A DNA stretch of 64,000 nt, taken from contig CALQEU020000009.1 in assembly GCA_943329665.2 (NCBI GenBank), forward strand, positions 19,489 to 83,488, written 5' to 3'. The DNA comes from Bifidobacterium breve. Lineage in GTDB: Bacteria > Bacteroidota > Bacteroidia > AKYH767-A > OLB10. The notes beneath the pieces are model-generated. The model was given only the letters and a program-made list of their open reading frames with translations. It made no database searches and was not told the DNA's origin. Shown piece by piece: positions 1-64,000 of this stretch. A program made the position numbers and the translations under genes. The number at the start of each line of letters is the position of its first letter. The first letter of the stretch is position 1.

Positions 1-55
1 CAATTGGATTTGACATAAATCTTGAGGTATTGAATAGTGATCGTTAAATTTAAAA

Positions 56-1297
56 TTAATTTTCATTAGGCAATACAAAAATTTTATCTTCTGGATCAGC
101 GGTTTTCTCGATGGATTTCTTAGGCGATTTATCAGCAGGCGCCGACTCACTCATTTTCTTCAAATTAATAATGGAATCTCTCAACGCTTCGTTCTCTGCA
201 GCGTAATCATCGGCTCGCAATTTTTCTGCTTTTAATTTTTTTGAAAGTGTAATGACTAAATCCTCTCCGCTATTTGCTTTCACAATATCTTTATACTTCG
301 TTAACTCCTGATTGATTTGAAGCAAGGAATCAATACTTTTTTGTTTCATGGATACCTGTTTTTCCATAGAAGAAAACTTTGCTTCATAGGCTGCTTTTTC
401 TTTTTCTTGCTCTTTCTCACTTCCCTTAAAAGAAGCAATCCTTGAAGTCAATTCTTCATTTTCTGCTTCTAACTTATTCAACTTCGTTTTAAATTCGATG
501 ATGGATTCGGCCAAAGCAATTACATCGCCTTCATTGGTAGATTCTGCAACATCTTCGCGAGACAACCCTTCCACTTTTTCGTTGCTAAATAGGTGGACGA
601 AATCCACCTTACCCAACGTACCTGGACCAATGATGAAACCGATACCGCCAGACTTGTAGGCCAATTCTGTAAAAGTTAATATCAATGTATTGTTCAAGTA
701 TACATCATATTTTTTATCCTTTGTTCTTAGCTCAAGCAAATTGGCTAAATTATTTTCTTTTAACACACTCGATTTTACCCATCCACCTTCTTTTGCAATT
801 CCAGTTAAATACGCGTAGCCCGTCACCGTAATTTGACGTAATCGATATTGTTGAAATTGATTGATCTCAAAAACGAATCCGCCTTTCCCTGCAGGTTGAG
901 CCATAAAAATGAGTCCGATACTTCCATCGGTACTTGCTGATTTTACCAATTTCAAGGAAGTAATTAATCGGTAAGAATTCGACTCTTGATCAAACTCACC
1001 CATCACTGCAAAAGGAGATAGTTTTGATTTTCGTTGGATGATGTATTCGCCCTCTTGAATCAACAATAAATTTTCGGAGTTGGAGAGAAATGGCCATCCT
1101 TTGGCTACGGAATCAAAAGATTCATTGTAGAAGGGATACTCAAAGCGATCGGAAATTTGTGGGACTATTTTAGCGCTGCTCAATTGAGCGATCAAAGTGG
1201 ATGATGGTACCATCAACAGAAGAACCAAATGTAGAAGGCATATCCGTACGACTTTTCTAAGCATGCCCAAAGGTACAATATGAAGCAATAAACCCAT
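56..1297 (-). CDS. Secreted hypothetical protein with an N-terminal beta-rich globular domain and a C-terminal Glu/Lys-rich coiled coil
   Basis: 413-aa ORF. An internal ATG at 1264 gives a signal-like N-terminus (MLRKVVRICLLHLVLLLMVPSSTLIAQ). The C-terminal ~170 aa are heptad-like and E/K/L-rich (KLNKLEAENEELTSRIASF...). No family recognised. Confidence 0.7.
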   Translation of the reverse strand: MGLLLHIVPLGMLRKVVRICLLHLVLLLMVPSSTLIAQLSSAKIVPQISDRFEYPFYNESFDSVAKGWPFLSNSENLLLIQEGEYIIQRKSKLSPFAVMGEFDQESNSYRLITSLKLVKSASTDGSIGLIFMAQPAGKGGFVFEINQFQQYRLRQITVTGYAYLTGIAKEGGWVKSSVLKENNLANLLELRTKDKKYDVYLNNTLILTFTELAYKSGGIGFIIGPGTLGKVDFVHLFSNEKVEGLSREDVAESTNEGDVIALAESIIEFKTKLNKLEAENEELTSRIASFKGSEKEQEKEKAAYEAKFSSMEKQVSMKQKSIDSLLQINQELTKYKDIVKANSGEDLVITLSKKLKAEKLRADDYAAENEALRDSIINLKKMSESAPADKSPKKSIEKTADPEDKIFVLPNEN

Positions 1298-1321
1298 ATT
1301 TTGATGGACGAATATTTGAGC

Positions 1322-1361
1322 AAAAAAAACCAGACTTGCTCCATCATGGAATAAGTCCGGT
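1322..1361 (-). terminator. Rho-independent terminator candidate downstream of the 1379..3730 gene
   Basis: Imperfect hairpin ACCAGACTT (1329-1337) / AAGTCCGGT (1353-1361). On the minus strand it is followed by a T run (plus-strand A run at 1322-1329). Confidence 0.5.
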
Positions 1362-1378
1362 TTAAATCTTCTATTTTT

Positions 1379-3730
1379 TTAATTCGACTTAATAAGCTTT
1401 TTCGTGCTCACCAATGCTCCATCTTTATATAAACCAATGATGTAAAGCCCCGGCACTTTTATTTTAGAACCATAAAGATGGCCATCATTTTGAACAATTT
1501 CCTCAGAACTGATCAATCGCCCCATACAATCATAAATAGTTAAATACATCGATTCACCTTTCGAATTCCCATTCAGATTTAACTGAAACGTTCCATTTCC
1601 TGGATTTGGGTAGATGGAAAACGCTTCTGATTTTGAGTTTTCATTCACCCCTGTAAATCCTTCTGTAACAGAAAATGCATCAAAACCACCTTCCAAGAAA
1701 TTTCCAGAACTAGCTTTGTCTTCAATAAATACTTTAAGTTGCATATTTGGTCCAGGTGTCATGAAATTAGATACTTTAATAAATTGATTTACCCATGTAC
1801 CAATTCCAGGAGTGGTATGCGATACAGCCTCTAGCGTTACCGTATTAACGCCATTCGTTAAACGAATAAATAAAGTATCACGATTCGCTAGCGGTACATT
1901 AGACGGACTTGAAAACCATCTTGCATAATTAATATAAGGATCTACATACGTTGTTAAATCAAAAACAGGAGAAGTAATTTCAGAAAAACCATTATCTAAA
2001 TTATGTGCACTAGCAGAACCTCCTAATAATCCAGTGACGAATGCAAAATCACCACAATCACTATTTACATCTAATTCAGGATTCAACGCTAAAGGTCCAA
2101 AGACTGTTCCCTCAGGATCGCCGCGTTCAAAAACACCATTGGTAGCTGTAGAATTGATAGTCCATCCTAAATCGGTTACAAAATCATCATAATAACCTTC
2201 TTGCAATGAAATTGAAAATGGAATAGATCCATCTAAAAAAACAGTTTGACAGAAACTAACAAAACCCCAATGCGTAGCCGTTATATCAATGTTGCCTGAT
2301 GATAAATTATTAAATGAAAAATTACCAGAGCCATCTGCAATAGCCGTTGCTGCGTTAATTCCGTCTGAAGCATAAATTGAAGCACCTGCAATGCCAACAG
2401 TTGTTGTAGCATTATTCACATTTCCTTGTATAACAAATGGTGTCATCAACGTATTGATGGTGGTTAATTGACCATTCACTAAACCAACACCAGGAAAAAA
2501 TTTAGAAACATAACCTGCCTTTTTAAATTCAATATCATAAGTGCCAGCTGTTACTAATCCAGTTTTGTATTCGCCCAACAAATTAGTGGTTGCGCTTTTG
2601 GTAGATGGGTTAATTAGTATGGTAACATTATTCAATGGAAGACCAGTAAGACTATCTGCTACGGTTCCTTCCAAATAACATGCTCTTTGGTAGTTGGGCT
2701 CAAAAACATATACACCTCCATCTACATCAGCCACAATAATTCGACCGCTCGGTAAATAGGGGGAAGCATCCCAACATAAAAATGAACCTGTTGGATAGCT
2801 TGCAATTTCAACAATGTTATTGGGACGTGCACCATCGCAAATAGTAAGTTGACTTCCATAGGATGGGTTGATTAAGTAATCATTCAACACTCTTACATTA
2901 TGTACTTCCTCGTTTGGCATACTATCGGTAAGATACGTATCTACTAATTTTATATTCGAAAGATTTGTTACATCAAATGAACCTAATGGTTGTCCATTTA
3001 CTTCATCCGTAGTAAATAAAAATTGGGAGTTGTCGGTTAACCATGTATTATGACAAAATTGGCCAGGAGTAGTTTGTGTAGCTAGTAAAACGGGATTCGC
3101 TTTATTGGAAACATCGATCACACTAAATTGTCCCGCATAAATTTCACCAGCCCACAACGTATCGCTACGAATATAACCGTCATGTATGTACTCTAAATTA
3201 TATTGTCCAACATAAGTTGGATTCCATGGATCAGCTAAATCCAAGATAATTACACCCCCATTTGCCAAACCATTTCCAGTTCCAAAAACATAAGCATAAC
3301 CATCCGTGACGGCAAGAGTATGTGCCGAAGTAATTTGATTAGCAATTAATCCATCTCCATAATAATGTTTTGAATTGACAGCACCTGGAAGGTTACTTAA
3401 ATCGATGATAGTTACACCACCACCACCTTCACTTACAGCATAAGCATATTTACCATATGTTTTAATTTCTCTCCAAAGGGAAGATTGACCTTGCAATGCA
3501 GGAACAGAAAACACTTCCGATAATGTTGCTGGAGTTGTTACATCCACAATGGCAACACGATCATCTACACCCACCAATGCATATTCGTTTCCTATAGAAT
3601 CTACATAATGCCAAATCCCTGCACATGTATTATTAGGGTAGGGAAGGTGACCTAATAAATTAAGATTGAATTGTGCTTGGGAAGCAATGCTTAACACTAA
3701 AAAAGCAAATAACAGTTGAATTTTTTTCAT
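1379..3730 (-). CDS. T9SS-sorted secreted protein (LVIVD / choice-of-anchor-B-like N-terminal repeats, carboxypeptidase-regulatory-like beta-sandwich, C-terminal sorting domain)
   Basis: 783-aa ORF starting at an ATG with a signal peptide (MKKIQLLFAFLVLSIASQAQ). The C-terminal ~80 aa (FSIYPNPGNGTFQLNL...GLYIIGLYKDGALVSTKKLIKSN) match the type-A T9SS CTD pattern. The family of the N-terminal part is assigned from memory only. Confidence 0.8.
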   Translation of the reverse strand: MKKIQLLFAFLVLSIASQAQFNLNLLGHLPYPNNTCAGIWHYVDSIGNEYALVGVDDRVAIVDVTTPATLSEVFSVPALQGQSSLWREIKTYGKYAYAVSEGGGGVTIIDLSNLPGAVNSKHYYGDGLIANQITSAHTLAVTDGYAYVFGTGNGLANGGVIILDLADPWNPTYVGQYNLEYIHDGYIRSDTLWAGEIYAGQFSVIDVSNKANPVLLATQTTPGQFCHNTWLTDNSQFLFTTDEVNGQPLGSFDVTNLSNIKLVDTYLTDSMPNEEVHNVRVLNDYLINPSYGSQLTICDGARPNNIVEIASYPTGSFLCWDASPYLPSGRIIVADVDGGVYVFEPNYQRACYLEGTVADSLTGLPLNNVTILINPSTKSATTNLLGEYKTGLVTAGTYDIEFKKAGYVSKFFPGVGLVNGQLTTINTLMTPFVIQGNVNNATTTVGIAGASIYASDGINAATAIADGSGNFSFNNLSSGNIDITATHWGFVSFCQTVFLDGSIPFSISLQEGYYDDFVTDLGWTINSTATNGVFERGDPEGTVFGPLALNPELDVNSDCGDFAFVTGLLGGSASAHNLDNGFSEITSPVFDLTTYVDPYINYARWFSSPSNVPLANRDTLFIRLTNGVNTVTLEAVSHTTPGIGTWVNQFIKVSNFMTPGPNMQLKVFIEDKASSGNFLEGGFDAFSVTEGFTGVNENSKSEAFSIYPNPGNGTFQLNLNGNSKGESMYLTIYDCMGRLISSEEIVQNDGHLYGSKIKVPGLYIIGLYKDGALVSTKKLIKSN

Positions 3731-3884
3731 AACAGATGTATTAAATTATTTTGGTGTTCAAACTTAAGGAAATAGATGGTGGTTCGCGGAATAAAATGTA
3801 CACGATTTTACTAAAACGTCAAACTTTAACGCTAAATTGACATTTCACTGATTCGACACGATCAAAAAAGAGGAAGAAAATAAA

Positions 3885-4775
3885 TTATTTATTGGATTTA
3901 ACGAACGAAATTATTTTTTGAGCTAATCCATTGGAGACTTTCACAACGGGCAAACGTACATGATCATCCATTATACCCAATTGCTTTAGTGCACATTTAA
4001 TTCCAGATGGACTTCCTTCCGCAAAAAGCATTGGAACCAGCGGCAAATATTTATAATGCAAGTTGGCGGCTTTTTTATTATCAGATTGTAAAGCGAGGCG
4101 AACCATGGTACTAAAATCCTTTGGATACCCATTGGCAAGTACAGAGATCACACCATTAGCTCCTGCAGCAATCAATGGCATCGTGATACCATCATCCCCA
4201 GAAATCACTAAAAAATCTTTTGGCTTTGAGCGAATAATTTCCATGATTTGCTCCATATTTCCGCTAGCTTCTTTTACACCAATAATCTTAGGTTGACTAT
4301 GCGCTAATGCCAATGTTGTTTCAGCGGTCATATTAGCCCCTGTTCGACCTGGAACATTGTAAAGAATGATCGGCAATGGGGATACTTGAGCCATCAACGT
4401 ATAGTGTGCTAAGATTCCCACCTGCGAAGGCTTATTATAATAGGGAGAAACCGAAAGCAATGCTGTAATGCCAGCAAAATCATTTTTCTCCAATTTCCAC
4501 AAAATATCCTGAGTATTATTTCCACCTAGCCCCATTACAATGGGGAGCTTACCTTCATTCGATTGGATTACACAATCTACTACGGCATTCTTCTCATCAT
4601 CACTTAGCGTTACGCTTTCACCAGTGGTACCTAAAGGAACTAAATACTCACATTTACCCTTGATGATATGCTTCACCAGTTTCTTCAACCCATTAAAATC
4701 AATTTGCCCATTATTTTTAAATGGAGTAACTAAAGCAACACCGGTTCCGGTTAATAATTTAGAGTATTTACTCAT
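3885..4775 (-). CDS. dapA: 4-hydroxy-tetrahydrodipicolinate synthase
   Basis: 296 aa. Typical DapA N-terminus (GTGVALVTPF...VPLGTTGES) and a catalytic-Lys region (IIGVKEASGN). ATG confirmed at 4773-4775. Confidence 0.93.
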   Translation of the reverse strand: MSKYSKLLTGTGVALVTPFKNNGQIDFNGLKKLVKHIIKGKCEYLVPLGTTGESVTLSDDEKNAVVDCVIQSNEGKLPIVMGLGGNNTQDILWKLEKNDFAGITALLSVSPYYNKPSQVGILAHYTLMAQVSPLPIILYNVPGRTGANMTAETTLALAHSQPKIIGVKEASGNMEQIMEIIRSKPKDFLVISGDDGITMPLIAAGANGVISVLANGYPKDFSTMVRLALQSDNKKAANLHYKYLPLVPMLFAEGSPSGIKCALKQLGIMDDHVRLPVVKVSNGLAQKIISFVKSNK

Positions 4776-5313
4776 GACGTAATGAATTTAAATAATGAAT
4801 TACTTGATTTAAAAATTGTGGAAAGGTTGTTTCATCAGAAACACTTACCATAAAATCATAAAAAGGAGTGAAGAGACGATTATACTTTCCAATTTTAAAC
4901 TTCGCTTTTGAGCTGGCAAGAATATAGCGGAAAGGCACACTATTATGCAAATGCAAATCAATCAAAATATCAAAATCACGCTGCACAAAATTTTTTACAA
5001 TGGGCGTGATGGGTTTATGATACCAGTTAAGGTCCTTCAGTGTAAAGAAGTCGAGTCCTAACTTAGCGAATCGCATGGGTGGTAATTCTTTTTGATTATA
5101 AAATCCCAAAGCGACCACTTCTTTATGATGTACTTCACGAATTTCTTTGACGTATTTTTTTACCAATTCAAAGTGCTTTTCAGTGGTGGAATCGTACAAA
5201 ATACCGATCGATTTGGCTTTTTCAAAAGTAACATAGCCCGGTTTAGTAGCTTGTTTACCAAATTCCTTTAAGAAAAGATAGCGACCTATTTTATGGCGAA
5301 ATGTTTTCTTCAT
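4768..5313 (-). CDS. Conserved hypothetical protein (Bacteroidota-type, lies between ligA and dapA)
   Basis: 181-aa ORF. It overlaps the dapA start by 8 nt, which suggests an operon. No motif recognised. Confidence 0.7.
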   Translation of the reverse strand: MKKTFRHKIGRYLFLKEFGKQATKPGYVTFEKAKSIGILYDSTTEKHFELVKKYVKEIREVHHKEVVALGFYNQKELPPMRFAKLGLDFFTLKDLNWYHKPITPIVKNFVQRDFDILIDLHLHNSVPFRYILASSKAKFKIGKYNRLFTPFYDFMVSVSDETTFPQFLNQVIHYLNSLRHE

Positions 5314-5354
5314 GAAAGGTTAGTATATTAATATATCGTTCAAAAATAGTTAAT

Positions 5355-7430
<2,076 letters not shown>

Positions 7431-7516
7431 TCATTATCAAATATTTACACCAAAATTTGCATGTTTAAACACTTATTTCGTATACTTACACCTCTAAACC
7501 ACGCTAAAATCCAACT

Positions 7517-8368
7517 ATGAAAAAAACACTTACTCTTTGTTCCATCACAGCATTAGTCATCCTGTTATTAGTTCAAACCAGCGGAAATGATGCCCATAGT
7601 AACAATGCTGGAGCACCGGCAGGTCGAACAGGATCACCAACGGATGGTGTTACATGTGCGACATCCAATTGTCACGCTGGAAATGCATCCGTTTCTCCAA
7701 CGCAAATTATTTCATCCAATGTTCCAGTGACTGGATATATTGTAGGGCAAACATACACGATTACCGCAGCATGTGCTCAAACAGGAATAAATAAATACGG
7801 ATTTCAAATTTCACCGCAAGCCTCCAATGGTGCATTAGTAGGGCAATTAATTATCACCAATGTAACTACTACTAAAATTGTAAGTACGAAATACGTTACT
7901 CATACCGCATCTGGTACTGCAGGTACTGGTGGAAAAACCTGGTCATTTAACTGGGTAGCTCCGGTAGCTGGAACTGGAAATGTAACCTTTTATGGCGCCT
8001 TTAACTTCGCTAACAACAGTGGTACATCAAGTGGAGATATTATTCGCACAAACACTTTAGTAATTTCAGAAGATCAAACTACGGCTGGAATTGCTCCTGT
8101 GAATGGAGATAAATTAGCTGCTATTTTATATCCTAACCCCATTCAAAGCGATGCTACTTTAAGAATTAATTTGGAGTCACAGGAAATGGTAATTGCTAAA
8201 ATTCTTTCCTTAAACGGACAATTGATTGCTGAACCGATGGAATTTTTTGGTACACCTGGAATCAATGAGTTTGCGTTTCAAGTTCCGAGTAATTTAACAA
8301 CAGGCACCTATAAATTAATGGTAACTGCAGGTAATGCAGCAAGCGTAAAAACTTTCTTTAAGAAATAA
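7517..8368 (+). CDS. T9SS-sorted secreted protein with a conserved N-terminal Cys/His motif
   Basis: 283 aa with a signal peptide. Contains the motif NNAGAPAGRTGSPTDGVTCATSNCHAG. C-terminal T9SS CTD (AAILYPNPIQSDATLRINL...YKLMVTAGNAASVKTFFKK). Confidence 0.8.
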   Translation: MKKTLTLCSITALVILLLVQTSGNDAHSNNAGAPAGRTGSPTDGVTCATSNCHAGNASVSPTQIISSNVPVTGYIVGQTYTITAACAQTGINKYGFQISPQASNGALVGQLIITNVTTTKIVSTKYVTHTASGTAGTGGKTWSFNWVAPVAGTGNVTFYGAFNFANNSGTSSGDIIRTNTLVISEDQTTAGIAPVNGDKLAAILYPNPIQSDATLRINLESQEMVIAKILSLNGQLIAEPMEFFGTPGINEFAFQVPSNLTTGTYKLMVTAGNAASVKTFFKK

Positions 8369-8385
8369 TATACATTGAATAAACT

Positions 8386-8418
8386 AAAAAAGGGCAGATC
8401 ATTTTCTGCCCTTTTTTA
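8386..8418. terminator. Bidirectional rho-independent terminator between convergent genes
   Basis: GGGCAGA (8392-8398), loop TCATTT, TCTGCCC (8405-8411). An A run lies upstream and a T run downstream. Confidence 0.65.
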
Positions 8419-8444
8419 GTTTAAAATTATACATGCAATTGGCC

Positions 8445-10388
8445 TTACTCTAATCGAGTAAAATCATAGGACCCTGGAGGTGTAACAATCAACGGCACTT
8501 TTTCTACCAGTACAGCACTCGAATCGAGTCCAAATGCTCTTTCTTCATTCATGCTTAAATTTTTAATCACGAAATACAGATTCAAAATCATTTTTGTGTA
8601 GAAATTCAACGTATTTTCATAGGATAGATATTTTTCCATTACGATGAATCGGAAGTCACCTGCAATATGCAAATCTCGTAGTGGAATATAATTACTGGTG
8701 ATAGTGAGTTCACCATTTTGCACCATTTCTTGTACCACCTGACGGAACATCAAATTAATATGGGGTTCTACACGGAATCCAATTTTAAAACGGACATGCA
8801 TAATTTTATCTTTCACCAGTTGTGTTACTCGATAATCAACAGTATAAGGTTCATCAATTACATCCACATGAACTAACCAATATAAATCGGCGCGTTTGGG
8901 TTGCTTTTGTAAAATGGAATAAATGATTTTATTCTCAACTTCGGTTTCCTGATAAGCAGAAGTCAAATAAATTAAATGTGTAGCGTACTTGGGAATCGTG
9001 GTGTCTTTGGATACGTCACAAATCACATCTGCATATTTTGCTAACGGAACAAATTCCACCAATTTATTTTTAATTTTTCGTGCTTCGTACCATACCCACA
9101 TCATTAAAAAGATGAGCGATGCAATGATCAAGGTTACATAACCACCTTGAGAAAATTTGCTAAGGTTGGCTATTAAAAATGAAACTTCCACTACAGAAAG
9201 AATAGTGATTACTGAATAAATAAAAAATTTAGGATACTTTTTCAGATACAGATAGTAATTTAACAAGATAGTAGTCATCATCATCGTCAAAATAATGGCT
9301 AAACCATAGGCTGCTTCCATATTCGATGATTTCTGGAAAAAAAGCACAATTCCAATACAGGCTGCACACAGCAACCAGTTGATGGAAGGGATATAAATTT
9401 GTCCTCTGAAGTCAGTAGGATACTCTACTCTTCCTTTCGGTAAGAAATTCAATCGCATGCCTTCATTTACCACAGTAAACGTTCCAGAAATTAAAGCCTG
9501 ACTGGCAACAATAGCAGCGGAAGTAGCTATGATAATTCCGGCAAACAAAAACCACTCGGGCATTAAAGCAAAGAATGGTTTTGCACCATTCAATGTGTTT
9601 CCTGTATGATTTAAAAGCCAAGCTCCTTGCCCAAAATAATTAGCAAGCAACGCAATTTTAACCATGCCCCAGCTTACACGAATATTTTTCCTACCACAAT
9701 GTCCAAGATCAGAGTACAAAGCTTCGGCTCCTGTAGTGCAAAGGAAAACAGCTCCTAAAATCCAAAATCCTTCCTTGTAATACATCAGCAAATGAAAAGC
9801 ATAGTAGGGATTTATCGCTTTAAAAACGATGGGATTCCAATAAATTTCATTGACACCAAGAATAAATAACATACTAAACCAAACTAACATGACGGGTCCA
9901 AAAAATCGACCGACGAACTTGGTACCAAACTGCTGAATAAAAAACAAGGCGAATAATATACCGATGATTATGGGTACAGTATGTATATCAGGATTAATCA
10001 TGGTGAGACCTTCAACAGCAGATGCAACTGAAATAGGAGGGGTGATAATACCATCTGCAAGCAATGCTGCGCCACCAATCATGGCTGGAACAACCAACCA
10101 CTTAAAGTGCATCTTACGAACCAATGCATACAAAGAAAAAATTCCACCTTCGCCTTTATTATCGGCGCGTAAGGTGAGCGTGATGTATTTAAATGTAGTA
10201 AGTATCGTTAAGGTCCAAAAAACACAAGACAATCCACCTAATACTAAGTCTTCATCAATGGCATGATCACCAATGATTGCACTCATAACATAAAGCGGAG
10301 ATGTGCCAATCTCTCCATAAATAATTCCTAAAGTAACAAGTATTCCAGCTGCAGTTACTTTCTTATGATCAATTTGTCCGGTAGCCAT
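8445..10388 (-). CDS. kup: KUP/HAK/KT family potassium transporter
   Basis: 647 aa. N-terminal signature GIIYGEIGTSPLYV, about 12 TM segments, and a cytoplasmic C-terminal domain. Confidence 0.93.
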   Translation of the reverse strand: MATGQIDHKKVTAAGILVTLGIIYGEIGTSPLYVMSAIIGDHAIDEDLVLGGLSCVFWTLTILTTFKYITLTLRADNKGEGGIFSLYALVRKMHFKWLVVPAMIGGAALLADGIITPPISVASAVEGLTMINPDIHTVPIIIGILFALFFIQQFGTKFVGRFFGPVMLVWFSMLFILGVNEIYWNPIVFKAINPYYAFHLLMYYKEGFWILGAVFLCTTGAEALYSDLGHCGRKNIRVSWGMVKIALLANYFGQGAWLLNHTGNTLNGAKPFFALMPEWFLFAGIIIATSAAIVASQALISGTFTVVNEGMRLNFLPKGRVEYPTDFRGQIYIPSINWLLCAACIGIVLFFQKSSNMEAAYGLAIILTMMMTTILLNYYLYLKKYPKFFIYSVITILSVVEVSFLIANLSKFSQGGYVTLIIASLIFLMMWVWYEARKIKNKLVEFVPLAKYADVICDVSKDTTIPKYATHLIYLTSAYQETEVENKIIYSILQKQPKRADLYWLVHVDVIDEPYTVDYRVTQLVKDKIMHVRFKIGFRVEPHINLMFRQVVQEMVQNGELTITSNYIPLRDLHIAGDFRFIVMEKYLSYENTLNFYTKMILNLYFVIKNLSMNEERAFGLDSSAVLVEKVPLIVTPPGSYDFTRLE

Positions 10389-10424
10389 TGCTTGATAATC
10401 TTATCGAAAATATATCGCAAGAAA

Positions 10425-11669
10425 TTACGATTCAGTAGTAGATACTTTTTTACGAGTTGCTTTTTTAACAGGCTTTACATCTTGCAATGCTTCTTCCAAT
10501 GTGGTTTCAAAATCGGCAAGAACATTCATGAAATAAATATATGCATCATAGGGTGAATCATACGGACTAAAATATTTATGTACATCACCATCGCTCCAAA
10601 ATTTAGTACACATATAATAGAAATGATCACTCGTTTGCAGCTTGCCCCAGAACTCGATGAGATCTGGATTCATAGTGCTGAACACTTTTTCCTCCAACTT
10701 ATAAATTCTGCTAGCAGCTTCCTTTTCCATAGCATTACTCAACCAAGCACTCAAGTCACGTTCTGCGTCGGCCCAACTGGAATAATCGGGTACATCATAA
10801 ATATCACGCACCTTAGCCATATCAGCTGCTTCAGAAAGTGTTTTGAAATCAAAGTCTTTATGTTTCATAATTTCCATAGGGAGATGATCAAGAAACTCAA
10901 AAATTCCTGTCTCTTCCCATTGGTGCTCTCCAAACGTTTCATAATCCATGAACAAATTAACGACTTCACCATTTCCAGCCACTTTATGCACCCATGAAGC
11001 AAAGGTATCGGCTTGTAAAGGCCATTCCGCCCAATTGCGATCGCTAAATCGGAAAGCAATATCATCGGAAAGTCGATAATTTTTCAAGAACGCTTTTATT
11101 TTCAAAGTACCTGCGGGTTGATATAAGAAATTAGGAGTGCGTTCTCCTAAATAGCGATCTACGCCTTCACAAAGGATGGCTTTGTATCCCATCTTTTCTA
11201 CTACAGATGCAATTTCATTATTGTAGATGAGCTCTGTATTTCTAAAGACTTTAGGAACTTGATTAAAATGCTGTTTAATTTTTGCCTTATGCATTTCTAC
11301 TTGTCGGCGAAACTCATTCTTTGAATAAATAAAGCTCAACGAATGATAATAGGTCTCAGATATAAATTCAACACATCCTGTGTTCGCTAAATCGACAAAC
11401 GACTGCAATACATCGGGGCGATGTTTTTCGAATTGCTCAATGGCAACACCACTGATGGAATAAGAAATTCTAAATTTCCCTTTGTGTCGATTAATCAACT
11501 CAAGCATTTTTCGATTGGTTTTCAGATAGCATTTTTCTGAAACTTTATCGAGGATCAATCTATTTTTTTCATCATCCTCATAAAAATGATCACGTCCGAT
11601 ATCGAAAAAGGAATATCTTTTTAATCGGAAGGGCTGATGAACCTGGAAGTAGAAGCAAACTGATGGCAT
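10425..11669 (-). CDS. Glycoside hydrolase family 57 (alpha-amylase / branching-enzyme-like)
   Basis: N-terminus FYFQVHQPFRLKRY... and DYETFGEHQW are GH57-like. The ORF-track start at 11687 is a TTG; the ATG at 11667-11669 is preferred. Confidence 0.85.
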   Translation of the reverse strand: MPSVCFYFQVHQPFRLKRYSFFDIGRDHFYEDDEKNRLILDKVSEKCYLKTNRKMLELINRHKGKFRISYSISGVAIEQFEKHRPDVLQSFVDLANTGCVEFISETYYHSLSFIYSKNEFRRQVEMHKAKIKQHFNQVPKVFRNTELIYNNEIASVVEKMGYKAILCEGVDRYLGERTPNFLYQPAGTLKIKAFLKNYRLSDDIAFRFSDRNWAEWPLQADTFASWVHKVAGNGEVVNLFMDYETFGEHQWEETGIFEFLDHLPMEIMKHKDFDFKTLSEAADMAKVRDIYDVPDYSSWADAERDLSAWLSNAMEKEAASRIYKLEEKVFSTMNPDLIEFWGKLQTSDHFYYMCTKFWSDGDVHKYFSPYDSPYDAYIYFMNVLADFETTLEEALQDVKPVKKATRKKVSTTES

Positions 11670-11770
11670 AGCACTAATCTTTATCAATTACGAAGATACA
11701 TTTTCATTCTAAAAAAAACACCTTTTTCAAAAGAGGTTATTCACATTGTAAAAGGGGGAAATACTACTAC

Positions 11771-13144
11771 TTAAACCATTTCTGGAATTAAATGAAAGGC
11801 GTTGTACCCTTCAATCACCTTTTTTGCAGCATGATCCCAAGAGATAATCTCGAGATCCTTATAAGCATCATGAGTCACATTTTCAACAAGTACTGGATCG
11901 TGTAATAAATTTAAGATATAAGAAGCCGCGAGATTGATATCCCAATAATCAAACTTCAATGCACCGTTTAACACTTCAGCCACGCCTGATTGTTTACTGA
12001 TCACAGCAGGAATACCAAACTGAACTGCTTCCACGGCTGATAATCCAAAGGGCTCGGAAACCGATGGCATGATATACACATCAGCAATACTTAATAACTT
12101 TCTCACTTTATCTAAATTCAAGAATCCAGTCAGGTGAAAACGATGTGCGATGCCTCGTTGAGCTGCACGTTCGAGTAAGGGATTGAAATATTCACCAGTA
12201 CCTGCCATGACAAAACGAACGTTTTGATCCTTTTGCAAAACTCTTTCGGCAATATCTACAAAATATTCAGGTCCTTTTTGACGAGTCAATCGACCTACAA
12301 ACAACACCATTTTCTCTTTAAACATGGGAACACTTTTGAATGGCTCCACTGGTCGAATTCCATTATGTACAGGTCTTATTTTACCCCAAGGAATCTGATA
12401 ATAATCGTGAATAATATGACCAGTAAAATTACTCACCGGCATCAATAAATCGGCGTACTCCATTCCCTTCTTTTCAACCTGATACACCCAACCTTTACTT
12501 TGCGGACCCCCACGATCAACTTCTAGTGAATGCACATGTACCACGAGCGGCTTTCCTGTCTTTGCCTTTATTTCCATACCTGCAATCATGGTCATCCAAT
12601 CGTGCGCATGTATCACATCAAAATCCAGTGACAACGCTAACTTCGCTGCCAACTTTCCGAACACAGTAACTTTTTCAATAACATCACCACCGTAGAGATC
12701 ATCAATCTGGAATACTTCTGCCGTTTCATCACCCACTTTAACAGTCTTTAAATACTGACTTGTCAAATTTTTTAGATCATGGTGCGGAGAGGCGCTACCG
12801 TTATAGTACGGATTCAAATGGGTATCGATAAAATGAACTTGCTTTACTTTTTTATACGTATCCGTATGTCCGATATTTCTCAATGTTTTTGCATCGATGG
12901 TATTCAAGCCAATCAAATTTAAATTCTTCACCACAAAGTCGGGATTCGACTTAGGAATGATCATAGTCACGTTTGCATATTTAGAAAGGGCAATGCAAAG
13001 GTCGTGACAAGCCACCCCAAGTCCGCCATTTATAACAGGTGGAAATTCCCACCCCAGCATAAGGATCTTAGGCAAATCTGCTTTAGATGTGAGCTCGTCG
13101 AGGATAGGAGGGGTCGTCATAAAAATGGGTTCGGAATCTGACAA
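11771..13144 (-). CDS. GT4/GT5-type glycosyltransferase, alpha-glucan (glycogen) synthase-like
   Basis: Contains GGLGVACHDL near the N-terminus and EPFGLSAVEA in the C-terminal Rossmann domain. It lies next to the GH57 gene. The start is ambiguous: TTG at 13144 or ATG at 13120. Confidence 0.8.
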   Translation of the reverse strand: MSDSEPIFMTTPPILDELTSKADLPKILMLGWEFPPVINGGLGVACHDLCIALSKYANVTMIIPKSNPDFVVKNLNLIGLNTIDAKTLRNIGHTDTYKKVKQVHFIDTHLNPYYNGSASPHHDLKNLTSQYLKTVKVGDETAEVFQIDDLYGGDVIEKVTVFGKLAAKLALSLDFDVIHAHDWMTMIAGMEIKAKTGKPLVVHVHSLEVDRGGPQSKGWVYQVEKKGMEYADLLMPVSNFTGHIIHDYYQIPWGKIRPVHNGIRPVEPFKSVPMFKEKMVLFVGRLTRQKGPEYFVDIAERVLQKDQNVRFVMAGTGEYFNPLLERAAQRGIAHRFHLTGFLNLDKVRKLLSIADVYIMPSVSEPFGLSAVEAVQFGIPAVISKQSGVAEVLNGALKFDYWDINLAASYILNLLHDPVLVENVTHDAYKDLEIISWDHAAKKVIEGYNAFHLIPEMV

Positions 13145-13284
13145 AAATAACGATTCTAGAGGAAAGACTCACTAATTCGCAATTAATTAAACAATTTTTT
13201 TTCCGAATTCCATTTAGATAAAACTAAACTTTTTGAAGATTGATTTTAATAACTTAATTTTATAGTCTTATTCACTTTCAAAAT

Positions 13285-13677
13285 ATGCATTCTCTACCTC
13301 ATATTCGCGCCTTTGTAGTTCAAGGAACTTTGCTAATTATCAATGGTCTAGCGGCTTATCTAATAGTTGGATCAAAAGCTTTTAATATGATGTTAGTGGG
13401 AATTCTGTTAGGAGTTGCTCTTTGGGGTACCGCTTGGTATTGTAATAAAAAAGCAAAGGCCATTTGGATCGGCTTTGGATTATCCTTAGGAGGAATTATT
13501 GTATTTACTCAACGGACCATTGCCAATTTCCTTTCCTTAATAGGAATCATTCAGCATGAAATGAATTTTGATGCATACAACAAATCCATCATGGTGGTGT
13601 TATACATTATGATGTCGTGTACGTGTATTTGCGGATTGATGCTCTCGTACACTTATTTACCTGAAAGAAAAAACTAA
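13285..13677 (+). CDS. Small integral membrane protein, hypothetical
   Basis: 130 aa with four hydrophobic segments and an ATG start. Confidence 0.6.
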   Translation: MHSLPHIRAFVVQGTLLIINGLAAYLIVGSKAFNMMLVGILLGVALWGTAWYCNKKAKAIWIGFGLSLGGIIVFTQRTIANFLSLIGIIQHEMNFDAYNKSIMVVLYIMMSCTCICGLMLSYTYLPERKN

Positions 13678-13684
13678 AACAGCT

Positions 13685-13912
13685 ATGACTAAGATCAAGA
13701 TTAACTCGAATGGCTCTATTCGCGTAGAGGGTGAATTTGAAATTATTGACGCCAATGGCAATCCTTATGATTTAGCAGGAAGGACGGTTGTCTCTTTATG
13801 CAGATGCGGGCTTTCTCAGAACAAACCCTTTTGCGATGGTTCGCACAGAGGAGAGTTTATGAATGAATCAGTAGCCTTTGCCTTACCGCCTCCTAAGCCA
13901 AAACCAGAATAA
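13685..13912 (+). CDS. CDGSH-type iron-sulfur domain protein
   Basis: 75 aa containing CRCGLSQNKPFCDGSH, the CDGSH 2Fe-2S motif. Confidence 0.85.
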   Translation: MTKIKINSNGSIRVEGEFEIIDANGNPYDLAGRTVVSLCRCGLSQNKPFCDGSHRGEFMNESVAFALPPPKPKPE

Positions 13913-13917
13913 TACAA

Positions 13918-15111
13918 CTAGTCTTTTTCGAGGAAAAACGAAGTTCCGCCTACCCAATCGAGGTTTTCATTGTAGCGAACACCAATCATCTTTCCTTTAC
14001 TCATCCTTCCTAAATTGATGGTGAGTGTAGGTCGAGATTCGCCTTCGCCCCAGAGGTAAAGAAGACGAATTTCACATTTTACAGGTCCAGTGGGGGATTG
14101 CAATGCATCCGCGTACTTTACTTTTTTCTGAAGAATGTAGTTTGATGGATTTTCCAGCGTGAGAATATCTAATTTCTGCACATCAAAAACTACACCTTGT
14201 CCGCTGAAGCTAAATAATGGTTTTAACACCCAATTTTCGAGATCATCGGGAATGGAAGGAAGCTCATGCACAAAATAACTTTTAGGAATGCTGGGACCAC
14301 TTAAGAAAGGCATGGTATATTTAGAAATCCTAAAAAACCAATTCGGGTGAGCCACCCATTCTACGTCGACATCTTCCGTCAAATTAAATTGTAAATTCAA
14401 ATCCTTTCTTTGTCGAAGTTCATCAAAAATAACACGATTGTAAATTCTTCGAATACGCGTTTTCTTTCCATTATTCATGTAAAAAAGATGATGCCCTTCT
14501 CGAATCACTTCGGTTAAACATACTACTGGAATTCCCAAATACAATCGAGTGCAATAAAAATCGATTTGTGTTTTTTGCTTCCAAGGTTCTATTTCCAATA
14601 AAATAGTTTCATTAGGATCTTGCTTTCCAATGACTATCTCTTTCATTCTTGCTAAAAAAGTTTCATGCGTATACCCATTAAACTTATTATCGAAACCTTC
14701 TGGAATTGAAAAGTGTTGTCGATACTTGGCAGAAAGCCATTCTTGATAACAAAATAAGGAAGCGAAGCCTTGCAATTCGATGAGCTCTGGTATTAATCCA
14801 CCATTACCATCTTCACATATTGCAAAATCAATAGCAATTAATTTGGAGTGACTATCCTCATTACTCACTTTCAATCCATCCGGAATCGCATTTTCCGAAA
14901 TATTTTTAAAATCAGGTTTAACAATTACATCAATAATATCTTCCCCAGCTTTTACGACCAATTGCCTGAGGGCTTTGTCCATAAACACGGGTGTTTCCGA
15001 AACTCGGAAATCAATATTATAATTAAAAGTACTATTCAAATCCTTCAAAAACCCCTCGTACTTTTCTTGGGTAAATGAACTATTGTATGCTTCACGAATA
15101 GACTTTATCAT
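13918..15111 (-). CDS. Conserved hypothetical protein (weak ATP-grasp-like features)
   Basis: 397-aa ORF. The segment NWVLKPLFSFSGQGVVFDV resembles an ATP-grasp strand/P-loop region. No firm family assignment. Confidence 0.7.
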   Translation of the reverse strand: MIKSIREAYNSSFTQEKYEGFLKDLNSTFNYNIDFRVSETPVFMDKALRQLVVKAGEDIIDVIVKPDFKNISENAIPDGLKVSNEDSHSKLIAIDFAICEDGNGGLIPELIELQGFASLFCYQEWLSAKYRQHFSIPEGFDNKFNGYTHETFLARMKEIVIGKQDPNETILLEIEPWKQKTQIDFYCTRLYLGIPVVCLTEVIREGHHLFYMNNGKKTRIRRIYNRVIFDELRQRKDLNLQFNLTEDVDVEWVAHPNWFFRISKYTMPFLSGPSIPKSYFVHELPSIPDDLENWVLKPLFSFSGQGVVFDVQKLDILTLENPSNYILQKKVKYADALQSPTGPVKCEIRLLYLWGEGESRPTLTINLGRMSKGKMIGVRYNENLDWVGGTSFFLEKD

Positions 15112-15112
15112 A

Positions 15113-16534
15113 TTAATTATTTATCTGATTAACTTTTTCTTGAAACCGACTATCATTTTGTAAAGTCATAAATGCTGGTTCTATTCTACAACGTGTTGCA
15201 TCCTTAAATCCTTTTTGAATAGCCACCTCCAAAAAAAGAAAACAATCTGCTCCATTTCCATCCATCGCTGCACTCACTGCAGATAAATACCATGCTTCAG
15301 TATTTTTTGGATCCACCATTCGATAGATGCTGGAAAAGTAAGCACTTTGTTCTTTATGTAAAGCAGTGATAGCACGGTTAAGCGACATATACGAAGAAAG
15401 ACTAATCACACCACGAACACGGTTTTTCATATCCTCAAAAGCTTGTGGACTTTTAGTTGCACTTGTAGATTCCCATCGTTCAAATTCCGTTCTCCACCAG
15501 CCGGTATCTTTTGATCCTAATGCACGCAAGAAATAATCACGATTCTTTGATTCTATTTGCTTGAATTCACTCTCTACAGAAAGCGCTTGTTTATATTCGA
15601 TGGAATTCATCAACTTTTGCAGAGCAGCTTCCACAGTTGTGGTATTCAACATCCCTTGAAAATTCTTTACCATATTTTTATAAAGCTCCACTTTTTCGAT
15701 CACATTTGAAACTGAATCGGACTGATGTTTTAAAAATGAAAGTGCTAACTCCAATTGTTTCGTATTTACTGGAGTAAAACGATCACGTTGTGCAATAGCC
15801 GTAAATGCAATAAACGCATTTTCCATCACCGATGCTGGAGGCCATGCATGATCACCAGAAAAGCGGATCGTTTGATAGCGACTCATCATGCGAGGATCTT
15901 GCGTTTTAAAATTCAAAATTTCCGACAAATTCATGTCACTGTTCCCTGCAATTCCAACAATCAAATTCGGTGGAACTCCTGTCCATGATCCCGCTGGTAT
16001 ACCTGCTCCACAAACAACGAGACCTTTAACGCCCGAAGGAGAAAGAGCAAGAAGAGATGCAACGCGGGCGCCACCACTAAATCCTCCAGCGAAAATTTGA
16101 TTCGTATCTACTTTTTCGATGAGAAGGCACTGGTACAACATCGACTGAATGATATTTGCGGTTTGCTCAGCACTGTTCCCATTTTTAGATTCTTTAGCCG
16201 CTATTAAAATAAAATCATAGGCATCCGCTAATGATTCATACTCCCCTAAAGGAAAATCAGGATCACCATGTGGATCGAATAAAATCAGTATGGGAAACTT
16301 TTCCTTGGAAGAAAATCGGGTAGGGTAGTAGACAGAATAATGGAGATTCGCGTTGAGTTGACATGGTTGGGCACTAAAGGCATGACCTGATTTTTCTATT
16401 GGGGCGGACGCAACTTCAGCATTAGATTCCAATTTGGATGGTTCTGTTTTCTTGCCAGAGCAAGAAATGATCACCACAAAGCATAGAAGCAGAAATATTC
16501 GCATGAACCAAAAATAGTGGTTGCAAGCATTCAT
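15113..16534 (-). CDS. Alpha/beta-hydrolase (esterase-like) lipoprotein with a helical C-terminal domain
   Basis: Nucleophile elbow GFSGGAR. An internal ATG at 16504 gives a lipoprotein signal (MRIFLLLCFVVIISC). The C-terminal ~200 aa are helical and TPR-like. It ends 1 nt before the 13918..15111 gene. Confidence 0.75.
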   Translation of the reverse strand: MNACNHYFWFMRIFLLLCFVVIISCSGKKTEPSKLESNAEVASAPIEKSGHAFSAQPCQLNANLHYSVYYPTRFSSKEKFPILILFDPHGDPDFPLGEYESLADAYDFILIAAKESKNGNSAEQTANIIQSMLYQCLLIEKVDTNQIFAGGFSGGARVASLLALSPSGVKGLVVCGAGIPAGSWTGVPPNLIVGIAGNSDMNLSEILNFKTQDPRMMSRYQTIRFSGDHAWPPASVMENAFIAFTAIAQRDRFTPVNTKQLELALSFLKHQSDSVSNVIEKVELYKNMVKNFQGMLNTTTVEAALQKLMNSIEYKQALSVESEFKQIESKNRDYFLRALGSKDTGWWRTEFERWESTSATKSPQAFEDMKNRVRGVISLSSYMSLNRAITALHKEQSAYFSSIYRMVDPKNTEAWYLSAVSAAMDGNGADCFLFLEVAIQKGFKDATRCRIEPAFMTLQNDSRFQEKVNQINN

Positions 16535-16542
16535 TTATCCAT

Positions 16543-16550
16543 TATTTTTG
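16543..16550 (+). promoter_or_regulatory. -7 promoter box TATTTTTG
   Basis: Matches TAnnTTTG, 21 nt upstream of the ATG at 16571. Confidence 0.4.
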
Positions 16551-16570
16551 AGAATATTTAATAATTTCTC

Positions 16571-17020
16571 ATGCGTACACTGAACTCCCTGATCGATGAA
16601 TATTCCGAAAGCCATATCCATCCTCAAAATATTCTAATTCATTGGATTTGCGTGCCAGTAATCTTCTTCAGCATTGTTGAATTTTTATTCTGTATCACAT
16701 TACCCTTAGTTGGAAACTTAGCCATTCTATCTCTTCTGTTACTCACTATTTATTACTTTTTATTGTCAAAAACATTGTGGATCGGAATGCTCATTTTGGG
16801 GCTGATTTGTATATCCATAGCGTTCTACATCAATGTGCATTTCTATGAACATCGCTTTACTATATTCTTGGTATTATTTGTTTCGGCTTGGGGTGGTCAA
16901 TTTTTCGGTCATAAAATAGAGGGAAAGAAACCATCCTTTTTAAAAGATGTGCAATTTCTGTTGATTGGTCCGGCTTGGTTGATGGTGAAACTTTATAGAA
17001 AGGCAGGCATACCTATTTAG
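16571..17020 (+). CDS. Mpo1-like / DUF962 membrane protein
   Basis: 149 aa. Contains HPQNILIHWICVP and FFGHKIEGKKPSFLKD..FLLIGPAW, typical of DUF962. Confidence 0.75.
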   Translation: MRTLNSLIDEYSESHIHPQNILIHWICVPVIFFSIVEFLFCITLPLVGNLAILSLLLLTIYYFLLSKTLWIGMLILGLICISIAFYINVHFYEHRFTIFLVLFVSAWGGQFFGHKIEGKKPSFLKDVQFLLIGPAWLMVKLYRKAGIPI

Positions 17021-17024
17021 TTAG

Positions 17025-17381
17025 ATGGAAGGATCATCAGCAACCATTACTTTGCTTCTAGAATGGCTCACGTGGGTACTCTTCTTCTTTGCGTGGGCCA
17101 TCTTAGTCAAGACGGCATTGCGTCGTTTTAAAAAGAAAAATCCAAATCAAGAAATAAAAGATCGCAAAGCCTATTATTTCGCTATGATCTTTGGAATCCT
17201 GTTGCTGATTTTTATTTTACTTTTTGGCGTGGATCCTTTCATCAGTCTTCTGGTGAATGAAGAAATGATAGAAGCAGAAAATGGACCGTATGTTTTTTGG
17301 GGATTAGCGACTTTGCTATTTTTCGTAATCCCTTTTATAGTCGCAAAATTGGGGAGGATGGTTTTTCGAACGAAGATTTAG
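17025..17381 (+). CDS. Small membrane protein, hypothetical
   Basis: 118 aa with three hydrophobic segments, 4 nt after the previous gene. Confidence 0.55.
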   Translation: MEGSSATITLLLEWLTWVLFFFAWAILVKTALRRFKKKNPNQEIKDRKAYYFAMIFGILLLIFILLFGVDPFISLLVNEEMIEAENGPYVFWGLATLLFFVIPFIVAKLGRMVFRTKI

Positions 17382-17607
17382 CTGCTGGCTTCTAGCTTCT
17401 AGATGCTGGCTACTATGTTAAAGCCTAAAAAACGTTGACCGGTAAATAGCCAACAGGAACTAATTGATTGCATAAATACAATCAAATCTGTGAAAATCCT
17501 ATTAATCCGTGTCATCAGCGTTCAATTTAAAAAATTCTAAATTTTGGAAATTTTACTTACTCGAAGGAACAAAATTCCAAATCCAATAATATTAAACTAG
17601 TTCCAAT

Positions 17608-18474
17608 TCAAATCACCCGATAATTCCGATACTCAAACAATCTTTTTCCTGTTTGCTTCTCCACAAAATGCAGGATTTTATTCTTTAAACTCAATTTATT
17701 TTGTCGGGTGTCGTAATAAAATACCCAGTCCATGTTTTCAATACGACTTTTCATTGGGGTAGGATGAGTTGATGTAAATTCCTCCAATGAGTCAATTCCT
17801 GAATAATCAAAAAGTTCTTCTTTTACCTTTGCTTTTACTTTTTCATCTGTATGCCAAAGGCGATGAAAACTCTTTTGCTTTTCTGTTTGATGCGCTGGAT
17901 TTTTCACCCAACCATAATGGAAAATTCGAGCATTAATCTTTTTTACTTTTAAAGGTCGCTCGTCCTTTCTAAACCCTTGTGCATCTTTATAGGAATGAAT
18001 TTTACGATCATTACGAACAATTCTCACTTCGTGCCGATACCATTTACGTGAATTACCAACATAATGATAACTACCATAAAAATGAATGTAATTAAACAGA
18101 AGTCCCTCAACCTTCACATCATTATTATATTTATCCATAGAAGATCTAATGACGGAATAATCATTTTCATGAATCACCTCATCCGCCTGTAAATAAATAC
18201 ACCAATCGGCTTGCGGAGAAACGGCTTGTAACGCTTTGTCAGTCTCAACAGCTAACACGCGACCACCTTCGCGAAGAGAATCATCCCAAACAGAAGGAAC
18301 TACTTTTATTTTAGGAGAATTAATAGATTGAATTAAGTCAGCAGTGGTATCATCAGAATTTCCCAGACAAACGATTAACTCATCTACCAACGGCAATAAA
18401 GAAAGAATGCTTTCCTTAACAGGATAATCAAACTTGACAGCATTGCGAACAAAAGTAAATCCGGATACAAACAT
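17608..18474 (-). CDS. Glycosyltransferase family 2-like protein
   Basis: 288 aa. GT-A-like N-terminus (FVSGFTFVRNAVKFDYPVKESILSLLPLVDELIV..GNSDD) and a DxD-like QADE. Confidence 0.78.
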   Translation of the reverse strand: MFVSGFTFVRNAVKFDYPVKESILSLLPLVDELIVCLGNSDDTTADLIQSINSPKIKVVPSVWDDSLREGGRVLAVETDKALQAVSPQADWCIYLQADEVIHENDYSVIRSSMDKYNNDVKVEGLLFNYIHFYGSYHYVGNSRKWYRHEVRIVRNDRKIHSYKDAQGFRKDERPLKVKKINARIFHYGWVKNPAHQTEKQKSFHRLWHTDEKVKAKVKEELFDYSGIDSLEEFTSTHPTPMKSRIENMDWVFYYDTRQNKLSLKNKILHFVEKQTGKRLFEYRNYRVI

Positions 18475-18483
18475 GAGGGATGA

Positions 18484-20016
18484 TTAAACCAATTCAGTGC
18501 TTACAAATTTTTCCCACTCTTCAAACTGAGCGTTTTTCATCACGCGAGGAAATTTATTTTGAGAGCCCATCTTTCCGTTCTTCTCCATCCAATTCATAAA
18601 GACTTTAAGAGGCAATACTTCAACAAAAATTTCTTTTAAGGCCGATGTCCGCTCGACGCGATAATCATCGTTCAATATTTTTAACTTCTCATCTAAACTC
18701 AACTTCAATGCAGCTACATCTACTTTATCATCGGTGCCGATGTACCATTTATGAGCGAACATGGTTCCGTGCTTTACACCTGAAACAGAAAATTCATTGA
18801 TGCTGATGTTAAACTCATCGGAAACCATTTCAATCGCTTTATTCATATTGTCGACGCTCAAATGTTCTCCACACAAACTCAAATAATGTTTTGTTCGACC
18901 TGTAATAATAATTTCTGCTTGTTCTACATCGGTAAATTTAATCACATCGCCAATCATATATCGCCATGCACCAGCCACAGTAGAAATAAGCAACGCATAC
19001 TCTTCGCCGACTTCCACTTCATCAATCAACAATGTTTTTGGCTTACGCACCAATTCACCATCTCCATTAAAATTTTCGGAAGTGAAGGGTACGAATTCGT
19101 AAAATAATCCATTATTCACCACCATGCGCATCGAACGATTATTTTGTTCATGCTGAAAAGCAATAAATCCCTCCGATGCTAAATACGTCTCGATATAGGT
19201 CAATGGATGATCAATTAATTTTTCAAAACTTTTCCGATAAGGCTCAAACGAAACACCACCGTGCACATAAATCGTGAGGTTGGGCCAAATATCGTGTATG
19301 GTTTTCACTTGATACTTTTCAATGATTCGCTCGATGAGTAATTGACACCAAGCAGGAACACCGACCAGGATACCAATGTCCCATTGACGGGCATTATCTA
19401 CAATCTCATCTAACTTGGTATTCCAATCTTTCTCGCGCGAAATTTTTCTTCCAGGCTTATAAAAATGCTGAAACCAAAACGGAATTTTACTGGTTGTAAT
19501 TCCACTCAAATCACCTTCAAAATACGAACCTTGCTGATTTAAATGCGTGCTGCCACCAAGCATTAAAATACCTTTCGAAAAAATATCGCTTCTCAACTCT
19601 TTGTATCCACCCAAACTAATCATTTGTCGAACGCTGGTTCTGCGAATAGCTTTCACCATATCATCGGTCACCGGAATATGTTTACTCGAACTTTCAGAAG
19701 TACCGCTACTCAATGCGTAATAATGCACTTTTCCTGGCCAGGTTACATCTTCTTCATTATGCAATGTTTTATTCCACCAACGTGCATAAATACTTTTATA
19801 ATCGTGCACCGGAACAGTTGCTCTAAATTTATTTACAAAATTCTTGCTGTTCACCATATCAGCAAAATGATACGTTTGACCGAACATCGTAAACTGTGCT
19901 TTTCGCATCAGTTTCTTCAATTCCCTTTTCTGGTAATAGATCGGAGTATCATTCGCCAATCGCAAGCGATGGCGTAACTCTATACTTCGTTTTATAATTG
20001 CGGCCAGTATCGGCAT
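18484..20016 (-). CDS. GH3 (auxin-responsive-promoter) family acyl-adenylate-forming enzyme
   Basis: 510 aa. Contains LSSGTSESSSKHIP, YLASEGFIAFQ and RYMIGDV, typical of bacterial GH3 proteins. Confidence 0.85.
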   Translation of the reverse strand: MPILAAIIKRSIELRHRLRLANDTPIYYQKRELKKLMRKAQFTMFGQTYHFADMVNSKNFVNKFRATVPVHDYKSIYARWWNKTLHNEEDVTWPGKVHYYALSSGTSESSSKHIPVTDDMVKAIRRTSVRQMISLGGYKELRSDIFSKGILMLGGSTHLNQQGSYFEGDLSGITTSKIPFWFQHFYKPGRKISREKDWNTKLDEIVDNARQWDIGILVGVPAWCQLLIERIIEKYQVKTIHDIWPNLTIYVHGGVSFEPYRKSFEKLIDHPLTYIETYLASEGFIAFQHEQNNRSMRMVVNNGLFYEFVPFTSENFNGDGELVRKPKTLLIDEVEVGEEYALLISTVAGAWRYMIGDVIKFTDVEQAEIIITGRTKHYLSLCGEHLSVDNMNKAIEMVSDEFNISINEFSVSGVKHGTMFAHKWYIGTDDKVDVAALKLSLDEKLKILNDDYRVERTSALKEIFVEVLPLKVFMNWMEKNGKMGSQNKFPRVMKNAQFEEWEKFVSTELV

Positions 20017-20067
20017 TCTTTTTCTTTATTTAATTCTTAGTTCCAAATACTAAATTAAATATGAAAA

Positions 20068-21849
20068 TTATAATTCAAGTTCTAATCCTAATTGTTTCCT
20101 AAAATCATCCAAGCCTGGATTCTTCTCTACCATTTTTTGATATTTCTCTTTATTGGTATAAGCTACTTCTCCTGTCGCCACATTCTCATCAAATTTCACA
20201 TGTACATTCAGTGTGTAATTTCTCAAGCTCTTTCTTAAGAAACTCACTAACTCCGTTCTTTCTTCTTGAAAAAATTCTTCTTGAGAATGATTATCAATCA
20301 ATAATTCAATTTGATAATTCTCCAGAATCGTTGGAATGTTCATATTCAAAATTGTGCTTATTTGACTTTTTCCATCTGCTTTTGCTTGCTCGGTATACAT
20401 CTTCCAATACTTCAACAACGTTTCATGATCAAAAGAATTTTTCAAATCGGGAAGTACTTCTTTCACACTTTCTTCAACTACCGTATCCATCGACTTTTTA
20501 AAAGAAGACAAGGAAGCACCTTTAAAGATGGAAGATCCACCCGTAGTTTGAGAAGGAGATGTAGTTTGAGAGGGAGAGGGAGTCGGATCGACTGAAATTT
20601 TCTCTGCTACTGGTGCACCCCGTATTTCTGCAACCACTTTCGCAATAGGTGGTGCAGAGGGCTCTGCCACTTCCGATTTCTTTGCTACTTCCTTCTTAAC
20701 TTCTGTTGTTACTTCACTTTTTTTTTGAATAGCAGGAGCAGTTGCCTCTTCCAACATTCCTGAAATAGAACAGAGTCGAATCAGTGCTAACTCTACATGC
20801 AATCGTTGATTTCTAGCATTACGATAATCAATATCGCACTTGCTACAAATGGATAAATATTTTAAAAGGTTTGGCTGAACAATTTCGCTTGCTTGCAATT
20901 TATAACGTTCACGCGCACTTCTACTCACCTCCAAAAGCGACAAAGTCGATTCCGTTTTAGAAACCAATAAATCACGGAAATGAGAAGCTAGGCCAGTGAT
21001 GAAATGATGTCCATCAAAGCCATCCGAAATAAGTTCATTATAGGTAAGCAATACGCCTGGAATATTTCCTTCGCGAATTTCATCGGTAATCTTAAAATAA
21101 TAATCATAATCTAAAATGCTTAGATTATTAATAACATCTTTATAGGTAATATTGGTTCCTGCAAAACTTACAATCTGATCGAAGATGGAAAGCGCATCAC
21201 GCAAAGCACCATCCGCTTTTTGAGCGATGATATGTAAGGCTTCCTCTTCAGCTTTCACTTCCTCTTGTTCCGCAACGTATTCGAGATGTTTTGTGATATC
21301 ATCCACTTGAATGCGATTAAAATCAAAAATCTGACAACGTGATAAGATCGTTGGAATAATTTTATGTTTCTCCGTCGTCGCTAAAATAAAAACAGCATAA
21401 GAGGGAGGTTCTTCTAAGGTTTTCAAAAACGCATTGAACGCACTTGACGAAAGCATGTGCACCTCATCAATGATATAAATTTTATATTCTCCAGAATGCG
21501 GTGCATAACGCACTTGTTCCACCAAATTTCGGATATCATCTACCGAATTGTTCGAAGCAGCATCCAACTCATAAATATTCAAGCTTTGGCCGGAATTAAA
21601 TGACTTGCATGACTCGCAAGTATTACAAGCTTCTATATCGGCGGTAAGCGTTTTGCAATTCAGCGTTTTGGCTAAAATTCGCGCACAGGTAGTTTTTCCC
21701 ACGCCCCTTGGACCACAAAACAAAAAAGCTTGAGCTAAGTGCTGGGTGCGTATGGCATTCTTTAACGTATCGGTTATATGAGCTTGACCTACAACCGTAT
21801 CGAAGGTTGCAGGACGATATTTTCTAGCGGAAACTACGAAGGCATTCAT
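20068..21849 (-). CDS. dnaX: DNA polymerase III subunits gamma/tau
   Basis: ARKYRPATFDTVVGQ, Walker A GPRGVGKTT, a Zn module (CNTCESC), and DEVHML. The ATG at 21847-21849 (MNAFVVSARKYRP) is preferred over the longer track ORF that starts at 21912. Confidence 0.93.
   Translation of the reverse strand: MNAFVVSARKYRPATFDTVVGQAHITDTLKNAIRTQHLAQAFLFCGPRGVGKTTCARILAKTLNCKTLTADIEACNTCESCKSFNSGQSLNIYELDAASNNSVDDIRNLVEQVRYAPHSGEYKIYIIDEVHMLSSSAFNAFLKTLEEPPSYAVFILATTEKHKIIPTILSRCQIFDFNRIQVDDITKHLEYVAEQEEVKAEEEALHIIAQKADGALRDALSIFDQIVSFAGTNITYKDVINNLSILDYDYYFKITDEIREGNIPGVLLTYNELISDGFDGHHFITGLASHFRDLLVSKTESTLSLLEVSRSARERYKLQASEIVQPNLLKYLSICSKCDIDYRNARNQRLHVELALIRLCSISGMLEEATAPAIQKKSEVTTEVKKEVAKKSEVAEPSAPPIAKVVAEIRGAPVAEKISVDPTPSPSQTTSPSQTTGGSSIFKGASLSSFKKSMDTVVEESVKEVLPDLKNSFDHETLLKYWKMYTEQAKADGKSQISTILNMNIPTILENYQIELLIDNHSQEEFFQEERTELVSFLRKSLRNYTLNVHVKFDENVATGEVAYTNKEKYQKMVEKNPGLDDFRKQLGLELEL
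20714..20726 (-). other. A9 slippery run in dnaX with immediate stops in both alternative frames
   Basis: The minus strand reads CAA AAA AAA AGT GAA GTA A. The -1 frame (or one extra A) gives AAG TGA. The +1 frame (or one A fewer) gives GTG AAG TAA. Confidence 0.45.
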
Positions 21850-21984
21850 GTTTACAAATGTAAATAATTTCATTGTCAATATAGAATATTGCATACCCCT
21901 CAACTCTTTCATTTACAATGAATTTTAAAAAAAATTTCGACAATTGACAGGTTTACAAAAATTTGAGATACTTTTCCGACCTAT

Positions 21985-23520
21985 ATGGTAAAAAAGTCAA
22001 ATTGGGAGTGGGAGCAAGGGTTCTTTTTCATCATTTTACTCTTGCATTGTTTGCCCATTCTTCTCTTAACACCTTTTGTTACGCTAGATGGTCCAGCCCA
22101 TTTGTACAATGCGCATCTCATGTTTGAAGTTCTTTTTGGTAAAACAAACATCATCCATTCTTTTTTTGAGTTCAATACTTTTCCTGAACCCAACTGGACC
22201 GGACATTTCTTGCTGATGGTTTTGCAGGCTGTATTACCTATTTTATGGGCTGAAAAAGTAATCATCATATTGATTTTTGTGTTGATGGCAATGGGATTTC
22301 GAAAATTAATTTTGACTATTAATCCAGCATCTGCTTACTTAAGTTGGATGATTTTTCCTTTCTTGTTTAACTTCCCGCTCTTGCTTGGATTCTTCAACTT
22401 CGTACTGGCGTTAGCGTTATTACCTTGGTGGATCAATTGGTGGCTAAAAAATCATCGCAATGGATTGCAGGTAAAAAATGGAATTTTTGTCACGCTGTTT
22501 TTTATGGTTTTATATTTCTCCCATTTAGTTGTTTTTTTACTTGCTGGACTCAGTGCAGGTATTATCAGTATTTTCAATACACCACCTGGGAATACTAAGA
22601 AAATGTTCAAGCAGTTATTATACCTTTTCATCGTTAGCTCACCAGGGTTGTTTTTAAGTTTTCTATTTGTATTCTTCTTCGGAACGGAAGGTTACAGAGG
22701 AGAAATATCTTATTTACCTCTAGCTCAATTGGTAGATGATATTCTTTGTTCGAGGATGTTTATCGTTTACGATTATACTTCTGAAAAGGTATTTACTTAC
22801 ACTTTTTCAGGGTTGATGGTCTTACTAACGGTTATCGGTTTACGTCATTTCAATAAAACGTTTGTACAACGTAGCTTTGGTTGGATTTGCTTAAGTTCTT
22901 TGCTCATCATTTTTGTCATTCCAGATAGTTTGGCTTCAGGTGGAATTTTATCAGTGCGATTGGTACTATGGTTTTACATGACTTGGTGCATTTGGTTAGT
23001 GGCATTAAATATTCCAAAAAAAGCAAAAATATTTGCCGCACTCATCGCTGTTGGATTCAGTTTTGGGATGATGAAAATTCATTGGAAGGTGCAGCAGGAG
23101 TTAAATTCGGATGCGAAACAATTTATAGCAGCTTCCGCCCACATCCAACCCAATTCCATTGTTCTGCCGCTTAATTATTCTGCCAACTGGATGCATTCAA
23201 ATATGAGCAGTTATTTGGGAGCTATGAAAGATGTTGTTGTGCTTGATAATTACGAAGCCACGCAACATCATTTTCCCTTGGTCTGGAAAAAGAACATGGA
23301 TCCCGAAATCCACATGGGAAATCATGTATCAAGCAATAGGCCCTGTGTACATATTGAGAAGTCGGAAAAAATGACGGGATTAAAAATTAATTATGTGAGT
23401 GTTTGGCAAAGACCAGGGGATTTAGATGATTCTTGCTCGACAGCGGTGGATAAGCAGCTTCGTAAATTGAATTTTAGGTCGAAAATTAAGGGTAGTTCTA
23501 TAGAGGTTTTTGGAAGATAG
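21985..23520 (+). CDS. Polytopic membrane protein, hypothetical (more than 10 TM segments plus a C-terminal soluble domain)
   Basis: 511-aa ORF with an ATG start. It is highly hydrophobic through about residue 370 and hydrophilic afterwards. Confidence 0.72.
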   Translation: MVKKSNWEWEQGFFFIILLLHCLPILLLTPFVTLDGPAHLYNAHLMFEVLFGKTNIIHSFFEFNTFPEPNWTGHFLLMVLQAVLPILWAEKVIIILIFVLMAMGFRKLILTINPASAYLSWMIFPFLFNFPLLLGFFNFVLALALLPWWINWWLKNHRNGLQVKNGIFVTLFFMVLYFSHLVVFLLAGLSAGIISIFNTPPGNTKKMFKQLLYLFIVSSPGLFLSFLFVFFFGTEGYRGEISYLPLAQLVDDILCSRMFIVYDYTSEKVFTYTFSGLMVLLTVIGLRHFNKTFVQRSFGWICLSSLLIIFVIPDSLASGGILSVRLVLWFYMTWCIWLVALNIPKKAKIFAALIAVGFSFGMMKIHWKVQQELNSDAKQFIAASAHIQPNSIVLPLNYSANWMHSNMSSYLGAMKDVVVLDNYEATQHHFPLVWKKNMDPEIHMGNHVSSNRPCVHIEKSEKMTGLKINYVSVWQRPGDLDDSCSTAVDKQLRKLNFRSKIKGSSIEVFGR

Positions 23521-23553
23521 GCTTCTAGATGTTAGAAATCAGATTTTATCTAA

Positions 23554-23834
23554 AACCCCAGCGGGGTTCAGCCTCATTAGCGTAGCGATTTCACCAGATT
23601 AACCCAACCCCAGCGGGGTTGAACATCCCAATCTGTTTTCTTCAATAATCATTGTCGTTATTGACGGTATTTATGTACTCCCAAAAAAATATTTTTTATG
23701 CAAATTCAATTGAATGCCAAATAAAAAATGATTCGAAATAATTTCGTTCAGGCTCTCGATCGCTGTTCAACCCCTACGGGGTTGGGTTTAAAATTTTATT
23801 CGCTTCGCTAATGAGGTTGAACCCCTATGGGGTT
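23554..23834. repeat. Pair of ~70-nt imperfect inverted repeats flanking 140 bp of AT-rich DNA
   Basis: The left arm is 23554-23624 and the right arm is 23765-23834, approximately the reverse complement of the left. Each arm holds two AACCCC-N4/5-GGGGTT hairpins (AACCCCAGCGGGGTT, AACCCCTACGGGGTT, AACCCCTATGGGGTT). Confidence 0.8.
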
Positions 23835-23870
23835 CTTTTCACAATTGAATAGATCTTAATTCAACTAAAA

Positions 23871-24040
23871 TTCCAGCCTCTCCCCAACCCCTCTCCAGAG
23901 GAGAGGGGCAACGTTTAAATTAATTTATTAATACGCGAATAATGTGAAAGAATCAAAATAGAATCTAAAATTATTAATCGCATATAATTTTATTTAGGAG
24001 AACCCCTCTCCTCTGGAGAGGGGTTGGGGAGAGGCTGGAA
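23871..24040. repeat. Second inverted-repeat pair (~38 nt arms), each arm itself a hairpin
   Basis: TTCCAGCCTCTCCCCAACCCCTCTCCAGAGGAGAGGGG (23871-23908) against CCCCTCTCCTCTGGAGAGGGGTTGGGGAGAGGCTGGAA (24003-24040). They flank about 94 bp of very AT-rich sequence. Confidence 0.8.
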
Positions 24041-24107
24041 CATGATGCAACGAAATTATGGTTCATTGCGAAATCACATTTCATCAAATAAATTAACGCA
24101 AAGCCAC

Positions 24108-24533
24108 CTACAATTCCCCGAGCCACTTCTTAAAATCCGCGGCTTTCTCTCTACTCAAAAACACTTCATCGCCGTGGTTGGGTTTCATGTTGATTTTAAG
24201 CTTTCCATTAAAATGCGAATGAATTCCATCCAAGCACTTGGGTGTTACAATGTATTGACGATTTGCGCTCAAAAAAGTATTGGGATCCAACAATAATTCT
24301 AATTCATCCAACGAATGATCGACGATGTAACGTTGCTCGCCAAACGTTTTGATGAAACTCACTTTATCTTCGGTATAGAAAAATGCAATTTCATGCATAT
24401 CGATGGGAATTAATCGTTGTCCTTGTTTTACCAGGAAAGGTTGCTTGTATACTTGCTCTTTACCTCGAAGCGCAGTGACGATCATGTCTAAGTCTAACTT
24501 GGGTGATGTGATGGATGCCGAAATGCAATTCAC
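24108..24533 (-). CDS. Stand-alone LytTR DNA-binding domain protein (no receiver domain)
   Basis: 141 aa. Contains IPIDMHEIAFFYTEDKVSFIKTFGEQRYIVDHSLDELELLL...FLSANRQYIV, which is LytTR-like. The start is GTG at 24533 or ATG at 24485. Confidence 0.72.
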   Translation of the reverse strand: MNCISASITSPKLDLDMIVTALRGKEQVYKQPFLVKQGQRLIPIDMHEIAFFYTEDKVSFIKTFGEQRYIVDHSLDELELLLDPNTFLSANRQYIVTPKCLDGIHSHFNGKLKINMKPNHGDEVFLSREKAADFKKWLGEL

Positions 24534-24688
24534 CGGAGCTGAAACCTATAAAACACGACCTGAACATTTCATTTACACGATTAATTAACTGATTCACAAC
24601 CTTTCTTTTCATTCATAAACCCATCTACCCTCAACTAAAAGCAACCCAATATCCCTATTTTTCATGAAATTAGATAGATGGAATAAAC

Positions 24689-24696
24689 TATTTTTG
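24689..24696 (+). promoter_or_regulatory. -7 promoter box TATTTTTG
   Basis: Matches TAnnTTTG, 20 nt upstream of the paaZ ATG at 24716. Confidence 0.4.
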
Positions 24697-24715
24697 TAGC
24701 GATTAAAAATTAGAG

Positions 24716-26764
24716 ATGAAACAACTTCAGAATTATTATTGCGGAAAATGGGTAGCTGGCACCGAGAACGGACAAGTTTTATACAATGCCATTAACGGGT
24801 CTGAAATCGCAACAGCAAGTAGCAAAGGTCTCGACTTTGGAATGATGCTCGATTATGGCAGAACTACAGGCGGTAAAGCACTAAGAAAAATGACTTTTCA
24901 CGAACGCGGACGCATGTTGAAGGCTTTGGCTTTGTATCTCATGGAGAAGAAAGAAGAATTTTATAAAATTTCATGGGCAACAGGTGCCACACGCGTCGAT
25001 TCGTGGATCGATATTGAAGGCGGCATCGGAAATTTATTTGCCAATAGTAGTTTGCGTCGACAATTTCCTAATGAAACATTTTGCCTCGAAGGCGATCCTG
25101 TAAGCTTAGGAAAAAACGGAACTTTCATGGGACATCATATCTGTGTACCCAAAGAAGGTGTTGCCATTCATATCAACGCATTTAATTTTCCAGTATGGGG
25201 AATGTTAGAAAAAATTGCAGTGAATCTCATGGCGGGTGTTCCTGCTGTGGTGAAGCCAGCCACCGTAACTTGTTTCCTAACGGAGGCGGTAGTACGCGAA
25301 ATTGTTGCTTCTAAAATTTTACCAGAAGGAAGTTTGCAATTAATTTGCGGCTCGGCGAATGGAATTTTGGACCATGTTATTTCACAAGACGTGGTGACCT
25401 TCACAGGATCTGCGAGTACTGGAAAAATGTTGAAAGCGCATCCACGTATCATCAATGAATCCGTTCCCTTTAACTTGGAAGCTGATTCTTTAAACTGCAT
25501 GGTATTGGGAACAGATGTCACTCCTGACATGCCCGAGTTTGAAATTTTCATCAAAGAAGTACAAAGAGAAATTACGGTGAAGGCTGGACAAAAATGTACT
25601 GCCGTGCGACGCATCATGGTTCCAGAAAACAGAATTGAAGATGTGCAAATCGCATTGGGAAAACGATTGGCGAGTACTATCATGGGTGATCCTAATGTTG
25701 AGGGTGTTCGCATGGGACCTTTAGCTTCCAAAGATCAAGTGAATGAAGTGCGAGAAAAAGTAGAACAACTTTCCCAACAACAAGAAATTGTGTTTGGATC
25801 ACTCGATAAATTTGATGTGAAAGGTCAAGACACCGAGCGTGGTGCTTTCTTTTCACCCATTTTAATGTTGAACAAAGATCCTTTTAAATACACCGATTGT
25901 CACTCGGTAGAAGCCTTTGGACCCGTATCCACACTCATGCCTTACAAAACCACCGAAGATGCCATAGAGCTCGCTAAAATGGGTTTAGGTTCGTTGGTGA
26001 GCAGCATCATTACTGCGGATTCAAAAGTTGCACGCGAATATGTATTGGGCGCTGCGAGTATGCACGGAAGAATTTTAGTATTGAACAACGAATGCGCTAA
26101 AGAAAGTACAGGTCATGGATCGCCGATGCCGATGTTGACGCATGGAGGTCCTGGAAGAGCAGGAGGAGGCGAGGAGATGGGTGGAAAGCGCGGAATTTTC
26201 CATTATCTGCAACGTGTAGCGCTGCAAGGATCACCTACGATGGTCTCTGCCATTACGGGCGTTTATCAGAATGGAGCAAAACAAATTGAAAAAGATATTC
26301 ACCCCTTCAAAAAACATTTCGAAGAGTTAGAAATTGGCGAAACCTTAATTACGGCTAAGCATAGTGTTAGTGAAGCGGATATTGTAAACTTTGCGAATGT
26401 AAGCGGCGATAACTTCTACGCGCATATGGATTCCACCAGTTTAGAAGGAACCATCTTCACCCAACGTGTGGCGCATGGCTATTTTGTATTGAGCAAAGCA
26501 GCCGGATTATTTGTCGACGCGAAAAAAGGTCCTGTGATGTTGAACTACGGATTAGAAGAATGCCGTTTCACCAAACCCGTTTATCCGGGTATGACGATCG
26601 GTGTTCGCTTAACTGTAAAAGAAAAAGTGGATACTGAAAAGAAAACGCCAGAAGATATTGCGAAAGGAATAGTGAAGTGGTTGGTGGATGTTTATGATGA
26701 GACGGGGGAGACGGTGGCGATTGCAACCATATTGACTATGGTTAAGAAAAAAATTCAATCCTGA
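24716..26764 (+). CDS. paaZ: Bifunctional aldehyde dehydrogenase / MaoC-type hydratase (PaaZ-like)
   Basis: 682 aa. The N-terminal ~500 aa are ALDH-like (catalytic region GQKCTAVRR). The C-terminal ~150 aa form a MaoC hot-dog domain (FANVSGDNFYAHMD). Size and architecture match E. coli PaaZ. Confidence 0.85.
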   Translation: MKQLQNYYCGKWVAGTENGQVLYNAINGSEIATASSKGLDFGMMLDYGRTTGGKALRKMTFHERGRMLKALALYLMEKKEEFYKISWATGATRVDSWIDIEGGIGNLFANSSLRRQFPNETFCLEGDPVSLGKNGTFMGHHICVPKEGVAIHINAFNFPVWGMLEKIAVNLMAGVPAVVKPATVTCFLTEAVVREIVASKILPEGSLQLICGSANGILDHVISQDVVTFTGSASTGKMLKAHPRIINESVPFNLEADSLNCMVLGTDVTPDMPEFEIFIKEVQREITVKAGQKCTAVRRIMVPENRIEDVQIALGKRLASTIMGDPNVEGVRMGPLASKDQVNEVREKVEQLSQQQEIVFGSLDKFDVKGQDTERGAFFSPILMLNKDPFKYTDCHSVEAFGPVSTLMPYKTTEDAIELAKMGLGSLVSSIITADSKVAREYVLGAASMHGRILVLNNECAKESTGHGSPMPMLTHGGPGRAGGGEEMGGKRGIFHYLQRVALQGSPTMVSAITGVYQNGAKQIEKDIHPFKKHFEELEIGETLITAKHSVSEADIVNFANVSGDNFYAHMDSTSLEGTIFTQRVAHGYFVLSKAAGLFVDAKKGPVMLNYGLEECRFTKPVYPGMTIGVRLTVKEKVDTEKKTPEDIAKGIVKWLVDVYDETGETVAIATILTMVKKKIQS

Positions 26765-26797
26765 TAAATATTACGGTGCGAATTGAAAATTCAGAAT

Positions 26798-26869
26798 GCA
26801 GTCCCGATAGCTATCGGGATCAGAATTCAGAATTAAAATCGCAAGCGCAGTCCCGATAGCTATCGGGAT
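26798..26869. repeat. Two copies of the palindromic element GCAGTCCCGATAGCTATCGGGAT
   Basis: Exact 23-nt copies at 26798-26820 and 26847-26869. The core TCCCGATAGCTATCGGGA is a perfect palindrome. Confidence 0.85.
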
Positions 26870-26909
26870 GAGAATTTAAAATAACACAACAAACAGTACA
26901 ATTATATTT

Positions 26910-27674
26910 ATGTCGACAGGAAAAATAAATACAGCAACCAGCAATGGAATTTGCACCATCACCTTTTCGCATCCACAAAGCAATTCCTTGCCTGGAACTT
27001 TATTGCGCGAATTGGCATCAGCGATCGAAAAGGCCGGAAAAGACGATGCAGCGAAAGTTATCGTTTTAAAAAGTGAAGGTGACAAAGCTTTTTGTGCGGG
27101 TGCTTCCTTCGACGAATTAATTTCCATCAACGATTTAGAAACGGGCACTTTTTTCTTTGGCGGGTTTGCTGCGGTGATCAATGCGATTCGCAAAGCGCCC
27201 AAGTTTGTGATTGCTCGAGTGCAAGGCAAGGCAGTAGGAGGAGGCGTAGGACTCGCTAGCGCTGCTGATTACACCATAGCGCACACCAACGCAGCCATCA
27301 AGCTCAGCGAACTCGCAGTAGGCATTGGTCCGTTTGTAGTAGGTCCGGCAGTTGAGAGGAAGATGGGCACTTCCGCATTCACTCAACTCAGCATCGACGC
27401 CACCGCTTGGAAAGACGCAAGTTGGGCAAGAGAAAAAGGATTATACACCGACATTTTCGAAACGTTTGAAGAGTTAGATCAAGCTGTAGATAAATTAGCC
27501 ACCACACTTGCAGCTAGCAATCCAGAAGCGATGATGCTATTGAAAAAAGCATTTTGGGTGGGGACTGAACATTGGGATGTTTTATTAGCAGAGCGTGCGG
27601 GGATGAGTGGGAGGTTGGTGCTTTCAGATTTTACACGTGAGGCGATTGAAGGTTTCAAAAAAGGAGCTCGGTAG
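26910..27674 (+). CDS. Enoyl-CoA hydratase/isomerase (crotonase) family protein
   Basis: 254 aa. Contains FCAGASFDEL and GKAVGGGVGLASAADY, crotonase oxyanion-hole motifs. Confidence 0.88.
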   Translation: MSTGKINTATSNGICTITFSHPQSNSLPGTLLRELASAIEKAGKDDAAKVIVLKSEGDKAFCAGASFDELISINDLETGTFFFGGFAAVINAIRKAPKFVIARVQGKAVGGGVGLASAADYTIAHTNAAIKLSELAVGIGPFVVGPAVERKMGTSAFTQLSIDATAWKDASWAREKGLYTDIFETFEELDQAVDKLATTLAASNPEAMMLLKKAFWVGTEHWDVLLAERAGMSGRLVLSDFTREAIEGFKKGAR

Positions 27675-27686
27675 CGAGGTGCAATT

Positions 27687-27708
27687 CAGTCCCGATAGCT
27701 ATCGGGAT
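27687..27708. repeat. Third copy of the CAGTCCCGATAGCTATCGGGAT palindrome
   Basis: A 22-nt match to the two copies upstream of the crotonase gene. It sits 13 nt after that gene's stop codon and may act as a terminator hairpin. Confidence 0.8.
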
Positions 27709-27915
27709 TAGATTTCTTAACTCGGCCATTATCATTTTCAGTAGGGAATAGAGTATTTTTCTTCAAATTTGGAGAATTGGGGAATTTTTTGATAGGAGCG
27801 GTACTGCGACTGCTGTGTAAACCTCAGGCTGCAATTAAAATTCAGGTCAAAGCAATTAATTTCGAGTTTTTACAATATATGAATTTGTCAAAAAAATTCG
27901 TATCGCGTTTAATCC

Positions 27916-28194
27916 AACCTTGAAAGGGTTAAATGATCACCCGAGAAGGATGCCGCATTTTTTTAGAACGATTGTGTCACCCCTTCGGGGTTTTTAGATA
28001 GTAGGCTGATTCAATTTTTAGAATAATGCCATCCCTTCGGGATTTTATTATTGTTAATTTAAAAATATTCATTTTAGAAACTACAACCTTTTAGTTGCAA
28101 AAGTAAACCCTGAAAGGGTGAAATGATTATAGAAATTAAAATATTCGAAAAAACAAAACCCTGAAAGGGTGACATGATCAGCCGAGAAAGAAGC
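27916..28194 (+). repeat. Repeated 38-nt module (GAAA-loop hairpin followed by ATGATCA-CCGAGAA), with related UUCG-loop hairpins between the copies
   Basis: 27916-27953 (AACCTTGAAAGGGTTAAATGATCACCCGAGAAGGATGC) and 28157-28194 (AACCCTGAAAGGGTGACATGATCAGCCGAGAAAGAAGC) match at 32 of 38 positions. A truncated copy lies at 28106-28127. Hairpins followed by T runs: ACCCCTTCGGGGT at 27979-27991 and ATCCCTTCGGGAT at 28031-28043. Confidence 0.75.
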
Positions 28195-28513
28195 AAGCTT
28201 ATAAATGAGATTTTCAAGTTGTACAACTATCAAATTTACAAAACGAAGCGCTCTCCGCATAGAGCGTCCATGTTCGCGTACATCGAGGTAAAAGATGAGT
28301 TTTAATTGAAAATAATTATTATTTCATTAAAATCTTTGAGCTTAAAGATCCTTCAATGCTGCGAGGCAGAAGTAAGCAGACATGCCTCTCAAAATTGGTT
28401 TTAATTGGTATTTAATGCTTGATTTCACATATATATGATAATCAATGTATTGAAATCACCTGCGGTTGTTGGTAAATCTATGAATGTATACCCTAAAATC
28501 CCTCTTCAATTTT

Positions 28514-28521
28514 TACTTTTG
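28514..28521 (+). promoter_or_regulatory. -7 promoter box TACTTTTG
   Basis: Matches TAnnTTTG, 25 nt upstream of the ATG at 28546. This supports the shorter lipoprotein start. Confidence 0.4.
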
Positions 28522-28545
28522 TACCAGTCAATAAAATCTGAAAAA

Positions 28546-29043
28546 ATGAAAAAATTAGTATTGTTTGGATCAATCATCATTGCCTTATCGTCTTGCGGGA
28601 CAAAATCGAATGAAGAAAAAGCAAATCCAGAGATTGATTCTACTGTGATTGCTGCAAAATTTGGTACTGACATCGAAGAGGCTGGAGCTATTTCAATGGA
28701 TTCTCTAGTGGCCATGGTTAATGCGGGATCAACAACCGTTGAGAATGTTAAAGTAGAAGGGAAAATTAATGCTGCTTGTCAAACCAAAGGATGTTGGATG
28801 ACTGTCGACAAAAGCGATGGGTCTACCATGCGTGTGAGTTTTAAGGATTATGGATTTTTTGTTCCGAAGGATTGCGCAGGAAAATCGGCAGTGATGATGG
28901 GTCGCGCTTTTGTAGATACTACATCGGTTGCAGATCTTCGTCACTTTGCTAAAGACGATGGTAAATCAAAAGAAGAAATTGAAAAAATTACTGAGCCTGA
29001 ATACGCATTGTCGTTTGAGGCAGATGGTGTAATCATCAAGTAA
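28546..29043 (+). CDS. Lipoprotein, DUF4920-like
   Basis: MKKLVLFGSIIIALSSC is a lipobox. CQTKGCWM is a motif I associate with DUF4920, from memory. The track ORF start at 28435 has no signal peptide and overlaps the -7 box, so it is rejected. Confidence 0.72.
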   Translation: MKKLVLFGSIIIALSSCGTKSNEEKANPEIDSTVIAAKFGTDIEEAGAISMDSLVAMVNAGSTTVENVKVEGKINAACQTKGCWMTVDKSDGSTMRVSFKDYGFFVPKDCAGKSAVMMGRAFVDTTSVADLRHFAKDDGKSKEEIEKITEPEYALSFEADGVIIK

Positions 29044-29061
29044 TAAAAATTAAAATAATGG

Positions 29062-29085
29062 AACCCATCTCGAAGGAGATGGGTT
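29062..29085 (+). terminator. Terminator-like hairpin
   Basis: AACCCATCTC (29062-29071), loop GAAG, GAGATGGGTT (29076-29085), giving a 10-bp perfect stem. The trailing T run is weak. Confidence 0.55.
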
Positions 29086-29097
29086 TACTATTGAATA

Positions 29098-29970
29098 ATG
29101 GGAAACGAAAGAGTAGAATGGATTGAATGTCCGCGCGACGCCATGCAAGGCCTCTCGTGGTTTGTTCCTACAGCTCAAAAAATTGCATACATCAATACAC
29201 TTTTAGGAGTGGGATACGATGTAATCGATTTCGGAAGTTTCGTTTCTCCTAAAGCGATTCCACAGTTGCGTGATACGGCCGAAGTATTAAGTCAATTGGA
29301 ATTAAATGATCGTACTAAATTATTAGCCATTGTAGCCAATGTGAGAGGAGCAGAGGATGCTTGTGAGTTTGATGAGATTTCCTATCTCGGATTTCCATTT
29401 TCCATCTCCGAAACCTTCCAGCAAAGAAATACCAATAGCAGTATTAATGAATCTTTGCAATCGGTAGAGATGATCCAAAATTTATGCTTGAGGCATCACA
29501 AAGAATTGGTGGTGTACATGAGCATGGCCTTTGGAAATCCTTACGGAGATGCATGGAATGAAGACATTGCCGTGAAGTGGACCAAGCAAATCGCATCGTT
29601 AGGTGTAAAAACAATTGCAATGTCGGATACGGTCGGACTTGCTCAACCTGCTGATGTGAAAAAAATATTTGATGCTATAATCCCATCATTACCCCAAGTA
29701 AAAATTGGCGCTCATCTGCATGCTAGTGCCGATAATTGGAAATCGAAGGTGACAGCTGCTTGGGATAGTGGTTGTCGACGTTTCGACTCTGCTATGAAGG
29801 GTTATGGTGGATGTCCCATGGCAGAAGATGTACTGGTCGGAAATCTTGCCTCTGAGAACCTCTATCAATTCCTAAATGACAGGAATGTGAAGAGTTCTAT
29901 TGATTCTTCCCAATTCGCACACGCACTCATGATGGCTTCCGCTGTATTTGAAGAGCCATTAGCAACATAA
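29098..29970 (+). CDS. Hydroxymethylglutaryl-CoA lyase (HMGL-like TIM barrel)
   Basis: 290 aa. Contains ECPRDAMQG (the DRE-TIM metal-binding Asp region) and GAHLHAS. Confidence 0.82.
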   Translation: MGNERVEWIECPRDAMQGLSWFVPTAQKIAYINTLLGVGYDVIDFGSFVSPKAIPQLRDTAEVLSQLELNDRTKLLAIVANVRGAEDACEFDEISYLGFPFSISETFQQRNTNSSINESLQSVEMIQNLCLRHHKELVVYMSMAFGNPYGDAWNEDIAVKWTKQIASLGVKTIAMSDTVGLAQPADVKKIFDAIIPSLPQVKIGAHLHASADNWKSKVTAAWDSGCRRFDSAMKGYGGCPMAEDVLVGNLASENLYQFLNDRNVKSSIDSSQFAHALMMASAVFEEPLAT

Positions 29971-29991
29971 ATTGTATACTTTCGTTTAAAC

Positions 29992-32082
29992 ATGATGAAC
30001 ATTTCCCAGCTAAAACAGAATACATTGAATAAATCCTTAACGTATGTCCGCATTTGGACCATTGCCCTTATTGCCGTATTATTTGCTAGTAGCTCTTATG
30101 CTCAACCTCCTGGCTATCTTGAATTGCTCGGAAATGTGCAACAAGATGGTAAAGGATTAGAAGGTGCTGAAATTAAAGTGATGAAAGGCTTGGAGACTGC
30201 TGACAACTTACTTAGTTCTGCAGGAGGTAAATTTATTTTTAACCTTGATCTTGGTCATTTGTACACCATCGTCTTTTCAAAGAATGGTACCATTACAAAG
30301 TCAGTTTTAGTGGATACGAAAGTTCCAGAAAGCTATGAAACACAAATTTTCAGTTTTAAGTTTAAGATTGATTTGTTCAAAGCACCAGATGGTGTAGAAC
30401 AACCTAAAGAAGCAGCACCTCCCGTAACGAAATTAGGATACAGCGATGCGTATGAAGATTTCGATTACGATCCCGAATATTCGAAGTCGAGAAAAGTGGA
30501 GATGGATGTGGTGAAGCAGAAGATGGCTTCGGAAGTGGTGAAGCAGGAAGCACTACGTGCCAAAGCAGAAGAAAAAGCGCGTCAAGATTCACTCGCTCAA
30601 GCAAAGAAAGATGAACTCGCTGCTGATAAAGCACGTCGCGATTCGTTAGACAAAGTAAAAGAACAACAAAGAATTGAAGCAGCGAAGTTAGCCGCTATAG
30701 AGCAGGAGAAAAACGATTCTATTGCAAAGGAAAAAGCAAAACAAGAAGCGGCGACGGCTGCTCAATTGGCGAAAGAAAAAGCAAGTCAGGATAGTTTAGT
30801 CGCAGTTGAAAAAAGCCGACTCCAAGCCGAAGCAGCTGAGAAAGCTCGATTGCAAGCAGAGAAAGATTCATTAGCTCGCATAGAAGAAAAAGCAAAACAA
30901 GATTCTATTTTGTTAGCGAAAGAAAAAGAAAAACAAGAAGCCCTTGCTCGTAGTAAAGCAGAACAAGATTCCATCAATAAAGCGCGTGAAGAAGCAAAAA
31001 TTGCCGACGCCGCTCGTAAAGTGCGGGAGAAAGAAGTTGCCGATTCTCTCAATGTAGAGAAAGAAAAAGCTAGAATTGCAGCTTTGGAATTAGCAGCCGC
31101 AGAAAAAGTGAAGCAAGATAGTTTAGCAAAAGTAGAAAAGGAACGTGCAGCGACTGAATTAGCGGAGAAAGCACGATTGAAAGCAGAACAAGATGCCTTA
31201 GCACAAGCTCAAGAAAAGCAAAAGCAAGAAGAGTTGAAAGCTAAAAAAGAACGCGAACGTGTAGAAGCAGAAGCCGCCGCAAAAGCCGAAAAAGACAGTT
31301 TAGCAAAAGCAGCAGAGCAAGCCCGACTCGCAGAAGTTGAACGTAAAGCTCAAGAAAAAGCTGCGGCTGATGCATTAGCGAAAGAACAAGAGAAAGCGAA
31401 AGCAGAAGAAGCAGCACGACTAGCAAAAGAGAAAGCAGAAAAAGCTGCAGAGTTAGCCGCAGCTGAAGCCGCTCGTCAAAAAGCAATTGCTGATGCACAA
31501 GATAAAGCGCGTCAAGAAGAGTTGGCTAAAGTCGCTCGCGAACGTGCGGTGCAAGATTCTTTAGCTCAAGTAAGATCGAAGTTCAAGCAAGATTCTATTG
31601 CTCAAGCGAAGGTGAAAGCTTATGAGTTAGAGATAGCGCGTCAAGAAAAAATTAAACTAGAGAAAGATTCTTTAGCACAAGCGCAAAAGGAGCAAGAAGC
31701 AGAATCACTGCGTTTGGCTGCTGAATTGAAAAAGAAGCAAGAGGAAGATGCAGCGAAGAAACGTAATGATGATATAGAAGCACAGAAAAAAGCGTTGGCA
31801 GCTGCTGGAAAAGCAGATCCGAAGAAAGGAGTAAAAGACATAAAAGAATACAAAATTGACTTTGACAAGGAATTTGTGGTGGAAGGAATTACTCAAGATA
31901 CCATCGTAGAAGCGAATCGAACCGTGTTCCGCACCATAGTGAAATCTAATGCTGAAAAAGCAACGTACTTAAAAGTGTTATATAGCTATGGAGGATCCTT
32001 CTATTTTAAGAATGAACAAAGCATGACAGAGAATACGTATTTTATGCAGATTGATGAGCATAAGAAAGCGCTGGATAAGTAA
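29992..32082 (+). CDS. Large secreted/envelope coiled-coil protein with irregular K/E/A-rich DS[LI] repeats
   Basis: 696 aa. It has a signal-like N-terminus, a ~100-aa beta domain (carboxypeptidase-regulatory-like), ~430 aa of A/E/K/Q-rich helix with about 13 (Q/K/R/N/A)DS(L/I) motifs, and a globular C-terminal ~90 aa. Confidence 0.85.
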   Translation: MMNISQLKQNTLNKSLTYVRIWTIALIAVLFASSSYAQPPGYLELLGNVQQDGKGLEGAEIKVMKGLETADNLLSSAGGKFIFNLDLGHLYTIVFSKNGTITKSVLVDTKVPESYETQIFSFKFKIDLFKAPDGVEQPKEAAPPVTKLGYSDAYEDFDYDPEYSKSRKVEMDVVKQKMASEVVKQEALRAKAEEKARQDSLAQAKKDELAADKARRDSLDKVKEQQRIEAAKLAAIEQEKNDSIAKEKAKQEAATAAQLAKEKASQDSLVAVEKSRLQAEAAEKARLQAEKDSLARIEEKAKQDSILLAKEKEKQEALARSKAEQDSINKAREEAKIADAARKVREKEVADSLNVEKEKARIAALELAAAEKVKQDSLAKVEKERAATELAEKARLKAEQDALAQAQEKQKQEELKAKKERERVEAEAAAKAEKDSLAKAAEQARLAEVERKAQEKAAADALAKEQEKAKAEEAARLAKEKAEKAAELAAAEAARQKAIADAQDKARQEELAKVARERAVQDSLAQVRSKFKQDSIAQAKVKAYELEIARQEKIKLEKDSLAQAQKEQEAESLRLAAELKKKQEEDAAKKRNDDIEAQKKALAAAGKADPKKGVKDIKEYKIDFDKEFVVEGITQDTIVEANRTVFRTIVKSNAEKATYLKVLYSYGGSFYFKNEQSMTENTYFMQIDEHKKALDK

Positions 32083-32112
32083 TTCAGAATTCAGAATTAA
32101 GAATTCAGAATT
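32081..32112. repeat. Heptamer array AATTCAG x4 (one variant AATTAAG), overlapping the stop codon
   Basis: The sequence is aattcag aattcag aattaag aattcag aatt. Confidence 0.8.
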
Positions 32113-32244
32113 GGTATTATTTTAATGAAATGAAATTCAAAATTCTGTAAATTACTTTTTCTGGATCTCGAAATATTATAATTCATTCAAATCAAAAATA
32201 AAATTACGATCCTTGAGTTACTTTCAATTTTGAAAATAAAAAAT

Positions 32245-32269
32245 AATTCTGAATTCTTAATTCTTAATT
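32245..32269. repeat. Inverted partner of the AATTCAG heptamer array
   Basis: aattctg aattctt aattctt aatt is the reverse complement of the array at 32081-32112. The two arms flank about 130 bp of AT-rich DNA. Confidence 0.75.
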
Positions 32270-32328
32270 AAGTCTATCTGATAGTTGTAAATTGAATATT
32301 AGAATAAATACTATTAAAGAAAAAAAAC

Positions 32329-33183
32329 ATGCTCCTCGTCGCAGATTCAGGTTCTACAAAAGCAGATTGGTTGCTATTTGACGGTGAAAAAATAACTGGT
32401 CCTATTCACACGATGGGATTTAATCCGTTTTTTCACTCGAGCGAATTTGTGTTGGAAAGTTTGATGAAGTCGGAGGAGATGTTAGCCGTTCGTGATCAAA
32501 TAACGAGTGTGAAATTTTTTGGTGCAGGTTGTTCTAGTGATGATCGAAATGAAATTATTGCTTCTGGACTCAGAAACTTTTTTACAAAGGCCGATGTGTT
32601 GGTTGAACACGATTTGTTAGCCTGCGCTGTTGCCACATGTGGAAAAACAAAAGGCATCGCATGCATCATCGGCACAGGAAGTAATTCTTGTTATTTTGAT
32701 GGAGCAGAAGTACACGAAAGAAATTATGGCTTAGGTTATATTTTGGGGGACGAAGGAAGTGGTTCGTATTTCGGAAAAAAATTGCTGACCTATTATTTGT
32801 ACGAACGCCTTCCAGCCGATTTACAACAAGATTTTAAGGAGACATACCAACTCAGCAAGAATGATATTATCGATAAAGTGTATAAAGAACCGAATCCGAA
32901 TGTGTGGCTAGCTTCCTTTTCACGCTTTTTAACAAAACATCATGAGCATCCTTACATCAAGGAAATGATTTTACAAGGCATGCGCGAATTTTGTAATTTG
33001 TATGTCTGCGATTTCCCTACTTACAACACCGAAAAAGTACATTTCGTGGGATCTGTAGCATTTATTTTTTCTGCTGAATTACATCAAGTAGCTGCAGAAT
33101 TAGGATTCACGATTGGTAAAATTATTAAGCAGCCCATCGACGATTTGATGCAGCATTTTGTGGCACTCGAAAAACAGAAATAA
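32329..33183 (+). CDS. BadF/BadG/BcrA/BcrD-type ATPase (N-acetylglucosamine kinase-like)
   Basis: 284 aa. Contains LLVADSGSTKADW and IIGTGSNS, ASKHA phosphate-binding motifs. Confidence 0.8.
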   Translation: MLLVADSGSTKADWLLFDGEKITGPIHTMGFNPFFHSSEFVLESLMKSEEMLAVRDQITSVKFFGAGCSSDDRNEIIASGLRNFFTKADVLVEHDLLACAVATCGKTKGIACIIGTGSNSCYFDGAEVHERNYGLGYILGDEGSGSYFGKKLLTYYLYERLPADLQQDFKETYQLSKNDIIDKVYKEPNPNVWLASFSRFLTKHHEHPYIKEMILQGMREFCNLYVCDFPTYNTEKVHFVGSVAFIFSAELHQVAAELGFTIGKIIKQPIDDLMQHFVALEKQK

Positions 33184-33185
33184 TA

Positions 33186-33647
33186 TTATTTTAATTTGAC
33201 GCCTTCACCAACAAAAGGTGTTGCATTGCCACCGTTGCGGATAATGTCACGAATGATGGTGGATGATACTGGGGAGTATTGCGGCGATGCTAACATGAAT
33301 GTAGTTTCAATGCCGTTGTCTAAGTAGTGATTCATCTGTGCAATCGCTCTCTCAAATTCGAAATCGGCAGAAGTGCGTAAACCTCTTAAAATAAATCGAG
33401 CTTGAATTTTCCTGCAAAAATCGATGGTCAAGCCGCTGTATGATAATACCTCAACCTGGTCATATTCAGTAAAACTATCTTTGATCCATTGCACTCGATC
33501 TTGCAATGGAAACATGTATTTCTTAGAGGTGTTTTCGCCTACACCAATTATAATTTTGTCAAATAAATTTAAGGAACGTGTAATAACATCTACATGTCCA
33601 ATGGTGATGGGATCAAAACTGCCCGGGAAGAGTGCGATTTTTGACAT
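33186..33647 (-). CDS. coaD: Phosphopantetheine adenylyltransferase
   Basis: MSKIALFPGSFDPITIGH (the HxGH-type motif) and SSTIIRD. The ATG at 33645-33647 is preferred over the upstream alternative start at 33680. Confidence 0.92.
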   Translation of the reverse strand: MSKIALFPGSFDPITIGHVDVITRSLNLFDKIIIGVGENTSKKYMFPLQDRVQWIKDSFTEYDQVEVLSYSGLTIDFCRKIQARFILRGLRTSADFEFERAIAQMNHYLDNGIETTFMLASPQYSPVSSTIIRDIIRNGGNATPFVGEGVKLK

Positions 33648-33657
33648 AGTTTTTATT

Positions 33658-34233
33658 TTATTCGGTGGAGATGGATTCAATGGATGTAGTAGACGCTAAT
33701 GGCTGGAAGAATGAAAAGCTAACATTCCCGTATTTACGAGTATCTACATACCCTTCAATAGCTACTAAACTGTTTTTGCTGGCATGTTCAATGATGAGCA
33801 CACCGCCTTTGTTTAAGATATCTCCGTTGGATACGATGCTACATAATTCTTCAGCAGGCGTTTCTTCAAAGGGAGCATCGGCCAGGATGATATCGAATTT
33901 GCCCGGTTGATTTCGTAACCACTTTAACGCATCCGATTGTATGGCTTTAGCACTTCTGCTGGGATCGAGTTGCTCAAAACTTTGTTTAATGAATCGAATG
34001 CAAGCAGGATCTTTGTCGATGGCGATAACGTTGATGCAGCCCCGCGAAATGAATTCGTAGCTCAAACTTCCAGTGCCAGCGTATAAATCAACTACGGCTA
34101 ATTTTTTTAGATTGAATCGATGCGAAAGAATATTGAATAATCCCGATTTTGCATAATCCGTAGTAGGACGTACCACTAAATCTTTGGGCACATTTAATTG
34201 TTTACCCCGATGGGTTCCGCTTATGATACGCAC
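33658..34233 (-). CDS. rsmD: 16S rRNA (guanine966-N2)-methyltransferase
   Basis: MRIISGTHRGKQLNVP...RPTTD, SAM motif DLYAGTGS, and DAPF (the DPPY-like motif). Confidence 0.85.
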   Translation of the reverse strand: MRIISGTHRGKQLNVPKDLVVRPTTDYAKSGLFNILSHRFNLKKLAVVDLYAGTGSLSYEFISRGCINVIAIDKDPACIRFIKQSFEQLDPSRSAKAIQSDALKWLRNQPGKFDIILADAPFEETPAEELCSIVSNGDILNKGGVLIIEHASKNSLVAIEGYVDTRKYGNVSFSFFQPLASTTSIESISTE

Positions 34234-35108
34234 AATTCTTGGATAAATAAAGGATAATACTGTTGAGAAGAATATCTTTCGATGCCGTAGCTATAAGTAA
34301 CTCCATTAGACTTTTCTCCCATCGTAATATTTCGAATGTATTTACGAGCAAGCATCCAGTGACTCGAGATCTTTTCTATCTCTCCATAGCAACGCACCGC
34401 AACCTGATCTGGATTGAGCTGCAATTGCTCCATGGTGAAGAGGAGGTAGTACATGATGTCTTCGCTCGAGTGAAAACGATAACTGTTGTACAACTTCAAA
34501 TCACTGCCATGTGTAATTACCACATCGAAATATTGATTGCGAATTAAAACAGAAACCGTGGCTTCCGATTGCAATTTGTTCAGTCGAATTTGACTTTCAA
34601 TAAAAGCACTTCCTGCATGAAAGAGCGATGCATTTTTAAAACGATTCCCAGTCTCCTCTAATAATGCTGCTGGAACTCCATAAATGATATGTGCATTCGC
34701 CGAGGAAATCGCATCGGCATAAACATCTTGATCTTTACCTACATTACAGGTGAGTCCAAGAATTTCTTTAAGATGGTTTTTAGAGAAAAGAGGATTAGGC
34801 ACCAAGCTCTGTTGTTGCGAATAAACCGACAATACAATTTTATCAGGATTCAACTCTTTTAATATAACATCTTCCTCCAAAATGCGATTGAAGAAACCAG
34901 GCGTATAATCTTCTTCAGTATCTTGATCGTTCACCATTTGATAATCTCTCAGCACCACTGCCTTTTGTCGATCTTGATCAATCACTCCATAAAAAAATCG
35001 ACCTTTTTCCGCTACCATCAACAGCAATGCATTTTTCACCATGCCTTGAGAATAGCTCTCATCGGTCACCTGATTTTTCAGATTGATGCCTATTTCACTT
35101 TGAACCAT
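34221..35108 (-). CDS. DUF3822-like conserved protein
   Basis: 295 aa. It overlaps the rsmD start by 13 nt. The DUF3822-rsmD-coaD order is a synteny I recall from Bacteroidota. The family call is from memory. Confidence 0.65.
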   Translation of the reverse strand: MVQSEIGINLKNQVTDESYSQGMVKNALLLMVAEKGRFFYGVIDQDRQKAVVLRDYQMVNDQDTEEDYTPGFFNRILEEDVILKELNPDKIVLSVYSQQQSLVPNPLFSKNHLKEILGLTCNVGKDQDVYADAISSANAHIIYGVPAALLEETGNRFKNASLFHAGSAFIESQIRLNKLQSEATVSVLIRNQYFDVVITHGSDLKLYNSYRFHSSEDIMYYLLFTMEQLQLNPDQVAVRCYGEIEKISSHWMLARKYIRNITMGEKSNGVTYSYGIERYSSQQYYPLFIQELCVS

Positions 35109-35275
35109 AGGGCAAAAATAACGAATCTTGCCCTTATCGGCTTCGATTTTTGGCCTTGATAACTATTGAGTTGGCATCCCACTATAATTTGACTTACTAC
35201 CTTATAATCATTCACTTATAAATTCCATCAACCCTAAAGCCTAAATTTCCGATCTTCACCCAAAGAATCTTTCCC

Positions 35276-36733
35276 GTGACTTTGCAAGAACGCAGCCTTC
35301 AGGTTAAATCCAGAATTCATGAATATTTGAAGTTCCCGCCCACACCCGGACAGGAAAATTTTATTCATCAATTCTCTCAATTTGCATCGATCGAAGAACC
35401 CGGACTCTTTCTCTTGAAAGGGTATGCAGGCACGGGAAAAACAACGATGATGGCGGCGTTAACATCAGCTTATAAGAATATCGTTTTACTAGCGCCAACA
35501 GGAAGAGCCGCGAAAGTACTTTCATTTTATACGGGCAAACCTGCGTTCACCATTCATAAACATTTGTATGTTCCATCGCTGACTAGCGACGGACGCATGA
35601 TGTTGCGATTGATGGATAATACGTACAAAAAAACATTGTTCATTGTTGACGAGGCGTCCATGATTCCCGATGCGGCGATTGATGATAGCTCGAGTCCGTT
35701 TCCGGGTGTGAATCTCTTGCACGATTTAATTCAGTATGTGTACAGCAGTCCAAGTTGTCGATTAATGTTGGTGGGCGATGATGCACAGCTTCCTCCTGTA
35801 CATTTTGATAAAAGTCCGGCATTGGATCCTGAACATCTTCGTTACAAATACAGAAAGAAAGTGTACACCGCTGAGTTGAAAGAAGTGGTGCGACAACAAC
35901 AGCAAAGCGAAATCCTAACTAACGCTACGAATATACGAAATTTGATTACTGATGAATTCACCCTGCAGCAGGCTCAGGGTGCAGGAGTGGAGGGAAGTCT
36001 AAAAATTAAGTTGAAAGGAGATGTGGCGCAAGTGAATCCGCGAGACTTACCTGAGTTATTACATTCCCTCTTCAAAGACTACGGACAAGATCAAGTGATG
36101 GTAGTAACACGTTCCAACAAAGCCGCTATTCAGTACAACAAATTAATTCGCTTTCAAACCTTGTGGATGGAAGATGAAATAGGAGGGGGCGATAGTTTGA
36201 TGGTGGTAAAAAATAACTACACCAGTTTGCCGGCCGATCACCCGGCAGGATTTATTGCTAATGGAGATGTACTCGAAGTATTAAAAGTATTTCGCTTTGA
36301 GGAGCGCTATGGATTTCGTTTTGCGATGGCAAGTTTGCGCTTACCCGACTATCCCGACGAACCTGTTTTTGAAGCCATGATTCTTCTCGATACCTTATCA
36401 AGTGAAGCGCCCGCACTCTCTACTATCGATCAGAAAAAACTTTTTGATTCCTTGCACGAGTACTACGAAGGCGATGAGCCCGACAAACGCAAACGCAATG
36501 CATTAATAAAAGTAGATCCGCATTACAATGCGCTGCAGGTAAAATTCTCTTACGCCATCACTTGCCACAAAGCCCAGGGAGGACAATGGCCCGTTGTTTT
36601 TGTAGACCAGGGTTACCTCACCGATGAAATGTTGGGGGTTGAATATTATCGCTGGCTTTATACCGCTTTTACACGCGCTTCGTCGAAATTGTATTTGCTT
36701 AATTTTAATGAAAAGTTTTTGGAGGAAGAATAA
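35276..36733 (+). CDS. RecD-like / AAA_30 family ATP-dependent DNA helicase
   Basis: 485 aa with a GTG start. Walker A GYAGTGKTT, Walker B FIVDEASM, and the C-terminal UvrD_C_2-like motif YAITCHKAQGGQW. Confidence 0.85.
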   Translation: MTLQERSLQVKSRIHEYLKFPPTPGQENFIHQFSQFASIEEPGLFLLKGYAGTGKTTMMAALTSAYKNIVLLAPTGRAAKVLSFYTGKPAFTIHKHLYVPSLTSDGRMMLRLMDNTYKKTLFIVDEASMIPDAAIDDSSSPFPGVNLLHDLIQYVYSSPSCRLMLVGDDAQLPPVHFDKSPALDPEHLRYKYRKKVYTAELKEVVRQQQQSEILTNATNIRNLITDEFTLQQAQGAGVEGSLKIKLKGDVAQVNPRDLPELLHSLFKDYGQDQVMVVTRSNKAAIQYNKLIRFQTLWMEDEIGGGDSLMVVKNNYTSLPADHPAGFIANGDVLEVLKVFRFEERYGFRFAMASLRLPDYPDEPVFEAMILLDTLSSEAPALSTIDQKKLFDSLHEYYEGDEPDKRKRNALIKVDPHYNALQVKFSYAITCHKAQGGQWPVVFVDQGYLTDEMLGVEYYRWLYTAFTRASSKLYLLNFNEKFLEEE

Positions 36734-36790
36734 AAACAATCGCTGCTTCCGTTGCTTAAACACTGCGATCGCTGCGCTTAAATGGAGTCT

Positions 36791-37489
36791 CTATCGTACT
36801 AAAGCACTCTTCTCCACCCGCTCACAACAAGCATCCGGATTCTCTTTCAACATCACCCCACGTTGTATTAAAAATAACGCCAAAACAATCGCTACCACCG
36901 GACTTATTTTTTGCACCCAATTCCTAGCTTTTATACTGATAAAACTTCCTGACAAGGATAACACCAACATCATCGGTATGGTTCCCAATCCAAATAAAGC
37001 CATATAACTCATCCCTTCTAAAACACCATGGCTGCTTGCTGCACCCGCCAAGGCCAAGTACACAAATCCACAGGGCAAAAATCCATTCAGCACTCCAATA
37101 AAATATAAGGAGGCAAACGATTTTTTTTGCATGAAACTACCCAATGCTTTTTTGAGAAAGGCAGTAAATTTATAAATGCGATGATTGATTTTAGTTTGTA
37201 CTGCTTGGGTATTGAATAAAACAAAAAGAATGATGATGATTCCACTCAAAATACTAATGTCACTTTGCCATCCATTGATGCTAAGTGAATGTCCGAATAA
37301 TCCTGCAAGTGCGCCGAAAATAGAGTAGGTGGTTACTCTTCCTATATTGTAAAGCAAGCGAGAAACAAAGAGTGAAGTCATTTGTTGATCGCGGTTGGGT
37401 AAAGCCATAGCGATGGGACCACACATGCCTGCACAGTGAAAGCTTCCAAAAAAGCCAATGGTTAATGCCGACCAAAGAAATAAATCCAT
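36791..37489 (-). CDS. TauE/SafE or DsbD_2-like membrane protein of the cbb3 maturation cluster
   Basis: N-terminus MDLFLWSALTIGFFGSFHCAGMCGPIA plus six TM segments. The ATG at 37489 overlaps the fixH stop codon by 1 nt (TAATG). The longer track ORF is rejected. Confidence 0.75.
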   Translation of the reverse strand: MDLFLWSALTIGFFGSFHCAGMCGPIAMALPNRDQQMTSLFVSRLLYNIGRVTTYSIFGALAGLFGHSLSINGWQSDISILSGIIIILFVLFNTQAVQTKINHRIYKFTAFLKKALGSFMQKKSFASLYFIGVLNGFLPCGFVYLALAGAASSHGVLEGMSYMALFGLGTIPMMLVLSLSGSFISIKARNWVQKISPVVAIVLALFLIQRGVMLKENPDACCERVEKSALVR

Positions 37490-37929
37490 TATTGAATGAT
37501 GATTTTTTCTTCTTGATAGTAGGATGTGTCGTTTGTACTCCAACTTGATTTAACTCTCCACAAACCTTTGGAGAGTTTATCTGTTGGAATATTTTGAACT
37601 CCGTCTGCTATGTCTATCGGAATTTTAAAATCGAGTTTAGAGTTATCAGGACGAAAGAGCACAATTTCTCCCGTTGTATTATTTGGAGTACTGTTTTCCG
37701 GAAAGACAATTTGAATATTGCTATGTTTAGGAGAATAAACAACCGCAAGTTTAACATCCAACTTTTCGCTGTTGTTCAGTCGATCTATTTTATCCTGAAA
37801 CTTTAATTCTTGTGCATAATAGTCAGTGCTGACTAAATCAACACTTTGCTGCGTGCATTTATACACTAAAAAGAGCATGCCGCCAACAAATGCAGTGTAG
37901 AGTAATATAATTCGTAGTCCCCAGTTCAT
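37489..37929 (-). CDS. FixH/CcoH-like protein
   Basis: 146 aa with a single N-terminal TM segment. It sits between ccoG and the TauE-like gene. FixH-like length and topology. Confidence 0.78.
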   Translation of the reverse strand: MNWGLRIILLYTAFVGGMLFLVYKCTQQSVDLVSTDYYAQELKFQDKIDRLNNSEKLDVKLAVVYSPKHSNIQIVFPENSTPNNTTGEIVLFRPDNSKLDFKIPIDIADGVQNIPTDKLSKGLWRVKSSWSTNDTSYYQEEKIIIQ

Positions 37930-37934
37930 CTTTT

Positions 37935-39356
37935 TTATGGTGTTGGTCCAATGAAGTTTGATTCTTCTTCACCGAGTTTTTTTCCTTGTGAGAGCACTTG
38001 TATTTTAATTTTTGTTTTTGATTTTACTATCTCTTTTTGATCTAAGATCACAAAGAATTCGCCTTCGGCAATATCTTGTTCTTTTAATTCTGTAAAGTTT
38101 TTTCCTACCCACTGAATTGTTCCTTTTGGCTCTACAATTTTTATTTCGATGGGCAAATTATTAAACGTTTTGTTCACCACTTTTATATTGTAAAGGTTGC
38201 TCACTTTCTGATTGGGCAACTCTTGGTAAAGCATTCCGGGGGTTCTTAAAATGGTAGCTTCCACATCGGTTCGTATAGCCAGTAATGTGATGAGGGCCCC
38301 CAGTAAAATAAAGAGAACTACGGAGTAGCCAATGATACGTGTGGTTACTTTGAATTTAATTCCTTTAGCAATGGCATTTTCACTGGTGTATCGAATAAGT
38401 CCGCGTGGCAAATCAACTTTGTCCATGATGGAATCACAAGCGTCAATGCAAGCGGTACAGTTCACACATTCCAATTGGGTACCGTTTCTGATATCAATTC
38501 CCGTAGGGCATACTTGCACACACTGATGGCAATCGATACAATCACCAGCCTTCCGCTCTTGTCCCTTGTGCAATTTCTCACGAGGCTCACCACGGTTGTA
38601 ATCATAGGCGATGACCACTGAATTTTTATCCAACAACACACCTTGTAAACGACCATAAGGACAAACTACAATGCATGCTTGTTCTCTAAACTTAGTGTAC
38701 ACACCGTAAAACACCAAGGTAAAAATGGACAAGCTAATGAGTCCACCCAAATGTTGGGAAGGACCTTCACTTATTATTTCGAATAACTTATCAACTCCAA
38801 TGATGTAAGCTAAGAATGTATTGGCGATGATAAAAGAGATAATAAAGAAAATACTATTCTTTAAAAACTTCTTTCTAAATTTTATGGGATTGGGCGACTC
38901 TGCATTCAATGCTTTTTGCTGCATATAATCGCCTTCTATTAAGTATTCAATTTTACGGAACACCATCTCCATAAAAATAGTTTGAGGACAAGCCCATCCA
39001 CACCAAATACGTCCAAAGAGTGCAGTAAACAATATGATGAACACAATAAATGTTAGCATGGCTAACACAAACAGATGGAAGTCTTGTGGCCAAAATGCAA
39101 TTCCAAATAAAATAAATTTACGCTCTAATATATTAAAAAGCATTAAGGGATGCCTCTTAATTTTCATAAACGGACCACTAAAAAGTAAAATCAAAAAGAA
39201 AATACTTACTGCAGTACGCTTATTATAAAAATCTCCTTTTGGCTTTTTCGGATAGATCCAATTCCGTTTTCCATCCTCTGAAATCGTCGCAACGGTATCG
39301 CGAAAACTTCCTTTTGGATCGGGAAGGGGAGGAGCTATGGGATTAGGATCTGACAA
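37935..39356 (-). CDS. ccoG: Cytochrome c oxidase accessory protein CcoG/FixG (4Fe-4S ferredoxin)
   Basis: 473 aa. Cys clusters CIDCHQCVQVCP and CVNCTACIDAC, plus CGWACPQT. A TTG start lies 4 nt after the ccoP stop codon. Confidence 0.9.
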   Translation of the reverse strand: MSDPNPIAPPLPDPKGSFRDTVATISEDGKRNWIYPKKPKGDFYNKRTAVSIFFLILLFSGPFMKIKRHPLMLFNILERKFILFGIAFWPQDFHLFVLAMLTFIVFIILFTALFGRIWCGWACPQTIFMEMVFRKIEYLIEGDYMQQKALNAESPNPIKFRKKFLKNSIFFIISFIIANTFLAYIIGVDKLFEIISEGPSQHLGGLISLSIFTLVFYGVYTKFREQACIVVCPYGRLQGVLLDKNSVVIAYDYNRGEPREKLHKGQERKAGDCIDCHQCVQVCPTGIDIRNGTQLECVNCTACIDACDSIMDKVDLPRGLIRYTSENAIAKGIKFKVTTRIIGYSVVLFILLGALITLLAIRTDVEATILRTPGMLYQELPNQKVSNLYNIKVVNKTFNNLPIEIKIVEPKGTIQWVGKNFTELKEQDIAEGEFFVILDQKEIVKSKTKIKIQVLSQGKKLGEEESNFIGPTP

Positions 39357-39359
39357 GTT

Positions 39360-40331
39360 TTATTGGTTTACGATGATGATGCTATCGACGCTGATACTAT
39401 CTGTTAGTTGTGAACTTATCATTTCTTCAACATACTTTTCACCTTGAGGTTCCTTTCCACCCACGGGATTACTTCCATGCTTGGTCAAGATAAAGCTTGC
39501 GACTTGTTGTATTTGTTTTGGCGTCAATTGCGATTTCCAAGAAATCATTCCTTTTGCTGGAACACCTTCCGTAATGACTTTGAAAATATTCCTGATACCA
39601 CCGCCATTGATCCAAAAATCGTCCGTTAAATTGGGTCCTACACTACCACCTAATTCAGCACCGTGACATGCAACACAATTTTTATCATAAATTCCTTTTC
39701 CAGCACCTAATGCTTCCGGTGTATTTAGAGCTGTGATTGTTTCAGCAGAAACAAAATCCTTCATGCTTAACTCGCGAGCTTTCGCTTGATCTGCGGCTTC
39801 TTGCATAGCAATATTATATTCTTCGGTTTGTAGTGGACCTGTTCTGAAAAGATGATAATGTGCTAAATAAACAAACGCAAAAATGATGGTTGCATAAAAT
39901 CCCCATACCCACCACGGCGGTAAATTATTATCCAATTCTTTAATCCCATCATAATTGTGATCCAACATAATGTCGGCTTCTTTTTCTACCGGTACTGCTT
40001 TCGTAAGTATATCCCGATCGAAGCGTGTCCAAAAACTAGGCCCATGCAATTCTTCTTCAAAGGCTTTTTCCTTCTTGAGTTCTAGAGCTTGTCTTTTTTC
40101 TGGTGAAAGCAAAGCATATGATAATTTCTTTAAACTTTTAGTTAAAGAAATAATGACAATGAGCATGATGAGAAATAAAAAGATCAGCAGATAAAGTTCC
40201 GATTGAAAAAATATTTCCGGAACTTTTTCAGTCGCTGGAGTAGGCGTAACTGCACCTTGTCCAAAGGAAGTAAGATTGGATGCCGCTAGAAGGAATCCAG
40301 AGTGAAGTATTTTGTTAAATCTATTTTTCAT
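39360..40331 (-). CDS. ccoP: cbb3-type cytochrome c oxidase subunit III (mono-heme form)
   Basis: 323 aa. CcoP N-terminal motif (HNYDGIKELDNNLPPWW) and a single CVACH heme-c site. Confidence 0.85.
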   Translation of the reverse strand: MKNRFNKILHSGFLLAASNLTSFGQGAVTPTPATEKVPEIFFQSELYLLIFLFLIMLIVIISLTKSLKKLSYALLSPEKRQALELKKEKAFEEELHGPSFWTRFDRDILTKAVPVEKEADIMLDHNYDGIKELDNNLPPWWVWGFYATIIFAFVYLAHYHLFRTGPLQTEEYNIAMQEAADQAKARELSMKDFVSAETITALNTPEALGAGKGIYDKNCVACHGAELGGSVGPNLTDDFWINGGGIRNIFKVITEGVPAKGMISWKSQLTPKQIQQVASFILTKHGSNPVGGKEPQGEKYVEEMISSQLTDSISVDSIIIVNQ

Positions 40332-40341
40332 AGATGTATTT

Positions 40342-40518
40342 TTAATCGTTGTTAAGTTCTGAGTTTTCTAAAGGAATTCGACTTGCTTTTTCAATATGTT
40401 CTTTGTCCATCTTTATCAAATAGGCAATGAGAACAGTAAAGAATGCGAAGAATACGAGTAAGGAGAATATAGGATAGATGCTCACGCCAGCTATACTTTC
40501 AAGGATATTTCTAAACAT
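40342..40518 (-). CDS. ccoQ: CcoQ/FixQ-like small membrane subunit (58 aa, below the ORF-track cutoff)
   Basis: My own translation gives MFRNILESIAGVSIYPIFSLLVFFAFFTVLIAYLIKMDKEHIEKASRIPLENSELNND. It has one TM segment, lies between ccoNO and ccoP, and the G..IYPI.SLL.FF pattern resembles Bacteroidota CcoQ. Confidence 0.65.
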   Translation of the reverse strand: MFRNILESIAGVSIYPIFSLLVFFAFFTVLIAYLIKMDKEHIEKASRIPLENSELNND

Positions 40519-40529
40519 ATCTTTTCGTT

Positions 40530-42644
40530 TTATTCGGTTTTAGATGCTTTGATATCTGTTCCCAATCGTTGCAAGTAGGCGATGATAGCAATGAGTTCTT
40601 TATTGGAATCGATGCTCACCTTATTTATCTTGAGATCGTCTGCTATGCTCTTCGCTTGCTTGGTAAGATCATCGTTTGCTTTAACATCATATCCTGCAGG
40701 ATAGGGAACTCCTAAAGTTTGCATGGCTCTAATTTTTGCAGGAGTACTTGTAATGTCTAATTCATTTTCAGCCATGAATGCATAGGATGGCATGATGGAA
40801 CCAGGAGACATAATAGTTGGATCAATCATATGATGGTAATGCCATACATTCGGATATTTTCCACCTTGGCGATGCAAATCCGGACCCGTTCGTTTCGATC
40901 CCCATTGGAATGGATGATCGTAAACAAATTCACCAGCTTTGGAATATTCACCATAACGTTCGGTCTCTGATCGGAATGGTCGCACCATCTGTGAGTGACA
41001 TGTGTAACAGCCTTCACGTATGTAAATATCTCTACCTTGTAATTCTAAAGGTGTATAAGGTTTCACACTCGCAATGGTGGGTATATTCGATTGCACAAGG
41101 AACGTAGGAATAAACTCGACAACACCACCAATCAAAATGACAACCGCACTTAAAATAATCATTTGTACTGGACGACGCTCAATCCAACGATGCCAATGAC
41201 CTGCATGCTCTTTCTCATTTTTCTCTAGTTTTGGAGCTTCTGCAGCTTCTTCTGCATTCAATGTTCCTTGCTTCATCGTTTTTACCAAGTTATACGCCAT
41301 CGTGATGGCACCAGTCAGAAACATCAATCCACCTAATGCACGAAGTTTATACATCGGCATAATCTGGGTAACAGTCTCGAGGAAGTTTGGATATTTTAGA
41401 ATTCCATCTGCTGTAAATTCTTTCCACATTAAACTTTGTGTGAATCCTGCCCAATACATCGGCACAGCGTAGAATAAAATCCCAAGTGTGGCAATCCAAA
41501 AATGGAAGGAAGCTAATTTAGCAGAGTATAAATTGGTTTTGTAAAGTCGAGGTATTAACCAATACAAAATACCAAAGGTCAACATACCATTCCATCCCAT
41601 TCCACCAATGTGTACGTGAGCGATGGTCCAGTCCGTAAAGTGACTAATGGCATTCACACTTTTCAACGATAACATCGGACCTTCAAATGTCGACATACCA
41701 TAAGCGGTAATCGCTACCACCATAAATTTCAATACCACATCTTCTCGAACACGATCCCATGCACCACGTAGTGTTAACAGTCCATTGATCATCCCACCCC
41801 AGGATGGAGCTAAGAGCATAATGGAAAATACCGTTCCTAAAGATTGTGCCCAATCAGGTAAGGATGAATATAAAAGATGATGAGGACCTGCCCAGATGTA
41901 TAAAAATATCAATGCCCAAAAGTGAATGATGGATAATCGATACGAATATACAGGTCGATTTGCAGCTTTCGGAACGAAGTAATACATCAATCCTAAGTAA
42001 GGCGTTGTTAAGAAAAATGCAACCGCATTATGTCCGTACCACCATTGCACTAACGCATCTTGAACGCCCGCGTATGCAGAATAACTTTTTAAGATGCTAA
42101 CTGGAATTTCAATAGAGTTTACAATATGTAAAACGGCAACTGTAACCACAGTAGCAATATAAAACCAAATAGCAACATACATATGTCGCTCTCTTCGTTT
42201 GATAAGCGTTCCAAACATATTTATAGCAAAAGCTACCCAAACAATAGCGATAAGAATATCGATAGGCCATTCCAATTCTGCATATTCTTTTCCAGTGGTA
42301 TGTCCAGTAAGCAAAGTCACCGCTGCAAGAACGATGATCGATTGCCATCCCAAAAAATGAAATTTACTCAAGCCATCACTAAACATTCGTGCTTTACACA
42401 AACGTTGTAATGAATAATACAATCCCATAAAAATTCCATTCCCTACAAATGCGAAGATGATCGCATTGGTATGTACCGGTCGGACTCGACCGAAAGTCAA
42501 GTACTCGCCAATGTTAAGTCCGGGGAACGGAATTTGTAAAGCTATGATAAGCCCTAGTAACATGCCGACAAGCCCCCAAATGATGGTGGCTAAGGCAAAG
42601 TTTTTAACGATGCGGTTGTCGTAGCTAAATTTTTCAATCGTCAT
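40530..42644 (-). CDS. ccoNO: Fused cbb3-type cytochrome c oxidase subunits I and II (CcoN-CcoO)
   Basis: 704 aa. The N-terminal ~470 aa form a heme-copper oxidase subunit I (12 or more TM segments with His ligands, e.g. WTIAHVH). The C-terminal ~220 aa are CcoO with the heme-c site CYTCHSQM. Confidence 0.93.
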   Translation of the reverse strand: MTIEKFSYDNRIVKNFALATIIWGLVGMLLGLIIALQIPFPGLNIGEYLTFGRVRPVHTNAIIFAFVGNGIFMGLYYSLQRLCKARMFSDGLSKFHFLGWQSIIVLAAVTLLTGHTTGKEYAELEWPIDILIAIVWVAFAINMFGTLIKRRERHMYVAIWFYIATVVTVAVLHIVNSIEIPVSILKSYSAYAGVQDALVQWWYGHNAVAFFLTTPYLGLMYYFVPKAANRPVYSYRLSIIHFWALIFLYIWAGPHHLLYSSLPDWAQSLGTVFSIMLLAPSWGGMINGLLTLRGAWDRVREDVVLKFMVVAITAYGMSTFEGPMLSLKSVNAISHFTDWTIAHVHIGGMGWNGMLTFGILYWLIPRLYKTNLYSAKLASFHFWIATLGILFYAVPMYWAGFTQSLMWKEFTADGILKYPNFLETVTQIMPMYKLRALGGLMFLTGAITMAYNLVKTMKQGTLNAEEAAEAPKLEKNEKEHAGHWHRWIERRPVQMIILSAVVILIGGVVEFIPTFLVQSNIPTIASVKPYTPLELQGRDIYIREGCYTCHSQMVRPFRSETERYGEYSKAGEFVYDHPFQWGSKRTGPDLHRQGGKYPNVWHYHHMIDPTIMSPGSIMPSYAFMAENELDITSTPAKIRAMQTLGVPYPAGYDVKANDDLTKQAKSIADDLKINKVSIDSNKELIAIIAYLQRLGTDIKASKTE

Positions 42645-42829
42645 ACAGCGTCTGTATTTTTAGAATTAGGTTGTTCTTTTTGAGTTACTATTTCGTCGTC
42701 AAATAATATTCGTACTGCTGGCGATACATCATCATCATATTGTCCTGTCTTCACCGACCATAAAAATCCAATGAGGAAACTTCCTGCTACTAATAAGCTA
42801 AATGATATTAATATTAAGATGACACTCAT
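42641..42829 (-). CDS. ccoS: cbb3 oxidase maturation protein CcoS/FixS
   Basis: MSVILILISFSLLVAGSFLIGFLWSVKTGQYDD is CcoS-like. It overlaps the ccoNO start by 4 nt. The ATG at 42829 is preferred to the TTG at 42838. Confidence 0.8.
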   Translation of the reverse strand: MSVILILISFSLLVAGSFLIGFLWSVKTGQYDDDVSPAVRILFDDEIVTQKEQPNSKNTDAV

Positions 42830-42835
42830 GATGCG

Positions 42836-42843
42836 CAAATCTA
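42836..42843 (-). promoter_or_regulatory. -7 promoter box (TAGATTTG on the minus strand) just upstream of ccoS
   Basis: Plus-strand CAAATCTA at 42836-42843. It is only 6 nt from the ccoS ATG, which implies a very short or absent leader. Confidence 0.35.
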
Positions 42844-42887
42844 CTTTTGAAGAATATAATTCAGACTGACAAATCTTATCATTTGGA

Positions 42888-42901
42888 TTGACAATTATCA
42901 G
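42888..42901. promoter_or_regulatory. FNR/FixK-like palindrome TTGACAATTATCAG upstream of ccoS-ccoNO
   Basis: The pattern is TTGAC-N4-ATCA. Its centre is 65.5 nt upstream of the ccoS ATG. It overlaps the ccoI stop codon (42898-42900). Confidence 0.4.
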
Positions 42902-45321
42902 TTTTTCATTCTTGTTAAACCCAAACTTCTCGCTTTTATACTACTTGCAAGCACAGTGTAAATCACTAAGCTACTCGTGCTGATGGGCATAAGGATCGCA
43001 GCAATGATGGGAGATAAAGTGCCTTGTACAGCAAACCAAAGTCCCACTAAATTGTAGAAAATAGAAATGACAAAACTAATAAGGATGATGCGATGTCCCG
43101 ATTTTGCAAAGCGCAGCAAATTTTCAATTTGGCCAAAATTTTTGGATAAGATAATTCCATCACTTCCAGGAGTAAAGTTGTTAATGTCTTCTGCAATAGC
43201 TAATCCTACATCACTTTGCATGAGCGCCCCAGCATCGTTGAGTCCATCACCAATCATCATTACTTTTTTTCCTTGTGATTGCAATTCTTTAATACTATTT
43301 AATTTATCGATAGGCTTTTGTTCAAATTGAATTCCTTCTTTTTGATCCAAGATTTCTTCCAAGTGAGATTGTTCAAAATTAAAATCACCACTCAGAACGG
43401 AAATTTTATATCCCTCTTTCTTCATTGCATGTAATAGTGAAGAGGTAGATTGACGATAAGAAGTTTTGAAATAAAAGAATCCCAATAATTTTCCATCAAT
43501 ACTTACACCTACTTCAGATGATTTTACATTTTCATTGTGTGCTTTAGCAACATGTATGAAACTTCTTGATCCCAATTGAACAAAACTTCCCTGTATCGAA
43601 CCTTCGATGCCTTTTCCATTAATTTCCTTTAGATGGGTAATAGGCAATTTATTATTGGAAGAAGATAGAAAGTTGGATAACATCCTACTGAATGGATGAG
43701 AAGATGCATGGGCAAGCGATGCAATAAATTGCTTCTGTAACTCGGTAGGTTCTATTCCAAAATATTCAACTTTATAGTTTTCTGCAGAGGTAAGCGTTCC
43801 TGTTTTATCAAAAACAACAGAATCAATATTTGATAAGCGTTCTAAGACTTTTGTGTTCTTCAAATAGATACCACGCTTACCTAAAATACGAATCATATTG
43901 CCAAATGTAAATGGTGCCGATAACGCCAATGCACAAGCACATGCAATTACTAATACGGAGCTAAATGCTAGCATTGCTCTAGATGGATCTGTCGGGTACC
44001 AGTAGAGTAGGGCGACGACAGCTATGCTTATCGTTATTACGACAAACCATTTGCTGATGCTTTCGGTAAGATGGGCATATTTACTTTTTGTATCGCTTTT
44101 ACCTGAACTTTGATTCCAGAGCTTAGTGATATAACTGTGCGAAACATCCTTTTGAACAAGCACCTCAACGGGTTTACCTATTAATCGTGCCCCAGCAAAA
44201 ATTCGTTCGCCATACTGACAAGTAACTTCTCTTGATTCACCGGTTACAAAACTATAATCGACATGAGCTTGTTTACTAACTAATAACACATCAGCAGGAA
44301 TAATTTCCTGATTTCGGATGAATAAACGATCATTGGGTTTGATCTCTTGAACGGAAACAACTTCTTCCTCAGTTCCATTTAGCCGACTTACTGCAATGGG
44401 AAAGTAAGATTTATAGTCTCGTTCGAAGCTGAGCCATTCATATGTTTTGCTTTGGAAATTTCGTCCGATGAGCATAAAAAAAACCAAGCCTGTCATACTA
44501 TCAAAATAACCAGGACCTGTATCAGAAACTACTTCATAAATACTTCTCGAAAACATCGCAACAATTCCGATGGCTATGGGTACATCTATATTAATGATTT
44601 TTTGACGAAAGCTCATTAAAGCATTTTCTAAAAACTCGTTTGCACTGTAAAAGAATACGGGTAGAGAAAGTAATAAATTCAAATACCCGAAGATGCGATG
44701 AAAATCTTCACCTTCATATTTACCAGATGAAAAGTATTCAGGAAAGCTGAGCAACATAATATTTCCAAAAACGAATCCTGCTATTCCAATCTTATAGATT
44801 CGAGTTTTACTGGACACTTTTGTTTCGCCCTTCTCTAATTCTTTCAAATTAAGTTCAGGAGGATAAGCAATTTCATGTAGTTTCTCCACAATTATTCGCA
44901 AACTCGTTTTAGTATCATCGAAAATGAGGTGCAATTCCTTCTGAATAAAATTGGTTTTAGAACTGATGATACCCGCGTCCAAACGATTCATATGTTCCAA
45001 TAGCCAAATACAACTGGCGCAGTGCATGGCCGGAATGTGGAATTGAATATGAGATACATTACCCTCTTTAAAGAGAATGAGCTTGTCAGAAATGGAAGAT
45101 TGATCTAAATAAGCATATCGGTTACCTAAAAGCGTTTGTGTTTTTCCTGGAGAAGATTGCAGATCATAATAACCACATAAATTATTTTCTTGCAAAAGTT
45201 CAAAAACCAATTTGCAACCTTGACAACAAAAAGATTTACTGTCAAGCACTACGCTCTCTTCTTTGCAATTTTCACCGCAGTGATAGCACTGAGTTTCAGT
45301 ATGAATAATGTTTTCACGCAT
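42898..45321 (-). CDS. ccoI: Heavy-metal (copper) translocating P1B-type ATPase CcoI/FixI
   Basis: 807 aa. N-terminal Cys-rich region, CAC in TM6 (IACACALALS), phosphorylation site DKTGTLT, and the hinge GDGLNDAGAL. Confidence 0.9.
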   Translation of the reverse strand: MRENIIHTETQCYHCGENCKEESVVLDSKSFCCQGCKLVFELLQENNLCGYYDLQSSPGKTQTLLGNRYAYLDQSSISDKLILFKEGNVSHIQFHIPAMHCASCIWLLEHMNRLDAGIISSKTNFIQKELHLIFDDTKTSLRIIVEKLHEIAYPPELNLKELEKGETKVSSKTRIYKIGIAGFVFGNIMLLSFPEYFSSGKYEGEDFHRIFGYLNLLLSLPVFFYSANEFLENALMSFRQKIINIDVPIAIGIVAMFSRSIYEVVSDTGPGYFDSMTGLVFFMLIGRNFQSKTYEWLSFERDYKSYFPIAVSRLNGTEEEVVSVQEIKPNDRLFIRNQEIIPADVLLVSKQAHVDYSFVTGESREVTCQYGERIFAGARLIGKPVEVLVQKDVSHSYITKLWNQSSGKSDTKSKYAHLTESISKWFVVITISIAVVALLYWYPTDPSRAMLAFSSVLVIACACALALSAPFTFGNMIRILGKRGIYLKNTKVLERLSNIDSVVFDKTGTLTSAENYKVEYFGIEPTELQKQFIASLAHASSHPFSRMLSNFLSSSNNKLPITHLKEINGKGIEGSIQGSFVQLGSRSFIHVAKAHNENVKSSEVGVSIDGKLLGFFYFKTSYRQSTSSLLHAMKKEGYKISVLSGDFNFEQSHLEEILDQKEGIQFEQKPIDKLNSIKELQSQGKKVMMIGDGLNDAGALMQSDVGLAIAEDINNFTPGSDGIILSKNFGQIENLLRFAKSGHRIILISFVISIFYNLVGLWFAVQGTLSPIIAAILMPISTSSLVIYTVLASSIKARSLGLTRMKN

Positions 45322-45368
45322 GGTAGTTCCTAGACGAGCAATTTTACTTCAACTATTGGAAAGAGATA

Positions 45369-45382
45369 TTGACGAAAGTCAT
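45369..45382. promoter_or_regulatory. FNR/FixK-like palindrome TTGACGAAAGTCAT (ccoI-proximal)
   Basis: TTGAC-N4-GTCAT within ATATTGACGAAAGTCAT. Its centre is 54.5 nt from the ccoI ATG (45321). Confidence 0.45.
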
Positions 45383-45427
45383 CTTTAGTACTGATCCATC
45401 TCAAATCGGATTTTGTCAGCGCTAATA

Positions 45428-45441
45428 TTGACTTATGTCAT
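45428..45441. promoter_or_regulatory. FNR/FixK-like palindrome TTGACTTATGTCAT (proximal to the 45489 ORF)
   Basis: TTGAC-N4-GTCAT within ATATTGACTTATGTCAT. Its centre is 54.5 nt from the ATG at 45489. It shares 13 of 17 positions with the site at 45369. Confidence 0.45.
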
Positions 45442-45488
45442 AGAAATAATGATAGAATTCTTTCATTTTTGTTGAATATATACCGAAA

Positions 45489-45926
45489 ATGTACAGTCGA
45501 TTTAATCAAAATGAAATGCTGAAAATCCTAATTAGTGACGAGCGAAAATTAATGGAAATACAAAAGGATTTTACGTTATATTTTCCCTTCTTGAAACTAG
45601 AATTTTTTAAAGCTCCCCATAAAATTGGAGATGGCTCTGCTAAAAATTTACTGCTCGATTCCAATAAGTTGATCAAGGATTGTAGAAGCAGCCGTCCAAC
45701 GCTTCATATAGAAATCAAAGAAAGTATGACGGTAGATCAATTGGAGCAATTATTATTTGAAAACTTCGGATTGGCAGCCCAAGTGTTTAGAAAATCAGGA
45801 AACGTTTGGTTAGAAACATCGGCTACCGATAACTGGACCTTACTTCAACAGAATAATGAAGGAGCAGAATTGTCAACCCAAATCAAGGAGAACCGCGAAA
45901 ATTTAGATAATATCGATCCTTACTAA
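45489..45926 (+). CDS. Hypothetical protein, divergent from ccoI
   Basis: 145-aa ORF with an ATG start and no recognised motif. Confidence 0.6.
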   Translation: MYSRFNQNEMLKILISDERKLMEIQKDFTLYFPFLKLEFFKAPHKIGDGSAKNLLLDSNKLIKDCRSSRPTLHIEIKESMTVDQLEQLLFENFGLAAQVFRKSGNVWLETSATDNWTLLQQNNEGAELSTQIKENRENLDNIDPY

Positions 45927-45936
45927 TAATTGGCTA

Positions 45937-45986
45937 ATTTAAACGCTGCGTTCGCAACGGTTTCGCTGCGTTCGCTGCGTTTAAAT
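45937..45986. terminator. Large hairpin between convergent genes (candidate bidirectional terminator)
   Basis: ATTTAAACGC (45937-45946) pairs with GCGTTTAAAT (45977-45986). The 30-nt loop contains GCTGCGTTCGC twice. Confidence 0.45.
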
Positions 45987-46005
45987 CTACATTTTATTCC
46001 GAGTG

Positions 46006-47067
46006 TTATCCCTTCAACGACCTTAATTTCTTTTCATCAATGATTTTTATTTTTCCTCCTTTGATCTCGATCAAATTTTCTTCTTTGAAATCACTTAAAG
46101 TTCTAATTAAAGACTCTGTCGCTGTACCCACAATATTCGCTAAGTCATCACGCGCAATGGCCATTGAAAACTGTCCTTCGTCCTTGACTTGATATTTTTC
46201 CTGAAGTAGGATTAAAGCTTCCGCCGTTCTTTTTCTTACAGAACTATAGGCCAAGTCCACTAAACGCTCTTGTTTGTCGACAACACCTTTCGTAAGAATT
46301 TTTAAAAAGCTTCTCGTCACCGATACATTTCCAAAAATCATATTATGAAACTCGTCTTTTGGAATGAAAGTAATTTCGGAATCTTCTAAAGTTTCTGCTG
46401 ATTCATTATAAGGTTTCTCCTCTAATAAACTCGTGTAGGCAAAGAAGTCGCCTTCCTTTAAAAGATCAGTGATGAGTTCTTTTCCATACTCATGAGTCTT
46501 GAAAATCTTTACTTTCCCTTGGTTGATATAATAAAGACCATTTGGGTAATTTCCTTCAAGATAGATCGTCTCTTTCTTCTTGTAATGATTTATCTTTTTT
46601 CCTTCCAAAAATTTTTTCAATGCATTTGATCCCGCAACATCACTGATGAAGGTACTCAATCCGTCAAAGTCTTTTTCATATTCTTTTTTAAGTACCTCAG
46701 CCTTTTTTATACGACTTTCTACCGCATTTAATAATTCAGTCTTATCAAATGGTTTGGTGATATAATCATCTGCTCCTAAGTCCATGCCTTTACGCATATC
46801 GCTGCGTTCTGCTTTTGCAGTAAGGAAGATGAAAGGAATAGCTGACATCGCAGGATCTTTCCCTAAAAGATGCAAGACGCCATAGCCATCTAATCCTGGC
46901 ATCATGATGTCGCAAATGATTAAATCAGGTTGTTCTTGACGCGCCAATTCTACGCCTTCTTTTCCATCAGGTGCAGTGTACACTTTGTAATGTGCTAACT
47001 CTAAAATTTCAGCAGTGTTCTCACGAACATCTACATTGTCTTCAATTAATAATATTTTCTTGTCCAT
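46006..47067 (-). CDS. Response regulator with a receiver domain fused to a Crp/Fnr-type cNMP-binding domain and HTH
   Basis: 353 aa. The REC domain has E9/D10, D53 (IICDIMMPGLDG), T83 and K105 (ITKPF). The middle domain is a beta-roll cNMP-binding fold (IYLEGNYPNGLYYINQGKVKIFK...). The C-terminal Crp-type HTH reads RDDLANIVGTATESLIRTLSDF. There is no FNR-type Cys cluster. Confidence 0.88.
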   Translation of the reverse strand: MDKKILLIEDNVDVRENTAEILELAHYKVYTAPDGKEGVELARQEQPDLIICDIMMPGLDGYGVLHLLGKDPAMSAIPFIFLTAKAERSDMRKGMDLGADDYITKPFDKTELLNAVESRIKKAEVLKKEYEKDFDGLSTFISDVAGSNALKKFLEGKKINHYKKKETIYLEGNYPNGLYYINQGKVKIFKTHEYGKELITDLLKEGDFFAYTSLLEEKPYNESAETLEDSEITFIPKDEFHNMIFGNVSVTRSFLKILTKGVVDKQERLVDLAYSSVRKRTAEALILLQEKYQVKDEGQFSMAIARDDLANIVGTATESLIRTLSDFKEENLIEIKGGKIKIIDEKKLRSLKG

Positions 47068-47070
47068 ATT

Positions 47071-48318
47071 TTAATGTTGCTGAGGAAAAGTAATTTTAAT
47101 AGTTGTTCCCTTTTCCAATTCACTTTTAAGTTCTAAACTTCCGTTCATTAAATCAACATAACTTCCTACAATATGTAATCCTAATCCAGTTCCTTGAATG
47201 TTAAATGCATTTTTAGCTCTAAAGAAACGTTCAAATAAATGCTTTTGGTCTTCTTTACTAATTCCAATTCCTTTATCTTTTATTTCGATAAAAACAGAAA
47301 GGTCATTCACTTGAACAGAAACCAGTATTTTTTTGTTTTCAGGACTAAATTTAACGGCATTATTGATTAAATTAATAAGAATATTCTTGATCAATTTTAT
47401 GTCTAACGAAACTTCAGCATTTCCTACATGCTGATAAACGATTTCTTGTCCTGACTTTACATTTAATTGCAAATCGCTCACTATTTCCTTCACTAAATGT
47501 GGCAAATCAAATTTCCTAAATTCAGTATGTACTTTTCCTTCTTCCAATTTGCTAAGCGATAAAAAGTCACTCAAAATGTCATTTAAATTGTTCACCGCTG
47601 ATTTGATTCTAGAAATATGTTTTTCTCTTTTGTCATTATTTGCGGTCTCTACATATTCAGAGATAAGGCTCGCTGAAGAGAGAATCGTGGTCAAGGGTGT
47701 TCTGAATTCATGAGAAGCCATAGAAATAAACCTTGATTTTAAATCATTAAGATCTTTTTCCTTCTCCAATGCAAGTCGTAATTCTTCCTTCGACTTCTCC
47801 AATTCCCGAATGGCTTCTTGCAAAACCTTCGTTCGGTCAGAAACTTTCTTTTCCAATCCTTCATTGGTAGTGATGAGCGCTGCAGCTACACGCTCTAATT
47901 CATGTTGCTTCTCTTTAACAGTGACCTCAATTCCTTTTCTAACAGTGATGTCTATAATAAAGGCAACAACAAATTTTTGCCCTTTGATTTGCACTGGGCT
48001 CAAACTTATTTCCACTGGAAATTGTGTTCCGTCTTTTCTTTCTGCAAAAAGATCCATTCCCGTACCCATGGGACGGGCATATAGTTCTTTGCTATAATTT
48101 TCTCGATGATTGTGATGATGTCCTCTAACATTGGATGGAACTATATCTTCAATCTTTAATTCATGTAATTCTTCATCGGTATGACCCAACATCCTCGCTG
48201 CAGAACTATTCGCCATACGAATTCGCCCTTCCATATCCGATACAATGATCCCTTCCGTGGCATCTTTGAAGACGGTATCAATAATTTCACTTCTGTTAAT
48301 TTCATCCATAATTCTCAT
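47071..48318 (-). CDS. Cytoplasmic PAS-domain sensor histidine kinase (FixL-like PAS core)
   Basis: No TM segments. PAS domain at roughly aa 17-130 in track numbering, a coiled-coil linker, H box SHEFRTPLT, N box NLINNAVKFS, G1 DKGIGI and G2 GTGLGL. Its stop codon is 3 nt before the regulator's ATG. The start is ATG 48318 or 48309; the track's TTG at 48333 is less likely. Confidence 0.88.
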   Translation of the reverse strand: MRIMDEINRSEIIDTVFKDATEGIIVSDMEGRIRMANSSAARMLGHTDEELHELKIEDIVPSNVRGHHHNHRENYSKELYARPMGTGMDLFAERKDGTQFPVEISLSPVQIKGQKFVVAFIIDITVRKGIEVTVKEKQHELERVAAALITTNEGLEKKVSDRTKVLQEAIRELEKSKEELRLALEKEKDLNDLKSRFISMASHEFRTPLTTILSSASLISEYVETANNDKREKHISRIKSAVNNLNDILSDFLSLSKLEEGKVHTEFRKFDLPHLVKEIVSDLQLNVKSGQEIVYQHVGNAEVSLDIKLIKNILINLINNAVKFSPENKKILVSVQVNDLSVFIEIKDKGIGISKEDQKHLFERFFRAKNAFNIQGTGLGLHIVGSYVDLMNGSLELKSELEKGTTIKITFPQQH

Positions 48319-48383
48319 TCCAAGTCTACGCAATAAATGTAATTATTTTCATAGACTTCGGAGAATATGGAACTCTACTAAAA

Positions 48384-48581
48384 TCAGACATCTCCTGTTT
48401 TAGGATGATTCGTGTTGATGCCTAAAATGCTATATAGCGGGCAAATACCAACAACGCCTGTAATAAATGGGATGAGACCTAAAAGCGCCCAAGGACTGTT
48501 GTGGTATACAAAAAACATGGCGATGGTCACACCTAGAAATACTCTAATTACCCGATCGGTAGAACTTTCATTTGTTTTCAT
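48384..48581 (-). CDS. DUF2892 (YgaP-like) small membrane protein
   Basis: 65 aa. DRVIRVFLGV...GICPLYSILGI is the DUF2892 pattern. Confidence 0.7.
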   Translation of the reverse strand: MKTNESSTDRVIRVFLGVTIAMFFVYHNSPWALLGLIPFITGVVGICPLYSILGINTNHPKTGDV

Positions 48582-48658
48582 GATGTTGCAGTTTAAATTT
48601 GATTTTCAAAAATAAACTGCTAAATCGTTTTTGTAACTATCAAAAATCAGCTCAAAAA

Positions 48659-48672
48659 ATGATCTTTGTCAG
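48659..48672. promoter_or_regulatory. Weaker FNR-like palindrome ATGATCTTTGTCAG upstream of the DUF2892-kinase-regulator genes
   Basis: TGAT-N4-GTCA. Its centre is 84.5 nt upstream of the DUF2892 ATG (48581). Confidence 0.25.
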
Positions 48673-48675
48673 ACT

Positions 48676-50076
48676 CTACAAAGTAAAACTTTCATGCATC
48701 ATGGGTATGACAATGTCTGAAAAACCCATTCCATGCAAATGCTTTTTAAATGTCAATTGCGCTTCTTTTTCCCCGTGCACTAAGAATAAGCGCTTTACCT
48801 TTGAAGTGTCCTGACATGATAAGTATTGCATGAGTTCTTCATAGTCCGCATGAGCACTATAAGAACCCATCACTTTAACACTTGCTCTTAAAGGAATCAA
48901 CTTACCAAAAATTCGCACTTCCGATTCTCCTTGGATCATTCTATCGCCTAAGGAACCCGGCGGAACAAAACCAACAATTAAAACGGTGTTTTTAGCGTCC
49001 ATAATATTATTTTTTAGATGATGCTTTATCCGACCCGCTTCCATCATTCCAGAAGCAGAGATAATAATACATGGCTCTTGTTTTTCATTCAACTTCTTCG
49101 ATAATTCTACGTCGCGGATATAATGTAAGCTCTCAAATCCAAATGGATCATCATCTTTTTTCATGTACTCAACAATTTCCGGATTGAACGAGTCCCTATG
49201 TTTCCGCATGATGGCAGTAGCACTGATAGCAAGAGGTGAATCTACATAAACTGGAATTTTCTCGAGTTGTCCTTTGTTGAAAAGACGATTGAGTGCATAA
49301 ACGATTTCCTGTGTCCGACCTAAACTAAATGCAGGAATAATTAATTTCCCTTTGTTTAAAATACAAGTTTGATGTACTACTTTCAATAATTCAAGTTCAG
49401 TGTTTTCTACATCTTCATGAAGTCGGTCGCCGTAAGTGGATTCCGTAATGATATAATCTGCTTGAGGAAATGGTTGAGGTGACTTTAAAATATAATCGTT
49501 GAATCGGCCAGTATCTCCTGAAAAGAAAACTTTTACCTTTTCTTCAGGCTCATCAAACTCTAAATTAACAGCAGCGCTGCCTAAAATATGTCCCGCATCC
49601 GTAAAATGAAAACGAATATGCTTATCGATAGCCACCTTCTCATTGAGCTCCACGGGGACAAATAATTTCAAAGCTTCTTGCACATCTTCCAACGTATAGA
49701 GTGGATCTATTTCTTTTTGCCCATTTCTAGCTCGTTTTCTATTGAGATATTTTACATCACTCTCTTGAATATGGGCGCTGTCTTCCAACATAATAGTACA
49801 CAAATCAAGAGTTGCTAGTGTACAATAAATAGGACCAGAAAAGCCTTGTCTTATCAAATGAGGAATATTCCCCGAATGATCAATATGAGCATGCGACAAA
49901 ATCATATAATCTACTTCTGTGGGATCAAATCCAAAATGCCGATTCATATCCGCATTGTCGCCACCTCGGTTTTGAAAGAGTCCGCAATCGAGCAATATTT
50001 TTTTACCACGATCTGTTGTAATGAGATGCTTACTTCCAGTAACGGTTTGTGCGGCTCCGTGAAATGTTATTTGCAT
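48676..50076 (-). CDS. MBL-fold / beta-CASP RNA-metabolising metallo-hydrolase
   Basis: 466 aa. HAHIDHSG (HxHxDH motif), beta-CASP motifs, and a C-terminal RNA-specificity domain (SAHADYEEL). Confidence 0.88.
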   Translation of the reverse strand: MQITFHGAAQTVTGSKHLITTDRGKKILLDCGLFQNRGGDNADMNRHFGFDPTEVDYMILSHAHIDHSGNIPHLIRQGFSGPIYCTLATLDLCTIMLEDSAHIQESDVKYLNRKRARNGQKEIDPLYTLEDVQEALKLFVPVELNEKVAIDKHIRFHFTDAGHILGSAAVNLEFDEPEEKVKVFFSGDTGRFNDYILKSPQPFPQADYIITESTYGDRLHEDVENTELELLKVVHQTCILNKGKLIIPAFSLGRTQEIVYALNRLFNKGQLEKIPVYVDSPLAISATAIMRKHRDSFNPEIVEYMKKDDDPFGFESLHYIRDVELSKKLNEKQEPCIIISASGMMEAGRIKHHLKNNIMDAKNTVLIVGFVPPGSLGDRMIQGESEVRIFGKLIPLRASVKVMGSYSAHADYEELMQYLSCQDTSKVKRLFLVHGEKEAQLTFKKHLHGMGFSDIVIPMMHESFTL

Positions 50077-50255
50077 ATTAAATTTTCTCTGCGTTTTTGG
50101 TTCTATTAGTTTCTAAGCAATTGTGAAGAACATTATTCCATCGAACTTAGCGCCTCTGCGCCTTTGCGAGACAATTTTCCATCTTCATCTTTTCGAGAAA
50201 TTTGTTCCTAGATGAATTTACTGTGTAAATATAAGAAAAGTAATAAATTGCAACG

Positions 50256-50263
50256 TATTTTTG
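50256..50263 (+). promoter_or_regulatory. -7 promoter box TATTTTTG
   Basis: Matches TAnnTTTG, 16 nt upstream of the ATG at 50279. It overlaps the ORF-track start at 50261, which is therefore rejected. Confidence 0.4.
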
Positions 50264-50278
50264 TTAGTCAATCAATCT

Positions 50279-50854
50279 ATGATAAAAATCAGACTGCTAT
50301 TCATCCTTTGCTTCTCCATGTTGCTGGGATTGCATCTTTATGCACAAGAAAATACTCGAGAGGTAGTGTGGAATCAAATAAACGGACTTACGACAGATGA
50401 TTTCCAAAGAAATTTAGCGAATGTCCCAAAAAAGCAAAAAGTGGGTCGCAATACGTATGCTCAGCTAGAAGGATATATTTATTGCGGAATTAAATTTTCG
50501 TATGAGCAAAGAGGAAATAATTTGAAATACGAAATCTATTCATTCATGGAACCAGCCCAATCCTGGATCCGCGACAAAAGCAATGTAGGAACCCTCGAGC
50601 ATGAACAAGCCCATTTTAATATTTCTGAAATATATGCTCGTAAACTCAAATACGATTTACGAAATGAATGGAATTTAAAGAGAGCGAAAAAGAAGTACAA
50701 GCAGATGTTTAAATCGCTGTTAAAAAAACAAGCCGCTTTTGATAAAGATCATCACGGCGAAGTAGGAGTAGAGCGCAAATGGGAAATATGGATTGCCGAT
50801 CAATTGCGAGAGTTGAATCAGTATGCGGATAAGAGCTTAAATTTGAGACGGTGA
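50279..50854 (+). CDS. DUF922-like secreted Zn-dependent protease
   Basis: Signal peptide MIKIRLLFILCFSMLLGLHLYAQ and the HExxH-like motif LEHEQAHFNISE. Confidence 0.72.
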   Translation: MIKIRLLFILCFSMLLGLHLYAQENTREVVWNQINGLTTDDFQRNLANVPKKQKVGRNTYAQLEGYIYCGIKFSYEQRGNNLKYEIYSFMEPAQSWIRDKSNVGTLEHEQAHFNISEIYARKLKYDLRNEWNLKRAKKKYKQMFKSLLKKQAAFDKDHHGEVGVERKWEIWIADQLRELNQYADKSLNLRR

Positions 50855-50869
50855 TGTTCTATTCCCTTT

Positions 50870-51127
50870 CTAATATTGACTTAACTTGTTTTTCAAATTG
50901 CTTTTTGGTCGGTAGATAGAGTTGATATTGCTTTGAGGAATCTTTAAAAAATCTAATACATAAGGGTCTTAAATCAATTCAGCTGGTGTACTTGTTGGTT
51001 TATCTTTTACAGATAAATGCAAAACCTCTTTTTTATTTTTACTAAGAACAAGCCGCTCATATAATGAAGAGTAAATTTGACGTTCCAATTCTCGCTTTGA
51101 CCAATTTTCGTGGATGGATTTTTCTTC
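50870..51127 (-). pseudogene. Remnant of a DUF1016 / YhcG-type PDDEXK nuclease gene
   Basis: My minus-strand translation reads EEKSIHENWSKRELERQIYSSLYERLVLSKNKKEVLHLSVKDKPTSTPAELI*DPYVLDFLKIPQS...SQY*. The WS.RELERQI.S.LYERL and DPYVLDFL blocks match the central part of DUF1016 proteins, from memory. There is an in-frame stop and both the N-terminus and the nuclease core are missing. Confidence 0.5.
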
Positions 51128-51174
51128 ATACGAATATTAGTTGGAATCAAAACAGAATAGATACCCTTTAATCT

Positions 51175-52236
51175 TTAAAAAAAAACCTCGGTAGCACCAC
51201 TTCCATAACGCTCATAGGAGCCATCACTGAACTTTAAATTGGATTCGCGGAGTATTTGGCGGATTTCAGTTTTGAGTCGACCATTGCCAATGCCATGGAT
51301 AAACACAATGCTTTTCTGTTGTCGCAAATAACATTTGTCGAGCTCTTTCTTAAAATGCGCCAATTGTATTTGAATGATCTCGGCATTGCTTAATCCCTCA
51401 ATGGAATGTGTGATCTCTTCAATATGTAAATCAATCTCAATCAACGATGGCGACAAACCATGTTTTCGCAACAAATCATTGCCACCTTGTTCCCGCTTGA
51501 TGATTTTCTTTTCTTCTTTTATGATGGGCGTTTGGCGATGCTCATTCTGTAGTTTCTCGAGCAACAAATCCATGTTTTCTTCCGTCGATTCATCCTCATG
51601 AAATAAAACCATCGACTTCGCAAAAGAAAGTGGAGTAGAAAGGTGTGGAAATTGCTGTGAAAGATCAGGCAAGGTTAATGAAAAGTTTAAACTGATTTTT
51701 CTTTTAGATCTACTTGTTTGGGCAAAGAAATGTGTTCCTTCAAATTGTAATTCGTCGAAATCAAACAACTTCTCGCGTTTTAATTCACAGAGGTAGATGC
51801 ATTCTTGTGAAGCAATTCCGCCATACTGAATTCCAGTAAGTGCTTTATCTTTTCGAAAGTGTAAACTGTACGCAATCCCGTGGGAAGTTGCATTCACCAA
51901 ATACAATTTCACTGGACCTGCACTTACTTGATTTTGGGTGGGAACAACCAAAAGGTAGAGCAGATTTTTGCATGCAAATAATGTAGGGAATTGATTATGG
52001 TTTTCCCAAACAGGCATGGGTGCTGCGGTAACTGGAGTAGGGGAGTGCGATACTTTTTGCTCGCTATTCGAATGTACTTTTACTAATTCTTTCGGCGTGG
52101 CTTCAATGGGGAAATCATTTTCAATGTCGACAATCACATTTCCATTTCCAAGAACTTTTGATACGGTCCCCTCTTGCTTCTCATTGAGAAAGCGTACATA
52201 ATCTCCTTCTTGAAACTGAGTTTCACGCATCGGCAT
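51175..52236 (-). CDS. Smr-domain protein (DUF2027 plus a MutS2-C-like Smr nuclease domain)
   Basis: 353 aa. The C-terminal IEIDLHIEE...VFIHGIGNGRLKTEIRQIL is an Smr motif. Confidence 0.8.
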   Translation of the reverse strand: MPMRETQFQEGDYVRFLNEKQEGTVSKVLGNGNVIVDIENDFPIEATPKELVKVHSNSEQKVSHSPTPVTAAPMPVWENHNQFPTLFACKNLLYLLVVPTQNQVSAGPVKLYLVNATSHGIAYSLHFRKDKALTGIQYGGIASQECIYLCELKREKLFDFDELQFEGTHFFAQTSRSKRKISLNFSLTLPDLSQQFPHLSTPLSFAKSMVLFHEDESTEENMDLLLEKLQNEHRQTPIIKEEKKIIKREQGGNDLLRKHGLSPSLIEIDLHIEEITHSIEGLSNAEIIQIQLAHFKKELDKCYLRQQKSIVFIHGIGNGRLKTEIRQILRESNLKFSDGSYERYGSGATEVFF

Positions 52237-52262
52237 TTTTAAATGATAAATGGTTAATCAAA

Positions 52263-53153
52263 TTATTTTTTGAAGTAATCGGCAACAACAATATCTTTCG
52301 ATCCTTTTGTGTATTTGTAAAATCCTTCTCCTGTTTTCACTCCTAAGTTGCGAGAGGCAACCATGTTTACTAATAAAGGACACGGTGCATACTTAGGATT
52401 ACCAAATCCGTCATGCAACACTCTCAAAATACTCAAACAAGTATCTAAACCAATAAAATCAGCCAACTGCAAAGGACCCATCGGATGTGCCATACCTAAT
52501 TTCATCACCGTATCAATTTCATCTACACCAGCAACGCCTTCGAATAAACTATAAATAGCTTCGTTAATCATGGGCATTAAAATACGATTCGCAATGAATC
52601 CAGGATAATCGTTTACTTCTACAGGAGATTTTCCGAGCTTTTTTGAAATATCAAAAATTTCCTTGGTCACTTCAGCACTGGTATTATATCCGCGAATCAC
52701 TTCTACTAATTTCATCACCGGAACAGGATTCATAAAATGCATTCCAATTACCTTGTCGCCACGTGTGGTAACTGATGCAATTTTGGTGATGGAAATGGAA
52801 GAAGTATTGGAAGCTAAAATGCAGGAAGGTTTGCAAGCTGCATCTAAATCTCCAAAAATTTTTAATTTCAAATCAATGTTTTCAGTAGCAGCCTCAACCA
52901 CCAAATCTACATTTTTTACTGCCGATTTCATATCGGTATGCGTAGAGATTCTTCCCAAGGCAGTCGCTTTTTCTGCTTCAGTTAATACTCCTTTGCCAAC
53001 TTGTCGATCGAGGTTTTTACTGATGGTTTCCATCGCTTTATCTAGCGCTGTTTGTTGTATATCAATCAGCGAAACCGTGTATCCATTTTGCGCAAAAACA
53101 TGTGCGATTCCATTGCCCATCTGACCTGAACCAATTACTGCTATCTCCTGCAT
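52263..53153 (-). CDS. hbd: 3-hydroxybutyryl-CoA dehydrogenase
   Basis: 296 aa. NAD fold IAVIGSGQMGNGIA, and NTSS and HFMNP motifs of the 3-hydroxyacyl-CoA dehydrogenase family. Confidence 0.92.
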   Translation of the reverse strand: MQEIAVIGSGQMGNGIAHVFAQNGYTVSLIDIQQTALDKAMETISKNLDRQVGKGVLTEAEKATALGRISTHTDMKSAVKNVDLVVEAATENIDLKLKIFGDLDAACKPSCILASNTSSISITKIASVTTRGDKVIGMHFMNPVPVMKLVEVIRGYNTSAEVTKEIFDISKKLGKSPVEVNDYPGFIANRILMPMINEAIYSLFEGVAGVDEIDTVMKLGMAHPMGPLQLADFIGLDTCLSILRVLHDGFGNPKYAPCPLLVNMVASRNLGVKTGEGFYKYTKGSKDIVVADYFKK

Positions 53154-53440
53154 ATTCTTTTATAATTTTTATTTAATATTATTTCATCTGCTTGCGGATT
53201 AACCCAGATGTGAAATCCTTCGAAGAATTTCTTTGGCTGTGCCCAGAAGTGTAATCGTTTTTATGATTTATACATCTGGGTGACCTGAACCAATTACTGC
53301 TATCTACTGCATATTCTTTTATAATTTGTATTTAATATTATTTCATCTGCTTGCGGATTAACCCAGATGTGAAATCCTTCGAAGAATTTCTTTGGCTGTG
53401 CCCAGAAGTGTAATCGTATTTCACGATTTCTACTTCTGGG
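53122..53440. repeat. Tandem direct duplication (159 + 160 bp) covering the hbd 5' end and its upstream region
   Basis: Copy 1 is 53122-53280 and copy 2 is 53281-53440. The first ~130 nt differ at 2 positions, and the last ~30 nt are diverged. Copy 2 carries ATG CAG TAG where the gene has ATG CAG GAG. Confidence 0.9.
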
Positions 53441-53527
53441 CGAATTTAGACCATTTAGTCGAGAAAGCTGGAAAATTACTGGCTCTCCATATTTACCTAA
53501 TAACCATTACGTAAAATAGGTAATAAT

Positions 53528-55825
53528 TTAATTCTTTACAAATCTACCGTTCGCATAGATCCGTTGATTTGCATTTTTCAATTGCAAAAGATAAAATCCA
53601 GCAGGTAATTGTTGAATGTCGATACTCACTTTATCCTGAGGAGAGGATGGACTCTTCATTTCAAGAACCGCTTGCCCAGCAGAATTTATTATTTGTATCG
53701 TCGATTTTTCATCTCTATTCACAGGAAGCAATACTGAAATGGATTCATGTGCTGGATTAGGAGAAACCGCTAAGGAAAGTAGAGGAGAAGCTAGCGAATG
53801 AATTCCCGTACTCACAGGATGCAAAGTACTCTCCCAAACTCCTCTTCCATAACTTGAAGTACGAATCACGCTGCTGAAAGGACCATCATCATAAAACATA
53901 AAATCAGTGATAGAAGCAACAGACGGTAATCCTTGTGAATAATTGATCCAGTTAGGCAATGAATTATTCTTATACCACACCCCGTAGGCATTGCAAACAT
54001 ACACGGATTCGTCGCTTCCATACGGATCGCTAACGATGTTAATGATATTGATGTTTGGTAAATTTAAAGTCACATTAGACCAAGTGCTTCCTTGATCATT
54101 CGAACGATATACTTTCGATCCTGCTGTTACATAAATGATATTTGTATCACTGTTAATTCCACAAGCATATCCACTTGGATTTAAGGTTGTCGGCAAGGTA
54201 GAACTTGTCCAAACGGGAACACCACTAGAGATATTCGTCGCTTTTCTAAAAACATTGGGTGTTGTTAATACATAAGCAACATCGGCTGAGTGTGGAGCAA
54301 AAGTCATGGAACGGATTGTAGCATTGAAACTACTTGCTTGTGACCAAAACGGTACGGGACTACTTAAATCAAATGTTAAATACACATCCGCAGTACCCAT
54401 CAAACCCAATTCTGCATCTAAAGGAGTAAATGCCATTCGCGTACTATTGCTCGAAGTAAACGGTATGCCAAAAGAAACTTCATTTCCAACAATAACATTT
54501 CTCCGCTTACCATTTTCATGATAATAAACCATGTTTGAATTGCTGTAATCAAATGTCATTCTGCTTCCCCAATCACCACCGCGATTCGTTTTCCATTGTC
54601 CGTTGCTTACATACAACTCACCATTGTCCTGTGTACCGATGCTCACCATATCTTTTCTCAATGGATTCAATGCAGCATGATAAATTTCAGTAGCGCCTAA
54701 ACCTGTGCTTCGTGGAGACCAATTCACACCTCCATTTAAACTTCGCCAAACACCTCCGTCGTTGATATTATACAGTTCATTCGTGTTATAAGGATTCACT
54801 ACCACTTGATGCATATCGGTATGTAAAACCTGTGACCAAATAGTAAGTTGTGTCCATGTAACACCTCCATCAATCGATTTCCAAACCACATGTGCAACCA
54901 CATAAACAATATCGGGGTTGTTGGGATCAGCACCCATTCCAAAATTATAATTCCCCTGTCCATTACCGTTAGCATCGTAGCCCACTAAACTTTGCGAAGG
55001 ATTATGATACACTGTAGTGAATGTATTTCCACCGTCATTCGACTTAAAAATAGTTCCTTCATCTTTGATCATCCCTGCATAAACCATATTTGTATCAGCT
55101 GCCGATGTAGCCAAACGCATTCCGCCAGCTTGTCCACCGCCAGGCACTGCAATACCATTGGTAATCGTAGTCCAAGTTTCGCCAAAATCTTCCGACTTTG
55201 TAAATTCACCTCCGTAAGTTACACCATATAAAGTTCGAGATCCAAGAGCAGGTTTACTAGCTGCATCCGTAAATTGACCCGTAGATCTTTTCACAACCCA
55301 CGTAATTCCTCCATCATACGTTTTCCAAATACCCGCATTTGTAAAAGCAACAACGATATTATGATCATTAGGATCCATAATTAAATCAATCGCCATATTG
55401 TTTCCAATGTTTGCATTTGCTGGAGACCAAGTAGCACCCGCATCGACACTCTTGTAAACTCCTAAATCGGAAGAATAATAATTGGGATCGCCAGTACCAA
55501 TATAAAGGATGCTATCGTTTGTATGGTCAATGCAGATGGACGCACAAGCCGTTCGAGATAATTGATCGGTTCCAGTTATCTGCCATGAATTGGTAGCGTC
55601 ATTGCTGATCCATAATCCTCCTGATGCACTTACTGCGTAAATTTTTTGCGGATTAGTCGGATGAAATTTCATTTGACAAACTCTTCCAATTCCATTGATT
55701 TGTCCACTTACGTTAACTGGAAATTGAATGGGACCTACAGGTTGCCAATTAGCAGCGGTTTGTCCATGCAAAAATCCCGAAGTCAATAAGCAAAGAATAA
55801 TTATGATAGATGATTTTAATTTCAT
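53528..55825 (-). CDS. BNR/Asp-box repeat (sortilin/VPS10-like) secreted protein with a T9SS C-terminal domain
   Basis: Multiple SxDxGxTW boxes (SVDAGATWS, TYDGGITWV, SEDFGETWT, SIDGGVTWT, SNDQGSTWS), signal peptide MKLKSSIIIILCLL, and a T9SS CTD (LAVSPNPAHESISVLL...YLLQLKN). The ATG at 55825 is preferred to the TTG at 55861. Confidence 0.85.
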   Translation of the reverse strand: MKLKSSIIIILCLLTSGFLHGQTAANWQPVGPIQFPVNVSGQINGIGRVCQMKFHPTNPQKIYAVSASGGLWISNDATNSWQITGTDQLSRTACASICIDHTNDSILYIGTGDPNYYSSDLGVYKSVDAGATWSPANANIGNNMAIDLIMDPNDHNIVVAFTNAGIWKTYDGGITWVVKRSTGQFTDAASKPALGSRTLYGVTYGGEFTKSEDFGETWTTITNGIAVPGGGQAGGMRLATSAADTNMVYAGMIKDEGTIFKSNDGGNTFTTVYHNPSQSLVGYDANGNGQGNYNFGMGADPNNPDIVYVVAHVVWKSIDGGVTWTQLTIWSQVLHTDMHQVVVNPYNTNELYNINDGGVWRSLNGGVNWSPRSTGLGATEIYHAALNPLRKDMVSIGTQDNGELYVSNGQWKTNRGGDWGSRMTFDYSNSNMVYYHENGKRRNVIVGNEVSFGIPFTSSNSTRMAFTPLDAELGLMGTADVYLTFDLSSPVPFWSQASSFNATIRSMTFAPHSADVAYVLTTPNVFRKATNISSGVPVWTSSTLPTTLNPSGYACGINSDTNIIYVTAGSKVYRSNDQGSTWSNVTLNLPNINIINIVSDPYGSDESVYVCNAYGVWYKNNSLPNWINYSQGLPSVASITDFMFYDDGPFSSVIRTSSYGRGVWESTLHPVSTGIHSLASPLLSLAVSPNPAHESISVLLPVNRDEKSTIQIINSAGQAVLEMKSPSSPQDKVSIDIQQLPAGFYLLQLKNANQRIYANGRFVKN

Positions 55826-55850
55826 TTGAATTGCTGTTTCTGCGTAATTT

Positions 55851-56282
55851 TTAACGACCAATTGAATCTAAGATTTTTCTTCTCTCACTCGGATAAAGAA
55901 TGCTTCCATCTTCCTGCACCCAAGGCTCTGTCAAAAGCTTCCAATGCTTATATTTTTTTACGGCAAATGCTAATTCGGATTCGTCCATGGTTCTACTTCT
56001 ACTAAACAACCTTTTCAACCAACTTTCCTTCGATTTTTTCTCTTCTTCGTTTGCTGATCTCATTCCAATAATTTCATCTTCCTCATGAGGAAGATCGTGC
56101 TTGGTAAAGTAGAGGTCAAAGGCTTTTTGTATCTCGTTGTAGTTAGCCAACGTATCCTCCATCATTTCGATCCACAACGGATTTTTAGAATAAACTTTAT
56201 CAGAATACGTTTTTTGAGCTTGTAGTTGCTCTCCCATCCCGCAAAGTAGGAGGGTAAGCAATAATGAATTTCTTATTGACAT
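55851..56282 (-). CDS. Hypothetical secreted protein
   Basis: The ATG at 56282 gives a signal peptide MSIRNSLLLTLLLCGMGEQLQAQ. No family recognised. Confidence 0.6.
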   Translation of the reverse strand: MSIRNSLLLTLLLCGMGEQLQAQKTYSDKVYSKNPLWIEMMEDTLANYNEIQKAFDLYFTKHDLPHEEDEIIGMRSANEEEKKSKESWLKRLFSRSRTMDESELAFAVKKYKHWKLLTEPWVQEDGSILYPSERRKILDSIGR

Positions 56283-56315
56283 AGTAGGCAAATATACGAA
56301 AGCCAATTGTGAATT

Positions 56316-56945
56316 TTATAGCGAATAGAAAAAAACCAGGAAGAGAAACAGCCAAAGTCCTGTGCTAAAATACCAATAAGAACAAAAGAGTTCGAACCGC
56401 AATCCTTCAAATTTATTTGAGAAGTAAATCAATGATTTAACTGGGTCTTTCCATATATCTAATGATTTTAAGTTGATGTAAAATAAATAGATCGTCCCCA
56501 CTATAATATGCAAAAAGTGAAAACCCGTTATCATATAAAAAAAGAGCAAACTCACATTAATATTTACATATAATCCTTGTTCAAGAATCGAAAAGATGGC
56601 ATGCACTTGAAATCCTATAAAAGCCAAAGCAAGTAAAATGGATGCTGTCATAGAAAGTAACATACTTTGCGCTTGATCCTGCAAATGATAATTTCGGGAA
56701 ATGGAAAGCGTATAGCTACTGAAAAGTAAGGCCAGCGTACTAATCACAAATGATTTTGGGAATTGCACATTGGAGGAAGTAATCAATTGCGAATTCCAAA
56801 TTATAAACATGATGGATAAGGAAAGGAATAACAAACCAGAACCCAATAAAGCATAAAATAAAAATGCTTTATGCGGTGCTGATCTTTCTTTATAAATCGT
56901 AAGTAATGACCTGCTGGTATCGCTCCCCGTGGTATCTTTCCTCAT
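56316..56945 (-). CDS. Heme-copper oxidase subunit III-like membrane protein (orphan)
   Basis: 209 aa with five TM segments. FHFLHIIVGTIYL resembles the conserved CoxIII helix. Confidence 0.7.
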   Translation of the reverse strand: MRKDTTGSDTSRSLLTIYKERSAPHKAFLFYALLGSGLLFLSLSIMFIIWNSQLITSSNVQFPKSFVISTLALLFSSYTLSISRNYHLQDQAQSMLLSMTASILLALAFIGFQVHAIFSILEQGLYVNINVSLLFFYMITGFHFLHIIVGTIYLFYINLKSLDIWKDPVKSLIYFSNKFEGLRFELFCSYWYFSTGLWLFLFLVFFYSL

Positions 56946-57059
56946 GCCTCAATTCCTACTACCCAAATGTAAGATTTTTTTTGGTCAAGTCAATATTAAT
57001 TTTCTGCTAAATATTGAACGGATTTTTTTCGTTTTTATTTTTAATTACTTTAGCCGAAG

Positions 57060-58139
57060 ATGAAGAAATCGAATTGGAGATGGATGAAATATGTGGTGGC
57101 ATTAGTCATTCCCATTCAAACTATTTGGGGGATTGAAGTTGGCGGTTGGCAGCTATTTTCACCTCTTATATTGGCTTTTTTGATCATTCCACTTCTTGAA
57201 CTTTTGCTACCTGCCGACCATTCGAATTTGGATGCACTTCAGTCAGAATTAGAAGGGAAGAATCCTCTTTATGATGGTCTCATTTATTTGATGGTCCCCT
57301 TGCAATATTTTACGCTGTCGCTTTTTTTGTGGAAGATAGGCGAACCCAATCATTCAAGCTTGGAGAAAATTGTGATGATAAGTGCCATGGGATTGAATTG
57401 TGGAATTATTGGAATTAATGTCGCGCATGAACTCGGACATCGCTCCACCAAATTCGAGATTTTGCTGGCGAAATTCTTATTGTTGTCTTCTTTATATCTG
57501 CACTTTTATATTGAACATAATCGAGGCCATCACAAACGAGTTGGAACACACGATGATCCTGCCAGCGCGCGATATGGGGAGAGTTTATACGCTTTCTTAA
57601 TTCGAAGTATTGTGCTATCCTATTTTTCAGCATGGCAGTTGGAAGTAAATCGACTTAATAAACAAAATCAATCGCCCTTTTCAATGAATAATCAAATGAT
57701 CCATTTTGGAGTCATTCAACTAGTACTCCTTATTGCTATTTTTTATTTTTTCGGATGGATGGTTATGGGATATTTTATGATAGCTTCCTTTTTAGGTATC
57801 GCACTTCTTGAATCTGTAAATTATATTGAACATTATGGTATCGGAAGAAGGCCAAGGGAAGATGGTTCTTTCGAAAAAGTAATGCATTGTCATTCTTGGA
57901 ATTCGAATCATGTGTTAGGTCGATTGGCTCTCTTTGAATTATCTCGCCATAGCGATCATCATTATAAAGCAAGTAAGAAGTACCAACTTTTAAATCACCA
58001 CGAAGAAAGTCCGCAAATGCCTACTGGATATCCTGGAATGATTATATTGGCTCTTATTCCACCCTTATGGTTTAAAGTGATGCATCCCCTCTTAGAAAAA
58101 GAAATGCAACGCATGCCTGAAATGGTGAAGGCAGAGTAG
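57060..58139 (+). CDS. alkB: Alkane 1-monooxygenase / membrane fatty-acid-desaturase family (AlkB-like)
   Basis: His boxes HELGHR, EHNRGHH and LSRHSDHH, plus the AlkB-specific NYIEHYG. Confidence 0.87.
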   Translation: MKKSNWRWMKYVVALVIPIQTIWGIEVGGWQLFSPLILAFLIIPLLELLLPADHSNLDALQSELEGKNPLYDGLIYLMVPLQYFTLSLFLWKIGEPNHSSLEKIVMISAMGLNCGIIGINVAHELGHRSTKFEILLAKFLLLSSLYLHFYIEHNRGHHKRVGTHDDPASARYGESLYAFLIRSIVLSYFSAWQLEVNRLNKQNQSPFSMNNQMIHFGVIQLVLLIAIFYFFGWMVMGYFMIASFLGIALLESVNYIEHYGIGRRPREDGSFEKVMHCHSWNSNHVLGRLALFELSRHSDHHYKASKKYQLLNHHEESPQMPTGYPGMIILALIPPLWFKVMHPLLEKEMQRMPEMVKAE

Positions 58140-58144
58140 AAGTG

Positions 58145-58224
58145 TAGGAGAGTAGGAGAGTAGGAGAGTCGGAGAGTAGGAGAGTAGGAGAGTAGGAGAG
58201 TCGGAGAGTCGGAGAGTTGGAGAG
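58145..58224. repeat. 8-nt tandem repeat T(A/C/T)GGAGAG x10
   Basis: Units start at 58145, 58153, 58161, 58169, 58177, 58185, 58193, 58201, 58209 and 58217. The array begins 6 nt after the alkB stop codon. Confidence 0.9.
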
Positions 58225-58417
58225 CCTTTGCGTTTTCTTCGGTTTCGGCGAGAAATTTAGCGATAAACTTCACAGCAAAAACTTTGCGGCTCTGCGCCTT
58301 TGCGAGAAATTTAGCATAGCGAAGCCTTTATCAGATTGAGAAATAATTCAAGAGCGAATCTTATCGCTAAGCCTCGCGACCGAAATCAGTCTTATCGAGA
58401 AAATTTAAGGACTTAAA

Positions 58418-58729
58418 CTAGGATTCAATCATTTTAGGAGAATGAATACTTTCTACCAGCGAAAAAACTTGTGGTGAGTTCGCAAACAATGGTTTTACTT
58501 TACTCCATGTCGACATAAATAAATCTGATTTTCTGTAATTTTCTAAATCATCCATCGACTCCCATTCGCTATGCGTATAGAAAGCAGAATCGTCTGAAAA
58601 ATCATTGAAGAGACTTAATTTTTTACATCCAGGAAAAGATAAAATTAGTGCTTTTGACTCATCAAATGCATTGATAAAATCAACCACATTTTCTTTCTTA
58701 AAACTTAAGCGAACAATTCGTGTAATCAT
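58418..58729 (-). CDS. ABM (antibiotic biosynthesis monooxygenase)-like small protein
   Basis: 103 aa with a ferredoxin-like ABM pattern (IVRLSFKKENVVDF...YTHSEWESMDDLENYRKSDLF). Confidence 0.68.
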   Translation of the reverse strand: MITRIVRLSFKKENVVDFINAFDESKALILSFPGCKKLSLFNDFSDDSAFYTHSEWESMDDLENYRKSDLFMSTWSKVKPLFANSPQVFSLVESIHSPKMIES

Positions 58730-59520
58730 TTAAATTCAATTCTAATATTATCATTCAAACGCAAGTTCATCAGCTTATACGCATTCTCTTCATTAATGGC
58801 GATTTCAAGGTGACCAGCTGCATTAAATAGAGCTAATGCCGAACCCGAATCCACTGACATATATCGATCGCTAATCGCATCTATTGTATGTTGGTTTTTA
58901 CGCATCACCACTTCAAATTTTCGACCTTTACGTTGCTTTTCAAACAAGGCTTGAGTGATGTTAGTAACGATGTTTCCAAAGTCATCTATGTAAATCACAA
59001 TACCATGAATTAATTCATCTTCAATGGTAGGATTAAATGCCGAACGCTCCACAAATTGAATAGGCCGTGGACCTAACTCATATAAATTTTTTCCCGTGAG
59101 TAAATGTTTGGCGCTATTTACTAATGTGGGTAAATCAAACAAATGTTTAGATCCATCAGCAATAGTAATTTTTACCATATCGATCGGAGCATCATCAAAC
59201 ACCAAACTGAAAAATCCATCGTTCACACCAATAAATATATACCCGTCCTTTTTAATTGCAATTAACTCTGAAGGATAGCGAAGTTGCTTATGAACTCCAA
59301 TAAAATGTAGTGTACCTGCAGGGTAATTTGAATAGGCGTTTTTAAAAATATAAGCGGCCTGCTGTATGTTATGACGAGCCACTTGATGCGAAATATCAAT
59401 AAATTGTAAATCAGACTGAAAAGAAAGGAGCATTCCTTTAATAGCGCCAATATGATAATCTCGCGTACCCCAATCGGTTGTAAATGTTATTATTCCCATC
59501 AATTCCTCAAAAATATCCAA
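58726..59520 (-). CDS. SAM hydrolase / SAM-dependent halogenase family protein (DUF62)
   Basis: 264 aa. N-terminal ITFTTDWGTRDYHIGAIKG and C-terminal beta-barrel, as in DUF62. It overlaps the downstream ABM gene by 4 nt. Confidence 0.8.
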   Translation of the reverse strand: MDIFEELMGIITFTTDWGTRDYHIGAIKGMLLSFQSDLQFIDISHQVARHNIQQAAYIFKNAYSNYPAGTLHFIGVHKQLRYPSELIAIKKDGYIFIGVNDGFFSLVFDDAPIDMVKITIADGSKHLFDLPTLVNSAKHLLTGKNLYELGPRPIQFVERSAFNPTIEDELIHGIVIYIDDFGNIVTNITQALFEKQRKGRKFEVVMRKNQHTIDAISDRYMSVDSGSALALFNAAGHLEIAINEENAYKLMNLRLNDNIRIEFK

Positions 59521-59584
59521 TTAAATTACTAAATCAATAAAATTAATCTAGCAAAATAGATTTATTTTTTAGATTTTTGTAGAT

Positions 59585-59875
59585 ATGAGACCCACCAACG
59601 AGAATTCGCTAGGAGATGTGATTAAGGATATGCTTCGAAAATATGAACTTGAGAATGGCTTATGGAATGCAAAAATAAGAGACGCATGGGATAAATGTGT
59701 AGCTAAACCCATAGTACAACGTACAGTAAGCTTGAGGTTTATGGAAGGAACACTGACAGTAAATTTAAATTCTTCGGTGGTAAGAAATGAATTGGAGTTG
59801 TTAAAGACAGATATCATCACTACATTAAATTCTGAATTGAATCAAGAAGTAATTTCTGAAATAAAATTTTTCTAG
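59585..59875 (+). CDS. DUF721 (DciA-like) protein
   Basis: 96 aa. The pattern LGDVIKDML...W..CV...I...T....F.EGTLTVNLNSSVVRNEL matches DUF721. Confidence 0.72.
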   Translation: MRPTNENSLGDVIKDMLRKYELENGLWNAKIRDAWDKCVAKPIVQRTVSLRFMEGTLTVNLNSSVVRNELELLKTDIITTLNSELNQEVISEIKFF

Positions 59876-59876
59876 G

Positions 59877-59993
59877 ATGAGAAAACAAGCCAAAGGTCAC
59901 GGATACTCACTATTTGAAAAGGTAGTTTTAACAGCATTGCTCTTTTTTTTCTTAAGTATGCTATTTATGTTTTTCGTTTTACCTCGTATCTAA
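59877..59993 (+). CDS. Possible 38-aa membrane peptide
   Basis: ATG at 59877 directly after the DUF721 stop codon (TAGGATGA). It encodes MRKQAKGHGYSLFEKVVLTALLFFFLSMLFMFFVLPRI and is followed by a terminator. No homology evidence. Confidence 0.3.
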   Translation: MRKQAKGHGYSLFEKVVLTALLFFFLSMLFMFFVLPRI

Positions 59994-60026
59994 AAAAGAA
60001 AACCCCGGAAATCTCCGAGGTTTTCA
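59994..60026. terminator. Bidirectional terminator between the DUF721 operon and ndk
   Basis: AAACCCCGG (60001-60009) / CCGAGGTTT (60016-60024) with one mismatch, flanked by an A run and a T run. Confidence 0.55.
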
Positions 60027-60047
60027 ATTGGGCATGTATAGTTCGAC

Positions 60048-60467
60048 TTAGAATCGTTCTAACATAGAGAAGAAAAAGTTTCCTTCAATGGCTGCGTTTT
60101 CATCGCTATCCGATCCATGAACGGCGTTTGCTTCAATAGACTTAGCATATAAATTACGAATAGTACCTTTTTCAGCTTTCGTTGGATCTGTAGCTCCAAT
60201 TACATTTCTGAAATCTTCCACCGCATTTTCTTTTTCAAGAATTACGGCAACGATAGGCCCTGACGACATATATTTTACTAAATCATTGTAGAAGGGACGT
60301 GCACTGTGCACGGCATAAAACTCACCTGCTCTCTCAGTGGTAAGGCGTGTATACTTCATAGCAATAATTGTAAATCCTGCTTGTGTGATGTGATTTAAAA
60401 TAGCTCCAATATGGCCATTTTGAACCCCATCGGGCTTAATCATCGTAAATGTTCTGTTTGTGCTCAT
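60048..60467 (-). CDS. ndk: Nucleoside diphosphate kinase
   Basis: 139 aa. Contains [11 protein letters not shown] and the NAVHGSDS active-site His. Confidence 0.95.
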
Positions 60468-60527
60468 GGTTATTTTTTATTTGTCTTTTTGCGAGTGCAA
60501 AGGTAATTGGATTAATTTTGATCTGGA

Positions 60528-61574
60528 ATGTCAAATTATGAATTTAATACCCAAGATAGAAAGTCGATAAAAGACTTTTTTTCTACTCCTAAAGAGGTGG
60601 TAATCACCACTCACCATAAACCAGATGGCGATGCCTTGGGTTCATCATTGGGATTATTGCACATCTTACAAGCCCAAGGTCACCGTGTAACTGTAGTAGT
60701 ACCAAGCGAATTTCCCGCATTTTTGAATTGGATGAAGGGCAGTAAAGATGTGATCGATTTTATCCGGAATCCCAAAGGAGCCAAAGAACATCTCGCAAAA
60801 GCAGAAGTGGTTTTTTGTTTGGATTTTAATGATCCTTCACGCGTAGAGAAAATGCAAGCGGATCTCAATAATGTGAAAGCAACCATGATTTTGATCGATC
60901 ATCACCTTGATCCTAAAAAAGGATTTTGTGATTTTCAGTTTTCATTTCCTTCAATTGGTTCCACCGCTGAACTATTAGTTCATATTATGATGGATTTTGG
61001 TTGGGATGAGCATCTAAATAGAGATAGTGCTGAATGTTTATATACCGGAATCATGACCGATACAGGCAGCTTTCGTTTTAATTCGGTAAGCGATCAAACA
61101 CATCTTGTCATTGCTCGATTAATGAAAGAAGGTGTTCGCAATGATCGTATACATGAATTGATTTATGATACCAACTCCTTTATACGTACCAAATTTTTGG
61201 GGTATACGCTGAGTGAAAAAATGCTACAAATAGAAGAATACAATGTCGTAATTTTTACTGCTTCACAGTCTGACATGGACCGATTTAATCACGAGCCAGG
61301 TGATTTAGAAGGCATCGTGAATTTCGGCTTGAGCATTAAAAACATGAAAGTGGCGGTACTCTTTAGTGAACGCGATGGACTTGTGAAAATATCATTCCGA
61401 TCGAAAGGATTATTTTCAGTGAAAGACATTGCTGAAAAATATTTTGAAGGCGGTGGACATAAAAACGCAGCTGGCGGACGTTCTAAATTAAATTTAGAGG
61501 ATACCGTGAAAAAGTTTGTAGAGCTGCTACCATTGTATAAAAAAGAATTGCAAACGGTAAGAGAGAATGAATAA
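60528..61574 (+). CDS. nrnA: DHH/DHHA1 phosphoesterase (NrnA-like oligoribonuclease / pAp phosphatase)
   Basis: 348 aa. Contains HHKPDGDALGS, LIDHH and GGGHKNAAGG. Confidence 0.87.
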   Translation: MSNYEFNTQDRKSIKDFFSTPKEVVITTHHKPDGDALGSSLGLLHILQAQGHRVTVVVPSEFPAFLNWMKGSKDVIDFIRNPKGAKEHLAKAEVVFCLDFNDPSRVEKMQADLNNVKATMILIDHHLDPKKGFCDFQFSFPSIGSTAELLVHIMMDFGWDEHLNRDSAECLYTGIMTDTGSFRFNSVSDQTHLVIARLMKEGVRNDRIHELIYDTNSFIRTKFLGYTLSEKMLQIEEYNVVIFTASQSDMDRFNHEPGDLEGIVNFGLSIKNMKVAVLFSERDGLVKISFRSKGLFSVKDIAEKYFEGGGHKNAAGGRSKLNLEDTVKKFVELLPLYKKELQTVRENE

Positions 61575-62112
61575 TCCAACTCATTTACTTTTAATACTGA
61601 TTTTGTTTGGCGCAAATTCATGTGGTCCTTCAACAACGGAGAGGGAAACAATGGCTACACAGCAACCCAATTCACAAGAACTAAAAGAATCTTTGATTCA
61701 ACAAAATCGCCAGTTAATTGCAGAAGAAATTGAAATAATTGATGCCTATGTAGAGCGACATGGATTAAAATTAGACACTACATCTACAGGATTACGTTAT
61801 AAAATTTTAGAGAAAACAGACGGAAGGGAAGTGCGGTTGATGAAAGATGTGACGCTTAGTTACACGGCTTCGTTGTTGAATGGCAATCTTTGTTATTCAA
61901 GCGACACCAGTGGGCAATTAAGTTTTACCATTGGACAGTCCAATCAACCCAGTGGGTTGCAAGAAGGAATTTTAAAAATGAGACAAGGAGAAAAAGCTAT
62001 TTTCATTGTACCTTCTTATTTAGGATATGGAATTACGGGAGATGGACTATGTATTCCTGGAAGTACATCCATACTTTATAGAGTAGAACTAGAAAAAGTA
62101 AGTCAACAATAA
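61567..62112 (+). CDS. FKBP-type peptidyl-prolyl cis-trans isomerase (lipoprotein-like)
   Basis: 181 aa. N-terminal LILILFGANSC and a C-terminal FKBP domain (GLQEGILKMRQGEKAIFIVPSYLGYG). Confidence 0.85.
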   Translation: MNNPTHLLLILILFGANSCGPSTTERETMATQQPNSQELKESLIQQNRQLIAEEIEIIDAYVERHGLKLDTTSTGLRYKILEKTDGREVRLMKDVTLSYTASLLNGNLCYSSDTSGQLSFTIGQSNQPSGLQEGILKMRQGEKAIFIVPSYLGYGITGDGLCIPGSTSILYRVELEKVSQQ

Positions 62113-62114
62113 AT

Positions 62115-62984
62115 ATGAAAAAAATATTAATTTGGGTAATTAGTTTTGTAACGATGGGTATTGGATTATTTTCCATTTCATCTTGCAATAAAGATGGTTT
62201 TTCCATTACGCCGTCGGGATTGCGTTATGAGTTAATAGAACAGAAGGAAGGAAGAAAACCAGTGATAGGGGATATGATGCGCATGCAACTTATCTATAAA
62301 GATAAAAACGGAAAAGAAATTTACAATTCGGCCGAACTGGGCGAAGCCTTTGTTTTAGAATTGACAAAACCCACCTTTGTTGGTGGATTAGAAGAAGGAT
62401 TTGCCATGATGTCGGAAGGTGATTCTGCCATTTTCTTAGTCAATGCTGACTCCGTATTTGATAAAACCTTTAAGCAACCTTTACCTGCCAATATTGAGTC
62501 ACAAGACATGCTTCGATTTGAAGTTCGTTTAAAAAAAGTACTGACGGCTACCGAATACAGAAACGAATCGAAGCACAATTCTGAATACAGCCAGGTCGAA
62601 GAATTACGACAGATAGAATTGTACATGGGCGACAATGAAATTTCAGTTCAACCTGCAAAGCCTGGCGTATATTTCATTGTTTTCAAAGCTGGAAAAGGAG
62701 AGCGACCTCGCCCGGGCGATCAAGTAGAAATCAAATACACAGGAAGTTTTTTAAGCGGCGAAATGTTTGATGCTTCTGGAATAAACGGTAAAAATTTAAT
62801 TTATAGTCTAGGGGACGGAACGCATTTGACCGCTTGGGAAGAAGCCATTTCTACTATGCAGCCTGGTGGTGTTGCACGACTTATTTTAACTTCCAACAAC
62901 GCCTATGGAATCGCAGGACTTGATCCAATTCCACCGAATACACCAATTATTTTCGATATTGAATTAGTTCGTTCGGGATTTTAG
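62115..62984 (+). CDS. FKBP-type peptidyl-prolyl cis-trans isomerase, two FKBP domains
   Basis: 289 aa with a lipobox-like SISSC and two FKBP cores (GLEEGFAMMSEGDSAIFLV; AWEEAISTMQPGGVARLILTSNNAYG). Confidence 0.85.
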   Translation: MKKILIWVISFVTMGIGLFSISSCNKDGFSITPSGLRYELIEQKEGRKPVIGDMMRMQLIYKDKNGKEIYNSAELGEAFVLELTKPTFVGGLEEGFAMMSEGDSAIFLVNADSVFDKTFKQPLPANIESQDMLRFEVRLKKVLTATEYRNESKHNSEYSQVEELRQIELYMGDNEISVQPAKPGVYFIVFKAGKGERPRPGDQVEIKYTGSFLSGEMFDASGINGKNLIYSLGDGTHLTAWEEAISTMQPGGVARLILTSNNAYGIAGLDPIPPNTPIIFDIELVRSGF

Positions 62985-63097
62985 CAACGAGGCTTCGCGA
63001 TTAATTGTTAGTTGTTAGATTTTGGATGTAGGATTTCTGAAGTTTGATGTTTGAAACCTGATTTTAGAGGTTAGAGTTCCAATATCTAATCGCAAAA

Positions 63098-63159
63098 GCT
63101 AACGACCAACACCTGTCCAAAAGTACTGCGGTCGCTAAGCTAACGACCAACACCTGTCC
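63098..63159. repeat. Direct repeat of the 21-mer GCTAACGACCAACACCTGTCC (x2, 41-nt period)
   Basis: Exact copies at 63098-63118 and 63139-63159. Confidence 0.85.
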
Positions 63160-63213
63160 CGCTGAACTGAGGGATCTGCAAGCATCCAATTTCTAACATC
63201 TTACAATAGTGCA

Positions 63214-63240
63214 TAAAAAAAGCCTCTGCACGCAGAGGCT
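63214..63240 (-). terminator. Rho-independent terminator of the H1-like gene
   Basis: AGCCTCTGC (63221-63229) / GCAGAGGCT (63232-63240). On the minus strand it is followed by T7 (plus-strand A run 63214-63220). Confidence 0.7.
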
Positions 63241-63263
63241 TTTCTGTTAACCCAAGAAGATAA

Positions 63264-63692
63264 TTATTTCTTCTTGGAAGCTTTTCTAGCTGATTTTTTA
63301 GCTGCTTTTCTTGGAGCTGCTTTCTTAGCTGCTTTTCTTGGAGCTGCTTTCTTAGCTGCTGCTTTTCTTGGAGCTGCTTTTCTAGCAGTTTTCTTAGCTG
63401 CTTTCTTAGCTGCTTTTCTTGGAGCTGCTTTTCTTGTAGCTTTTTTAGCTGCTTTCTTAGCTGCTTTTCTTGGAGCTGCTTTTCTTGTAGCTTTTTTAGC
63501 TGCTTTCTTAGCTGCTTTTCTTGGAGCTGCTTTTTTAGCTGCTTTCTTTGGTGACTTCTTAGCTGCTTTCTTAGCTGCTTTCTTTTTAGGAGCAGCCATA
63601 GCATCAACGTTAGTCATTTTGAAACCGATTACGCGAGTAGCGCCGGCTGCACTTGGTGTAGTGCTTGTTTTCATTTCCATTTTTTGTTTCAT
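63264..63692 (-). CDS. Lys/Ala-rich histone-H1-like nucleoid protein
   Basis: 142 aa. After a ~35-aa N-terminus the protein is almost entirely AAKKAAKKA(T/P)RKAAPRK repeats. It has an ATG start and a strong terminator. The two other long ORFs in this interval are alternative frames of the same repeat. Confidence 0.75.
   Translation of the reverse strand: MKQKMEMKTSTTPSAAGATRVIGFKMTNVDAMAAPKKKAAKKAAKKSPKKAAKKAAPRKAAKKAAKKATRKAAPRKAAKKAAKKATRKAAPRKAAKKAAKKTARKAAPRKAAAKKAAPRKAAKKAAPRKAAKKSARKASKKK
63400..63501. repeat. Exact 51-nt tandem duplication inside the H1-like gene (17-aa unit)
   Basis: 63400-63450 equals 63451-63501. Degenerate copies extend across roughly 63290-63590. Confidence 0.85.
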
Positions 63693-63886
63693 GATGATTT
63701 TGTTTTTGAATTGGGTTAACGATTATTTGATGTGGTTATACTATTATTATTAATTTTTTGTTACATATTCTGTAACCTTTTTCCATCTGACACTTTTCAC
63801 CTAACATCTTCTCATCAATTCCAACGACATGGTGCAATACTTTTCTTCGTCAAGGTTTAGTTTATTTGAGTCACTATTTTATCTAC

Positions 63887-64000
63887 GTTATACTTTCCAG
63901 CTTTTAAATTTTCATGTATATCTTTAAATGCACTGATTGTATAATTTACATCTTCTATGGTATGTACGGCAGTTGGAATTAACCGCAGCAATATTACACC
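63887..64000 (-). CDS. C-terminal fragment of a PLP-dependent alpha-oxoamine synthase (Kbl/BioF/Spt family); gene continues beyond the window
   Basis: My translation gives ...GVILLRLIPTAVHTIEDVNYTISAFKDIHENLKGWKV*. The R.IPTA.HT..D....I.AF pattern is the typical C-terminus of this family. Stop codon at 63887-63889. Confidence 0.5.

Follow-up and report, generated by a model that had tools for sequence, protein, structure and literature searches.

Tandem FNR/FixK-type boxes at four predicted promoters of a Bacteroidota cbb3 oxidase locus, with a receiver–Crp fusion protein as candidate regulator

The twin boxes in the ccoI/ORF145 intergenic region are, on comparison with related genomes, predicted to be genuine, conserved sites of the FNR/FixK type. 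We consider it likely that each serves as the promoter-proximal operator of one of two divergent promoters that depend on an activator, and that these promoters belong to a local regulon of four promoters in the window (the whole stretch of DNA analyzed here, 64 kb in length). The eight sites predicted at these promoters would most likely switch on the genes of a high-affinity oxidase at low oxygen, and the switching would probably act via a fused regulator driven by a FixL-like heme sensor kinase.

The preliminary description of this DNA had drawn attention to box 1 (TTGACGAAAGTCAT, 45369-45382) and box 2 (TTGACTTATGTCAT, 45428-45441), both written as plus-strand letters, and to the equal distance of 54.5 nt from each box center (45375.5 and 45434.5) to one of two divergent ATG codons, that of ccoI at 45321 on the minus strand and that of ORF145 at 45489 on the plus strand. 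On re-reading, these coordinates and distances are right, and the assignment of the boxes to FNR/FixK-class palindromes at promoter positions was borne out by conservation of the half-sites in eight related genomes. Other particulars have changed. The identity of the two 17-mers, previously given as 13 of 17, is 14 of 17 positions (82%). The mirror symmetry attributed to the pair holds for position but not for sequence, as the boxes are direct repeats on one strand. Moreover, two further elements between the twins had been overlooked: a third full box (TGATCCATCTCAA on the plus strand, within 45391-45404) and a conserved half-site box (45406-45419). A larger repeat or mobile element was considered as the source of the twin boxes and rejected, as only the 17-nt direct repeat itself was detected.

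These additional boxes alter the picture of one dimer site per promoter that had been drawn before. The boxes come in pairs, 22 bp apart, at each promoter, and the design is shared by the promoters of ccoI, ORF145, ccoS-ccoNO and the ygaP-kinase-regulator operon (Table 1). All four carry a Bacteroidota -7 element (TAnnTTTG-like); every one of them has 22 nt between the proximal box and that element, 29.5 nt from the center of this box downstream to the element's first T, and a second box precisely 22 bp upstream of the proximal one. In the mapped transcriptome of a flavobacterium, the sigmaA element TAnnTTTG occupies -12 to -5 (PMC9723704). Because of this placement and the 29.5-nt offset, the predicted positions of the box centers are about -41.5 and about -63.5. 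A spacing of 22 bp is close to two helical turns, and therefore both boxes should be exposed on roughly the same side of the helix.

Table 1. Predicted promoter elements and genes of the locus (positions in the window)
Feature	Position	Strand	Description
Box B (earlier box 1)	45369..45382	-	ccoI promoter, proximal; ATGACTTTCGTCAA; predicted center ~-41.5
Box M	45391..45404	-	ccoI promoter, distal; TTGAGATGGATCAG; predicted center ~-63.5; 22 bp from B
ccoI -7 element	45339..45346	-	TAAAATTG; predicted start near 45334, 13-nt leader
Box A (earlier box 2)	45428..45441	+	ORF145 promoter, proximal; TTGACTTATGTCAT; predicted center ~-41.5
Box D'	45406..45419	+	ORF145 promoter, distal; TCGGATTTTGTCAG; predicted center ~-63.5; 22 bp from A
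ORF145 -7 element	45464..45471	+	CATTTTTG; predicted start near 45476, 13-nt leader
Box S1	42888..42901	-	ccoS-ccoNO promoter, distal; CTGATAATTGTCAA; overlaps ccoI stop codon (42898-42900)
Box S2	42866..42879	-	ccoS-ccoNO promoter, proximal; ATAAGATTTGTCAG; one good half; 22 bp from S1
ccoS-ccoNO -7 element	42836..42843	-	TAGATTTG; perfect TAnnTTTG
Box H1	48659..48672	-	ygaP-kinase-regulator promoter, distal; CTGACAAAGATCAT
Box H2	48637..48650	-	ygaP-kinase-regulator promoter, proximal; CTGATTTTTGATAG; one good half; 22 bp from H1
ygaP-kinase-regulator -7 element	48607..48614	-	TATTTTTG; perfect
ccoS, fused ccoNO, ccoP, ccoG	37935..42829	-	Pfam FixS, COX1+FixO, FixP_N+Cytochrome_CBB3, Fer4_18+FixG_C; downstream of S1/S2 promoter
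ccoI/fixI	42898..45321	-	Copper P-type ATPase for cbb3 maturation, 807 aa; Pfam E1-E2_ATPase, Hydrolase, ATPase-cat_bd
ORF145	45489..45926	+	Conserved Bacteroidota protein, 145 aa; 196 homologs found
Fused response regulator	46006..47067	-	353 aa; REC + cNMP-binding + HTH_Crp (Pfam); 1 Cys
Histidine kinase	47071..48333	-	PAS + HisKA + HATPase (Pfam)
YgaP-like small membrane protein	48384..48581	-	65 aa; Pfam PF11127, E = 4e-19; first gene of kinase-regulator operon

The eight sites differ in quality. From 21 orthologous sites we derived a position-weight matrix whose consensus is nTGA(C/T)-N4-(G/A)TCAn over 14 bp. Boxes B, M, A, S1 and H1 have a perfect TGA-N6-TCA core, with the outer T/A on one side only, and three of the eight (D', S2 and H2) have just one good half-site. 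D' is the weakest among them, and we class it as a half-site box because only the half adjoining box A (GTCAG) fits the consensus. The mRNA of ccoS would be nearly leaderless, since its likely ATG lies at 42829. A tight scan for the full architecture finds four instances in the window, whereas 200 shuffled sequences gave 0.14 on average, under a definition made after the sites had been seen; a loose scan is not discriminating (7 observed, 3.5 expected). Further matches to the matrix (13684, 14847, 24348, 50278 and others) are intragenic or lie between convergent genes, and we treated them as chance because of this wrong location and because they have no correctly spaced -7 element. As anticipated for Bacteroidota, a scan for sigma-70 promoters and terminators was uninformative (26 observed, 22 expected), and Rfam at its gathering score gave no RNA family in the window, L005 or L007.

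It could be argued that the twin boxes and their equal distances to two ATG codons are a functionless coincidence in an AT-rich intergenic region. Counts of the motif lend this view something: with one mismatch, TTGAC-N4-GTCA occurs 12 times in the 64 kb against 14 expected from shuffles, and shuffled sequences, with a mean of 0.41 exact matches, held at least two anywhere in the window in 8 of 100 cases. Against it, the two exact matches that the window does contain both fall in one 167-nt intergenic region; the longer form ATATTGAC-N4-GTCAT has no further exact match in the window, remaining matches requiring two mismatches. When the intergenic regions of the window and eight related genomes (nine in total; CcoI identity 65-92%) are aligned, the columns that never change make up the TGA/TCA half-sites and both -7 elements, whereas the N4 spacers differ; this phylogenetic footprint is more telling. 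Invariant in all nine genomes are TGA/TCA of box B, whose spacer is variable; TTGA....ATCA of box M; TATGAC....RTCAA of box A; GTA...TTGC of the ccoI -7 element; and TTCATTTTTGT of the ORF145 -7 element, which is ACAAAAATGAA on the ccoI strand. Box D' has a CTGAC element, read on the ccoI strand, that is conserved in the nine genomes. At the other two promoters, box S1 is kept in all 8 of 8 relatives and box H1 in 8 relatives, the latter with a variable spacer. Half-sites and -7 elements thus stay fixed down to 65% CcoI identity while spacers and flanks drift, including the ATAT flank common to both twin boxes, and therefore chance is ruled out; we give coincidence practically no weight.

The same spacing recurs across orders of the phylum. 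A box followed by a 22-nt gap and a -7 element lies upstream of ccoI at 22 of 71 Bacteroidota loci, from several orders, whereas each other gap between 10 and 39 nt is found at 0-3 ccoI loci. In 14 of these 22 loci a distal box sits at precisely -22, with no other offset enriched. The distance from box to ATG ranges from 33.5 to 205.5 nt among Bacteroidota loci upstream of ccoI. Across the phylum it is the 22 nt separating the box from the -7 element that are conserved, and not the distance to the ATG. Chance, which the earlier argument judged unlikely from sequence and spacing together, is excluded by conservation; the equal distances of 54.5 nt are a by-product.

The boxes might also be repressor operators, occupied by a regulator that sits at -41.5 and keeps RNA polymerase off the promoter until a signal releases it. 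Geometrically, occlusion is possible, since a site that extends from about -48 to about -35 would cover part of the region in which a -33 element is contacted, but several observations leave this mechanism very unlikely in our system. First, at none of the four promoters does a TTG follow the box within the next four positions, where a -33 element with the usual 19-nt spacer would begin, and a missing -33 element is typical of activator-dependent promoters. Second, FNR, CRP and FixK canonically activate class II promoters from a center at -41.5. Third, this architecture stands in front of genes that belong to the classic hypoxia set under positive control (cbb3, Usp, Hsp20 and radical SAM), and in the window the boxes precede genes of micro-oxic respiration, namely ccoI and ccoS-ccoNO-ccoP-ccoG. 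Finally, O2 limitation strongly induces the cbb3 oxidase in the flavobacterium Flavobacterium psychrophilum (PMC9723704). We infer activation rather than repression, and we retain activator-dependent promoters as the preferred reading.

Which protein would act at these boxes? The fused response regulator encoded beyond ORF145 is the best candidate. Its receiver domain (Response_reg, E = 9e-30) has ED at residues 9-10, Asp53 in IICDIMMPG, Thr83 and Lys105, and its C-terminal 220 residues comprise cNMP_binding and HTH_Crp_2. With an acidic pocket, a phospho-acceptor Asp, the Thr and Lys, and an adjoining HisKA kinase, whose H-box (SHEFRTPL) is present and whose gene is 3 nt away, the protein has the marks of a two-component response regulator. 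It is not an FNR proper, as the N-terminal Cys cluster for an Fe-S center is absent. The neighbor of ccoI in other orders is a gene for a Cys-rich protein, 229-243 aa long (a few ORFs extend to 265, and one is truncated to 202), for which NCBIfam gives Fnr as the best match, below cut-off. The CxxC...C...C pattern is found only in these non-REC orthologs, in contrast to the window regulator with its single Cys and N-terminal receiver. Both kinds of protein nevertheless have the recognition helix VGTATESLIRTLSDFK in common. The FNR/FixK recognition helix motif is E--SR; in the TESLIR of this helix, Glu and Arg stand at E-x3-R spacing, with Ile in place of Ser. Judged by such comparisons, the regulator resembles the FNR-type protein linked to ccoI in the phylum, with a receiver domain that has replaced the Cys (Fe-S) sensor end.

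The partner kinase may bind heme. The best PDB matches of its PAS domain are the heme domains of FixL (1d06, E = 8e-11) and DosP, and the His aligned to His200 (proximal) of Bradyrhizobium japonicum FixL is invariant in 16 homologs. At the position of FixL Arg220 (distal), the window clade has Met or Leu and most other homologs have Arg; O2 may therefore not be the ligand. Boxes H1 and H2 precede the regulator's own operon, whose leading YgaP-like gene is conserved in relatives.

A different Crp/Fnr paralog, such as a conventional Cys-rich Fe-S FNR encoded elsewhere in the genome, could instead bind the boxes, the REC-Crp protein having other targets or sharing these sites. Bacteroidota without the REC fusion do have the same box and spacing upstream of ccoI beside a Cys-rich FNR-like gene, the tandem -63.5/-41.5 design is also present in L030, L034 and L037, all lineages with a non-REC regulator, and our view of the genome is limited to 64 kb. 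On the other side, the REC fusion takes the genomic position of the FNR-like gene in the window clade, L063, L017 and L074, with no second Crp-type gene within 6 kb, and it bears the same recognition helix (VGTATESxIR). A metagenome scan that used the cis-architecture alone as query bears on the same question. Among the 120 loci returned (0.69 Mb in total), 14 have a REC-Crp gene versus 7 with a non-REC Crp-type gene; a FixL-like kinase is present in 11 of the 120 and an ORF145 homolog in 10. The regulator, the kinase and ORF145 homologs appear to be recovered far above chance, and the genes downstream include Usp (12), cytochrome c (7-9), radical SAM (4), Hsp20 (3) and CcoI (3). Binding by another paralog thus seems rather unlikely. 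The REC-cNMP-HTH_Crp neighbor, which had been put forward before, holds its place as the best candidate binder on comparative evidence, that is, the shared recognition helix and the enrichment near such promoters.

ORF145 has so far been a protein without annotation. It has no sequence match in Pfam, NCBIfam or PDB, and its AlphaFold2 model (pLDDT 77.7) has no significant Foldseek match in PDB. A di-ubiquitin-like fold was considered and dropped, the Foldseek matches being non-significant (E > 0.1, TM about 0.2). ORF145 always co-occurs with the REC-type regulator and is found only with that type. Boxes precede it in every lineage examined, and the earlier proposal that it belongs to the same regulon as ccoI has gained support as a prediction from sequence. 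By analogy with known circuits it may be a FixT-like feedback modulator of the kinase or the regulator; neither sequence nor fold searches linked it to FixT or to receiver domains.

Together these observations suggest the following sequence of events. A cytoplasmic FixL-like heme-PAS kinase would sense low O2, or a related heme ligand or redox state, and would phosphorylate the receiver domain of the REC-cNMP-HTH_Crp regulator. The activated regulator would then occupy the tandem boxes as Crp-type dimers and recruit RNA polymerase from the class II position, which would induce the cbb3 oxidase, the copper/assembly genes, ORF145 and, by positive autoregulation, the regulator's own operon. With a receiver in place of the cysteines, a single protein would cover the roles of both FixJ and FixK. 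Some observations fit this scheme less well: the Ser of E--SR is an Ile in the recognition helix, some REC-Crp homologs lie away from cco genes, and the kinase of L081 has no box that we could find in front of it. In L063, the 6 kb upstream of the REC-Crp gene contained no kinase, the ORFs scanned being those for a symporter and UxuA. More broadly, and only as a tentative suggestion, the REC fusion could be a one-protein FixJ plus FixK in a sizeable part of Bacteroidota, placed under a FixL-like heme kinase and with ORF145 as a dedicated third component.

Bacteroidota are a dominant phylum in lakes, oceans, soils and wastewater, and oxygen control of cbb3 oxidases is well understood in Proteobacteria (FNR, FixLJ-FixK). 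The host bacterium, one of the freshwater Bacteroidota, occurs in lake metagenomes (DNA runs); the sole RNA run contained 5% of the sampled words, as contigs. In the literature searched there is no description of FNR-type boxes, cis-elements or cco regulators in Bacteroidota, and nothing on REC-Crp fusions or FixL in Bacteroidetes. One study assigned CRP/FNR homologs of Flavobacteriales and Saprospiraceae to MalR-like carbon sensing and did not treat the present system (PMC8510549). From our analysis come a precise operator model (nTGAY-N4-RTCAn, centered at -41.5 and -63.5 in promoters of the -7 type), a candidate pair of sensor and regulator in which the domain fusion is unusual, and a first functional context for the unannotated ORF145 family. 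A simple sequence pattern of this kind extracts putatively hypoxia-responsive promoters from metagenomes. The case also illustrates how sensor modules may be swapped on a conserved DNA-binding chassis.

Several known systems are related to this one. The closest likeness is to FixL-FixJ-FixK2 of Bradyrhizobium and Sinorhizobium, which controls fixNOQP and fixGHIS. Both systems have a kinase with a FixL-type PAS domain (here a putative heme domain), a Crp/Fnr-type output protein without an Fe-S cluster, boxes resembling TTGA-N6-TCAA before ccoNO, ccoP and the maturation genes ccoG, ccoI and ccoS, and autoregulatory wiring, and they have regulon companions in common (Usp, small heat-shock proteins and radical-SAM, HemN-like, enzymes). 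They differ in that here there is neither a separate FixJ (REC with a LuxR-type HTH) nor a transcriptional step from FixJ to fixK; the receiver is fused to the Crp-type module. A LuxR-type HTH is absent, and the sole receiver beside the kinase is the one fused to cNMP_binding and HTH_Crp_2 (Pfam). Without a separate FixJ, the system would therefore work like FixLJ-FixK yet stand outside that cascade in the strict sense. Further differences are the Bacteroidota -33/-7 sigmaA promoters, the tandem sites 22 bp apart and the loss of the FixL distal Arg in the window clade.

The class II promoters of Escherichia coli FNR resemble the present ones in having a 14-bp TGA-N6-TCA palindrome about 41.5 bp upstream of the start (here a predicted one), at a site that replaces the upstream promoter element. 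The ccoI-adjacent orthologs of other Bacteroidota also have FNR-like cysteines, with Fnr as their best family match, below cut-off. In contrast, the window regulator, with its single cysteine, lacks an Fe-S motif and would sense by phosphorylation; its recognition helix has E-S-L-I-R where that of FNR has E-T-I-S-R; the preferred half-site is TGAC rather than the TTGAT of FNR; and in several Bacteroidota orders a second site is regularly present at -63.5. Finally, the hFixL-FxkR-FixK pathway of Rhizobium leguminosarum and R. etli, and FixLJ-FixK-FixT of Caulobacter, show that the link from FixL to a FixK-type protein is evolutionarily replaceable. FxkR differs from the fusion described here in being an OmpR-type regulator that acts on the fixK promoter, with no fusion, and the role that we suggest for ORF145 is modeled on Caulobacter FixT, a small FixK-induced protein capable of feedback on the kinase.

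The 167 nt between the ATG codons of ccoI and ORF145, the divergent gene for a 145-aa Bacteroidota protein, hold ATATTGACGAAAGTCAT and ATATTGACTTATGTCAT, both on the same strand. The preliminary description had read these as twin FNR/FixK-type palindromes (boxes B and A in the table), each 54.5 nt from an ATG, and we reproduced both coordinates and distances; the 17-mers are indeed near-identical, although they share 14 rather than 13 of 17 positions. In-window motif statistics alone are poor support for a regulatory site, because TTGAC-N4-GTCA with one mismatch occurs 12 times in the window versus 14 expected, which is no enrichment; the exact motif has two matches in 64 kb (shuffle mean 0.41), both in this intergenic region. 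The argument stands on conservation and geometry.

Genes, boxes and promoter elements of the cco region (window positions)
Feature	Position	Strand	Remarks
ccoG	37935-39356	-	
ccoP	39360-40331	-	
ccoNO	40530-42644	-	fused
-7 element, ccoS-ccoNO	42836-42843		TAGATTTG
ccoS	42641-42838	-	likely ATG 42829
Box S2	42866-42879		upstream of ccoS-ccoNO
Box S1	42888-42901		upstream of ccoS-ccoNO; overlaps ccoI stop codon
ccoI	42898-45321	-	ATG 45321
-7 element, ccoI	45339-45346		TAAAATTG
Box B (14-mer)	45369-45382		ccoI side; center 54.5 nt from ccoI ATG
Third full box	45391-45404		TTGAGATGGATCAG on ccoI strand
CTGAC half-site	45406-45419		
Box A (14-mer)	45428-45441		ORF145 side; center 54.5 nt from ORF145 ATG
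-7 element, ORF145	45464-45471		CATTTTTG
ORF145	45489-45926	+	ATG 45489
Regulator	46006-47067	-	REC + cNMP_binding + HTH_Crp
Kinase	47071-48333	-	PAS-HisKA-HATPase
YgaP-like membrane protein	48384-48581	-	65 aa
-7 element, ygaP-kinase-regulator	48607-48614		TATTTTTG
Box H2	48637-48650		upstream of ygaP-kinase-regulator operon
Box H1	48659-48672		upstream of ygaP-kinase-regulator operon

The nearest relatives are uncultured Bacteroidota, whose CcoI is 82–92% (L001–L004, L008, L009) or ~65% (L005–L007) identical to that of the window; the exact window sequence is present in lake-water metagenomes. In an alignment of the ccoI-upstream region from the window and eight relatives, invariant columns gather in boxes A and B, in a third full box between them, in a CTGAC half-site, and in two Bacteroidota-type -7 elements. 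Conservation of the boxes in related genomes, which the earlier proposal required, is borne out: their TGA and TCA half-sites are unchanging and the N4 spacers variable, the pattern that would be expected for the site of a dimeric transcription factor. Coincidence as the origin of the twin boxes, whatever the flat one-mismatch count, is scarcely conceivable beside this footprint. The region also contains an inverted repeat of 17 nt, 82% complementary (45461–45477/45500–45516), covering the ORF145 -7 element and codons 4–9; its left arm lies mostly 5' of the predicted transcript start, which makes an RNA hairpin improbable.

At the ccoI and ORF145 promoters, a gap of exactly 22 nt separates the proximal 14-mer from the 8-nt -7 element downstream, and the proximal box is joined by another exactly 22 bp upstream of it, contrary to the earlier proposal of one dimer site per promoter. 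The equal 54.5-nt spacing had been taken as meaningful; the fixed geometry behind it is real, but the distance itself follows from box/-7 spacing plus equal 17-nt stretches between -7 element and ATG. The same design precedes ccoS-ccoNO (boxes S1 and S2) and ygaP-kinase-regulator (H1 and H2), and is kept in 8 of 8 relatives. Scanning for this architecture (at most two core mismatches over two boxes, at most one in TAnnTTTG), a pattern set post hoc, returned these four sites and no others in the window, versus a mean of 0.14 and a maximum of 2 in 200 Markov shuffles. At 42898–42901 the ccoI stop TGA doubles as the TGA half-site of S1, so that the ccoS-ccoNO operator overlaps the ccoI coding end. 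The YgaP-like transmembrane protein (PF11127) that opens the kinase-regulator operon is kept in all close relatives.

In the transcription-start map of Flavobacterium psychrophilum, the sigmaA TAnnTTTG element spans -12 to -5 (PMC9723704), which predicts box centers at -41.5 and -63.5. A TTG directly after the box (the -33 element position, with the usual 19-nt spacer) is absent at all four promoters, which would fit activator-dependent promoters; that the boxes mediate repression rather than activation is quite improbable.

The spacing recurs across the phylum. Among 71 Bacteroidota ccoI loci surveyed for a perfect nTGA-N6-TCAn box and then an nAnnnTTG element, a 22-nt gap occurs 22 times and each other gap from 10 to 39 nt 0–3 times; Flavobacteriales, Cytophagales, and Chitinophagales are among the groups included. 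Box-to-ATG distances range from 33.5 to 205.5 nt. Fourteen of the 22 loci have a distal box (at most one mismatch) at exactly -22, as do 7 of 15 outside the window clade (the window and close relatives), with no enrichment at other offsets; flavobacterial loci have the proximal box only.

The cis-pattern alone (TGAY-N4-RTCA N10 TGAY-N4-RTCA N23 TANNTTTG) was used to scan a metagenome collection, giving 129 matches in 120 loci (median length 4.3 kb, 0.69 Mb altogether); 93 of the matches have an ORF of 70 aa or more that starts with ATG within 130 nt downstream. The downstream genes are a typical hypoxia regulon: Usp (12), cytochrome c (7–9, often divergent from an Rrf2 regulator (4)), radical SAM (4), Hsp20 (3), YceI (3–5), and PPDK (2), together with CcoI (3), ORF145 homologues (3), and Crp/Fnr (2). 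REC-Crp, the fused regulator, occurs in 14 loci, a FixL-like kinase in 11, and an ORF145 homologue in 10 (at least one in 22 of 120); REC-Crp density is ~1 per 49 kb versus ~1 per genome by chance. In some loci (L087:12093–12188, L120:4416–4511, L161:3428–3523; also L168, L187, L200) two boxes serve both divergent promoters, so that each promoter's distal box is its partner's proximal one and a -7 element flanks the pair on either side; in the first three, the genes encode a 150–160-aa cytochrome c and an Rrf2-family regulator.

ORF145 has 196 detected homologues, every one unannotated, and no match in Pfam, NCBIfam, or PDB sequences; its AF2 model (pLDDT 77.7) gave no significant structural neighbor. 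It is present in 12 of 12 ccoI loci with REC-Crp and in 0 of ~30 with a Cys-type regulator, adjoins REC-Crp in L081, L117, L139, and L150, and is preceded by tandem boxes in each lineage examined. This constant association and the tandem boxes argue that ORF145 is a core regulon member specific to the system in its two-component form, in line with its earlier placement in the ccoI regulon. A FixT-like feedback role might be hypothesized. In two more distant relatives (L005:5375–5860, L007:5578–5835), the divergent box A/-7 promoter beside ccoI is retained, and ORF145 lies 250–480 nt farther off behind its own second box, 22-nt gap, and -7 promoter (CTGATATTTATCAT...CACTTTTG). The stretch between these promoters contains no convincing ORF or Rfam match, so the first may serve a gene or RNA that is small and unannotated.

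In most other lineages, the ccoI neighbor is a Crp/Fnr protein of 229–243 aa (a few ORF calls to 265, one cut to 202) with a CxxC...C...C pattern and a best NCBIfam match, below cut-off, to Fnr or FnrL. The REC fusion (353 aa, one cysteine), found in the window clade, L063, L017, and L074, carries the receiver residues (acidic pair, Asp53, Thr83, Lys105). The fusion has almost the same recognition helix as the Cys-type proteins (VGTATESxIRxLSEFK in the latter); that another Crp/Fnr paralogue binds the boxes is unlikely, if far less so than the other alternatives. REC-cNMP-HTH_Crp proteins number thousands in Bacteroidota metagenomes, annotated only as "response regulator." Homologues ~65% identical do not always have cco genes beside them: L081, which lacks cco genes, pairs the regulator with a kinase and with an ORF145 homologue under box control, and within 6 kb of the regulator in L082 and L083 there is neither a kinase nor ORF145 nor a box.

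The kinase has the H-box SHEFRTPL, and the best solved relatives of its PAS domain are FixL heme domains (1d06, E = 8e-11; 1dp6; 8js5) and DosP. The His that corresponds to the proximal one of FixL is unchanged in 16 homologues. Arg220, the distal residue of FixL, contacts bound O2; its counterpart (PAS residues ~70–100) is Arg in most homologous kinases and Met/Leu in the window clade. The ligand sensed may vary within the family. In L004 (2989–4124) the orthologous kinase is two ORFs (2989–3294, 3303–4124), suggesting a frameshift, pseudogene, or assembly error.

The best explanation would be a two-component switch for low oxygen (or a heme ligand), in which the FixL-like kinase would act on the REC-Crp fusion and the latter at tandem FNR/FixK-type boxes (-63.5 and -41.5) in four promoters, activating the system's own genes along with ORF145 and those for the cbb3 oxidase and its maturation. 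The preliminary description was right in essence, its observation confirmed and its anatomy incomplete. A literature search, which is no proof that none exists, found no prior description; within that literature, the system is a previously undescribed variant of an already known kind. It differs from FNR proper, since the Fe-S cysteine motif is missing. It resembles FixLJ-FixK in its way of working but falls outside strict membership because there is no separate FixJ.

Follow-up and report, generated by a model that had tools for sequence, protein, structure and literature searches.

A conserved kinase and receiver-Crp/Fnr regulator pair as a probable single-tier low-oxygen switch for cbb3 oxidase genes in Bacteroidota

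In the FixL-FixJ-FixK circuit of rhizobia and Caulobacter, a heme-PAS histidine kinase (FixL) acts through two tiers, FixJ (a REC-LuxR response regulator) and the Crp/Fnr activator FixK, which uses a TTGA-N6-TCAA-type box before fixNOQP/fixGHIS (cco). The distal Arg of FixL (R220 in BjFixL) couples O2 binding to kinase inhibition and is needed for O2-specific switching. In E. coli and its relatives, FNR senses through an Fe-S cluster. The RegB/RegA systems of Proteobacteria (PrrBA, RoxSR) consist of a single tier with a redox/quinone-sensing membrane kinase, while the DosS/DosT-DosR system of Mycobacterium combines a heme kinase with one response regulator, and a single heme sensor of this kind commonly reads hypoxia, NO and CO. 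Low-O2 regulons such as those of FixK, FNR and DosR classically comprise genes for Usp, Hsp20 and heme synthesis together with an oxidase. For the aerobic and micro-aerobic Bacteroidota (Chitinophagales, Cytophagales, Sphingobacteriales and some Flavobacteriales), which inhabit soil, water and hosts, we know of no established O2 regulator.

The window, that is, the whole 64-kb stretch of DNA analyzed here, contains a two-gene switch that is conserved across Bacteroidota and has not previously been characterized. It consists of a regulator in which a receiver (REC) is fused to a Crp/Fnr-type module (46006..47067, minus strand) and a soluble sensor histidine kinase (47071..48318, minus strand); 3 nt separate the stop codon of the kinase gene from the ATG of the regulator. 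The pair adjoins a cbb3 oxidase (cco) cluster. The first-pass annotation had read this arrangement as a FixL-FixJ-FixK circuit compressed into one tier, and this reading is supported: the middle and C-terminal parts of the regulator match Crp/Fnr models, the linkage to cco recurs among orthologues, and none of the computable challenges to the proposal, all of which were tested, went against it. The pair probably forms a two-component system that responds to low oxygen in a single tier, in which a heme-PAS kinase would act on the REC-Crp regulator and thereby on cbb3 oxidase and stress genes. The first-pass annotation knew of no characterized REC-Crp regulator of a cbb3 oxidase in Bacteroidota, and full-text literature searches returned none, of cbb3 or otherwise. 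The only near match in the literature was a predicted 'FixL-FixJ' listed in a Chitinophaga genome note (PMC5646412).

The domain order of the regulator is given by Pfam as Response_reg (residues 5-117, E 9e-30), cNMP_binding (161-244, E 2e-22) and HTH_Crp_2 (280-350, E 1e-14), with both PF00027 and PF13545 above their gathering cut-offs. The receiver has the acidic pocket E9-D10, the phospho-acceptor D53, T83 and K105, as in response regulators, and D10, D53, T83 and K105 are invariant in 16 aligned relatives, down to 64% identity. The effector module has the features of the Crp/Fnr superfamily, namely a beta-roll of the cNMP-binding type, here degenerate, a long dimerization helix (C-helix) and a C-terminal winged HTH. 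The closest solved relative is 2gau, a Bacteroidota Crp/Fnr protein (E 2e-31); structures of CRP and of FNR match at 1e-12 to 1e-17. The secondary structure of the AlphaFold2 (AF2) monomer agrees with the REC-Crp domain order; the model is of moderate quality, with a pLDDT of 72 (linker and C-helix below 50) and a pTM of 0.40, and is uninformative about the REC/Crp interface and the mode of activation. No NCBIfam equivalog reached its cut-off for either the regulator or the kinase.

The triggers used by other members of the superfamily are absent from the regulator. Relative to M. tuberculosis CRP, the CRP-type cAMP contacts are missing, with the G-E/R-T positions occupied by A-Y/Y-N. Tyr replaces both the contact Glu and the contact Arg, and across the family Y220 does not vary and Y211 hardly does. 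The FNR-type set of Fe-S cysteines, whose absence had already been noted, is indeed lacking: the sole cysteine is C52, within the receiver, and an alignment with E. coli FNR, which begins at FNR residue 53, pairs C122 of FNR with Thr. The receiver stands in place of the N-terminal Cys-cluster region of FNR.

The kinase is encoded immediately upstream of the regulator in 70 of 77 loci from other species examined for synteny, most commonly with a 4-nt overlap. Core cco genes lie within 10 kb of the pair in 27 of the 77. Among the 43 loci that extend for 8 kb or more to each side, the fraction is 18/43, or 21/43 with ccoI counted, and in about half of these 43 loci cco genes are absent from the neighborhood. 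By a rough estimate, a gene placed at random would show such linkage to cco in fewer than 1% of cases. The linkage occurs in all four relative gene arrangements. Cultured carriers of the pair include Dyadobacter, Pontibacter, Lacibacter and Ferruginibacter.

In the window, the neighboring oxidase and maturation genes, assigned by Pfam, all lie on the minus strand. The copper P-type ATPase gene ccoI/fixI (42898..45321) is followed by a block at 36791..42829 that comprises ccoS (42641-42829), fused ccoNO (40530-42644), a ccoQ-like gene (40342-40518), ccoP (39360-40331), ccoG (37935-39356), fixH (37489-37929) and a DsbD_2 gene (36791-37543). As described in the first reading, a single ORF separates this cluster from the regulator; this ORF, orf145 (45489..45926), lies on the plus strand and is convergent with the regulator. 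It has no Pfam or NCBIfam match, and among its 196 homologues none carries a functional name apart from two stray JGI labels. It is present in 21 of 81 clustered sources, the window included. Its AF2 model (pLDDT 81) gave nothing below E 0.2 in a Foldseek search of the PDB, only a vague di-ubiquitin-like resemblance with a TM-score of about 0.2, and its profile found nothing credible among PDB sequences (best, a ribosomal protein at E 0.0012). Between orf145 and the regulator lies a strong hairpin (45937..45986; dG -27.4 kcal/mol, z -4.07), which is likely a bidirectional terminator. On the other side of the pair, the kinase-regulator operon of the window lineage begins with a gene for a small membrane protein with a YgaP-like TM domain (48384..48581, minus strand; PF11127, E 4e-19), and this gene takes the same place in locus L001.

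An unbiased palindrome screen of the loci placed TGAT-N4-ATCA (enriched 10-fold) and TGAC-N4-GTCA (19-fold) among the top three enriched intergenic palindromes. The core shared across loci is TGAYnnnnRTCA, with A or C favored on the 5' side. The TTGAC-N4-GTCA boxes pointed out in the first-pass annotation are part of this conserved, promoter-phased FNR-type motif; the exact form proved too narrow, as the TTGAC half is not required. Two exact copies occur in the window (0.41 expected), both within the 167-bp intergenic region between ccoI and orf145. Across loci, 18 of 19 ccoS genes and 18 of 26 ccoI genes have a box upstream, as do 32 of 81 kinase genes but only 2 of 79 regulator genes. Boxes also precede genes for Hsp20 (9/11), DoxX (8/8), Usp (18/39), orf145 (11/22), the ygaP-like protein (3/3), a HemA-like protein (3/3) and the RIC/ScdA di-iron repair proteins found in the neighborhood (5/7), and Pyridox_ox_2 genes with boxes are found in some loci. 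In 7 loci, a HemN-like radical-SAM gene is found close to the pair. Judged from these sequence patterns, the predicted regulon looks wider than cco, with Usp, Hsp20, DoxX, RIC, the HemN-like gene and orf145 as putative members.

The boxes are placed at fixed distances from TAnnTTTG, the -7 promoter element of Bacteroidota. The distances show sharp peaks at 23 nt and 45 nt, and 79 of 96 spacings fall in the six peak bins. Where the spacing is exactly 45 nt (59 promoters), a further TGA-N6-TCA site is placed precisely 22 bp downstream (T 92%, G 86%, A 93% ... T 92%, C 76%, A 93%). In the window, 4 of 11 boxes show the 23- or 45-nt spacing, and these are only the ones before ccoS, ccoI, orf145 and the kinase operon. 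The ygaP-like/kinase/regulator operon is preceded by the box TGACAAAGATCA (48660..48671, minus strand and read on it), spaced by 45 nt from its -7 element, TATTTTTG (48607-48614), with a TGA half-site 22 bp downstream of the start of the box. The box TGATAATTGTCA (42889..42900, minus strand and read on it), which overlaps the end of ccoI and precedes ccoS-ccoNOQP, has the same 45-nt spacing to its -7 element, which is a perfect one (TAGATTTG, 42836-42843). The spacing is 23 nt for the divergent pair, in which TGACTTATGTCA (45429..45440, plus strand) serves orf145 with the -7-like element CATTTTTG (45464-45471), and TGACGAAAGTCA (45370..45381, minus strand, given as read on the plus strand) serves ccoI with the -7-like element TAAAATTG (45339-45346).

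The kinase is composed of a PAS domain resembling those that bind heme, a coiled-coil linker, HisKA and HATPase_c, with the H-box SHEFRTPL and N, G1, F and G2 boxes. Its sequence has no hydrophobic N-terminal segment, in line with the soluble PAS-HisKA-HATPase protein described at first. Its start is likely the ATG at 48318 (MRIMDE...), also picked by a second ORF caller, rather than the TTG at 48333 chosen by the ORF finder. Alone, the PAS domain matches FixL at E 1e-10. With a family PAS profile, the top 14 matches are all heme-PAS structures (DosP 1e-20, FixL 2.5e-20), and a gap of over 10 orders of magnitude separates them from the next PAS classes, which score about 1e-7. Opposite the proximal His of FixL (H200 in BjFixL) stands the second His of the motif GHHHNH; a His is retained at this position in 68 of 71 kinases, and R(+4), Y/F(+7), R(+14) and M(+16) are also conserved in the family. 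Homology thus places the domain in the heme-PAS group (FixL/DosP) and predicts that it binds heme. LOV/flavin sensing was considered for this domain and set aside, with LOV structures scoring at least 13 orders worse than heme-PAS structures.

The identity of the signal is the point on which the most serious alternative turns. The distal Arg of FixL is not conserved: the window kinase has Met, and the position across the family is M in 32 kinases, R in 14, L in 9 and K in 4. O2 specificity is therefore not established, and with so variable a position, NO, CO or redox state could take the place of O2. The same wiring might then serve another signal, through a His/Met six-coordinate heme like that of E. 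coli DosP, with a nitrosative or redox regulon that includes cbb3 incidentally. This alternative draws further on the Met at +16, conserved in 58 of 71 kinases, on the family profile scoring DosP as high as FixL, and on the nearby RIC/ScdA genes with their boxes. It is nevertheless unlikely, since the predicted regulon centers on a high-affinity oxidase with its maturation genes, accompanied by HemN-like, HemA-like, Usp and Hsp20 genes, which is the content of a low-O2 regulon. The common use of one heme sensor for hypoxia, NO and CO, as in DosS/DosT, also tells against this alternative.

A second question concerns the protein that binds the boxes. In the 16 relatives, the recognition helix of the regulator, T317-E318-S319-L320-I321-R322, is invariant. 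When aligned to E. coli FNR, E318 and R322 correspond to E209 and R213, and I321 to S212; an equivalent of CRP R180 is absent. The helix Glu and Arg, together with the enriched TGAYnnnnRTCA boxes, correspond to recognition of the FNR/FixK type, and the REC-Crp regulator is accordingly the predicted binder. It may be argued instead that a separate, stand-alone FNR-like regulator occupies the boxes, and that REC-Crp is merely its target or binds another motif. FNR-type boxes are generic for the Crp/Fnr superfamily, an exact box precedes the kinase in only 32 of 81 cases, and the 80 loci examined for gene content (21 kb each, 10-kb flanks) could miss a binder encoded beyond the flanks. However, these loci, 1.33 Mb in total, yielded one weak and distant match to a stand-alone Crp/Fnr-like gene (19.6% identity, locus L003), and no other Crp/Fnr-type gene occurs elsewhere in the window. 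Moreover, box-bearing genes gather around the pair even in loci where cco is absent, and the invariant helix of the regulator is itself of the FNR type. A separate binder is consequently improbable. Least credible of all is a PAS domain without heme that senses an unrelated small molecule, with cco proximity incidental to the signal; although PAS domains are versatile and a cofactor is unprovable from sequence, the gap of at least 10 orders of magnitude to all other PAS matches and the nearly universal proximal-position His make this explanation very hard to sustain.

In the favored low-oxygen reading, heme binding, oxygen as the signal, the sign of its effect and phosphotransfer are steps that we infer. 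At low O2, with its heme free of ligand, the cytoplasmic kinase with its FixL/DosP-type PAS domain would autophosphorylate and then phosphorylate the regulator at D53. The receiver would thus substitute for the usual Crp/Fnr triggers, cAMP in CRP and the N-terminal Fe-S cluster in FNR. Dimerization of phosphorylated receivers would join or re-orient two Crp-type subunits, and the FNR-like helices (E318, R322) could then engage TGAYnnnnRTCA boxes. Their spacing to the -7 element puts the centers of these boxes near -41.5, and many have a partner box 22 bp further upstream, near -63.5. In the window, the Bacteroidota-type promoters of ccoS-ccoNOQP-ccoG-fixH, ccoI, orf145 and the operon itself would be switched on. 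In relatives, Usp, Hsp20, DoxX, RIC and other genes may be added to this output.

A broader reading is also favored, with somewhat less assurance: the regulator may be a phylum-wide hypoxia master regulator of aerobic Bacteroidota, with a receiver as Crp/Fnr trigger and tandem -41.5/-63.5 sites, controlling cbb3, heme synthesis and a DosR-like stress set that includes the uncharacterized families of orf145 and a 132-aa coiled-coil protein. For organisms that lack a known O2 regulator, the pair is a concrete candidate with a defined motif, a defined geometry relative to the -7 element and a testable regulon. If the proposal is true, phosphorylation would join ligand binding and Fe-S cluster assembly as a third switching mode of Crp/Fnr proteins, and the pair would be a natural case of FixLJ-FixK-like logic in one tier. 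It would also assign a low-oxygen context to conserved proteins of unknown function.

Among the known systems, FixL-FixJ-FixK shares the heme-PAS histidine kinase with a similar HisKA/HATPase core, as well as a final Crp/Fnr activator and its box before the cco genes. It differs in having two tiers, whereas the receiver is here fused directly to the Crp/Fnr module, with neither FixJ nor a separate fixK; in addition, the distal Arg of FixL is not conserved in the window kinase family, and the promoters carry the Bacteroidota -7 element (TAnnTTTG). With FNR, the regulator has in common the fold, the type of box, the helix E and R, the -41.5 placement (by -7 spacing) and the tandem sites. In contrast to FNR, it has a phospho-receiver extension in place of a Cys cluster and receives its signal from a separate kinase. 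RegB/RegA is likewise a single-tier two-component system acting directly on ccoNOQP, but its kinase is membrane-bound and the output domain of RegA is a Fis-type HTH with an unrelated DNA motif. DosS/DosT-DosR resembles the pair in its heme kinase, its single response regulator and its regulon rich in Usp and Hsp20/alpha-crystallin, an analogy extended by the Pyridox_ox_2 genes of some loci; it differs in carrying heme in a GAF rather than a PAS domain, in its NarL/LuxR-type regulator and in the lack of a cbb3 oxidase. E. coli DosP (EcDOS) is level with FixL in the PAS profile and its proximal His aligns, although its output is a c-di-GMP phosphodiesterase rather than a kinase and, as read from the alignment, its axial Met95 falls elsewhere than the conserved Met of the family.

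The regulator gene (46006-47067, minus strand) encodes a protein of 353 amino acids that had been described as a complete receiver joined to a full Crp/Fnr module. A Pfam search finds exactly the three domains expected from that description: Response_reg (residues 5-117, E 9e-30), cNMP_binding (161-244, E 2e-22), and HTH_Crp_2 (280-350, E 1e-14). All 120 best database relatives, with at least 64% identity, share these three domains, and an alignment of 16 relatives shows that receiver residues D10, D53, T83, and K105 are invariant, as is the recognition helix T317-E318-S319-L320-I321-R322. The REC-Crp architecture is abundant, since a full HMMER search across 1.84 billion cluster representatives returned 2963 at E <= 1e-30; the best 150 of these, with identities down to 36-40%, are nearly all full-length (about 350 aa). 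Database names for the relatives are limited to 'response regulator' or 'CRP-like', and no NCBIfam equivalog reached its cut-off for the regulator. In full-text literature outside subscription journals, no characterised REC-Crp regulator was found; a Chitinophaga genome note merely lists predicted FixL-FixJ (PMC5646412). The AF2 monomer model, of moderate quality (pLDDT 72), places from N to C terminus a receiver with a long alpha-5, two linker helices, a beta-roll, a long helix (248-292), and a winged HTH.

The nearest solved structure to the C-terminal module is the Porphyromonas Crp/Fnr protein 2gau (E 2e-31), followed by structures of FNR and of mycobacterial and E. coli CRP. Compared with M. 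tuberculosis CRP, the cAMP-contact Glu of the phosphate-binding cassette is replaced by Tyr and the Arg-Thr of the cassette by Tyr-Asn, and across the family these Tyr residues show little or no variation. The regulator is thus no canonical cAMP receptor. In alignments with E. coli FNR and CRP, E318 and R322 correspond to E209 and R213 of FNR and to E181 and R185 of CRP, while Thr stands opposite R180 of CRP. The receiver occupies the place of the N-terminal Cys region of FNR, Thr is found opposite FNR C122, and the whole protein contains one cysteine, in agreement with the reported lack of an FNR-type Fe-S cysteine cluster.

The ORF directly upstream, on the minus strand, combines PAS, HisKA, and HATPase_c domains (Pfam) and carries the H-box SHEFRTPL together with N, G1, F, and G2 boxes. 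Its stop codon lies 3 nt from the regulator ATG, and no hydrophobic N-terminus was seen in its sequence, so the first-pass annotation of a soluble kinase adjoining the regulator holds. The ORF finder placed the start at a TTG (48333); the ATG at 48318 (MRIMDE...) is more likely. When the isolated PAS domain is searched, FixL heme domains are the top match (1d06, E 1e-10; BjFixL, 6e-10), with E. coli DosP next. When 22 PAS domains of the family are combined into a profile and searched against PDB structures, DosP and FixL match at about 1e-20. For the best match, 10jx (E 3e-21), the PDB description is limited to 'multi-sensor signal transduction histidine kinase'; this entry shares the family's PAS motif H-x2-HR-x2-Y-x3-P-x2-R-x-MG. 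All top 14 profile matches belong to the heme-PAS group, and other PAS classes (CitA, LOV) begin at 1e-7. Among 71 kinases paired with regulators, His occupies the FixL proximal His position in 68. Relative to it, Arg at +4 is kept in 56 kinases and Tyr or Phe at +7 in 68, while Arg at +14 and Met at +16 are each kept in 58. Because of the profile matches and the kept His, the domain is assigned, at the sequence level, to the heme-PAS group, and we infer that it would bind heme. One FixL-defining feature, the distal Arg (BjFixL R220), is replaced by Met in the window kinase, and the 71 kinases have M in 32, R in 14, L in 9, and K in 4 at this position.

As had been noted, the pair lies beside the cco cluster with one ORF of unknown function between them. 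This 145-aa ORF, orf145 (45489-45926, plus strand), is downstream of and convergent with the regulator gene and has no family match in Pfam or NCBIfam. Past it, the minus strand carries ccoI, ccoS, fused ccoNO, ccoQ-like, ccoP, ccoG, fixH, and a DsbD_2 gene (Pfam). A strong hairpin (45937-45986; dG -27.4 kcal/mol, z -4.07) separates the convergent genes; it is terminator-like, with the short unit (G)CTGCGTTCGC three times in its stem. The orf145 product belongs to a conserved Bacteroidota family of 196 homologues, which have no functional names except two stray JGI labels. Its AF2 model is confident (pLDDT 81, pTM 0.74), showing two beta-alpha-beta units and a C-terminal helix, and has no significant match among PDB folds. 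Upstream of the kinase, a YgaP-like ORF of 65 aa with a TM domain (48384-48581, minus strand) is the first gene of the kinase operon behind its box-bearing promoter, an arrangement also seen in one relative's locus, L001. Elsewhere, the window encodes a type IX secretion sorting domain, which together with the names of the closest relatives assigns the window to an uncultured member of the Bacteroidota. It also encodes a 696-aa protein (29992-32082, plus strand) without Pfam match, whose N-terminus resembles a signal peptide and whose helical region is very long, repetitive, and rich in Ala, Glu, Lys, and Gln; the composition profile shows an AT skew of +0.32 that coincides with this ORF.

A scan of the genome collection identified at least 594 species loci with regulator relatives. 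For the best 80, ORFs were called, and their products were clustered and cross-checked by tblastn. The kinase is directly upstream on the same strand in 70 of the 77 loci having a regulator ORF, most commonly with a 4-nt overlap. Core cco genes are present in 27/77 loci and, where at least 8 kb is available on each side, in 18/43 (21/43 if ccoI is counted). The cco genes lie downstream of the pair on the same strand in 4 cases and on the opposite strand in 8, and upstream in 8 opposite and 7 same-strand cases. By a rough estimate, chance linkage to cco of a randomly placed gene would be well under 1%, and the co-localisation survey bears out the proposed association.

Several other families recur near the pair, counted over 81 sources (the 80 loci and part of the window): a coiled-coil-like family of about 132 aa without Pfam match (28), tandem universal stress proteins (Usp, 24), orf145 (21, window included), Hsp20 (13), DoxX (8), the RIC/ScdA di-iron protein (8), a HemN-like radical-SAM protein (7), and, in a few sources each, TerB-like, Pyridox_ox_2, and HemA-like proteins. 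Such genes are typical of low-oxygen regulons, as established for FixK, FNR, and DosR. Members of the orf145 family often adjoin the regulator, often with an FNR-type box; in Chitinophagaceae-type loci (L006, L020, L023, L051, L068, and others), the 132-aa family takes this place. One MAG (JBGAOE01; loci L008 and L010) has two kinase-regulator pairs, one near cco and the other among Usp, Hsp20, DoxX, and orf145-family genes. In Adhaeribacter, Pontibacter, and relatives (L038, L049, L064, L076), the kinase is followed by a stand-alone receiver of about 150 aa, then by another kinase and finally by the REC-Crp regulator, which suggests a longer phosphorelay into the same regulator in Hymenobacteraceae.

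In the loci, the intergenic and the coding DNA were compared for palindromes with 4- and 5-nt half-sites and gaps of 0-10 nt. TGAT-N4-ATCA ranked first (79 intergenic versus 73 coding occurrences in about 11 times more coding DNA, 10x) and TGAC-N4-GTCA third (19x), which together point to an FNR/FixK-type site, TGAYnnnnRTCA. An exact box within 300 nt upstream is found for ccoS (18/19), ccoNO (22/27), ccoI (18/26), kinase (32/81), Usp (18/39), the coiled-coil family (16/28), orf145 (11/22), Hsp20 (9/11), DoxX (8/8), and RIC (5/7), and for the regulator gene, second in its operon, in 2/79. The distance from box end to the Bacteroidota -7 element, TAnnTTTG, shows two sharp peaks at 23 and 45 nt, and 79 of 96 spacings in the 0-70 nt range fall within 22-24 or 44-46. 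The 59 promoters whose spacing is exactly 45 nt have a second TGA-N6-TCA, precisely 22 bp downstream of the first box (T 92%, G 86%, A 93% ... T 92%, C 76%, A 93%), and the distance from this second site to the -7 element is 23 nt. Judged from these distances, a proximal site would lie near -41.5, in some promoters accompanied by a stronger distal one near -63.5; this is the known geometry of CRP/FNR-type activators.

The window holds 11 exact boxes in 64 kb, against 6.3 expected. Just four of these stand at the family distance from a -7-like element, all before predicted targets, and they match the family pattern precisely: 42889-42900 before ccoS (45 nt to -7, TAGATTTG), 45370-45381 before ccoI (23 nt to -7-like, TAAAATTG), 45429-45440 before orf145 (23 nt to -7-like, CATTTTTG), and 48660-48671 before the ygaP-like/kinase/regulator operon (45 nt to -7, TATTTTTG). 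Another box (50280-50291, TGATAAAAATCA) precedes a metallo-beta-lactamase/beta-CASP gene (48676-50076, minus strand) by about 210 nt, with an imperfect -7-like TATATTTA at a distance of 46 nt. The gene has homologues in 7/81 clustered sources, window included; its membership in the regulon is uncertain.

The boxes could possibly be bound by a trans-acting Crp/Fnr paralogue encoded elsewhere in the genomes, as the search for a binder covered the 80 loci and the window. However, the regulator is favoured by its FNR-type recognition helix, by the box of its own operon, and by the clustering of boxed genes around it even without cco. Within these neighbourhoods, moreover, no other Crp/Fnr-type DNA-binding protein is credible, because other such genes are limited to one weak, distant match (19.6% identity, locus L003) among the 80 loci; none was found elsewhere in the 64-kb window.

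The first-pass observation is thus confirmed, and its reading as a compressed FixL-FixJ-FixK circuit is supported by comparative evidence: the heme-PAS assignment, the pairing in 70/77 loci, the cco linkage, and the boxes. The system represents no new category, since databases already list its domain architecture and its logic varies that of known oxygen circuits in a way that could be expected. With a motif, a promoter geometry, a predicted regulon, and a spread over several Bacteroidota orders, the case is nevertheless defined unusually well, and the kinase/REC-Crp system is directly testable. Set against established knowledge, it resembles the FixL-FixJ-FixK cascade minus its middle tier, but it falls outside FixLJ because the kinase has a partner other than FixJ and its distal Arg is replaced. 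It likewise resembles FNR with a receiver in place of the Fe-S extension, yet it does not belong to the FNR or CRP sensors, as the regulator has neither Cys cluster nor cAMP cassette. In Proteobacteria, RegBA/PrrBA/RoxSR are known to control cbb3 through a two-component system of one tier, with sensor and output domains unrelated to those here. The stress-protein content of the neighbourhood is like that of the mycobacterial DosR regulon.
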